This document shows, piece after piece, positions 1-39,051 of a DNA stretch of 39,051 bases; position 1 is the first letter of the stretch, and the number at the start of each line of letters is the position of its first letter. The stretch lies in the sequence record SRR20825010_6018; one strand, written 5' to 3'. The position numbers and the translations under genes are program-made. The notes below the pieces were generated by a model. That model made no database searches and was not told the DNA's origin. It saw only the letters and a list, made by a program, of their open reading frames with translations.

Positions 1-49
1 TTAGTTCAACCTACTTTTGCTTTGGCTCAATCCGCTTTGCTTTAGCTCG

Positions 50-75
50 GTACACTGAGCGAAGTCGAAGTGTAC
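50..75. repeat. REP-like palindromic element, copy 1
   Basis: GTACAC-TGAGCGAAGTCGAA-GTGTAC: a perfect 6-bp stem around a 14-nt core that recurs identically at 34393-34406; intergenic, just past a terminator. Confidence 0.7.
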
Positions 76-100
76 TATGATTTAAGCACGTTTTTTTTGC

Positions 101-141
101 AAAAAAGGGACATTCGAATATAAATCGACTGTCCCCCCTTT
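101..141 (-). terminator. Rho-independent terminator after rpsO
   Basis: Minus strand GGGACAGTCGA-TTTATAT-TCGAATGTCCC followed by T6. Confidence 0.75.
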
Positions 142-164
142 AAAATTTTATGCCGTAATGAATC

Positions 165-434
165 TTAGCGACGTAGACCAAGTTCCTTTACAATTGCACG
201 ATATCTTTCGATATCCTTTCTTTTCAAATAATCAAGTAAGCTTCTTCTCTTACCAACCAACAACTGCAATGCACGTTGTGTTCCATAATCCTTACGATTC
301 TTTTTCAAGTGCTCAGTAAGGTGTGAAATACGGTAAGTAAACAATGCAACTTGTCCTTCTGCAGAACCTGTGTTTGCTTCAGAACCGCCATGTTTTTTGA
401 AGATCTCTTTCTTCTCGCTTGAATCTAAATACAT
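165..434 (-). CDS. rpsO: 30S ribosomal protein S15
   Basis: 89 aa; NTGSAEGQVALFT, HLTEHLKKNRKD, RRSLLDYLK, LGLRR match S15. Confidence 0.98.
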   Translation of the reverse strand: MYLDSSEKKEIFKKHGGSEANTGSAEGQVALFTYRISHLTEHLKKNRKDYGTQRALQLLVGKRRSLLDYLKRKDIERYRAIVKELGLRR

Positions 435-481
435 TCCAATATTTTTTTAATGATTTTTATGTATGTCGCTTTTCGACGCTG

Positions 482-489
482 CAAAGATA
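482..489 (-). promoter_or_regulatory. Bacteroidota sigma70 -7 element for rpsO
   Basis: TATCTTTG matches TAnnTTTG, ~48 nt upstream of ATG. Confidence 0.75.
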
Positions 490-543
490 TGTAAATATTC
501 AGAACTTTTATTAAATCAAGCTATCAATTTGACAGCACTCAAG

Positions 544-900
544 TTAATTAAGTATAATTTCTACTTCCCGCTTCAATTCGTCTAGTGATAGCTTTTCCAA
601 TTTCTTAGCACTGATCACCAATTTTAGTTCATCGTTTGTTCGTTCAAAGACTGCTGGAAGGTCATCCTGCCGATCCGTTTCCAACAACCATTCATCTTTA
701 TGTAAAAACTTAAAGGGAATTTTAGATGACTCAATAAACTTTCTCCATTTTCGATCCATTCCAAAAGTTCCATACGTCACTTTACAGAGATTACATTCGT
801 ATGTTTTTGGCGAAAACGTCTTATGAAGAAGATCAAGTGCACCATTCAGACGTCCTGAATCGGCATTATACACAAAAATCAACTCTCTTTCAACCTTCAT
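544..900 (-). CDS. Hypothetical protein with LIFVYNADSG and CxLC motifs
   Basis: 118-aa ORF filling the accD-rpsO gap; YECNLCKVTYG may be a thiol or metal site. Confidence 0.8.
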   Translation of the reverse strand: MKVERELIFVYNADSGRLNGALDLLHKTFSPKTYECNLCKVTYGTFGMDRKWRKFIESSKIPFKFLHKDEWLLETDRQDDLPAVFERTNDELKLVISAKKLEKLSLDELKREVEIILN

Positions 901-909
901 AGTTTCTAT

Positions 910-935
910 GACGGCTCTCCGATTTCTTTCTTACA
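910..935 (-). promoter_or_regulatory. Candidate ECF-sigma promoter
   Basis: Minus strand TGTAAG-N16-CGTC, ending 9 nt before the ATG of the 118-aa ORF. Confidence 0.45.
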
Positions 936-948
936 ACGTAAGGATTTT

Positions 949-1803
949 CTAGCTTCTGAACATTTTCAGCGAAAGAGAAATTGTTTCTTTCAACTGTGGT
1001 CTTTCAACGATATAATCGAGGAAACCGTGCTCAAGTACAAATTCCGATTTCTGGAAACCGTCTGGTAAATCACGTCCGATAGTTTCACGAACAACACGTG
1101 GTCCTGCAAAAGCAATCAACGCATCAGGTTCTGCGATATTAATATCACCCAACATCGCAAATGAAGCTGTTACACCACCTGTTGTAGGATCAGTAAGAAA
1201 TGAAATATATGGAAGTTTCTTTTCTGCCAATTGTCCTAGTTTCCCTGAAACCTTCGCCATTTGCATTAATGAAAGTCCAGCTTCCATCATACGTGCACCA
1301 CCCGACTTTGAGATGATCATAAATGGACAATTCGACTTTATTGCTTCGTCTATACCTCGCGCAATTTTTTCTCCCATCACAGATCCCATTGATCCCCCGA
1401 TAAATGCAAAATCCATTGCAGATACCACAAAATCGTGACCATCAAGTTTACCTTTTGCCGTTCTAATAGCGTCTGTTAGACCAGTACTTTTCTGAGTCGC
1501 CTTGATTCGATCTGAGTATTTCTTCGTATCCTCAAATTTCAGAGGATCACCTGATGTAAGACTCGCGTCTAATTCTTTGTATTTACCATTGTCAAACAAA
1601 AGTTGAAAGTACTCTTCCGACCCAATTCGCTCATGATGATTACATCGATCACATACGTAGGAATTCTTTTGAAGATCGTCCGCAGAAAAAATAGTCTTAC
1701 AGTTAGAACACTTTTTCCAAAGTCCTTCTGGCGTTTCCTTTTTCTCCTTCGTAGAAGTAGTAATCCCTTCTTTGTTTCTTTTAAACCAACTCATTGTATC
1801 CAT
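949..1803 (-). CDS. accD: Acetyl-CoA carboxylase carboxyltransferase beta subunit (start may be 1794, MSWFKR)
   Basis: GLWKKCSNC...CDRC zinc finger, [34 protein letters not shown]. Confidence 0.97.
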
Positions 1804-1818
1804 TTTTTCTTGCTTAAA

Positions 1819-2886
1819 CTAAAGGGTATTTACATTATTTAAGTCGTGGAATGATTTTTCCAATCTTGACATAAATGTAACTTCACCTTCGCGCATCCAT
1901 TTTCGTGGATCGTAATATTTTTTATTTGGTTGGTCGTCCCCGTCTGGGTTTCCAATCTGAGTTTTAAGATAATCAATTTTCGAAGTAATATAATCACGAC
2001 ATCCTTCGGTAAATGCAAATTGAAGATCTGTATCGATATTCATTTTGATGACACCATAACCGATTGCCTCTCTAATTTCCTCCAAAGTTGAACCTGATCC
2101 ACCATGAAATACAAAATCTACTGGGTTTTCTCCTGTTCCATACTTAGATTGAATGTAGGTTTGAGAGTTCAATAAAATTTTTGGTGTCAACTTAACGTTT
2201 CCTGGCTTGTACACTCCGTGAACATTTCCAAAAGCTGCAGCAACCGTAAAACGGTCACTCACTTTTTTCAACTCTTCGTATGCATAAGCTACTTCTTCTG
2301 GTTGCGTGTATAGTTTTGAGACATCAACATCCGAGTTATCAACTCCATCTTCTTCTCCCCCAGTAATCCCAAGTTCAATTTCTAACGTCATTCCGATTTT
2401 ACTCATCCGTTCAAGGTAACTTTTACAGATTTCGATATTCTCTTCGATTGGTTCTTCGGAAAGATCAATCATGTGCGAACTATACAGTGATTTTCCTGTT
2501 TCCTTGTAGAACTGTTCACCAGCGTCAAGCAAACCGTCAATCCATGGCAATAAATTCTTCGCAGCATGATCTGTATGAAGAATTACTGTTGCTCCATATA
2601 ATTCCGCCAATGCATGAACGTGTTTTGCACCAGAAACGGCACCAGCGATCGCTGCTTTTTCATCTGCATTTGAAAGTCCTTTTCCCGCGAAAAAATGTGC
2701 TCCACCATTAGAAAATTGTATGATTACAGGTGAATTTAATTTAGCGGCACTCTCAATTACGGCATTAACAGTGCTCGTACTTGTAACATTTACAGCTGGT
2801 AAAGCGAATTTCTTTTGCTTAGCGTATTCAAATATTTTTTGAACTTCATCTCCAGTGGCAACTCCTGGCTTGATTCCGTGACTCAT
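1819..2886 (-). CDS. fbaA: Class II fructose-bisphosphate aldolase
   Basis: FALPAVN, LHTDH, SSHMIDLSEE, GNVHGVYKPG, FVFHGGSG, KMNIDTD. Confidence 0.97.
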   Translation of the reverse strand: MSHGIKPGVATGDEVQKIFEYAKQKKFALPAVNVTSTSTVNAVIESAAKLNSPVIIQFSNGGAHFFAGKGLSNADEKAAIAGAVSGAKHVHALAELYGATVILHTDHAAKNLLPWIDGLLDAGEQFYKETGKSLYSSHMIDLSEEPIEENIEICKSYLERMSKIGMTLEIELGITGGEEDGVDNSDVDVSKLYTQPEEVAYAYEELKKVSDRFTVAAAFGNVHGVYKPGNVKLTPKILLNSQTYIQSKYGTGENPVDFVFHGGSGSTLEEIREAIGYGVIKMNIDTDLQFAFTEGCRDYITSKIDYLKTQIGNPDGDDQPNKKYYDPRKWMREGEVTFMSRLEKSFHDLNNVNTL

Positions 2887-2917
2887 TCTGATTCTTTTTA
2901 AGATTCGTTATATCACA

Positions 2918-2925
2918 CAAAACTA
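2918..2925 (-). promoter_or_regulatory. Sigma70 -7 element for fbaA-accD
   Basis: TAGTTTTG on minus strand, ~32 nt upstream of fbaA ATG. Confidence 0.65.
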
Positions 2926-3056
2926 ATAAATATCTCAATAGACATGGCATCAAAAAAGAAGGTTTCCAATTCACAAAATCAGCCATTGATAGAATTGTTT
3001 TCCAATACTCACTTTTTTTAAAAAAATTATATCTTTAATCAACCATCAACTATTAT

Positions 3057-3956
3057 ATGAAAAATCTACGACGCTTCACATACATCCTCACTGCTTTAAT
3101 CCTCTTTAGTTGTAACTCATACAACCGATTACAATTTTCTAGTGCGGAATTTTTTAGCCAAGAAAAGGCAAAAGAGAACATTCAGAGCTATGATTTGTTT
3201 ATCCATCAAGGGAATGAAAACTACATTGTAAAATCACCTCAAATAGTGGGAGATAGCATTAAAGGCGAGTTTGAACCAATCAAAGCTTCAGATCTTCCCG
3301 TTGCAGATAAAAAGAAGAGGAAGGAAAAGAAACTATTAAAGAATGACATTCACATTTACTTAAAAGATGATAGCCAGTTAGAGAAAATCAATTCGCCTGC
3401 ACCATCAGCCATTTCTAGAAATCAGATTAAAAATGTAGAAATGTACGCCAAAAAAAGTGTTGGCTTAATTGGACTTTACGTCACTCTTGCAATTGTTGGC
3501 TTAACTCTTTTAACAATTCTCGTAGTTGCCATAGTGGCGAAAACTACGGCTGTTGCAGCTGAGCAAAGTTCAGATGGAAGCAGTGATGGCAGTAATAATA
3601 GTAGTGATGGAAGTAATGGAAGCAGTGACGGTAGCAACGGAAGTAGCGATGGGAGCAACGGAAGCAGTGATGGAAGTAACGGAAGTAGCGATGGAAGTGG
3701 TTCTAGTAGTGACGGCAGCGGTTGTTATGTTGCAACGATGGCCTACGGTTCTTATGACGCTCCGAGGGTGTTAATTCTTCGGGAATTTAGAGATAGATTT
3801 CTCGAAAAAACGATCGCTGGGAGGATGTTTATAAAATGGTATTACAAAAATTCTCCTGGTTTTGTTGAGCGACACAGGTCAAAGCAATGGCTCCATCACA
3901 TTCTTCGATTTGGTTTAAACATCTTCACTAGTATCCTTAAACCTTTCTTTTCGTAG
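3057..3956 (+). CDS. Lipoprotein with internal TM helix, Ser/Gly/Asp/Asn repeat linker and C-terminal CFI-box-CTERM-like domain
   Basis: Lipobox LFSC; hydrophobic LIGLYVTLAIVGLTLLTILVVAIVA; SSDGSNG repeats; GCYVATMAYGS...LREFRDRFL...GRMFIKWYYKNSP resembles the CFIATAAYGS family. Confidence 0.85.
   Translation: MKNLRRFTYILTALILFSCNSYNRLQFSSAEFFSQEKAKENIQSYDLFIHQGNENYIVKSPQIVGDSIKGEFEPIKASDLPVADKKKRKEKKLLKNDIHIYLKDDSQLEKINSPAPSAISRNQIKNVEMYAKKSVGLIGLYVTLAIVGLTLLTILVVAIVAKTTAVAAEQSSDGSSDGSNNSSDGSNGSSDGSNGSSDGSNGSSDGSNGSSDGSGSSSDGSGCYVATMAYGSYDAPRVLILREFRDRFLEKTIAGRMFIKWYYKNSPGFVERHRSKQWLHHILRFGLNIFTSILKPFFS
3567..3722 (+). repeat. Coding 21-bp tandem repeat (SSDGSNG, ~7 imperfect units)
   Basis: Units such as AGTAGTGATGGAAGTAATGGA / AGCAGTGACGGTAGCAACGGA differ mostly at synonymous positions. 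Confidence 0.9.
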
Positions 3957-4585
3957 TGATGAAAAAGTTACTCCTACTACTTCTATTGGTTGTTTCGGCT
4001 CATGTATCTGGACAGCAAACATTAACCGTGAAGTATTTTGGTTTAACAGTACACCCTGCTGGAGATAAAACAGCGAAAATTCAACCCTACAAATTAGATA
4101 AGAATGCGGTATTCGTAGCCAACTTCGGACTGTTTGTTGGTTACGAAAAATACCTTTATGAAGATTTGGTTTCCGTAAAAACGATCTCTGCAGCGTTTAC
4201 CGACTGCTCTGGCGGCTTTGCCGTCGTACAACATTTTGGCATTCGAGGAACCCTCATGAAGCTTGAAAAACATAGAATTTACGCTGGACTAGGACCAACT
4301 CTTCTAGTCCGTGATTCATGGACCCGCTTCGGGGATGCTTATCAATCTTCCGGATTCTTCAATGTATCAACTACAAAACGGTTTGGTGATGTTCAATGGA
4401 AAATGATTCCGTACGGTTTTGAATTCGAGTATGATTATGTTTTTTCCGACCGAAATCAGTTGACCACTAGTTTTACCCCTGGAGTTCCTTTGGCTGCAAT
4501 TATCTCTGTTGGCTGGAAGCATTGGTTCAATGTTAAAACATTTAATCAATACAAAGTGTACGTTCCTAAAGATTCCAAGGACTAA
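3956..4585 (+). CDS. Exported protein, probable small outer-membrane beta-barrel
   Basis: Signal peptide MKKLLLLLLLVVSAHVSG; alternating strands (FGLFVGYEKY, FEFEYDYVF, ISVGWKHWF); start overlaps or abuts upstream stop. Confidence 0.7.
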   Translation: MMKKLLLLLLLVVSAHVSGQQTLTVKYFGLTVHPAGDKTAKIQPYKLDKNAVFVANFGLFVGYEKYLYEDLVSVKTISAAFTDCSGGFAVVQHFGIRGTLMKLEKHRIYAGLGPTLLVRDSWTRFGDAYQSSGFFNVSTTKRFGDVQWKMIPYGFEFEYDYVFSDRNQLTTSFTPGVPLAAIISVGWKHWFNVKTFNQYKVYVPKDSKD

Positions 4586-4608
4586 CTAATCGAAATACAT
4601 TCGCACCT

Positions 4609-6207
4609 TTAGTAAAAACGCACCTTGCTTCGAACGTTGTTTTTTTCGTCTGACAACTCAATCATGTATATTCCAACAGTCATATTCGCAATTGAAAAGT
4701 GATTTTTAAGTGTTTTCCTTTCTTCAAAAACCAATTCACCTAAAAGATTATAGATTTTCAGCGTTGGTTTTTCCATTGCGTGCTCAATTGTAAATGTTCC
4801 ATTCGAAGGGTTTGGATATACTAAAAATGCGTCTTCCGGTTTCTCTAAAATCCCTAAATCTCCCGCGTCGATTTGCAAAATATCTACCGAATGTTGAGTG
4901 TCCACTCTTTCGCACAAAAACGTGAATACTCCGTTGAGCATAACGGAAGCATGTTCTGTCGGAGAATGAAAATCACTTGAATCTACAAAGTAACTTTCAA
5001 TACCTCCTGTGGTTAAATCTAACTTATGGACGAATTGAGCATCGTAAAACGGAGAAAAGTCCGTTAGATATAAATTGCTTTGATTTTCTAAACTAAAGTG
5101 CAAATGCTTACCAGCTAGCGTAGCGAACAAGAGCCCGTTTGAATAACCAATTAAACTTTCCCCTGTAATAGGTAAATTTCTAATCGTCCACAAAATACCA
5201 TCGCTAGAGACATAGCTGCGCATTATCCATTCATTCGCGTTAACTTCCGAGTTAACATCTGCTGCGAAATTTATCCCATCAGAACTTCTTCGAATACCAT
5301 ACATCCCTGTTGCATACCAGCAAATGTCATTCTCAAATTCAAATACTTCAGAGAATTGAGAGTTTCCTAGTGCTAACATCTGATCTACAACTGTCGTTTG
5401 CTGAGTGGATTCGTTGTAATTCAAAACGAAAACATCCTTAGAGTTTCCTTGGTAATTTGTAATATCTTCAACAAGTACGTATTGTCCATTACTATTCAGT
5501 CCATTCACCCAGGCAAGTCCATCAGGTGTTGCAGAAGGATTCCCTGACACGATAGGAAACGTCACTGTTCGAACCGTTGAATAAGTAAAGTTTCCTCCAT
5601 TTTCTCTAGCGCATTTCAACTTCCATTGCACATCTGTAGGAGAAGTTTCCGCAGTCATTTGATAGAGGTAATCATTGTTCTTCTTCCCTATCGGTAAAAA
5701 GACATCGCTGGTTTCATTTGTGATCTTTTTAACCTCTGTTGGACTTATATATTCATACACTTGTCTTGCGTTGCCGTCAAATGCTGTTATAAACAATCCA
5801 TCATTGAATTGAAAAATTTCTGGATCAGAATCTCCCGCACCAGGGTTCAAGTCAAAAACTACGGGATTAAAACCATTGAAAAACATCAATTCATTGCCTT
5901 GTCCCACAAAAACTCCAGAAAGCACGGCTCCCCCAGAGACTTCGTTCAACGTTGATGTTACTTCCGTACATCCAGAAATCCATACAGGATTCGCAGATCC
6001 GATATCCGGGATAACTAATTGATACACGAAATTCGTTCCATTGTATTCTTTGTGCACTGCGATAATACTCGTTGGATCTCCTGGATAATTATAAATATGA
6101 TCAATCCATGGCTCGCTATCATTAAAATATGTTTGGATACTTGGATTTTGTGAGAACAGCGTATTTCCAAAAAACAAAAAAGCAAAAAAGGTAATTGTTG
6201 TTTTCAT
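4609..6207 (-). CDS. T9SS type A sorting domain protein with ELWxxDGT-like repeat remnant
   Basis: Signal peptide; C-terminal VYPNPSNGTFTI...IYNLLGELV...GIYMIEL; GNELMFFNG...DLNPGAGDSDP. Confidence 0.88.
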   Translation of the reverse strand: MKTTITFFAFLFFGNTLFSQNPSIQTYFNDSEPWIDHIYNYPGDPTSIIAVHKEYNGTNFVYQLVIPDIGSANPVWISGCTEVTSTLNEVSGGAVLSGVFVGQGNELMFFNGFNPVVFDLNPGAGDSDPEIFQFNDGLFITAFDGNARQVYEYISPTEVKKITNETSDVFLPIGKKNNDYLYQMTAETSPTDVQWKLKCARENGGNFTYSTVRTVTFPIVSGNPSATPDGLAWVNGLNSNGQYVLVEDITNYQGNSKDVFVLNYNESTQQTTVVDQMLALGNSQFSEVFEFENDICWYATGMYGIRRSSDGINFAADVNSEVNANEWIMRSYVSSDGILWTIRNLPITGESLIGYSNGLLFATLAGKHLHFSLENQSNLYLTDFSPFYDAQFVHKLDLTTGGIESYFVDSSDFHSPTEHASVMLNGVFTFLCERVDTQHSVDILQIDAGDLGILEKPEDAFLVYPNPSNGTFTIEHAMEKPTLKIYNLLGELVFEERKTLKNHFSIANMTVGIYMIELSDEKNNVRSKVRFY

Positions 6208-6327
6208 GATGTATAGAATTAGATTTATCCTAAGCTAACCTTATGATTCTACCTTACAAAACCAAACCACTTATGATTGATTGCCGTGTATCTTTCTTCT
6301 ATTGGTCAGTTTTTAATCGGTTATTTT

Positions 6328-6335
6328 TACATTTG
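6328..6335 (+). promoter_or_regulatory. Sigma70 -7 element for the helicase gene
   Basis: TACATTTG, 20 nt upstream of ATG. Confidence 0.7.
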
Positions 6336-6355
6336 TAGAACATCAAAAAACATCC

Positions 6356-8653
6356 ATGAGTTATTTAGACGAACTGAATGAAAGTCAGCGCGAAGCCGTT
6401 GAAAACATTTACGGACCAACAATGGTAATTGCTGGCGCAGGCTCAGGAAAAACGCGCGTACTTACGTTTAGGATTGCGCAGATGATGCAGCAAGGGATTG
6501 ATCCATTCAATATAATGGCTCTTACATTTACCAACAAGGCTGCCAAGGAAATGACTGAACGAATTGAGGCGATCATTGGTGGTGGTGAATCGCGGAATAT
6601 TACCATGGGTACATTTCACTCCGTTTTTTCGCGAATTTTAAGATACAATGCAGATCGACTGGGTTACCCAAGTAATTTCACGATTTACGATACACAGGAT
6701 TCTAAAAGCGTTCTCAAGGATGTCATTAAAGGATTGAACCTCGACGAAAAAGAATACAAACCGAGCAACGTTTTGGGACGGATTTCTTCCGCAAAAAACA
6801 ATTTGATTTCACCAGATGCTTACGCGACGAATGAAGAAATCAAGTTGGAAGATAAAATGGCTAAACGTCCAGAATTAGCACGAATCTATAAGGCATACAC
6901 ACAACGTTGCTTCAAAGCTGGAGCGATGGATTTCGATGATCTTTTGTATCAAACGAATGTTCTCTTGCGAGATTACCCGGATATCCTTTCTCATTATCAG
7001 CAAAAATTCAAGTACATTCTTGTGGATGAGTACCAAGATACGAACTATGCGCAGTATTTGATTGTGAAAAAGTTGGCTGCGGTTTATGAAAACATCTGCG
7101 TTGTTGGTGATGATGCTCAAAGTATTTATTCGTTCCGTGGCGCGAATATTCAAAACATTCTCAATTTCAAGAAAGACTATCCTGACTTTAAATTGTTCAA
7201 ACTAGAGCAAAACTATCGAAGTACGAGAAACATCGTTGAGGCGGCCAATGGAGTGATATCGAAGAATAAAGATCAAATCCAAAAAACGGTTTGGACTTCT
7301 AACGATGAAGGAAGTAAAATCAGCGTCATCCGAACGCTTACCGATAATGAAGAAGGGAAATTAATCACAAATAAGATCTTTGACAAAAGTAAATCTGATG
7401 GTTTGCTCTATAATGATTTTGCCATTCTTTACAGAACAAACAGGCAATCGCGTTCATTTGAGGAAGCCTTGAGAAAACTCAATATGCCGTACAAAATTTA
7501 CGGTGGATTATCTTTCTATCAACGTAAAGAAATCAAGGATCTTCTTGCCTATTTTCGATTAACGGCCAATCATCACGATGAGGAAGCATTGAAACGTGTG
7601 ATTAACTATCCGAAGCGTGCTATCGGAAAAACGTCCATGGAAAATGTCATTATAGCGGCCAATCAATATAATGTGAGTCCTTGGGATGTTATTTCTGACT
7701 TCAATCACTATCCTGTGAATATTAACGCAGGAGCAAAGAACAAAATCACGGAATTCGTTACGATGATTCGAAGCTTTAGAGCTCAACTTGAGACATTAGA
7801 CGCTTATTCGCTTGCTCAAGAAATCGCGAAGTCTTCTGGAATCATAAAAGAACTAAAAACGGATAAAGATAAAGGACCTGAGGAGGTTGAGCGCTATCAA
7901 AATATTGAAGAGTTGCTTTCAGGGATCAAGGAGTTTACTTCGTCACGGGAAGATGATCAATCTTCTTCTTTGTCAGAGTTTATGATGGACGTTGCGCTTC
8001 TTACAGATGCCGATCAAGATAAAGGTGAGGACAAAAATCACATTACTTTAATGACGATCCACTCGAGTAAAGGCTTGGAGTTTCCGCACGTGTATTTAGT
8101 TGGATTGGAAGAAAATTTATTCCCTTCGCAAATGGCATTGGGTTCTCGTTCTGAATTGGAAGAAGAGCGCCGCTTGTTTTATGTGGCAATCACGCGCGCT
8201 AAAACAACATGTACGCTTTCCTACGCTACGTCTCGTTTTCAATGGGGGAATTTAGTGACTTGTGAACCAAGTAGGTTTATTGATGAGATTGACGCTAAAT
8301 TTCTGCATCATGAATCAGTAAGTCGTGGTGGTGGAAGATCACTTTCTGGTGGATTCGGGAATTTTGAACGTCCTTTTTCTGGCGGATTGAACAAACCAAT
8401 GAGCGGAAATTCAGGAGCATTAAAACCATTGAGAAGCGTCAGCTCTTCTACACAGAGCAGTTCAAGTCAAACGGAAATAGCACAACTAAAAGTAGGCTAT
8501 AATGTTGAGCACGATCGTTTTGGAAAAGGTAAGGTAACTCAACTGGATGGAAATGGCGCAGATAAAAAAGCGACTATCTTTTTCCCTCGTCATGGTTCAA
8601 AAACAGTATTATTGAGGTTTGCGAAACTGAAAGTTCTCGGAGATCAACTTTAA
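6356..8653 (+). CDS. pcrA: ATP-dependent DNA helicase UvrD/PcrA
   Basis: AGAGSGKT, TFTNKAA, DEYQDTN, VGDDAQSIY, LEQNYRS, EEERRLFYVAITRA, C-terminal Tudor-like domain. Confidence 0.95.
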   Translation: MSYLDELNESQREAVENIYGPTMVIAGAGSGKTRVLTFRIAQMMQQGIDPFNIMALTFTNKAAKEMTERIEAIIGGGESRNITMGTFHSVFSRILRYNADRLGYPSNFTIYDTQDSKSVLKDVIKGLNLDEKEYKPSNVLGRISSAKNNLISPDAYATNEEIKLEDKMAKRPELARIYKAYTQRCFKAGAMDFDDLLYQTNVLLRDYPDILSHYQQKFKYILVDEYQDTNYAQYLIVKKLAAVYENICVVGDDAQSIYSFRGANIQNILNFKKDYPDFKLFKLEQNYRSTRNIVEAANGVISKNKDQIQKTVWTSNDEGSKISVIRTLTDNEEGKLITNKIFDKSKSDGLLYNDFAILYRTNRQSRSFEEALRKLNMPYKIYGGLSFYQRKEIKDLLAYFRLTANHHDEEALKRVINYPKRAIGKTSMENVIIAANQYNVSPWDVISDFNHYPVNINAGAKNKITEFVTMIRSFRAQLETLDAYSLAQEIAKSSGIIKELKTDKDKGPEEVERYQNIEELLSGIKEFTSSREDDQSSSLSEFMMDVALLTDADQDKGEDKNHITLMTIHSSKGLEFPHVYLVGLEENLFPSQMALGSRSELEEERRLFYVAITRAKTTCTLSYATSRFQWGNLVTCEPSRFIDEIDAKFLHHESVSRGGGRSLSGGFGNFERPFSGGLNKPMSGNSGALKPLRSVSSSTQSSSSQTEIAQLKVGYNVEHDRFGKGKVTQLDGNGADKKATIFFPRHGSKTVLLRFAKLKVLGDQL

Positions 8654-8703
8654 CCTTTTATGTGAATTTTCCGTATACTTATCATATACTGAAAGCTACA
8701 CAC

Positions 8704-9294
8704 ATGAATAAAATTGCATTTATCTCCCTATTTGCGGTCTCTTTTTCTTTTGGACAAGAAGTGAAATTCAAAAACACCCAACTTGAAAATGGACTGTTAT
8801 ATCCAACTGTGATTATTAAAGATCAAGCGGAAATCCAAGAAAAAATAAATAGTTTTCTCAGTGAGCAAATTCAGGTGTATGCGCAACAAGATATGTGCAT
8901 CGGTCAATTTGGCTATGTTCAAAAAGGAAACTACATTCAAATAAATCAGTACGTTAACTGCATGGAGATGACTTCAAGCGCGAATCATTACCTCTTGTTC
9001 GATCTAAAAACTGGTAATGCTATTCCCGTTTCCGACATGGTTGATCCAAACAGACAAGCAGATTTTGACGTATATCTCGCTGGAAAAATCACGGAGCATT
9101 TGACGAAAAAAACAGTTGAAATTACGCCAGAATTGGAACAGAAAATCAAAGAGACGGGCATTGATGATTTCGAGGTTCTTTTTTCAGACCAAGGAATTAC
9201 GCTAACATCTAATGACTTTCCGAATTGGTCAGGAAGCAAACTCACGCTTTCTTGGAATGATCTTCAACGGTTTTTGAAAGTGCGCTTGGTTTAA
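8704..9294 (+). CDS. Exported hypothetical protein, weakly RsiV/DUF3298-like
   Basis: ATG at 8704 gives signal peptide MNKIAFISLFAVSFSFG; FDLKTG...D and C-terminal FSDQGITL...LSWNDLQRFLK pattern. Confidence 0.65.
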   Translation: MNKIAFISLFAVSFSFGQEVKFKNTQLENGLLYPTVIIKDQAEIQEKINSFLSEQIQVYAQQDMCIGQFGYVQKGNYIQINQYVNCMEMTSSANHYLLFDLKTGNAIPVSDMVDPNRQADFDVYLAGKITEHLTKKTVEITPELEQKIKETGIDDFEVLFSDQGITLTSNDFPNWSGSKLTLSWNDLQRFLKVRLV

Positions 9295-9296
9295 CG

Positions 9297-11951
9297 CTAG
9301 AATGGATAACCGATTCCAAAATGGAGTTGCGGTGCGAACGGCAATGGTAACAATGACGGATACGTCGCTCCGAATTCGGCAAATCCTTCGTCATAGTACG
9401 GTTGTCTCGACTGAAAAATCCACTGTGCTCCTGTCGGTAACGCAGGGTTTCTAATCGGAATTCCCAAATCCACCCTGACAATAAAGAAATCAAAATCGAA
9501 ACGCAATCCGAACCCGGCAGCAACAGCAATTTGTTTGTACCAATCATTAGAAATTTGTCCACCAGGGCGATTAATGTCGTTTTGCATTAACCAAATATTC
9601 CCAGCATCAGTGAACAAAGCACCTTTAACCAAAGAATTGAAGGCAAAGCGATACTCCAATGAACCGCCAATACGAATGTCTCCAATTTGAGTTGCAGTTC
9701 TGTTGGTGTCCAAATAATACTTATACGACCCTGGACCTAGAGCACGCGCCTTCCATCCACGATTATCATTCGCTCCTCCAGCAAAAAAGCTATAATCATA
9801 CGGCATCGAAGTAGTACTGTTCCCGTAAGGCAAACCGCCTCCAAAATTGAAGTGTAAATTGAAGCTTCGTCCCTTCCCGACTGGCTCAGAAACGATCAAT
9901 TCATTGTCCAAACGCGCGAACTGCGAATACCCAACACCAAAAATGGTATGTTGTCCATTGTCCAACGTATCTTGATAATCTTTAAAAAGGGAAAGTAAAT
10001 TACCTGCAGGATCAAAGGACGAGTTGAAGTAAAGTCCCGTATTTCGCTTCTTAAGATCGCGTTCTTTGTTATTGTACTCGAAGGTAAACTTCCAATCTTG
10101 CCAAATAAATTGGTTACTGTACGCATTCCTTAGGAACAAGTCATTCAAATTATCTATGGCCTGCGCGAAACTCTCACTTTTGTCAATGCTTACAAATTTC
10201 ATTACCGACATCCCAGGAAGTCCAGCTTGGAAAATTTGAGTTTTCAGTACATAAAACTGCCACAAATAATTCATTTGAAATGTTCCGCGCTTGAACACAT
10301 CTCTACTTTGATAATTGTAAGCTACTGAAATCAGTGTTTTCGGGCGATGTCTTTTGGAAAGATTCGTCACTTTTGAAGGAAACAAACCAGGGATTTCTAG
10401 TTTTAAACTAGGACCAATTTCAAAGGTGTTAAAGCTTCGACTTGCAGTTTTAATTGCCTGACCATCCACTGTTTCATCAAAGATCGGTGGTTGAGATTCA
10501 AATCCTCCAGAAAACGAAAGTGTTAACTTTTCTCCACCGTGAAATAAATTTCTGTGGGTATAATTGAGTGATGCCGCAACTCCTAAAAATCCATTCGAGT
10601 TTGTTGCTTTCGGTTCGAGACCAAAGCTCTGAACTTTCGCAGGAACCAGGTAATAATGAACATCTACGAGACCTGTTCCTGGGATTTCAATCAGCTCTGT
10701 TTTAATTGTCTGAAAAAGACCAAGTTGCAGTAATCTGTTGTAGCTTCGCTCTAAGTACTTTTCCTTGTAATGATTCGTCTCTTCCAAATAGTTCTGTACT
10801 TCGAGCACGCCCGGACGCAGGAACAAATCACCATTATACGTAAATGTAGCACGTCGTTTCCCATCAAGTTTACCCGTTTCCTTATCGATAATTTCATTGT
10901 AGACAAGTGTATCCATCGTATTGATAAAAAGCCCATTAAACGGCTCCAATTGCATACTCTTCATCGTTTGTACAAAATTCCCCTCAAACTGGGTCGTATC
11001 CGAAATGTGGAAATACACCTTTCTTACGTTGGTTGATCTATGCTGGATGGAAATTAAAGAATCACGGTTGTTTTCTGAGCGAATCAAACGGTCTTGAAAA
11101 ATAATTTTCAACTTAACCGATAAATCAGCCCTATTTGTATCCGCTTCGTATCTGATGTGATTTGCTGAAAAACCATAAAATGTATCGTCTCTCAAGTACC
11201 TTGCAATTTCAGAGCGTAAATCATCTAGCTCGTCGGTGTCGAACGGTTGCCCAACAAAAGGATCCGTTTCCTTCTTTCTCAAAAAATTTGCAAAACTTCC
11301 CGCAATACTCGCATTTTGACAGTCAATAGATAAACTATCAATAATGTAACGTCCTCCTGAAACAATCAAATAGTTCGCTTTCGCTTTTTGATTCTTCTTG
11401 TATTTGATCTCACCCGTAACGTTACTGTAATAATATCCCTTATTTTTCAGGTAAGCGGAAAGCTGTTCGATAGACTTTTCGTAAGGAATGCTATCAAAAA
11501 TCACTGGCGCAGTGCCAACATTGTACTTGAGCCATTCTCTCAGAAATTTCCTTGGGTTAACAGTATCCTTCAGCGGAATTATTTTCTCTGTGTAGAGTCG
11601 GTCACCTTTTTCAATGGCTTTTTCAATTCGCTTTGAATTAATCCGCTCTTGTTTTTGAAGTCGCTTTTGATTTTCTGTCTGTAATTTTACATTCTCACGG
11701 ATCCGCTTCTCAGCTACCTTTGTTGAGTCTATCGCATTGAATACAAGCAACTTCCATTTAATCCCAAAACTCTTGCGATTCGGTTGTTGACGAATGATTT
11801 CAGCTAAATCGTCAGAATCCAACTTTTCACCCTCTTGCTTGATTACATTCTTTTTCAATAGATACCTTCCCTCTGGAACATGCTTCGTCTGTCGACAAGC
11901 GGTGAACAAGGTGGCAAAAATCAACAGAATATATGTATGTTTGAGATTCAA
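9297..11951 (-). CDS. tamL: Lipidated Omp85/BamA-TamA family protein (TamL)
   Basis: TTG at 11951 gives lipobox LFTAC; POTRA-like region; FFAGGANDNRGW, FTDAGNIW, GLRFDFDFFIVRVDLG, terminal GIGYPF. Confidence 0.9.
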   Translation of the reverse strand: MNLKHTYILLIFATLFTACRQTKHVPEGRYLLKKNVIKQEGEKLDSDDLAEIIRQQPNRKSFGIKWKLLVFNAIDSTKVAEKRIRENVKLQTENQKRLQKQERINSKRIEKAIEKGDRLYTEKIIPLKDTVNPRKFLREWLKYNVGTAPVIFDSIPYEKSIEQLSAYLKNKGYYYSNVTGEIKYKKNQKAKANYLIVSGGRYIIDSLSIDCQNASIAGSFANFLRKKETDPFVGQPFDTDELDDLRSEIARYLRDDTFYGFSANHIRYEADTNRADLSVKLKIIFQDRLIRSENNRDSLISIQHRSTNVRKVYFHISDTTQFEGNFVQTMKSMQLEPFNGLFINTMDTLVYNEIIDKETGKLDGKRRATFTYNGDLFLRPGVLEVQNYLEETNHYKEKYLERSYNRLLQLGLFQTIKTELIEIPGTGLVDVHYYLVPAKVQSFGLEPKATNSNGFLGVAASLNYTHRNLFHGGEKLTLSFSGGFESQPPIFDETVDGQAIKTASRSFNTFEIGPSLKLEIPGLFPSKVTNLSKRHRPKTLISVAYNYQSRDVFKRGTFQMNYLWQFYVLKTQIFQAGLPGMSVMKFVSIDKSESFAQAIDNLNDLFLRNAYSNQFIWQDWKFTFEYNNKERDLKKRNTGLYFNSSFDPAGNLLSLFKDYQDTLDNGQHTIFGVGYSQFARLDNELIVSEPVGKGRSFNLHFNFGGGLPYGNSTTSMPYDYSFFAGGANDNRGWKARALGPGSYKYYLDTNRTATQIGDIRIGGSLEYRFAFNSLVKGALFTDAGNIWLMQNDINRPGGQISNDWYKQIAVAAGFGLRFDFDFFIVRVDLGIPIRNPALPTGAQWIFQSRQPYYDEGFAEFGATYPSLLPLPFAPQLHFGIGYPF

Positions 11952-11972
11952 GTATTTTAATCTTAGATGCAA

Positions 11973-11980
11973 CAAAAATA
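11973..11980 (-). promoter_or_regulatory. Sigma70 -7 element for tamL
   Basis: TATTTTTG on minus strand, ~22 nt upstream of the proposed TTG. Confidence 0.55.
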
Positions 11981-11992
11981 ATAAAAGCAGGC

Positions 11993-12709
11993 ATGGAAAC
12001 CCTTTCAAAAATCAAGATAAAATGGATTCGTTCTTTGCGACAGAAAAAATCGCGCCAAAAAGAAGGTTTTTTTGTTGTGGAAGGGGAAAAAATGGTGCTT
12101 GAACTAATTGAATTATTTCCTGAGAAAATAAAATTTGTTTGTACGCTTAACGATTCATTTCCTGGCATTCAGTGTTATTTAACTGATGAGCGAGGTATGA
12201 AGGAAATCAGTACATTGCAAACTCCGAACAAATTGGTTGCTGTTGTGGAAATTTCTACGATTATTCCCACCAAAGAAGATGTGATTCTTGCACTCGACGG
12301 GGTTCAAGATCCTGGCAACATGGGAACTATTATTCGAACTGCGGACTGGTTTGGAATCCAACGTATTGTTTGCTCTAAAGAAACCGTCGACTGTTACAAT
12401 TCCAAAGTGATTCAAGCGAGCATGGGTTCTATCTTCAGAGTCGCGATTGAATATCTTGATTTGCCGAACTTTTTTCAATCGTCTACTCTACCCATCGTTG
12501 GTGCGGTGTTAGATGGTGAGAATATGTATTCTTCGAAGCTTCCTGAAAAGTGTATTCTACTCATGGGAAATGAAGGAAATGGTATTAGCCCCGAATTAAT
12601 CTCAACACTTACGCACAAGGTCCTGATTCCAAAACACGGGAACGCTGAATCCCTCAATGTTTCCATTGCCACTGGAATTATTCTTGCTGAGTTGAAGCGG
12701 AGCAAATAA
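11993..12709 (+). CDS. TrmH/SpoU family RNA methyltransferase
   Basis: FVVEGEK, LDGVQDPGNMGTIIRTADWFG, MGNEGNG, ESLNVSIATGI. Confidence 0.95.
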   Translation: METLSKIKIKWIRSLRQKKSRQKEGFFVVEGEKMVLELIELFPEKIKFVCTLNDSFPGIQCYLTDERGMKEISTLQTPNKLVAVVEISTIIPTKEDVILALDGVQDPGNMGTIIRTADWFGIQRIVCSKETVDCYNSKVIQASMGSIFRVAIEYLDLPNFFQSSTLPIVGAVLDGENMYSSKLPEKCILLMGNEGNGISPELISTLTHKVLIPKHGNAESLNVSIATGIILAELKRSK

Positions 12710-12765
12710 GTGCAACAACTTTCTTTTAAATTCAAAATCCCTTCAGTTAAACTGTGAGAAAGCAC

Positions 12766-12773
12766 TATTTTTG
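12766..12773 (+). promoter_or_regulatory. Sigma70 -7 element for the amidohydrolase
   Basis: TATTTTTG, 10 nt upstream of ATG. Confidence 0.5.
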
Positions 12774-12783
12774 AAAGAAAAAC

Positions 12784-14433
12784 ATGAAATTTTTCCTCTC
12801 AACTGCGCTTCTGCTTCTTTTATCGTTAAGTTCTTGCTTCAAAGGGATTTCCGTTGATCTTATTATTCACAATGCTAAGATTCACGTAATGGACGATAAG
12901 AACACTGTTTTTGAAGCCATTGCGATCAAAGATGGGAAAATTGTGGAAGTTGGAGCTGAGCGACAAATCTTAAACCGATACAGCGCAAAAGAGGTGATTG
13001 ATGCAGAAATGAAAGATGTTTATCCCGGTTTCACGGATGCTCACGCGCATATTCTTTCCTATGCGAAGCAGAAACTTGGTGTGAGTGTTGTCGGTTCGCG
13101 TTCTTACGCCGAAATGATCGTGAAAATTGAAAAATATCAAGGTAAAAACAAACGGAAATTTATTGTTGGGGGCGGCTGGGACCAGTCGATTTGGGGAGAT
13201 TCTGAGTTACCAAACAATGATCGATTGAGTGAAAAATTTCCTGACATTCCAGTCTGCTTATTCAGAATAGACGGTCATGCTTTACTTGCCAATGACTTTC
13301 TCTTAAAGCAAGCTGGATTATTGGATGACGGTGACAAAAAAGCGGACTATTCCTGCCAAGGAGGTTATTTTGTAATGGATTCTTCTGGGTTTACAGGTGT
13401 AGCCGTGGACAATGCCATGAACGACATTATCGCCTTAATTCCAAACTACGAAGAGAAGGAAATGCGCAAGGCTATTTTGGAAATTCAGTCGGAATTAATG
13501 AGCTACGGAATTACTGGTGTTCACGAAGCTGGCTTATTAAAAAATGAATTGGATTTGATGATTAAAATGGTTGAAGCTGATGAGTTAGATTTGAACATCT
13601 ACGGAATGCTACTTCCTACTGATGAAAACATTGCCTTTGCGCGAAAAAATGGAATCTATGAAAATCAGAATCTGCTTGTTCGGAGCTTTAAGGTGTATGG
13701 AGATGGCGCACTTGGAAGTCGTGGAGCCTTTCTGAAGCAAGCATACAGCGATCACCACGATCATAAAGGGTATTTAATTACCGAAATGGATGAAATTAAG
13801 CGCGTTGCTGGCATTTGTGAGGAACTTAACTATCAAATGAATACTCACGCCATTGGTGACTCGACAAATCGCCTACTTTTAGATGTTTATCAAGACATTT
13901 ACACACGAAAGCCCGATCATCGCTGGAGAATTGAACACGCGCAAGTCGTTGACCCAGCTGATTTCATTCTATTTGCAAAATCAGGAGCATTTCCAAGCGT
14001 ACAACCGACACATGCAGTAAGCGATCAGCGTTGGGCCGAGAATAGATTAGGAAAAGAACGAATGGAAGGTGCGTACGCCTATAATTCACTTCTGAAACAG
14101 TTTGGCGCGATTGCCATTGGCACCGACTTCCCTGTTGAATACCCAGATCCTTTCAGAACAATTCATGCGGCTGTGAATAGAAAGGATACCGAAAATGCTC
14201 CTTCTGGTGGCTTTTTAGCGAATGAAAGTATTACGTTGGAAGAATGTATCCGAGGAATGACGGCTTGGGCAGCACTTTCCGCGTTTCAGGAAGATCATTT
14301 GGGGACACTCGAAAAAGGGAAAGAAGCTACATTGGTGATCTTTGAGAAACCAATTGAAGCTTGGCCAGATTATCATCCAAACTATGCAAACACAACCATT
14401 ATAAAAGGAAAAAAGGTTCATTCCGTAGAATAA
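12784..14433 (+). CDS. Metal-dependent amidohydrolase (YtcJ-like, Amidohydro_3), lipoprotein
   Basis: Lipobox LSSC; PGFTDAHAH, KVYGDGALGSRGA, HAIGD, RIEHAQ, GTDFPVE. Confidence 0.93.
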   Translation: MKFFLSTALLLLLSLSSCFKGISVDLIIHNAKIHVMDDKNTVFEAIAIKDGKIVEVGAERQILNRYSAKEVIDAEMKDVYPGFTDAHAHILSYAKQKLGVSVVGSRSYAEMIVKIEKYQGKNKRKFIVGGGWDQSIWGDSELPNNDRLSEKFPDIPVCLFRIDGHALLANDFLLKQAGLLDDGDKKADYSCQGGYFVMDSSGFTGVAVDNAMNDIIALIPNYEEKEMRKAILEIQSELMSYGITGVHEAGLLKNELDLMIKMVEADELDLNIYGMLLPTDENIAFARKNGIYENQNLLVRSFKVYGDGALGSRGAFLKQAYSDHHDHKGYLITEMDEIKRVAGICEELNYQMNTHAIGDSTNRLLLDVYQDIYTRKPDHRWRIEHAQVVDPADFILFAKSGAFPSVQPTHAVSDQRWAENRLGKERMEGAYAYNSLLKQFGAIAIGTDFPVEYPDPFRTIHAAVNRKDTENAPSGGFLANESITLEECIRGMTAWAALSAFQEDHLGTLEKGKEATLVIFEKPIEAWPDYHPNYANTTIIKGKKVHSVE

Positions 14434-14496
14434 ACCTTTTCATGATCAGCGCCTGTCTGTATAACCAGAAAAAAGCAGCCCAGGCGAAGTTTTATA

Positions 14497-15456
14497 CTAA
14501 AATGAAGGACATGAAATTGTTCTAAATTTCAACGGTCTATCCTTACATGCTAAGTTAAATCCTAACGAGATTTCATGCGCTCCACCAGAAACACCGTTGT
14601 TCAGTTTTGACACGGTAACGTCATAACTATATCCAACTTTGAATTTTGGTGTGTTTAATCCAACTGTAAGAATAAATGCATCTCTATTTCTAAACCAAGC
14701 TCCAGCCGTGAATACGCCGTATTTTACATAGGTTCCAAGATTCAATTGTTGGAAACCATTTTGATAAGAGTAAATGATCGAAGGCATGATTACTGTTGAA
14801 TTCGAATATTTCGATTTTCCTCCTAAAGGAATGTACGCAGACATGTGTCCAGTAAATCGCATTGGTAATTTTGACTCACCAACGATAAGCGACTCATTCG
14901 GGCGATTTAAGTGGTTCGCTGCTACTCCAATATTAAAGTGCTCATTGAACACTACGGCACCCGCAGAAGCATCAAAAAAGCCTACAGATCCACCACGTGG
15001 AACGTCACCTGTTTGATAAATAAACCCTCTTCGTGGATCAATCATATCTCCAAAAGTCAATTTATCCCAATCCAAAAATTTCTGAACATAATTCGCTTTA
15101 GCACCGAAAAGTCCTGTCCATTTACGTCCTAGTCTCAAGTGATAAGAATAAATCAATCCCAATTGAGATGTATTTAATGTTTTCGCTTGTACATCGTGTA
15201 CGGCAAGCACTCCGATTCCTCCGGAAATATTCGTGAAATAATTGTCATATGCAGCGGCGTAAGACACATAAGACCCTGGCAACGTTGGCCATTGATTCCT
15301 GTAATTCATTGCAAATCTCGGACACTGATTTGTTCCGGCCAAGGCTGGATTCAAATAGATCGGATTTGAATAAAACTGTGTAAATTCTAAATCTTGCGCA
15401 AATGCCGAGACACTTCCAAAAAGACTTAAACCAACACATACTAACCATTTTTTCAT
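14497..15456 (-). CDS. T9SS membrane protein, PorP/SprF family
   Basis: Signal peptide then QDLEFTQFYSNPIYLNPALAG, NYRNQW, GYSYD, GAHEISLGF. Confidence 0.93.
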   Translation of the reverse strand: MKKWLVCVGLSLFGSVSAFAQDLEFTQFYSNPIYLNPALAGTNQCPRFAMNYRNQWPTLPGSYVSYAAAYDNYFTNISGGIGVLAVHDVQAKTLNTSQLGLIYSYHLRLGRKWTGLFGAKANYVQKFLDWDKLTFGDMIDPRRGFIYQTGDVPRGGSVGFFDASAGAVVFNEHFNIGVAANHLNRPNESLIVGESKLPMRFTGHMSAYIPLGGKSKYSNSTVIMPSIIYSYQNGFQQLNLGTYVKYGVFTAGAWFRNRDAFILTVGLNTPKFKVGYSYDVTVSKLNNGVSGGAHEISLGFNLACKDRPLKFRTISCPSF

Positions 15457-15470
15457 ATTAGTTCTTTTAA

Positions 15471-17270
15471 TTATCGCTGACCGAAGCGATTTTGTTTGGT
15501 CACAAATCGAAGAGAAACTTGATGCGATAAAGCTCTTTCTCCAGTCATTGCACTAGTGGTGTAATCTATATTGTAGTTTATGCTGAAAGTTTTTGATTTT
15601 ACTCCAATTGAAGCAGCGGGATCTAATTTGTCATTCACTGCCACTCCTGCTGTTATCCAATTCCATCGAACATTTGCGCCTCCCCAAAGTTCTGATAATT
15701 GATCATTTTTTTGATACACCATGTAAGGTGATAATCCCAATGTTTTTCGTTGATTCAACCAATCTGTTCCCGCGCTGGCAACAAATCCGCTGGCTACTCT
15801 TTGAGGATTCTTGATGTCGTAAGAGAAGATGTTGTTCGTATATCTGAAGATATTGTCAACTCGTGCACCAACAAAGAACCATTTTGTATTCACCAAAGCA
15901 CCAGCACCAAGATCCTTATACCATAAATTTCTTCCTATTGGCGCATTACCGTTTTCGTAATAACTCACTGCATTTCCTCTTTCCAATTCTACCATGTCAA
16001 CGTTATTCATTTGACTCGCCACTAAATGCTTATCTCCCATTTTGAAACGCACAGAAGGTTCAAAGGATACACTATTGGTTATTGAAATCTTCGGAGAATA
16101 GGTCATTGCGACCTGTCCGACGTGCACGCCACCATCCTTGTAGACTGAATGATCAAGTTGGATTCCCCATCCGCCTCTCATTCCATAAGAATATCCATCA
16201 ACAGAGATTTGATTTATGAATTGCTCATTTTCTTTTCCTAGCCATTGAGCTCTCGACAACGTTTGAACACGTGTTGCCAACAATGTTCCCGCAGAACTAA
16301 AATTAATATCATTGGCTGTCATCCCTGGCACATGATAGTGGGGATCGCGCGAATTTTTCAGTGCAACTGGGTTATCCATCATTCGTTGAATGCTTCTAGC
16401 AAAACGATTTAGCTTGGTTTTAAAGCTAGTTCGCTTAAGAGACGTAGAAGTTCCCGATTTCGTTGCAGAGAAATTCGAATGAGCATTATTTTTTGAATCA
16501 AAAAGGTATGGTTCCATCGTTCTTGGCTCTTGAACAAAGATTCCTTCGTTTCCTTTCAGGTCAAGTTCAAACCCATTCGACGCATCATTATCCCAAATTT
16601 TGGAAGAGATTGCTTTTTCTTGCTGACTATTTAGCAACTGATCAAATTTTGACATCATTTTTGAACTTGTCAGAAGATTTTCACTTCTAGCACTGCTATT
16701 TTCAATCAAACCCGTATTATTCGCAAATTGAACACTAGGAGTTTGGTGATTTTCTTCAATAGTTTCTGAACTCCATTCAGATGGCAAATAAGGTGCGCTA
16801 GACCCCCATCCTAAACTTGATTCAGCGGCTTCCAACTTACCGTAATGACCGCTATTTAAAGCTGATCCATTGGAAGAATAACCTTCATTGAGTTCAACAA
16901 TTCGTTGAATAATATCTTGCTCTTGTTGTTTCTTAGAATGCGCTTGAAATTCATTATTTGAATTAAAGAAGGAGAACATGCTTCCTGTTGTCATATAAGA
17001 ATAGGCAAAGAAACCAACGAAAATTGTCGCCAGAACAGCAGAGCTAGTGTAGATTCCTGCACCTCTTCTTTTCTTTTCTAGCATTTCAGTATTCGGGTAA
17101 AAGACTGGTGAAGCATCCACTTTCGCTACCTCCCACATGTCGCGTTCAATATCAAGCTCTGGGTGCTGCATAATAAACAGCTCCAATTGCTCAATCTGAT
17201 CTTCCGAAAGGTTTCCTTCCGCTAGCTCAAAAAGCCACAAGTCGATATTTGAAAACGAAGGTGTACTCAT
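15471..17270 (-). CDS. Putative anti-sigma factor fused to a C-terminal PorP/SprF-like beta-barrel
   Basis: N-terminal LWLFELAEGNLS...LELFIMQHPEL, KKRR then TM (aa ~72-93), polar linker, aa 308-599 colinear with the adjacent PorP; 4-bp overlap with the sigma gene. Confidence 0.8.
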   Translation of the reverse strand: MSTPSFSNIDLWLFELAEGNLSEDQIEQLELFIMQHPELDIERDMWEVAKVDASPVFYPNTEMLEKKRRGAGIYTSSAVLATIFVGFFAYSYMTTGSMFSFFNSNNEFQAHSKKQQEQDIIQRIVELNEGYSSNGSALNSGHYGKLEAAESSLGWGSSAPYLPSEWSSETIEENHQTPSVQFANNTGLIENSSARSENLLTSSKMMSKFDQLLNSQQEKAISSKIWDNDASNGFELDLKGNEGIFVQEPRTMEPYLFDSKNNAHSNFSATKSGTSTSLKRTSFKTKLNRFARSIQRMMDNPVALKNSRDPHYHVPGMTANDINFSSAGTLLATRVQTLSRAQWLGKENEQFINQISVDGYSYGMRGGWGIQLDHSVYKDGGVHVGQVAMTYSPKISITNSVSFEPSVRFKMGDKHLVASQMNNVDMVELERGNAVSYYENGNAPIGRNLWYKDLGAGALVNTKWFFVGARVDNIFRYTNNIFSYDIKNPQRVASGFVASAGTDWLNQRKTLGLSPYMVYQKNDQLSELWGGANVRWNWITAGVAVNDKLDPAASIGVKSKTFSINYNIDYTTSAMTGERALSHQVSLRFVTKQNRFGQR

Positions 17271-17767
17271 ACAAGCTCTATCATTCCTTTTAACTGCTTC
17301 TTAATTTTCTTTCTAGCTCGAAACAAATAAACTTTTACTTGCGAATCATTCAAATCCAAAATGGTTCCTATCTCTTTGTAAGAATATCCCTCAAGGTCTC
17401 TTAACAAAATGATAGTCTTTTGGATCGGAGGAAGAATACTCACGGCTCTGTCTACCACTTGGTTCGACTCAAAGGCATTCGCAGGAGCATTTCCTTTATC
17501 GAATGAACTTATCGAATCCGTTAGTTGAACTCTTCCTTTTCGCACAGAAAAATTAATCATCGCATTGTGCGCTGTGGTAAACATCCACGATTTAGCCTTT
17601 TCAGGATCCACGCTTGATTTGTTAATCCACAATCGCTCAAAAACATCTTGCACTATATCCTTTGCATCTTCCTCATTTCTCAGAAAACGGATAGCATAAC
17701 CGAATAAATTTCCGGAATGTTTCTTTACGACGATATTATAATCTTTCCTGTTCAAATTTTGTCTCAA
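17267..17767 (-). CDS. ECF RNA polymerase sigma factor (TTG start at 17767 or 17755)
   Basis: DAKDIVQDVFERLW, KSWMFTTAHN, LRDLEGYSYKEIG, VKVYLFRARKK. Confidence 0.95.
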   Translation of the reverse strand: MRQNLNRKDYNIVVKKHSGNLFGYAIRFLRNEEDAKDIVQDVFERLWINKSSVDPEKAKSWMFTTAHNAMINFSVRKGRVQLTDSISSFDKGNAPANAFESNQVVDRAVSILPPIQKTIILLRDLEGYSYKEIGTILDLNDSQVKVYLFRARKKIKKQLKGMIELV

Positions 17768-17778
17768 TCAGCAGTTAA

Positions 17779-17805
17779 AACAACTTCGTGCTTGATTTTG
17801 TTACA
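17779..17805 (-). promoter_or_regulatory. Candidate autoregulated ECF promoter
   Basis: Minus strand TGTAAC-N15-GTTGTT directly upstream of the sigma start; no TAnnTTTG nearby on that strand. Confidence 0.55.
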
Positions 17806-17962
17806 TTATGAAACTCGAAGAACCGCTTTTAATTACATATCACAAAATCGATTTACCATTCCCTATCTCAGGTCGAATAAAACATGTGTTCTATCGAATA
17901 TTTTTTAACGATAATTTCATACATTCGTAATACACGTTTACACAATTAACCAAGCGAAAACA

Positions 17963-19726
17963 ATGATAGAAGAAAAACGACTTTTTGACGTTCCATATTT
18001 CCAATTGAAAACCTATCCTAACGAACGGATGTTTGTTACCAAAAAGAACAATGTTTGGGAAGGTGTATCTACTTCACAGTTTCTAGATGAAGTAATGCTT
18101 GTTTCTCGAGGTTTAGTGGCTTATGGAGTGCAACCTGGAGATAAAGTTGGGTTAGTTTCGGGCACTCGATACGAGTGGAATGTGATGGATATTGCTATCC
18201 AACAAACAGGGGCGATTGTCGTTCCTTTTTACCCAAATATTTCCGAAAATGACTATCGCTATATCTTTAATGATGCCGGAATAAAATTATGTGTTATTGC
18301 TGATGACGAGCTCTTCTCAAAAATCTCTAACATAAAGGACTCAATTCCAACACTTGAGCATATTTTCACGATGGATGACGTTCCAGGTGCGCATGAGTGG
18401 GTAGAATTGCATCAAGCGGCTGAGAAGACACCTGAATCTGAGATTACTGAGCGAATGAGCAAGGTTAACTATGAAGATTTGGCAACGATCATTTATACTT
18501 CAGGAACAACTGGAAATCCCAAAGGAGTAATGCTTTCGCACAGAAATCTTCTTTCTAATGTTGAAGCATGTTGCGATCCAATTCCTGCGGATCAATACTC
18601 CAATGTTCTTTCCTTCCTTCCAGTGTGTCATGTCTACGAAAGAATGTTACACTACTTGTACATGCACTTAGGTTGTTCGATTCACTATGCGGAATCTATG
18701 GACACTATTGGAGATAACATCAGAGAGGTGAAACCTCAAGTATTTACTGCTGTTCCACGTCTCATTGAAAAAGTCTACGATAAAATCATGGCTAAAGGCG
18801 ATGAACTGACGGGAATTAAACGAAAATTATTCTTTTGGGCTGTTTCAGTCGGGGAAGAATACGAAGTGGTTGGAAGATCATTTGGATATAACATTAAGCT
18901 TGCCATTGCACGAAAATTAATCTTTAAAAAATGGCAAGAAGCCTTGGGAGGAAATGTTCGCGCGATTGCCTCTGGAAGTGCTGCTCTTCAACCGAGATTA
19001 GCGCGTATGTTTTTAGCGGCAGACATTCCAATTCTTGAGGGGTATGGACTTACGGAAACTTCACCGGTAGTTTCTGTGAACTGTTTCAAAAAAGGGATTC
19101 GCGTTGGTTCTGTTGGAGCTTTATTGGAAGGCGTAGAGGTTAAAATCGCCGAAGATGGAGAAATTCTTGTCAAAGGTCCAAACGTAATGATGGGGTACTA
19201 TCAACTTCCTGATAAAACAGCAGAAGTAATGAAAGATGGTTGGTTCCATACGGGCGATATCGGAGAGTTTATCGAAGATAAATTCCTTAAAATCACTGAC
19301 CGTAAGAAGGAAATTTTCAAAACTTCTGGCGGTAAATATGTTGTTCCTCAGGCGATGGAAAACAAATTCAAAGAATCGCGATTTATTGAACAAATCATGG
19401 TAATTGGTGAAGGACAAAAATTCCCTTCAGCGCTAATCGTACCAAATTTCGCATTTGTAAAGGAGTGGGCAAAGCGTAAAAATATAGACTTAGGAGACGG
19501 TTCTGGTGCTGCGATCACTTCAAATCCTAAAGTAATTGATCGAATTGAAAAAGAAGTCGCTGCATTCAACAAGGGATACGGCAACTGGGAACAGATCAAA
19601 TGTCCGCAATTGCTAGAAAAAGAAATGTCCATTGAAGGTGGGGAATTAACGCCTACGTTAAAACTCAAACGCAAGGTTATTATGGAAATGTACGCTGATA
19701 AAGTGAACAAAATATACCCTGCGTAG
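17963..19726 (+). CDS. Long-chain fatty acid-CoA ligase (AMP-forming)
   Basis: IIYTSGTTGNPKGV, EGYGLTETSP, WFHTGDIG, ITDRKK, LTPTLKLKR. Confidence 0.95.
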   Translation: MIEEKRLFDVPYFQLKTYPNERMFVTKKNNVWEGVSTSQFLDEVMLVSRGLVAYGVQPGDKVGLVSGTRYEWNVMDIAIQQTGAIVVPFYPNISENDYRYIFNDAGIKLCVIADDELFSKISNIKDSIPTLEHIFTMDDVPGAHEWVELHQAAEKTPESEITERMSKVNYEDLATIIYTSGTTGNPKGVMLSHRNLLSNVEACCDPIPADQYSNVLSFLPVCHVYERMLHYLYMHLGCSIHYAESMDTIGDNIREVKPQVFTAVPRLIEKVYDKIMAKGDELTGIKRKLFFWAVSVGEEYEVVGRSFGYNIKLAIARKLIFKKWQEALGGNVRAIASGSAALQPRLARMFLAADIPILEGYGLTETSPVVSVNCFKKGIRVGSVGALLEGVEVKIAEDGEILVKGPNVMMGYYQLPDKTAEVMKDGWFHTGDIGEFIEDKFLKITDRKKEIFKTSGGKYVVPQAMENKFKESRFIEQIMVIGEGQKFPSALIVPNFAFVKEWAKRKNIDLGDGSGAAITSNPKVIDRIEKEVAAFNKGYGNWEQIKCPQLLEKEMSIEGGELTPTLKLKRKVIMEMYADKVNKIYPA

Positions 19727-19747
19727 TTAAAGCAATAGTTACTTAAA

Positions 19748-20083
19748 CTATTCTACTGGCTTTACTAGGGTGAATTTCACGATGACATGATGGAATTCGG
19801 GATAATACATTCCAGACTGAAATTTTAGCGTTTTAGCGTGGTTATGTAATTGGATTTTTGCCGAAGTTCTTTTGATGTCTGTTTCGATCAATTTGGTCGA
19901 AGTAACGTTCCCTTCACGGTCAACTGAGAGTTCATATTTTGCCCAGCCATCGATTGTTCCTTCAAGAACGTAGGTTGGTTGAGAAGTCAATTTTCTGCCC
20001 TCATCGAGCAATGTTCCACTGATCAATTGTCCAAAAGAACTGTTTGCTAAGGCAAAAAATAAAAGAAAGCAAAAGGTTTTCAT
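19748..20083 (-). CDS. Small exported protein with TonB C-terminal-like fold
   Basis: ATG at 20083 gives signal peptide MKTFCFLLFFALANSSFG; G-WAKYELSVDREGNVTSTK resembles the TonB_C beta-hairpin. Confidence 0.65.
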   Translation of the reverse strand: MKTFCFLLFFALANSSFGQLISGTLLDEGRKLTSQPTYVLEGTIDGWAKYELSVDREGNVTSTKLIETDIKRTSAKIQLHNHAKTLKFQSGMYYPEFHHVIVKFTLVKPVE

Positions 20084-20182
20084 TCGTTGATTTAAGGTAA
20101 TACTAGCATGATTTTCGATGGAAAGATACACAAATTCTTTTCGGAAATTAACGGGTACTTTTCAAAATTGAAGTGTGAATTA

Positions 20183-22276
20183 TCAAGCAATTCTCCCCCA
20201 ATTTGGTCTCGACTTTAGCATTTCAGAGAGTTTCGAACGTATTCCTTTGTTCTCTGGCAGTTCCAAAGTTGAATCTTCAGAAAGAATTTTCTTGGCTACA
20301 GAGCGCGTTAATCCAACTAAAGGTTGATCTTTCGCGATATCGGCAATTTTGAGATCGAGCAACCCACTTTGCTGAGTTCCGAGAAGATCACCAGGACCGC
20401 GCAACTGCAAATCAACTTCAGCAATTTCAAATCCATCATTCGTTCGCACCATTGTTTGAATGCGCTTTTTACTGTCCTCCGACAGTTTGTTTCCGGTCAT
20501 TAGAATACAAAACGATTGCTCTGCCCCACGCCCAACTCGACCTCGGAGTTGATGCAATTGCGAGAGACCGAATCGCTCAGCACTTTCGATAATCATCACT
20601 GAAGCATTGGGAACATTTACCCCAACTTCAATCACCGTTGTTGCCACCATAATTTGCGTTTCACCCCGCACAAAGCGATTCATTTCAAATTCTTTATCCG
20701 CTGGCTTCATTTTCCCATGTACCATACTGACTTGGTAATTCGGCAAAGGAAAAGACCTCGATATTGCTTCAAAGCCTTCCATGAGGTTATTGTAATCGAG
20801 GGATTCCGATTCTTGAATTAGAGGATAAACGATGTAGATCTGTCTCCCTTTCTTTATTTCTTCCTTCATGAATCCGAAGACGCGTAATCTATTCTCTTCA
20901 AAACGATGCGAAGTTGTAATGGGTTTTCTTCCTGGTGGAAGTTCGTCAATCACAGAAACATCAAGATCACCGTAAAATGTCATCGCGAGCGTTCTAGGAA
21001 TGGGAGTTGCCGTCATAATTAACACATGCGGAGGAAGTGTATTTTTCTTCCACATTCTCGCCCGTTGCGCCACGCCAAATCGATGTTGTTCATCTATAAC
21101 AACGACGCCCAAATTCTTAAACTTTACAACATTTTCCAGCAAGGCATGCGTTCCAATTAAAATATCAATCGAACCATCTTCTAATCCTTCGTGAATTGGA
21201 ATCCGGTCTTTTTTCTTCGTCGAACCTGTTAGCAATGCCACGGTGATATTCATTTCTTTCAACAACTCAGAAAGCGAGGCATAGTGTTGGATTGCTAAGA
21301 TTTCTGTTGGTGCCATTAACGCCGTTTGAAACCCATTTCCTACGCCGAGAAGCATTGTGAGTAATGCGACGAGTGTTTTTCCTGACCCAACATCACCTTG
21401 CAAAAGCCGATTCATGTGGTGACCCGAATTTAAATCTTTACGAATCTCCTTGAGTACCCGTTTTTGTGCATTCGTGAGTGTAAATGGAAGATGGTTTGCA
21501 TAAAAATCATTGAAAGCTTCCCCTACTTCGTCCAACACAAATCCTTTTGATTTTTGCATGGTGATTTGCTTTCGAATCAACAATTCCATTTGCAGAAAAA
21601 ACAACTCTTCAAACTTTAATCGAAATCGCGATTTCAGTGCCTCTTGCTCACTTTTTGGCACATGAATCATCTGAACTGCTGTATTTTTATCCATCAAGCG
21701 ATGTTCTTTCAGAATGGATTCTGGCAACACTTCTTCGATGGGCTGCTTCAATTCTTGCAATAACGATTTCACTAGCTTTTCGATTCCTTTGGTGTTCAAT
21801 CCACGAGCCGTTAATTTCTCGGTGCTTGAATACACAGGTTGGAATCCTGTCGTGTTTTCTTTCGTCAATTCAGAAATTTCAGGATGTGGAATATTCCATT
21901 TCCCTCCGTATAATTTCGCACGACCGTAGATGATCACTTCTTTTTGAATTGGTAAGGAAGACATTACCCATTTCGCTCCTTGGAACCAAACAAGGTCAAT
22001 CATTCCTGTTTCATCTTGAAATTTTGCCGTGAGTCGCTTTGCCCTTCCTGTCCCAGACTCCATCATCCCGATAATCGTTCCTTTGATCTGTGCATAGCCA
22101 TCGAGCGCTGCCAACTGCGATACTTTATGAAATACGGAGCGATCGACGTAGCGAAAAGGATAATATTCAAGTAAATCTCGAAAGCTGAAAATACCAATTT
22201 CCTTCTTCAGCAATTCAGCACGTTGCGGGCCTACACCTTTGAGGTATTCAATCGGCGTGAGAAGGAAATTATTCAT
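20183..22276 (-). CDS. recG: ATP-dependent DNA helicase RecG
   Basis: LKGVGP, RLKFEELF, QGDVGSGKT, DEQHRFGV, MTATPIPRTL, QLHQLRGRVGRG, RGPGD. Confidence 0.98.
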   Translation of the reverse strand: MNNFLLTPIEYLKGVGPQRAELLKKEIGIFSFRDLLEYYPFRYVDRSVFHKVSQLAALDGYAQIKGTIIGMMESGTGRAKRLTAKFQDETGMIDLVWFQGAKWVMSSLPIQKEVIIYGRAKLYGGKWNIPHPEISELTKENTTGFQPVYSSTEKLTARGLNTKGIEKLVKSLLQELKQPIEEVLPESILKEHRLMDKNTAVQMIHVPKSEQEALKSRFRLKFEELFFLQMELLIRKQITMQKSKGFVLDEVGEAFNDFYANHLPFTLTNAQKRVLKEIRKDLNSGHHMNRLLQGDVGSGKTLVALLTMLLGVGNGFQTALMAPTEILAIQHYASLSELLKEMNITVALLTGSTKKKDRIPIHEGLEDGSIDILIGTHALLENVVKFKNLGVVVIDEQHRFGVAQRARMWKKNTLPPHVLIMTATPIPRTLAMTFYGDLDVSVIDELPPGRKPITTSHRFEENRLRVFGFMKEEIKKGRQIYIVYPLIQESESLDYNNLMEGFEAISRSFPLPNYQVSMVHGKMKPADKEFEMNRFVRGETQIMVATTVIEVGVNVPNASVMIIESAERFGLSQLHQLRGRVGRGAEQSFCILMTGNKLSEDSKKRIQTMVRTNDGFEIAEVDLQLRGPGDLLGTQQSGLLDLKIADIAKDQPLVGLTRSVAKKILSEDSTLELPENKGIRSKLSEMLKSRPNWGRIA

Positions 22277-22287
22277 GGTATAAAACT

Positions 22288-22324
22288 AAAAAAATCCCGT
22301 CGTCCATGAAAGGAGACGGGATTT
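22288..22324 (-). terminator. Rho-independent terminator after the dsbD operon
   Basis: Minus strand AAATCCCGTC...GACGGGATTT with a T7 tract. Confidence 0.75.
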
Positions 22325-22344
22325 AGATTTTGAATTTTTAGTAT

Positions 22345-24114
22345 CTATTTTTTCGAAAGCTCAATTCCCTCTTTTAACCAAGCTTGAAACAAAGACGCTT
22401 CACCATGACTAAAATAATCGGCTGGTCCATTATCCAAATCCTCGCCATCCGAGTTAAGCATTCTATAATAGGGTTGAGAATTTATTTGGTACTTAGAAGC
22501 TTGTAAATAGCTCCATTTCTGACCGTACGTCTGCAATTTATTTGTTTTAGTATCAGTAATATTTACCGTTACCTGTTCATTTTTAGGCAGTTCTTCTTTC
22601 GCGTCAACATACAGAGAAATCATTACAACATCATTCTTTAGAATTCCTACTACTCCAGGTTCTCCCCAAACATTTGACTCCATTCTTCTACAGTTCACAC
22701 ATGCATACCCCGTAAAATCTAAAACTACTGGTTTCCCAACTTTCTTGGCGTAGGCAAGTCCTTTATCGTAGTCATGGAACAACATTATCCCGTGTTCACC
22801 GAGGTGCATATCTTCTGAATGCTCCAACGAACTTGAACCATTCTCAGTACTTGTGCTCGTAGTTCCAAACCCGAGAGGAGACTCACTATAACTCATAGGT
22901 GGTGGGAATCCGCTGATTAACTTTAAAGGAGCTCCCCATAAGCCAGGGAATAAATAAATGATAAAAATGACTACACCTGTTCCTAGAAGTGCCCGACCAA
23001 CACTCAGTTTTTCTAATGGGCTATCATGAGGCATTTTAATTTTACCAAATAGATAAAGCGCCATTACAAGGAAAATACCTATCCAAATCGCTAAGAACAA
23101 TTCTCGCTCTAACAGATGTGCTTGAACAACGAGATCTGCATTTGATAAAAATTTAAACGCAAGTGCAAGTTCCAAAAACCCGAGTACCACTTTTACTGTA
23201 TTCAACCAACCTCCAGATTGCGGAAGTGAGTTCATCCAACCCGGGAACGCTGCAAATAATCCAAATGGAAGTGCTAATGCTAATGAGAATCCTAACATTC
23301 CTATGAATGGCCCCATCCCTCCAACTGTCGCAGATTCAAAAAGTAAAGTTCCAACAATTGGACCTGTGCATGAAAAAGAAACCAACGCCAACGCCAGTGC
23401 CATGAAAAATATACCAATCACTCCACCTTTATCAGCCTTCTTGTCTGCTTTATTTGCCCAAGAACTTGGAAGTCTTATTTCAAATGCCCCCATGAATGAG
23501 ATTGCAAAAACAACAAGTAAAACGAAGAAAATGATGTTAAACCAGACATTCGTTGACATGGCATTTAACGCATCATATCCGAAAATGGCCGTTACTACAG
23601 TTCCTAAAAGGACATAAATTGCGATAATAAAAACCCCGAAAATAATTGCGTTCCGTACCCCTTTCGCCTTTGTCTTACTCTGCTTCGTAAAGAAACTAAC
23701 TGTCATTGGTATCATTGGAAATACACATGGTGTAAGTAAAGCAGCAAAACCACCTGCAAAAGCTAGAAAAAATATGACCCAAAGGGATTTCTTCTCCTTG
23801 TTTTCTTTACCATCTTTATTTAAACCCTTACTTCCAGGATCTTCAGAAGCAGTGGATTCTAAAGCCCACTCAGGCACTTCAACCTTGTGTTTCTTTGCCA
23901 AATCTTCAATTTGTGTACGAAGTTTATCATTCGTTTCCACATCCGATTTGTAATCACTTTCAATCAAACTGAGCGCATCCTGGAAATCTTTTTTGGTTTC
24001 CACAAGCGACATCATGTCGTTTAATCCGTTAGATTCTGGTACTGCTTGAATCGCAAACGCTGAACCACTTGCCAATACAATAAATGCCAAAAAGGCGATT
24101 AATCTATTCTTCAT
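22345..24114 (-). CDS. dsbD: DsbD/CcdA transmembrane plus thioredoxin-domain protein, lacking the alpha domain
   Basis: LTPCVFPMIP, SFSCTGP, GGWLNTVKVVLGF, DFTGYACVNCRRME; own signal peptide. Confidence 0.9.
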   Translation of the reverse strand: MKNRLIAFLAFIVLASGSAFAIQAVPESNGLNDMMSLVETKKDFQDALSLIESDYKSDVETNDKLRTQIEDLAKKHKVEVPEWALESTASEDPGSKGLNKDGKENKEKKSLWVIFFLAFAGGFAALLTPCVFPMIPMTVSFFTKQSKTKAKGVRNAIIFGVFIIAIYVLLGTVVTAIFGYDALNAMSTNVWFNIIFFVLLVVFAISFMGAFEIRLPSSWANKADKKADKGGVIGIFFMALALALVSFSCTGPIVGTLLFESATVGGMGPFIGMLGFSLALALPFGLFAAFPGWMNSLPQSGGWLNTVKVVLGFLELALAFKFLSNADLVVQAHLLERELFLAIWIGIFLVMALYLFGKIKMPHDSPLEKLSVGRALLGTGVVIFIIYLFPGLWGAPLKLISGFPPPMSYSESPLGFGTTSTSTENGSSSLEHSEDMHLGEHGIMLFHDYDKGLAYAKKVGKPVVLDFTGYACVNCRRMESNVWGEPGVVGILKNDVVMISLYVDAKEELPKNEQVTVNITDTKTNKLQTYGQKWSYLQASKYQINSQPYYRMLNSDGEDLDNGPADYFSHGEASLFQAWLKEGIELSKK

Positions 24115-24781
24115 GCTTTCCTCCTAATTCCAAATATTTCTTGTAAAATTGAACGCTATTTCCTTCTGGAACTTTCATCCATTCTCCATTAAATTGGACA
24201 TACATTTTACCATCTTTTCCTTTGGCTTCATCTCCGTTTACTTCAGCAAACTGATCTGCCGGCATCATTTCCTTTTCGTCGGTTGTTGCCGTTTCCGATC
24301 CGCAGCCTTTCACTTTCACCGTAAATTCGGCGCTGTGAGGCGGTAAGCAATGTGTATCGTCGCACGTTTGGAAAGCGAACGTTCCAGAAAGCGTAAAATC
24401 TTTTTCAGAGGTAATTTTCAGCTTTCGCTTCATGATTATTTTCCCAGAATGGTAGTAAAGATCTTCATCAGCCATTTCATCATGCTCAAAAATAGGCTTC
24501 GGCTCAATGATTCCTCCAACGGTTGAGAAATTAGAAGACTTTTTCAATTTTATCTCTGTCGGTAACAAGAAAGTTCCTTCTGGAAGCTTTGCTGCGTAGA
24601 TATGCCAATGTTTCACCATTGAAATCTCACCGATTAATGTTGCGTCACATCCGTTCTGTTCAATCCTGAATTTCCAACTTACTTTATCCTCGGGAAACTC
24701 AAGTTGCGCATTTACTTTGCCCCAAGAAATTGTGAGCAGGGTAAACAGCACCAATTTTTGTGCGATAATTTTCATAGTCAA
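24104..24781 (-). CDS. Stand-alone DsbD N-terminal (alpha) domain protein with C-terminal extension
   Basis: Signal peptide; WHIYA, PTEI, FQTCDDTHCLPP. Confidence 0.85.
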   Translation of the reverse strand: MTMKIIAQKLVLFTLLTISWGKVNAQLEFPEDKVSWKFRIEQNGCDATLIGEISMVKHWHIYAAKLPEGTFLLPTEIKLKKSSNFSTVGGIIEPKPIFEHDEMADEDLYYHSGKIIMKRKLKITSEKDFTLSGTFAFQTCDDTHCLPPHSAEFTVKVKGCGSETATTDEKEMMPADQFAEVNGDEAKGKDGKMYVQFNGEWMKVPEGNSVQFYKKYLELGGKHEE

Positions 24782-24784
24782 CTA

Positions 24785-25228
24785 TTAATTTTTAATGGAA
24801 ACAACAAAAGTACGGTCTTCAGGTGGTAAACACATCGTGTCATTACACACCATAAATGTTACTGTACCCGAAAGTTCAGTATCTCCTTTCGGAGTTAACT
24901 TCTGCTTAAATTCTACGTGATCTTTAAAATAGGAAACTTCACTTTCAAAATTTTCATCGAATTCAACGATTGCTTCAGGTTCAACTGGTGTTCCAATTAA
25001 AACAACGTTATTATTCTCCTCAAATTCAAATGATGTTGGAATTGGTCCCGCATACTCGTCTACATACTGGCTATACAAATGCCAACCTTTCTCGATTGTA
25101 GCATCTGCAACCACGGTATTTTCATCCGAATTATAGGAAAATTCCCAAACGACCTCCGATTGTCCGAAAGCTATAACTCCATTAAAACCAATAAATAAGA
25201 TAATTCCTAGACGTAACATGTGATTCAT
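24785..25228 (-). CDS. Stand-alone DsbD N-terminal (alpha) domain protein
   Basis: Signal peptide from ATG 25228; GWHLYSQ, GPIPTSFEF, FMVCNDTMCLPP. Confidence 0.88.
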   Translation of the reverse strand: MNHMLRLGIILFIGFNGVIAFGQSEVVWEFSYNSDENTVVADATIEKGWHLYSQYVDEYAGPIPTSFEFEENNNVVLIGTPVEPEAIVEFDENFESEVSYFKDHVEFKQKLTPKGDTELSGTVTFMVCNDTMCLPPEDRTFVVSIKN

Positions 25229-25328
25229 TTCTATTCTCAAATCTACACATTACAAGCTGAAGGTGATACTTTCAAATAAAAAGACCCTTGTATTCCTAAC
25301 AGTAATTTTTCTATCAAATCAGTTTAAA

Positions 25329-25616
25329 TTACATCTTGATTTCGACGATGTGATCGATAGGCAACCAAACACCGCCTTTAAGACAGATATACCTATCTCC
25401 ACCAGCCCAAATTGTGGTTTCAACTCGTTTAAGTCCATCATTGTCATTAAATATGATAGAAACCTTCGAGTGGTAAGCGTTACCAAGACGCGTGGCGTTT
25501 TCAATTTGAGCTTTAAGCTCTGGATGTTGTTTTACCGCCGTGGATTTATCGAAGTGCAAAGAAGAGATACTCTCCTTTTCGATTAGTTCTGGTTTAGTTG
25601 ATACTTGCATATTCAT
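25329..25616 (-). CDS. Small hypothetical protein (start likely 25616 or 25610)
   Basis: IEKESISSLHF, ATRLGN...KVSIIF...VETTIW...LKGGVWLPI; resembles a conserved Bacteroidota hypothetical protein, from recall. Confidence 0.75.
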   Translation of the reverse strand: MNMQVSTKPELIEKESISSLHFDKSTAVKQHPELKAQIENATRLGNAYHSKVSIIFNDNDGLKRVETTIWAGGDRYICLKGGVWLPIDHIVEIKM

Positions 25617-25698
25617 AGCGTGATATAAATAACTATTGGATGAAAAGATAATTATTAGATTACACATTTCCAAGAAAAAATGCGAATGAAATTAATCA

Positions 25699-26748
25699 CT
25701 AAACAGTTTTAGTCGAATATATCGTTTGAAAAGGGATTCTGGCTTGTGCAGACACGGATTGATCTGAGAAAAGTCCTGCCTCGAACAGATACTTTCCAGT
25801 GATAGCGATCATCGCTGCGTTGTCCGTACAATACTCGAATTTCGGAATAAATGTTTTCCAACCTCTTTCTTCTCCTTCGGTAATGAGTCGCTGTCTTAAT
25901 TCACTATTTGCAGAAACTCCTCCGGCGACCGCTATGTTTTTTATCCCAAGACTCTTGGAAGCGCTCACCAATTGCTTGAAAAGAATATCAACGATTGTCC
26001 GTTGAACGGAAGCACATAAATCGGCCTTATTTTCTTCTATGAAGCTAGGATTCTTAGCAACTTCTTTATTCAAAAAATACAATACCGAAGTTTTCAATCC
26101 GCTGAAGCTATAATTGAGCCCGCCAACACGCGGTTTCGCAAAATCAAACGCAGATGGATTCCCGTCTTTAGCCCATTTGTCAATGAGCGGTCCACCGGGA
26201 TAAGGAAACCCAAGGAGTTTTGCCGTTTTATCAAAAGCTTCCCCCGCCGCATCGTCAATGGTTGTGCCAATAATCTCCATGTCCAAATGATCTCTTACAA
26301 GAACAATCTGCGTATGACCGCCTGAAACTGTCAAACATAAAAACGGAAATTCTGGCTTGTCTTTTCCTTCATCATCAATGAAATGTGCTAACACGTGTCC
26401 ATACATGTGATTCACGTCTACCAATGGGATTCCTAATGCAAGTGATAATGATTTGGCAAAAGACGTTCCAACAACCAACGAACCGAGTAGTCCTGGACCT
26501 TTGGTAAATGCTATTGCGTCAATATCTGCTTTATCGATTCCCGCTTTTTCAATTGCCTGAGCGACAACGGGAACAATATTTTGAAGATGTGCTCTGCTCG
26601 CTAATTCGGGCACAACTCCTCCATAAGACTTGTGAACATTCTGTCCAGCGATTAAGTTGGATAAAATGGTGTCATTTTTGAGGATAGCTGCAGAAGTATC
26701 ATCACAGGAAGATTCTATACCAAGAATTATCGTCTCTTTTTGAGTCAC
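25699..26748 (-). CDS. tsaD: tRNA N6-adenosine threonylcarbamoyltransferase
   Basis: LGIESSCDDT, GGVVPELASRAH, VNHMYGH, VSGGHTQ, DDAAGEAFDK, CTDNAAMIA. Confidence 0.98.
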   Translation of the reverse strand: MTQKETIILGIESSCDDTSAAILKNDTILSNLIAGQNVHKSYGGVVPELASRAHLQNIVPVVAQAIEKAGIDKADIDAIAFTKGPGLLGSLVVGTSFAKSLSLALGIPLVDVNHMYGHVLAHFIDDEGKDKPEFPFLCLTVSGGHTQIVLVRDHLDMEIIGTTIDDAAGEAFDKTAKLLGFPYPGGPLIDKWAKDGNPSAFDFAKPRVGGLNYSFSGLKTSVLYFLNKEVAKNPSFIEENKADLCASVQRTIVDILFKQLVSASKSLGIKNIAVAGGVSANSELRQRLITEGEERGWKTFIPKFEYCTDNAAMIAITGKYLFEAGLFSDQSVSAQARIPFQTIYSTKTV

Positions 26749-26772
26749 AATGCGTAATATTGTAGTTGATAA

Positions 26773-29700
26773 ATGGCAAAATTACTGAAAATAACAGGAC
26801 GTACTCTCGGCATTCTACTCGAATGGCTCTTGATCTGCCTGATTTTGGTAGCTTTTGCTATTAGAACAGCCCCTTTTCAAACGTTTATTGCGCAAAAAGC
26901 AACGGACTATCTTTCCAAGGAATTAAAAACAACGGTTAAGGTTGATGCGATCTCCATTGTTTTCTTTGACGAAATCGCAATCGAAGGAGTACTTATTCAA
27001 GATTTAAAGCACGACACGCTCATTGCTGCCGAAACTATTTTCGCGACAATTAAGAGTTTCAATTTGAGTAAAAATCACTTTACTATTTCAAAAGTACTTG
27101 TCGATGAGGCCAATATTCACATCGCCATGGATAAAAAAGGTGATTTGAACCTTCAGTTCTTGAAAGATTATTTCAGAACGGAGAAATCATCTACCAAACC
27201 GAAACCCGTTAGATTCGACATTACTGAGGTGGAATTGGCTAACAGTAAGTTTCTGTACGACGACGATCGCAAGGCTCCCATTCCAAAAGGAGTTGATTAT
27301 GCTCACATTGGCGCGCATTCGATAAATGGTAAGTTTTCGAAAATTAAGGTCATTGATGATGACATCAGTGCCCAAATTGACCATTTTTCCGCCATTGGGT
27401 ATTCTGGATTCAATTTGGTGAATTTAACGGCGAATGCACATGTTTCTGGTTCAGGAGTGAAATTGAAAAATCTCAAAATCCTCTCCGATAAGTCAGAAAT
27501 TATCGCTCCAAAGTTCAACCTAATTTCAAATCACTACGATGATTTCAACTATTTTATAGATAGCGTAGCCTTTGATGCAACGATTTCGAAAAGTAAAGTC
27601 TCCATGGAAGACGTTGCTCTTTTTGCAAACGCGCTCGACGGAATGAATGACATGATTACTTTAAAGGCGAACCTCTCCAATAAAGTAAACGACTTACGAA
27701 TAAGCAATTTAGACCTTCGATTTGGGGAAAAATCTTTGATTCAAGGAACTTTCAAGCTGGTAGACTTCTCCGACCTGGATAAAGCCCGTTTCACAGAGCG
27801 TATTTCCTATGCCTACATTGATGTCGATGAGCTAGAAGCCTTGCGAATGCCCAACAGCATGAGTTCACCACATTTATCCCTCGACGAAAGAGTAAATCGA
27901 CTGGAGTATTTTAAAATAAACAAACTTTCTTTTGATGGCTCCCTGAAAAACTTTGTCATTGATGCCAATCGCTTTCAAACACAACTTGGCACTGTTTACA
28001 TGACAAATGGGTTGAAATTCGATTACATTGAATCCGAGAAAGCACTTGCTTTTACGAGACCAGAAACGGGGGATTATGACTTCAAAGTAGATCAATTCGA
28101 TCTCGGCGCATTCATGGATAACAGCCAATTAGGAAAAGTAGATGGAACGTTTTTCATTTCAGGACTTGCAAAGAGTACTTCGGACATAAAATTCACTGAA
28201 ATTGAAGGAAACCTGAAGCAGTTTGATTTCATGGGATACGCCTACAATGACGTTAAAATCACCGAAGGAAGTTTCGTCGATCAAGTGTTCCAAGCGCAGG
28301 TCAATATTAAAGATGATGCTCTTGAGCTTTCTTACAATGGTTATATCGACTTGAAAGGTGATCAACGAATGAAATTCACGGTTGACATAGCAAAATCTAA
28401 CTTGGATAAAATTGGCTTCACTTCGGAAATGGCCTCTTTGCGTTCTAATATTGAAGTGGATATTACTGGCCGAGATCCGAACCATTATACTGGGCATGTA
28501 ATCATGACAGGACTCATTTATGCTGAAAATGACCGCAGTATTGAAATAGAACGAGCAGACCTTAAAATCGAACGTGGACTGATCGAAGACAAATTTACAA
28601 TTACAAGTAATGTAGCCAATGCTGAGGTAATCGGGAAACTCAATTTCGATTACTTATGGAACGACGTTCAAACGCAGTTGAGTCGAATTTTCCCTGCACT
28701 TTTCCGCCAAGATGAAAAGTTTATAAAGAAGGGAAGTACAGATCATTTCACGTATAGTATTGAAGTACTTGATGCCACAAATATTCTGGCCATCTTTGCT
28801 CCTGATCTGGCCATCGCAGAGAATACAATTGCAAAAGGACACTATTTCGGGGAGACTTCGGATTTTTTACTTGATCTCACTTCAAAAAGCGTTACTTATC
28901 AAGATATGGTGTTTTCGGGAGTCAATATCCACCAGCAAATGGATTCATCGAACCTCTTGGCAAACTATAAAGTTGAAAATTTCGCGTATAATGATTCCAT
29001 CGATTTTACGGATTTGGAATTCGAAACATACGGAGGAAATAACGAACTCGAATCAAAAATTAATTGGGATGGAAACACTCCAAACGCCTCGGAAATAAAA
29101 TGGAGAACAAGTGTGCGAGATTTCGATCACTTTGATTTCAAATTAGAACCGTCCTACTTTAGCATTCAAGATCAGCGATGGGAAATTGCAAACGCATCAA
29201 GTATTCAATTCGAATCAGATACTGTGCGGGTTTCCAACTTTAAACTTCAGCGTGGACTTCAATCCATCTTAATGAATGGTCAGGTTTCTGAAAATGATGC
29301 GGATCAATTACGCTTCGAAGTAAACGATGTTGAAATTAAAGAGATCGCGAGCCTGTTTACCGATGATTTTACAATGGCAGGTAAACTGAACGCTTGGGGA
29401 TATGTTTCTAATCCTACCAAAAAATTGAAATACGTTGCAGATGCTCACCTTATTGACTTTAGTGCTAACGGACAAGCAATTGGAGATATTTTTGTGCAAT
29501 CTGAATGGAATGAGAAAACAGAGAGCATCGAATTGAGTGGAGATTTAATGTATCGAGGAGTTCAAACGTTTGATTTCCTTGGGAGCTATGCCACCACAAA
29601 AAAAGAAGACAATATCAATTTCTCTCTTGTCTTTGATCAAACAGACATTCAATTCACCAATGCGTTTATGGATCCGGATGTAGTCTCTGAAATTAGAGGG

Positions 29701-31359
29701 TTTCTAAACGGAACGCTTAAAGTTACAGGAACTCCTGACGAACCTATTTTAGACGGGAAAGTTGAACTAGATGCTGCCAGTGCGAATGTTGGTCTTCTTG
29801 GCGCTCATTTTGGCTTAGACGGACCAATTGAAGTTGATAAATACGGTTTCTACATCAACAGCATTCCTATTTTTGATGAAGAAGGAAATGCTGGGTCACT
29901 CATTGGATCTGTTTATCACGATAATTTTACTGACTTCAACTTCGATTTGCTTTTCGACCTAGAGGTTGACGCGATAAATCGGAATCCTTTAGAACCGTGG
30001 CGACCTATTCCTCTTGATCGATTCTTGGTGATGAATTCAAACTACTCTCCAGATCAAGTTTATTACGGAAAAGCGTATGTAACTGGAGTAGCCAATATTT
30101 TTGGATATGCCGACAACCTTGAAATCACCGTAAATGTCACGTCCGAAAAAGGAACAAAAGTAAATTTCCCGATGTACGGAATAGGTGAAATTGAGGAAGA
30201 AAGCTTCATCACTTTCGCGTCAAAAGACAGCACATTAACCATTACTGACCCGAAGGCGAATTTTCTGGGAATTGATTTAGATCTAAATCTCAAAATAACG
30301 CCAAATGCCGAACTCAAGCTTATCTTCGATGAAGAACTCGGCGATATTATCACAGCAACTGGAAATGGCGATCTGTCAATTCAAGTAGATAATTTAGGTG
30401 ATCTCACGATGGATGGTGTGTTTACCGTTGCCAGTGGTGGAGTTTACGATTTCGCTATGGGTCCAATTGTCAGACAAAAATTCTTTATTCAAGAAGGCGG
30501 AAGTATTGCATGGACCGGCGATCCCTATAATGCCAACCTCGATCTCAAAACCTATTTCAAAGTAAATGCGAATATTGGGGAATTAAGTCCTGGCCAATTG
30601 GCAACTTCGTCAGCTTCGCATCAAGAGGTTCAATGCTTCCTTAATTTGCAAGAAACGTTATTATCGCCAGCGATTAACTTTGATATTAAAGCACCAAAAG
30701 CGACCGATCAGGAACAAGCACTTCTGAACAGAGTAAAAGCAGACCGAGACGAATTGAATCGCCAATTTTTCTCTATGATTCTCTGGAAAAAATTCCAACC
30801 ATTGCAAGGTTCAGCAACTCTTGGAGGAAACGCAGCCGTTGATTTAATAACTGGACAACTTAACTCACTTTTGGAGAAAGTTTCAAAAGACTATAAATTG
30901 AACGTAAACCTTGACAACGACCAGTTTACGGGAGATAACACTTACGAATTTGGAGTTAAGAAAGGATTCTTGGATGATCGACTCATTCTTTCTGGGAGTT
31001 TTGGGGTTGAAAGTCAAAAATCCGAAAGTAACTCGGAAAGTTCTATCATTGGAGATGTGAACCTAGAATATTTATTGAATGAGAACGGAACTTTCCGTAT
31101 AAATATCTTCAACGAATCCAATAACAAATCCGTCATTCAAGATCAACAACAAGGACAATTCACGCAGGGAGTCGGAATTCATTACCAAGAAGATTTCAAT
31201 GATGTTGAAGATTTCAAAGCGATCCAATTGTTTTTAGACATCTTCAGAAATAAGGAAAAAAAGCGAATTACAATTAAACGTAAAAAGCGTCAAACTCCCG
31301 TCCCAGATGATAAAACACCCGCACCTTCTTCAAGAGAAGCCATAGAAACGGAACCTTAA
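26773..31359 (+). CDS. tamB: Translocation and assembly module TamB-like protein
   Basis: 1528 aa, N-terminal TM anchor, beta-taco type repeats, C-terminal GGSIAWTGDPYNA...LDDRLIL...GDVNLEY...QGVGIHYQEDF. Confidence 0.88.
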   Translation: MAKLLKITGRTLGILLEWLLICLILVAFAIRTAPFQTFIAQKATDYLSKELKTTVKVDAISIVFFDEIAIEGVLIQDLKHDTLIAAETIFATIKSFNLSKNHFTISKVLVDEANIHIAMDKKGDLNLQFLKDYFRTEKSSTKPKPVRFDITEVELANSKFLYDDDRKAPIPKGVDYAHIGAHSINGKFSKIKVIDDDISAQIDHFSAIGYSGFNLVNLTANAHVSGSGVKLKNLKILSDKSEIIAPKFNLISNHYDDFNYFIDSVAFDATISKSKVSMEDVALFANALDGMNDMITLKANLSNKVNDLRISNLDLRFGEKSLIQGTFKLVDFSDLDKARFTERISYAYIDVDELEALRMPNSMSSPHLSLDERVNRLEYFKINKLSFDGSLKNFVIDANRFQTQLGTVYMTNGLKFDYIESEKALAFTRPETGDYDFKVDQFDLGAFMDNSQLGKVDGTFFISGLAKSTSDIKFTEIEGNLKQFDFMGYAYNDVKITEGSFVDQVFQAQVNIKDDALELSYNGYIDLKGDQRMKFTVDIAKSNLDKIGFTSEMASLRSNIEVDITGRDPNHYTGHVIMTGLIYAENDRSIEIERADLKIERGLIEDKFTITSNVANAEVIGKLNFDYLWNDVQTQLSRIFPALFRQDEKFIKKGSTDHFTYSIEVLDATNILAIFAPDLAIAENTIAKGHYFGETSDFLLDLTSKSVTYQDMVFSGVNIHQQMDSSNLLANYKVENFAYNDSIDFTDLEFETYGGNNELESKINWDGNTPNASEIKWRTSVRDFDHFDFKLEPSYFSIQDQRWEIANASSIQFESDTVRVSNFKLQRGLQSILMNGQVSENDADQLRFEVNDVEIKEIASLFTDDFTMAGKLNAWGYVSNPTKKLKYVADAHLIDFSANGQAIGDIFVQSEWNEKTESIELSGDLMYRGVQTFDFLGSYATTKKEDNINFSLVFDQTDIQFTNAFMDPDVVSEIRGFLNGTLKVTGTPDEPILDGKVELDAASANVGLLGAHFGLDGPIEVDKYGFYINSIPIFDEEGNAGSLIGSVYHDNFTDFNFDLLFDLEVDAINRNPLEPWRPIPLDRFLVMNSNYSPDQVYYGKAYVTGVANIFGYADNLEITVNVTSEKGTKVNFPMYGIGEIEEESFITFASKDSTLTITDPKANFLGIDLDLNLKITPNAELKLIFDEELGDIITATGNGDLSIQVDNLGDLTMDGVFTVASGGVYDFAMGPIVRQKFFIQEGGSIAWTGDPYNANLDLKTYFKVNANIGELSPGQLATSSASHQEVQCFLNLQETLLSPAINFDIKAPKATDQEQALLNRVKADRDELNRQFFSMILWKKFQPLQGSATLGGNAAVDLITGQLNSLLEKVSKDYKLNVNLDNDQFTGDNTYEFGVKKGFLDDRLILSGSFGVESQKSESNSESSIIGDVNLEYLLNENGTFRINIFNESNNKSVIQDQQQGQFTQGVGIHYQEDFNDVEDFKAIQLFLDIFRNKEKKRITIKRKKRQTPVPDDKTPAPSSREAIETEP

Positions 31360-31428
31360 AACACTGTTCATTTCAAGAAAAAAATTAACTTCGCAGCACA
31401 CCAAATAGGTGCTGTAAAAAAGACTTCT

Positions 31429-32913
31429 ATGAAAAAAGTACTCATTGCAAACCGAGGAGAAATTGCACGTCGCGTAATCAGAACATTGAAGAAAATGGAC
31501 ATTCGCAGTGTTGCCATTTATTCGGACGCAGATAAAAATGCTCCACATGTTTTGGAAGCAGACGAAGCTGTATATGTTGGAGCGAGCCCCTCATCGGAAA
31601 GTTACTTGAAGCAAGACCTTATTTTACAGCATTGTAAAGAACTTGGAGTTGATGGAATTCATCCGGGATATGGATTTTTATCCGAAAATTCCGAATTCGC
31701 GCGAAAAGTAAAAGCGGCTGGAATCACATTTATCGGTCCTTCACCTGAGGCGATGGAATTAATGGGTGATAAACTCACAGCTAAACGTGCAGTAAAAGAA
31801 TATGAAGTTCCACTTGTTCCTGGAATCGACAAAGCCGTTTCAGATGTCAACGAAGCGATAGAAATTGCGAATCAAATTGGATATCCAGTTTTGATTAAAG
31901 CATCTGCCGGTGGTGGTGGAAAAGGAATGCGATTGGTTGAGCACTCCGAAGAGTTAGCTGAACAGATGAAACTTGCTCAGAATGAAGCGCGTTCTTCATT
32001 TGGAAACGATGAATGTTTTATTGAGAAATTTGTAACGAAACCACGTCATATTGAAATTCAAGTATTTGCCGACAGACAAGGAAACACTGTTTACCTTTTT
32101 GAACGCGAATGTTCAATTCAGCGACGTCATCAAAAAGTAGTTGAAGAAGCCCCTTCTGTCCTACTCACTCCAGAATTGCGCAAAGAAATGGGCGAAGCTG
32201 CTGTAAACGTTTGCAAAGCCTGCAACTATGAAGGTGCTGGAACGGTCGAGTTTTTAGTGGATGGTGACATGAAGTTTTACTTTTTGGAAATGAACACTCG
32301 TCTCCAAGTAGAACACCCGGTGACTGAAGAAATTACAGGACTTGATCTAGTAGAATGGCAAATTCGCGTTGCTCGTGGAGAGAATCTTCCTAAATCTCAA
32401 GATCAATTGACGATTAACGGACACGCTATTGAAATTCGAGTGTACGCAGAAGATACTTTGGCAGGATTCACACCTGATATTGGGAACTTGCAGCGCTATC
32501 GAATTCCTTCTGGGCGAAGTGTTCGAGTAGATGACGCATTCTTGGAAGGAATGGAGATTCCAATTTACTATGATCCGATGATTGCGAAATTGGTTGTTTG
32601 GGGAAAAGATCGCGCACAAGCCATCAGAAGATCGATCCAAGCCATCGATGAATATCAAATTTCTGGATTAAAAACGACCCTTGACTTCGGAAAATATGTT
32701 TTAAAACATCCTGCTTTTGTGAGTGGAGATTTTGACACCAACTTCGTGAAGCATTATTTCCAAGATCCAAAGATCATGTACACAGCAATGGAAGAAGAAG
32801 CTGATGCACTTGCGCATGGAATTGACCAAATTTGGAAAGATATGAAGGCACATGACGAAAAGGAATTTGCTTCTCAAGAAATTGAAAGTGGCTGGAGAAG
32901 TTCTAGAAGCTAA
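31429..32913 (+). CDS. accC: Acetyl/propionyl-CoA carboxylase biotin carboxylase subunit
   Basis: KVLIANRGEIA, HPGYGFLSEN, KASAGGGGKGMR, ERECSIQRRHQK, EMNTRLQVEHPVTE, YDPMIAKL. Confidence 0.93.
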   Translation: MKKVLIANRGEIARRVIRTLKKMDIRSVAIYSDADKNAPHVLEADEAVYVGASPSSESYLKQDLILQHCKELGVDGIHPGYGFLSENSEFARKVKAAGITFIGPSPEAMELMGDKLTAKRAVKEYEVPLVPGIDKAVSDVNEAIEIANQIGYPVLIKASAGGGGKGMRLVEHSEELAEQMKLAQNEARSSFGNDECFIEKFVTKPRHIEIQVFADRQGNTVYLFERECSIQRRHQKVVEEAPSVLLTPELRKEMGEAAVNVCKACNYEGAGTVEFLVDGDMKFYFLEMNTRLQVEHPVTEEITGLDLVEWQIRVARGENLPKSQDQLTINGHAIEIRVYAEDTLAGFTPDIGNLQRYRIPSGRSVRVDDAFLEGMEIPIYYDPMIAKLVVWGKDRAQAIRRSIQAIDEYQISGLKTTLDFGKYVLKHPAFVSGDFDTNFVKHYFQDPKIMYTAMEEEADALAHGIDQIWKDMKAHDEKEFASQEIESGWRSSRS

Positions 32914-33099
32914 TCTCACTTTTTATAGATAAAAATTTAAGATAAAACGTCTCCATGTATACTCATTGGGGACGAGTCAAACACGTTGAAGAAATTGAAA
33001 GCTTCCATTTTCGAAGTTCTTCGCAAATTCCCATTACATTCTTGCCTTAAACTCAAGAATTACTATTAATTTTAGGGCACTTAAAAAAACGCGAAATAC

Positions 33100-34311
33100 A
33101 TGAATTTACACGAATATCAAGGAAAGTCGATTTTAAAAAGCTTCGGAGTAGCAATCCAAGCTGGAAAAGTGGTAGACAAAGTGGAAGATGCTGTTGCAGC
33201 TGCCAAAGAACTCTCTACTGAAACAGGTACGGAGTGGTACGTAGTTAAAGCTCAAATTCATGCTGGTGGTCGTGGAAAAGGAACGGTTGAAGAAACTGGA
33301 TCTCATGGTGTTGTCCTTGCAAAAGGAATTGACGAGGTTGAAGCGAAAGTAAGTGGAATTCTCGGTGGTCATTTGACAACAGCTCAAACGAATGGAAAAG
33401 GTAAACTAGTAAGCAAAGTATTAATTGCTGAAGATGTTTACTATCCAGGTGCAAGCGAGCCTTCTGAATTTTACATGTCGGTTTTATTGGACCGAGAAGA
33501 AGGAAAAAATGTGATCATCTACTCTACTGAAGGTGGAATGGACATCGAGGCTGTTGCAGAACATACTCCACATTTGATTTTTAAAGAAGTAATCGATCCA
33601 CGTGTTGGTCTTCAAGGATTCCAAGCGCGTAAGATTGCTTTCAACTTAGGTTTGTCAGGACAAGCGTTTAAGGGAATGACAAAATTCGTTGCTTCTTTAT
33701 ATGCTGCATACGAAGGATGTGATGCTGCAATGTTTGAGATCAACCCAGTATTGAAAACTTCAGATGATAAAATCATCGCTGTAGATGCAAAAGTTACATT
33801 GGATGGAAACGGATTGTTCCGTCACCCAGATTATGCAGCAATGCGCGATAAAACAGAAGAAGATCCAGCAGAAGTTGAAGCAGACGAGGCGGGATTGAAC
33901 TTCGTGAAATTGGACGGAAACGTTGGATGTATGGTAAATGGTGCAGGACTTGCAATGGCAACAATGGACATTATCAAACTTTCAGGTGGTAATCCAGCGA
34001 ACTTCTTGGACGTTGGTGGAACTGCAGACGCAGAACGTGTAGAAAAAGCATTCGGAATCATTTTAAAAGATCCAAATGTAAAAGCAATCTTGATTAACAT
34101 CTTTGGTGGAATCGTTCGTTGTGATCGTGTTGCGCAAGGTGTTGTTGATGCTTACAAAGCAATCGGTAACTTCCCAGTTCCATTGATCGTTCGTTTACAA
34201 GGAACAAATGCAGAAGAAGCGAAGAAATTGATTGACGATTCAGGATTGGACGTTCATTCGGTTGTATTGCTTCAGGAAGCTGCTGATAAGGTGAAAGAAG
34301 TATTGGCTTAG
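33100..34311 (+). CDS. sucC: Succinyl-CoA synthetase beta subunit
   Basis: MNLHEYQGK, KAQIHAGGRGK, EINP, MVNGAGLAMATMD, PANFLDVGG, NIFGGIVRCD. Confidence 0.98.
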   Translation: MNLHEYQGKSILKSFGVAIQAGKVVDKVEDAVAAAKELSTETGTEWYVVKAQIHAGGRGKGTVEETGSHGVVLAKGIDEVEAKVSGILGGHLTTAQTNGKGKLVSKVLIAEDVYYPGASEPSEFYMSVLLDREEGKNVIIYSTEGGMDIEAVAEHTPHLIFKEVIDPRVGLQGFQARKIAFNLGLSGQAFKGMTKFVASLYAAYEGCDAAMFEINPVLKTSDDKIIAVDAKVTLDGNGLFRHPDYAAMRDKTEEDPAEVEADEAGLNFVKLDGNVGCMVNGAGLAMATMDIIKLSGGNPANFLDVGGTADAERVEKAFGIILKDPNVKAILINIFGGIVRCDRVAQGVVDAYKAIGNFPVPLIVRLQGTNAEEAKKLIDDSGLDVHSVVLLQEAADKVKEVLA

Positions 34312-34338
34312 TCTGAGACTAAACTCTATAGAATTAAG

Positions 34339-34365
34339 AATCCCGCCGCATGGCGGGATTTTTTT
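34339..34365 (+). terminator. Rho-independent terminator after sucC
   Basis: AATCCCGCC-GCAT-GGCGGGATT followed by a T run. Confidence 0.9.
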
Positions 34366-34389
34366 GTTTTGTTACACGTTTCTCCCGAC

Positions 34390-34475
34390 CGCTGAGCGAA
34401 GTCGAAGCGTGAGGGGAAATATCATTAGTGTAGTCTTCGGCTCCGTTGCAAACTGATCTACTCTTCTCAGACTAC
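34390..34475. repeat. Inverted pair of REP-like elements (copies 2 and 3)
   Basis: CGC-TGAGCGAAGTCGAA-GCG at 34390-34409; GTAGTC-TTCGGCTCCG-[20 nt]-CTCA-GACTAC at 34430-34475 is the reverse core, 12/14 identical once the 20 nt are removed. Confidence 0.65.
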
Positions 34476-34521
34476 TTAACTCTTCACTAGCAATACAGTT
34501 GCCAGAAGAATGCTTATAACT

Positions 34522-34559
34522 AAAAATGGGACTATCTTCCGACAGTCCCATTTCTTTTT
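34522..34559 (-). terminator. Terminator after the T9SS cargo gene, possibly bidirectional
   Basis: AAATGGGACT...AGTCCCATTT with A/T tracts on both sides. Confidence 0.75.
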
Positions 34560-34577
34560 CTAGTTTGATGGCGACTA

Positions 34578-35294
34578 TTACTTCACCATTAATTTTCCTG
34601 TTCTTACAGAGCCATTCTCAGCTGAAACAGTGTAAAGATATACACCTGACTCCAATCCAGAAACGTTGATGTCAGTCGCTTGATCAACAGACGTTGAAAC
34701 AACTACCTTTCCTGACAAACTTGTAATTACAAGATTTGCAGATTCCATTCCTTTTGTTTCAAATGTAACTACATCTGACGCCGGGTTTGGATAAACACTC
34801 ACCTCTGGAAGTACTAAAGAAATTCCATCGGTTACGCTTGCTGTACCCATTTCAAAGTTTACTGACTGGCAGCTTGAATTATTCGCCGTGTTTGGCTCAA
34901 CTGTTGGAGCAGCAGCTGTTCCTTCAAACAAAAACAAAACAACACACATATCTTCTGTGGCCGTAGCTGGAATTGTTGCAAATTCGATTCCTGAAGCAGT
35001 ATAACTCCAGCTTTCTCCTGCAGCCACAACTGTTTGAGTTCTATCTGCCAAATAAATGTTAGTTCCAAAGATGTTGTTTCCTGCAACAGTTACTGCGAAA
35101 TATACGCTATCGTCTATCACTAAATCATCAACACCTGAATTAGTCACTGTAAAAACAACGTCAAAAGGAACTCCCGCTTGAATTGTTGTTCCAGAAGTTG
35201 GAGCGGTCATAGTTGCTTCAATATCTTTTTGAGCAACAGAAGAAAATGCCAATGTTCCAGCAGCTAAACAGCCTAAAAGTAAATTTTTCATCAT
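34578..35294 (-). CDS. Small T9SS type A sorting domain protein with an Ig/CARDB-like N-domain
   Basis: Signal peptide; FTVTNSG...NTANNSSC; C-terminal VSVYPNPASD...LSGKVV...GVYLY...KLMVK. Confidence 0.9.
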   Translation of the reverse strand: MMKNLLLGCLAAGTLAFSSVAQKDIEATMTAPTSGTTIQAGVPFDVVFTVTNSGVDDLVIDDSVYFAVTVAGNNIFGTNIYLADRTQTVVAAGESWSYTASGIEFATIPATATEDMCVVLFLFEGTAAAPTVEPNTANNSSCQSVNFEMGTASVTDGISLVLPEVSVYPNPASDVVTFETKGMESANLVITSLSGKVVVSTSVDQATDINVSGLESGVYLYTVSAENGSVRTGKLMVK

Positions 35295-35330
35295 ACGATT
35301 TTTTTATATGGTTTTTTTGTAAAAAGTGCT

Positions 35331-35338
35331 CAAATGTA
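35331..35338 (-). promoter_or_regulatory. Sigma70 -7 element
   Basis: TACATTTG on minus strand, ~37 nt upstream of ATG 35294. Confidence 0.7.
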
Positions 35339-35770
35339 GCCTAATTAACCGTTTTAGATGGCGTAAATACCTAGCACATTACTTTGATTGATTGAATTGT
35401 ATAAAATCGCATTTGAACGGTTCTCTGTAGGCGTGAATAAAAATCATCCTTAGATTAAACCGTAATGAAAAAAACTCTGAATATTGAAACTTCCATAGAT
35501 TTTTTTACGGATGATCTAATCTTTCTTAACCAATCGAGAAGTGCTGACTTTTTATGGTTTTACACGAACAATAGTATGTGGACTGGTACATGAAATCCCC
35601 CCAGCATCTTCTTCATATTTTCGCGGAGGGAAGTACTCTCCTTTCCACTTGTATAAATTACGACCATTGCTAAGTGTAGACTCCGTGAAGTTTATTTTAT
35701 CCTCTAAACCACGAAAAAACGGTCAGGTGGGTTGGTTTCTGTTTTTCAGCAAATGTTATCGGCTTTAATT

Positions 35771-36265
35771 CTACTCTTCATCTTCAATATATTCTTCGAA
35801 ATTCAACTTTTTAGTATTCAAATCAAAGTAATGATAAAAGGGAAGCGTATAATCTGTCTCAGGTTTGTTAATAACTCCAAAGAGTTCAATTCTTTCTTTG
35901 TCTATTCTGTTGAACCAATAGTTGTGAAAAACTGCTATTTCCATAAAACCATTGTCTGCATATTTTGAAAATTGATTCTTTCTAAATACGGTGTCTAAAA
36001 GTGTCTGTGAATTTTGCTTAATTATAAGATATATTTCGGCGTCTCTATAATTGTCTAATTGTTTCTTTCCTTTTTCTTCGTACTCATTGAGAACATAAGT
36101 ATCTAGATCAATTTTTTTAATTGTAATTTGTATGTTAGCGATTACAGTGTCAAATTTCTCAATGCCTTTTGTCTCTGGAAAAAATCTTACTGAAGTATTA
36201 CTTACCTGCGAATTACAGTTAAAAAGCAAAAGAACGAAAGTTGAAATTATTAAACTGTTTCTCAT
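35771..36265 (-). CDS. Lipoprotein, possibly DUF4738-like
   Basis: Lipobox LFNC; YRDAEIYLII...DTVFRKNQF...KPETD. Confidence 0.75.
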   Translation of the reverse strand: MRNSLIISTFVLLLFNCNSQVSNTSVRFFPETKGIEKFDTVIANIQITIKKIDLDTYVLNEYEEKGKKQLDNYRDAEIYLIIKQNSQTLLDTVFRKNQFSKYADNGFMEIAVFHNYWFNRIDKERIELFGVINKPETDYTLPFYHYFDLNTKKLNFEEYIEDEE

Positions 36266-36303
36266 TTGTATTGCATGTTTTCTTAGGTTGTGATAGCAGC
36301 TTT

Positions 36304-36642
36304 TTATACTTCTTTACCGAAGTACTTTTCCCTAGCAACTTCATAGTCAAGATTATCGTTTTTAATAGTCCAAGCAATGTTAAAGAGTTTCACTAGACCG
36401 AGCATTGCAATTTCTCTAGTTGGATCTCCCGGTGAAGCATGAAAGCCAGCTTCTTCAGAAACCGAATAACCTTCTCCATTATCTGTTAACGTCACATAGA
36501 CAATAGTTTTCGCATCATCCCCTGACATTCCTTCTTCTATATCCGATTTCCATCTAACATTGTCTGTACCTCCAACTAGAATAACCTTTTCTTCTAGATT
36601 TATCCAATTTACTATTAAGTGCGTTATTTGTTCGTCCATCAT
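36304..36642 (-). CDS. Acidic hypothetical protein
   Basis: 112-aa ORF co-oriented with neighbours; TAACTTTG -7 match at 36663-36670. Confidence 0.75.
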   Translation of the reverse strand: MMDEQITHLIVNWINLEEKVILVGGTDNVRWKSDIEEGMSGDDAKTIVYVTLTDNGEGYSVSEEAGFHASPGDPTREIAMLGLVKLFNIAWTIKNDNLDYEVAREKYFGKEV

Positions 36643-36678
36643 GTGTTTTATCGCTTACAAAACAAAGTTAGTAGCATT

Positions 36679-37356
36679 CTATTTCCAAAATTGCCACCAT
36701 TTTTTATGATTATCTTTTTTTTCACTTAGGCTTAGTATATATTGAGTTCTAGATTTTTCAAATTCTTCTAATCGGGCTCTATGTGCTTCTTCTGAGTAGG
36801 TTCCATTATCCTTTTCTATTTCTGTTCTTCCTCCACTACCACAGATATCCGCACGGTCAATAAGGATTACGTTGTCTTGATGCATTAATATACCAAGTCC
36901 ATGCTCAATGTCCCATGGACAGCAGCATGAAATTCCAAAATAAGATAAGCCGTTCTTTTCTTGATTTCGTATACAAAGCCCGTCAATTCCAATAAGTTTT
37001 TTTACCTGTTCGGGATTGAGTAATTCAGGAAATCCCAATTCCCCGTCAAACCTATCTTGTTCATGCGATTTCATCAGTTTGGGATACTGATTAAAAAAGG
37101 ATTGGCATAATGAATTTAAAATTTGCTCTTGATTACGTTGAAAATAGTACAGTGCTTTAATTTGGTGTTCGCTTGGTTTGTCCTCACCATAGTTTGTGAA
37201 GCTAATGCCAATGTAACCGTCTGAATGTCCATTTCGCAAGAATGAAAAGCTTCCCTCCGTCCGAAAGGATTTTATTGAATCAAACTCTATTTCTAGATAG
37301 AAATCATCATCCAATTCAGAAAAATCTACACCATCAAGAATATCTCGTTTCTCCAT
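36679..37356 (-). CDS. Hypothetical protein, DUF6985-like, with C-terminal KKWWQFWK motif
   Basis: YFGISCCCPWDIEHGLGILMH; terminal KKWWQFWK. Confidence 0.75.
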   Translation of the reverse strand: MEKRDILDGVDFSELDDDFYLEIEFDSIKSFRTEGSFSFLRNGHSDGYIGISFTNYGEDKPSEHQIKALYYFQRNQEQILNSLCQSFFNQYPKLMKSHEQDRFDGELGFPELLNPEQVKKLIGIDGLCIRNQEKNGLSYFGISCCCPWDIEHGLGILMHQDNVILIDRADICGSGGRTEIEKDNGTYSEEAHRARLEEFEKSRTQYILSLSEKKDNHKKWWQFWK

Positions 37357-37467
37357 CCAATTTACTAATATAACCTACTGCAAAGTTTGTTGCTACTACC
37401 AATTTTAGTCTAATACTTCCCCGTTAGCAAGCGAAATTAATTACGTGTTCGTCATGTGCAGAATGCA

Positions 37468-37521
37468 CGCCAACGGACAAGTATAAGCGGGCGTTTTAAT
37501 GCCGCTTATACATTGTTAGCT
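37468..37521 (-). mobile_element. attC-like recombination site downstream of the serine hydrolase gene
   Basis: Minus strand AGCTAAC-aat-GTATAAGCGG-N11-CCGCTTATAC-ttgtcc-GTTGGCG: AAC...GTT ends with a perfect 10-bp inner stem, 5 nt after the stop codon. Confidence 0.7.
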
Positions 37522-37526
37522 GTATT

Positions 37527-38930
37527 TTATTTTCTATTAAAAATTCTACCATAATTTGATGTAAGCGAATTGGTGTCATCATTGTATGATAAAATGTATT
37601 CGTATTCCATACCCAAAACTAACCAGGAGCCATTTTCAAGTAATGCAAGTTCATTTTTCAGCCCTTGACTTTCAAAATATGGAACACCTTCCTCAATGAG
37701 TATTCTTGCTTTTAAGTTGTCATCAGTGATATAATTTCCACTAATGTTTTTTAGATGCTTCTTATTAAATCGAATCACTTTTTGACCATCAACAGTAATA
37801 TGATTTTTATTAATCTTTGTTTCAATTCCATAAGCAGTCAACAGCTCATTTGACAAACTCCATGGATCCACAAAATCATTTCCGTTATAGCCTAAATTGG
37901 TTAATAATATCACACAAAATTCAGCGCTTGGCACTTTGACCATTCTAGTTCCAGTGACACCATTATGACTAATAATCTCAACACCATTGATGTTATTAAT
38001 TTCCCATCCACTTCCATACTCGATTGGCATTCCATTATCAAGTTTTCCTTGTGTAAACAAGAAGGAACGATTCTTGTCATTTAATAAACGATTAGTTTCA
38101 AGAATGTGATTCCATTTTGTCAGGTCATCAACATTTGAAAAAATTCCAAAAAATGAAGGAATTTCATAATCCCAGGTTCTCATAATATTGATTAACTCTC
38201 CATTTTTTAACGAGTATCCACGAGTCTGGTTAAGAACAACTTTTTCCTGATTGAGTAAATAAGTGTTTTTCAAATTTGCTTCAGCGAAAATAATGTCAAC
38301 CATAAAGTCATGATAACTTCCTGTTATGTTGTCAATTACAATTCCAAGTAGCAAATAACCAACATCACTGTAGTTATATTTTGTACCTGGCTTAAAATCA
38401 AGTGAATCAGTAATTATTGATTGAATAGCTAGTTCTTTAGTGACAGTATTCGTTTGCATCATGTGGTCCAAGGTGGATGCGTCCATACTTGAATAACCTG
38501 TGAATGAAGGTTGAGTAAATGCGTCATGAGGGAACATGCCTGGCAAGCCTGATGTGTGCCAAATCAATTGCTTTACTTTTATTTCTTTCCAATAGTTCGG
38601 GCATTCTGGAAAATGCTCATAGAGATAATCTTCAATGTCTAGTTTATTATCTTGATGAAGTTTGAGTACTGCTGTAGCAGTAAACTGTTTGGTTAATGAG
38701 CCAAGTTCAAAAGTAGTAGAATCATTGACTTCCGCGTTATTCTGGACATCAGCGAGTCCATACGAATTCAATTTTACTAAACTATCATTTTTGATGATTC
38801 CAATCACGGCTCCTGGAATCTGATGTGATTTTAAGTAATTGCTAATCACAATGTCAATTGAGTCTTGTGCTTTAGCGGATATTGTTATGCTAGCAATCAA
38901 TAATATCAGAACCGGTTTTAATTTCTCCAT
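37527..38930 (-). CDS. Serine hydrolase, beta-lactamase class C / AmpC-like family
   Basis: Signal peptide; FELGSLTKQFT (SxxK), LIWHTSGL, PGTKYNYSDVGY, IISHNG, ILLTN. Confidence 0.92.
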   Translation of the reverse strand: MEKLKPVLILLIASITISAKAQDSIDIVISNYLKSHQIPGAVIGIIKNDSLVKLNSYGLADVQNNAEVNDSTTFELGSLTKQFTATAVLKLHQDNKLDIEDYLYEHFPECPNYWKEIKVKQLIWHTSGLPGMFPHDAFTQPSFTGYSSMDASTLDHMMQTNTVTKELAIQSIITDSLDFKPGTKYNYSDVGYLLLGIVIDNITGSYHDFMVDIIFAEANLKNTYLLNQEKVVLNQTRGYSLKNGELINIMRTWDYEIPSFFGIFSNVDDLTKWNHILETNRLLNDKNRSFLFTQGKLDNGMPIEYGSGWEINNINGVEIISHNGVTGTRMVKVPSAEFCVILLTNLGYNGNDFVDPWSLSNELLTAYGIETKINKNHITVDGQKVIRFNKKHLKNISGNYITDDNLKARILIEEGVPYFESQGLKNELALLENGSWLVLGMEYEYILSYNDDTNSLTSNYGRIFNRK

Positions 38931-38945
38931 TTATTTTTCAATTAC

Positions 38946-39030
38946 AGATAACGGACAGCACTAGGCTTTCGTCGGGCTTTTCTCGGGTGTAAGTGCTCCC
39001 CATGAAGCTTAGTGCATGTGTGTGTTGCAC
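38946..39030 (-). mobile_element. attC-like recombination site upstream of the serine hydrolase gene
   Basis: Minus strand GTGCAAC...GCACTAAGCTTCATGGG...CCCGACGAAAGCCTAGTGC-tgtcc-GTTATCT; bulged stem and the same tgtccGTT end as the other site. Confidence 0.65.
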
Positions 39031-39051
39031 AACTAAATTGTGAATAATCCA

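Follow-up and report, generated by a model that had tools for sequence, protein, structure and literature searches.

Why should the gene of an ECF sigma factor be followed by two genes encoding outer-membrane barrels of the PorP/SprF type, one of these barrels being part of a larger protein that has no signal peptide? This question is raised by a locus in a stretch of DNA of 39,051 nucleotides, the whole of which was analyzed and is referred to here as the window. Its minus strand carries three co-oriented ORFs, which encode the sigma factor (17267..17755, 162 aa from TTG), a 599-aa protein (15471-17270) and a canonical companion PorP/SprF protein of 319 aa with a signal peptide (14497..15456). 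The sigma stop codon and the start of the 599-aa gene share 4 nt (ATGA), and a gap of 14 nt separates the latter gene from the PorP gene; the gene order, overlap and gap described in the original prediction were all recovered from the ORF list. That prediction also placed the end of an ORF at 17805, which is wrong, as the list has no start there and this position is the first base of the promoter-like motif described below. The listed sigma ORF begins at TTG 17767 and encodes 166 aa; since the sigma proteins of relatives align from its residue 5, TTG 17755 is the likely start. A terminator-like hairpin 3' of the PorP gene (14410..14441, minus strand), detected by a consensus scan only, overlaps the convergent amidohydrolase gene at its 3' end. 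Scanning positions 12000-20000 against Rfam gave no match.

The 599-aa protein begins with an acidic, helical N-terminus that lacks a signal peptide. A three-helix anti-sigma N-domain, predicted to be cytoplasmic (aa 1-68; 17067..17270, minus strand; pLDDT 95-98), is followed by a single transmembrane helix (aa 71-94; 16989..17060, minus strand). The hydropathy profile contains a sole strongly hydrophobic segment, aa 71-93, with KKRR just before it, and the AlphaFold2 model places a helix at 71-94; a matching hydrophobic segment lies within the first 130 aa in 120 of 126 relatives. The next part, delimited by pLDDT and composition (aa 95-300; 16371..16988, minus strand), is a putative periplasmic tether, in which the model has a helix at 103-134, a low-confidence stretch at 137-276 (pLDDT below 50 over 137-208, 215-241 and 252-276) and a helix at 283-299. 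Ser, Asn and Glu abound in the linker, which is poorly conserved in sequence and 133-333 aa long in 126 relatives (median 182). The missing signal peptide, the helical N-domain, the KKRR with one transmembrane helix and the Ser/Asn/Glu-rich linker had all been proposed previously; hydropathy, composition and the model, with most of 137-276 at pLDDT below 50, agree with these proposals.

Conserved positions of the N-domain include F14, E18, G19, L21 and W46. Comparison with Pfam assigned it to no anti-sigma family, with one weak match each (1 of 41 members) for zf-HC2, DUF4880 and DUF3379, and its profile retrieved nothing meaningful from the PDB sequences. A match to the BRK domain in 16 of 41 members had a best E of 0.0013 and was put down to chance.

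The C-terminal part (aa 301-599; 15474..16370, minus strand) consists of a conserved N-tail (DNPxALxNxRDP...) and a predicted 14-strand outer-membrane barrel of the PorP/SprF type. The PorP_SprF profile (PF11751) matches aa 325-589 (E 3e-14; 53.6 bits, cut-off 22.3), and no match to PF13568 was found in the protein; against the NCBIfam PorP model TIGR03519 the barrel scores 62.1 bits, under the cut-off of 90.55. The AlphaFold2 model of aa 330-590 has a pLDDT of 97-98 and 14 long strands, and SprF is given as a 14-strand outer-membrane protein in the available part of PMC12611786. The best structural match to the barrel is PorV (6h3i_F; Z 22.2, rmsd 3.1, 249 aligned), with further matches to FadL (Z 20.7) and BamG-type chains (Z 18.5-19.6); Foldseek retrieved OmpG, PorV and FadL, and no solved PorP/SprF chain is among the matches listed in either structure search. 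BLASTP aligns the protein colinearly with the neighboring PorP (22% identity over 272 aa, E 9e-14), which itself matches PF11751 at E 2e-55 and TIGR03519 with 218.5 bits, over the same cut-off. The profile search suggested with the original prediction, together with BLASTP and the structural matches, thus upholds its view of the C-terminal domain as a PorP-like barrel colinear with its neighbor.

The fused barrel shares with PorP and SprF the family PF11751, the colinear motifs and the 14-strand barrel. Unlike them, it falls under the NCBIfam family cut-off, it is tethered to a predicted inner-membrane anti-sigma module in a protein without a signal peptide, and its gene is preceded by a sigma factor gene rather than by a type B CTD gene.

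The sigma factor consists of regions 2 and 4 only (Pfam Sigma70_r2, 3.2e-13; Sigma70_r4_2, 7.9e-17), and its length of 162-166 aa lies within the size range of ECF sigma factors (about 160-200 aa). It scores 92.3 bits against TIGR02937 (cut-off 42.9), and its best NCBIfam match is NF058625, the GFO_1088/PG0214-type ECF sigma factor, with 125.3 bits, under the equivalog cut-off of 130; this is its nearest named family, not one to which it belongs. A complex model of the sigma factor with aa 1-68 of the 599-aa protein scored 0.69, the best of three controls scoring 0.00; of 78 solved complexes, 51 attain the mark used for this score, as do 2 of 108 mismatched pairs. The runs share at least 91% of contacts, the pLDDT of the partner is at least 87, and the contacts involve sigma residues 7-47 and 101-163, in regions 2 and 4. 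The N-domain is predicted to sit between these two regions, so that the sigma/N-domain interaction expected in the original prediction is also found in the model. Sigma/anti-sigma complexes have already been solved structurally, and the pass of the complex model, which is a prediction of binding, may therefore partly mirror likeness to known structures.

Relatives of the 599-aa protein number 477 at E<=1e-3, and the 120 among the matches listed are all 552-678 aa long; among representative clusters there are 439, including 120 at E<=1e-30. A pattern scan built from 7 closer sequences located relatives in 152 species genomes. The full-length fusion is present in 109 of the 201 sampled genomes of the family (by row count) and in 69 of the 301 sampled genomes of the order. 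Within the phylum sample of 401 genomes, with three candidates scored per genome, a full-length match was obtained only in the centre genome, which weakly points to a restricted spread. The sigma gene lies directly 5' of the fusion gene, with the 4-nt overlap, in all 74 loci that have at least 300 nt upstream, and the PorP gene directly 3' in all 64 loci whose downstream sequence extends for 300 nt or more. Because the protein is full-length in many relatives and the gene order is kept, the fusion is genuine and not an assembly artefact; this synteny survey, which had been proposed along with that concern, found the three-gene order conserved across loci. In databases the fusion protein is named only as a "PorP/SprF family membrane protein" or as hypothetical.

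The N-domain also occurs apart from the barrel. In seven of seven distant genomes with a match to the N-domain only, its gene adjoins a sigma gene 39-47% identical to that of the window. These split loci (L111-L117), from other Bacteroidota, comprise the sigma factor, an N-domain anti-sigma factor of 280-380 aa, in several cases with the N-domain twice in tandem, and a barrel gene. They resemble the fusion operon in their homologous N-domains and in a three-gene order ending in an outer-membrane barrel, but the barrel is encoded on its own and belongs to another family, OMP_b-brl_2 in all four loci checked. The barrel type therefore looks interchangeable, and the barrel may well act as a sensor module that can be exchanged. 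Our literature searches, aimed at the fusion, brought up no account of the split arrangement. A Dma1-like pair, with a barrel of the OMP_b-brl_2 type, is additionally present in one related genome, and its sigma factor is 23% identical to the window sigma; since both systems coexist in this genome, they probably sense different things.

Upstream of the sigma gene we identified a conserved motif, TGTAAC-N16-TTGTTT(T/A)A. In the window it is composed of TGTAAC (17805-17800), a 16-nt spacer and TTGTTTTA (17783-17776), and it ends ~20 nt 5' of the likely TTG start of the sigma gene. This is the single match in the window; the motif precedes the sigma gene with invariant spacing in 73 of 73 upstream regions (72 related loci and the window), and 0.95 Mb of locus sequence contains one occurrence per sigma locus. 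We infer that the motif is the promoter used by this sigma factor, and 17776..17805 (minus strand) is annotated as the predicted ECF-type promoter of the operon. A scan for the sigma-70 consensus yielded nothing above shuffles. Many ECF promoters have a CGT-type -10 element, which the second motif half, TTGTTTTA, does not resemble.

The family sample contains 276 matches to the motif versus about 75 for the reversed control. By hand count, the density is about 2.3 matches per genome in the 109 fusion genomes and about 0.3 in the 92 genomes without the fusion, with about 0.3-0.4 per genome expected by chance. Relaxing the motif to GTAAC-N14-19-TGTTTWA gave no enrichment relative to the control in two genomes, and an N15 site before a PorP gene in genome G002 was dropped, the spacing being invariant elsewhere. 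Candidate regulon members were drawn from 40 extra sites chosen by eye among 150 matches listed, favoring genomes with several matches, so that the following class fractions are biased. The genes 3' of the 44 evaluable extra sites include a small lipoprotein family (16 sites), PorP paralogues (6), OMP_b-brl-type barrels (3; OMP_b-brl_2 and OMP_b-brl), an unnamed ~280-aa family with a signal peptide-like hydrophobic N-terminus (4) and other, unrelated genes (15). The small lipoproteins are encoded by tandem genes and have basic residues after the lipobox Cys; a search of the window and of 80 loci did not find this family. In genome G495, a second PorP gene with the motif before it lies just after the operon. 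Taken as a whole, the predicted regulon looks like one of general outer-membrane proteins.

The closest known counterparts are the regulators of the Dma family, Dma1/Das1 and Dma2/Das2 of Bacteroides thetaiotaomicron and Reo/EcfO of B. fragilis (PMC10927553, PMC13088901). According to the available parts of these papers, in these proteins, as is predicted for the 599-aa protein, a sigma-binding domain at the N-terminus is followed by one membrane helix, a long disordered tether and finally a barrel in the outer membrane; like the 599-aa gene, the Dma genes directly follow an ECF sigma gene, and that of Dma2 is likewise part of a three-gene operon. We predict that the 599-aa protein is a two-membrane anti-sigma factor of the Dma kind whose barrel type is new. 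The barrel of Dma1 is of the eight-strand OMP_b-brl_2 type in the available text of PMC10927553, whereas that of the 599-aa protein is a 14-strand PorP/SprF barrel. In further contrast to Dma, the operon in the window has as its third gene a paralogue of the barrel that is fused, the N-domain could be placed in no sequence family, and the sigma factor is only 23% identical to that of the Dma1-like pair in a related genome. A cognate sigma factor of group ECF21 is a mark of the Dma family; the nearest named family of the window sigma is NF058625, below its cut-off. The available main text of the two Dma papers (PMC10927553, PMC13088901) makes no mention of PorP, SprF or T9SS, and our literature searches found no PorP-type version, as the original prediction had held. 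Literature that pairs SprF with an anti-sigma factor is, in its available parts, unrelated to a fusion.

Control of an ECF sigma factor by a signal from an outer-membrane barrel, passed on through an inner-membrane anti-sigma factor, is known from the FecA-FecR-FecI and SusC-like systems. The FecA-type barrel is a 22-strand TonB-dependent transporter that is separate from the anti-sigma factor and touches it in the periplasm, whereas in the 599-aa protein the barrel and the anti-sigma factor form one polypeptide.

We therefore return to the opening question with a reading to which we give a probability of roughly 70%: the operon encodes a self-regulated sigma/anti-sigma switch across the whole envelope, Dma-like but with a PorP-type barrel. 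The 599-aa protein would reside in both membranes; the AlphaFold2 model agrees with the layout put forward earlier, in which a tether joins an inner-membrane anchor to a barrel in the outer membrane. In the cytoplasm, the three-helix N-domain would sit between regions 2 and 4 of the ECF sigma factor and hold it, one helix would anchor the protein in the inner membrane, the flexible tether of ~200 residues would cross the periplasm, and the 14-strand, FadL/PorV-like barrel would lie in the outer membrane. An outer-membrane event disturbing the barrel or its N-tail may lay the tether or the membrane helix open to regulated proteolysis, in line with the proposal for Dma1 (PMC10927553, available part). 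The freed sigma factor would then transcribe TGTAAC-N16-TTGTTT(T/A)A promoters, including that of its own operon with the companion PorP. Its targets elsewhere in the genome would be the small lipoprotein genes that occur in tandem, genes of small outer-membrane barrels and some PorP/SprF paralogues.

As to the signal, the barrel family may give a lead. Studied members of PF11751 are described as shuttles for type B CTD cargo in the available parts of PMC12618676 and PMC9143113, and a link of the operon to type IX secretion is plausible. One tentative reading is that the barrel docks with the translocon, the companion PorP or type B CTD cargo, and that loss or overload of this contact frees the sigma factor, which would couple transcription to the state of secretion. 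The canonical PorP is always in the operon and is better conserved across loci (57-84% identity) than the anti-sigma factor (34-64%), PorP paralogues follow 6 of the 44 extra sites, one of them in G495, and two related genomes have 18 and 20 PorP/SprF matches along with CHU_C and Por_Secre_tail cargo. However, no type B CTD gene adjoins the operon in the window or in related loci, whose conserved housekeeping flanks comprise AMP-dependent ligase, helicase, amidohydrolase and tRNA-synthetase-like genes (the helicase gene resembles ORF 20183-22276 of the window, which we take from its motifs to be recG-like), and the targets that recur most often behind the motif are small lipoproteins and generic barrels instead of T9SS components. 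With no adjacent cargo gene and PorP paralogues at only 6 of 44 sites, the reporting of secretion or cargo state suggested in the original prediction was not supported. More speculative still is a specific form, in which the tethered barrel, by itself or together with the companion PorP, makes contact with the type IX translocon or type B CTD cargo and relays shuttle occupancy to the ECF sigma factor mechanically or proteolytically; an N-tail that threads the barrel and is continuous with the tether belongs to this picture.

It is also possible, though we would not lean on it, that the protein monitors the outer membrane or barrel assembly in general, failed insertion or damage destabilizing it and freeing the sigma factor in the manner of sigma-E/RseA or the Dma1 model. 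Its predicted targets, OMP_b-brl_2 and OMP_b-brl barrels and lipoproteins with basic residues after the lipobox Cys, point this way, as do the separate OMP_b-brl_2 genes of the split loci, the closeness of the barrel to BamG-type chains of the Bacteroidota BAM, nearly that to PorV, and the outer-membrane perturbation proposed as the Dma signal (PMC10927553, available part). Such a sensor would leave the PorP-type barrel and the strictly conserved companion PorP of every locus unexplained, and one related genome already has the separate Dma1-like OMP_b-brl_2 pair.

Routine cleavage of the linker, which would leave an ordinary PorP in the outer membrane, a stub in the inner membrane and nothing spanning both, appears unlikely. 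The linker is long, poorly conserved and modeled with low confidence, and C-terminal fragments of Dma1 were found in vesicles, but full-length Dma1 was detected in membranes (PMC10927553, available part), and the fusion is kept across hundreds of species beside a separate PorP, which argues that the covalent link has a function. That the protein is a PorP/SprF shuttle like any other, as its database name would simply have it, with an unusual extension at the N-terminus, and that the adjacent sigma gene has no regulatory meaning, is highly improbable given the 4-nt overlap in 74 of 74 loci, the complex model that passed with its controls at zero, the N-domain that accompanies the same sigma family in all 7 distant genomes where the PorP domain is missing, and the absence of a signal peptide.

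New in this analysis is the TGTAAC-N16-TTGTTT(T/A)A motif, and the PorP-barrel variant of the Dma regulators is unpublished as far as our literature searches show. To our knowledge, Dma-type regulators are the only proteins proposed so far to connect, as a single polypeptide, the cytoplasm of a Gram-negative cell with the exterior. In the switch proposed here the barrel comes from a family with a known job, type IX cargo shuttling, which permits a concrete and testable guess at the signal, and the conserved promoter motif can be put to use as a reporter and points to a candidate regulon. Crocinitomicaceae, bacteria that abound in fresh water and in the sea, commonly carry the system. If the type IX reading is true, the operon would be the first system to translate the state of type IX secretion directly into transcription across both membranes, and Bacteroidota would make envelope-spanning sigma switches by plugging varied barrels, 8- or 14-stranded, fused or separate, onto one sigma/anti-sigma core.

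The operon is located on the minus strand of the window and consists of three co-oriented genes: an ECF sigma factor gene (listed ORF from TTG 17767 to 17267), the gene for the 599-aa protein (15471-17270) and the gene for a 319-aa companion PorP (14497-15456). The 4-nt overlap between the sigma stop and the start of the 599-aa gene and the 14-nt gap before the PorP gene agree with the original prediction, and the three-gene observation as a whole is confirmed. The predicted end at 17805 did not hold, as no ORF starts there; comparison with relatives places the likely sigma start at TTG 17755, the position where they begin, which gives a 162-aa protein. The sigma factor matches the Pfam domains Sigma70_r2 and r4_2. 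The 599-aa protein has an acidic N-terminus, a single strongly hydrophobic stretch (aa 71-93, after KKRR), a linker rich in Ser, Asn and Glu, and a PorP_SprF domain at aa 325-589 (E 3e-14, 53.6 bits versus a cut-off of 22.3). The companion protein matches the same Pfam family with E 2e-55. With the NCBIfam PorP model, the fusion scores 62.1 bits, under the cut-off of 90.55, and the companion 218.5 bits. As proposed, the fused barrel is colinear with its neighbor (22% identity over 272 aa, E 9e-14).

The AlphaFold2 model of the 599-aa protein was built from 126 aligned relatives and has a mean pLDDT of 79.3. It comprises three N-terminal helices (residues 9-49, pLDDT 95-98), helices at residues 71-94 and 103-134, stretches with pLDDT <50 (137-208, 215-241, 252-276), a further helix (283-299) and a barrel of 14 long strands (330-590, pLDDT 97-98). 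The predicted structure thus reproduces the expected plan of a membrane helix, a tether and a PorP-like barrel. Among 48,161 chains compared by VIA-align, the top match is PorV of the type IX translocon (6h3i_F, Z 22.2, rmsd 3.1, 249 aligned residues), followed by FadL (Z 20.7) and then, from three BAM complexes of Bacteroidota, by FadL-like chains of the BamG type (Z 18.5-19.6). Foldseek assigned the barrel to the same structural class (OmpG, PorV, FadL), and no solved PorP/SprF chain is among the listed matches of either tool. In the available text of PMC12611786, SprF is described as a 14-strand outer-membrane protein, and BamG as a 14-strand FadL-family member whose N-terminal tail threads its barrel.

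The fusion is real and is not an artefact. A word-indexed search gave 477 relatives; every one of the 120 listed has a length of 552-678 aa. An exhaustive search yielded 439 representative clusters at E<=1e-3, of which 120 reach E<=1e-30; these representatives are mostly 526-731 aa long, many being aligned from residue 1 to the end. By pattern scan, 152 species genomes carry a relative. Genome samples were drawn around a Fluviicola relative. The fusion is present in full length in 109 of the 201 family genomes (hand count, rows with E<=6.3e-61), in 69 of the 301 order genomes and in 1 of the 401 phylum genomes, namely the center genome itself (only three candidates scored per genome). The suspicion that an assembly error had joined separate genes is therefore not borne out. 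The tether varies from 133 to 333 aa among the 126 relatives (median 182), and 120 of them possess a hydrophobic window within the first 130 aa. The Crocinitomix catalasitica member is annotated only as PorP/SprF. The 80 related loci retained are mostly labeled Crocinitomicaceae, Fluviicola or Flavobacteriales. Six MAG records with the Crocinitomicaceae-type operon (L001, L030, L047, L050, L062, L065) carry the implausible labels Henriciella, Akkermansia or Chitinophaga pinensis, and are probably mislabeled bins. Proteins of 628 aa (L118 3478-5364) and 573 aa (L119 3533-5254), which combine a PorP-like N-terminal domain with an extra C-terminal part, represent another type of PorP fusion, from other Bacteroidota.

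Gene order is conserved, as our survey of the three-gene synteny established. Among the 80 loci, the sigma gene lies upstream of the fusion with a 4-nt overlap in all 74 whose upstream sequence spans 300 nt or more, and a canonical PorP lies directly downstream (gap of -34 to +17 nt) in all 64 with 300 nt or more of downstream sequence. Across the loci, the proposed anti-sigma factor (34-64% identity) is less conserved than the sigma factor (57-81%) and the companion PorP (57-84%). The window operon shares its flanks with the related loci, a conserved housekeeping neighborhood with a divergent AMP-dependent ligase gene (69 loci), a helicase gene that resembles the window ORF 20183-22276 and is recG-like on reading of its motifs (46 loci), and a convergent amidohydrolase gene (39 loci). 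Elsewhere in the window, a 532-aa protein (4609-6207, minus strand) carries a type A T9SS sorting domain (Por_Secre_tail, E 7.9e-12), hence the organism uses type IX secretion. A 903-aa Omp85-superfamily protein (9297-12008, minus strand) and a 1528-aa TamB/AsmA-like protein (26773-31359, plus strand), whose genes are 15 kb apart, probably act as a TAM-like pair in outer-membrane assembly.

For the N-domain (aa 1-68), a profile search against Pfam and PDB sequences found no sequence family, but an anti-sigma role is supported on three grounds. First, the fusion gene is strictly coupled translationally to the sigma gene. Second, the proposed sigma/N-domain interaction was recovered as a predicted interface, which falls short of demonstrated binding: the complex model scored 0.69, whereas the highest of three control scores was 0.00. 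This score may in part reflect known structures, because sigma/anti-sigma complexes have already been solved. Solved complexes attain this mark in 51 of 78 cases, mismatched pairs in 2 of 108. At least 91% of contacts are shared between runs, with partner pLDDT of at least 87, and the modeled contacts involve sigma residues 7-47 and 101-163, thus both region 2 and region 4. Third, seven genomes of the phylum sample match the N-terminal part only, and in all seven this gene lies beside a sigma gene whose product is 39-47% identical to the window sigma factor. The N-domain-only proteins of these other Bacteroidota are 280-380 aa long, several with the N-domain twice in tandem, and in 4 of 4 cases checked the next gene encodes a separate protein that has a signal peptide and an OMP_b-brl_2 barrel, the Pfam family to which the barrel of Dma1 belongs. 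These split relatives (L111-L117; for example, L114 2051-4577 and L113 1674-4032, each with sigma, N-domain protein and separate barrel) resemble Dma-type systems in split form. Since the N-domain accompanies related sigma genes without the PorP fusion, the sigma/N-domain core is older than that fusion; it is repeatedly paired with an outer-membrane barrel, either fused or separate.

A promoter-like motif, TGTAAC-N16-TTGTTT(T/A)A, precedes the sigma gene in all 73 upstream regions analyzed (72 loci and the window) with invariant spacing, usually 27-31 nt ahead of the TTG start. Its sole match in the window is at 17776-17805 on the minus strand (TGTAAC, N16, TTGTTTTA), and within the 0.95 Mb of fetched loci each sigma locus has a single copy. 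We propose it as the putative promoter of the window-type sigma factor. The start codon of nearly all relatives listed is TTG, not ATG (upstream regions of L001-L080), and its position about 20 nt past the motif suggests a short leader and a weak translation start. In the 201 genomes of the family sample, we summed 276 motif matches versus about 75 for the reversed control. By hand count, the 109 genomes with the fusion have about 247 matches (2.3 per genome), and the 92 without it about 29 (0.3 per genome), which is the chance level. Extra sites were examined, 40 picked by eye from 150 listed rows with multi-match genomes favored, plus two others; a downstream ORF is present at 44 of the 45 motif occurrences examined. 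The first downstream gene belongs to a ~125-aa lipoprotein family, usually in tandem, at 16 sites, to PorP/SprF paralogs at 6 (one, in the related genome G495, being a second PorP just after the operon), to an unnamed ~280-aa family with a signal peptide-like hydrophobic N-terminus at 4, to OMP_b-brl_2 or OMP_b-brl barrels at 3, and is unrelated at 15. The ~125-aa lipoproteins (for example, L122 8660-9428) carry basic residues (K/R) right after the lipobox Cys, match no Pfam or NCBIfam family and are modeled as a transthyretin-like beta-sandwich (pLDDT 87). Found neither in the window nor in the 80 loci, they recur in tandem behind the motif in many Crocinitomicaceae genomes. This distribution points to a candidate outer-membrane regulon with positive autoregulation. 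In the complete Fluviicola MAG G001, the companion PorP is in pieces of 92 and 121 aa (L071 6879-7402), and a second motif site (L120 967-996) precedes an 80-aa PorP N-terminal fragment; both could be due to gene decay or assembly frameshifts.

Our best-supported reading, with a probability of about 0.7, is a pair of an ECF sigma factor that regulates its own operon and a two-membrane anti-sigma factor that holds it and has a PorP/SprF-type outer-membrane module. The sigma factor would drive its own operon through the motif and would be held by the 599-aa protein, whose barrel would serve as the outer-membrane module. The closest known plan is that of Dma1 from B. thetaiotaomicron, in which a region at the N-terminus binds sigma and is followed by a membrane helix, a long disordered stretch and an OMP_b-brl_2 barrel of eight strands (PMC10927553). 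Dma1 partners an ECF21 sigma factor, was experimentally found full-length in membranes and with its C-terminus in vesicles, and is proposed to act by outer-membrane sensing followed by proteolysis (PMC10927553); Dma2 lies within a three-gene operon (PMC13088901). The 599-aa protein, known here from sequence and models, shares the Dma1 plan but has a 14-strand barrel of PF11751. The G001 genome also encodes a Dma1-like pair (L169 2038-3767), in which an ECF sigma gene, its product only 23% identical to the window sigma factor, overlaps by 4 nt the gene for a protein of 413 aa that has one hydrophobic helix and ends in an OMP_b-brl_2 barrel. The two coexist, thus the PorP-type system is additional to the Dma1-like pair and not its replacement. 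The available texts of PMC10927553 and PMC13088901 do not mention PorP, SprF or T9SS. In line with the original claim of novelty, we found no published PorP-type anti-sigma factor in the main texts of the literature.

For the signal itself, there are two main candidates. The barrel may sense the state of type IX secretion or, about equally likely, the general state of the outer membrane or of barrel assembly. PorP/SprF proteins are described as shuttles of type B CTD cargo, usually encoded just downstream of it (PMC12618676); however, this neighborhood is absent at the 599-aa gene, as no type B CTD cargo gene was found next to the operon in the window or in the flanks of related loci, which counts against the type IX reading. 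For the two-membrane anti-sigma system as a whole, the PorP/SprF-type barrel is what is new relative to the Dma systems, on an otherwise known plan. The system is of clear interest for work on T9SS and the Bacteroidota envelope, and it is directly testable, since the motif can be used as a reporter.
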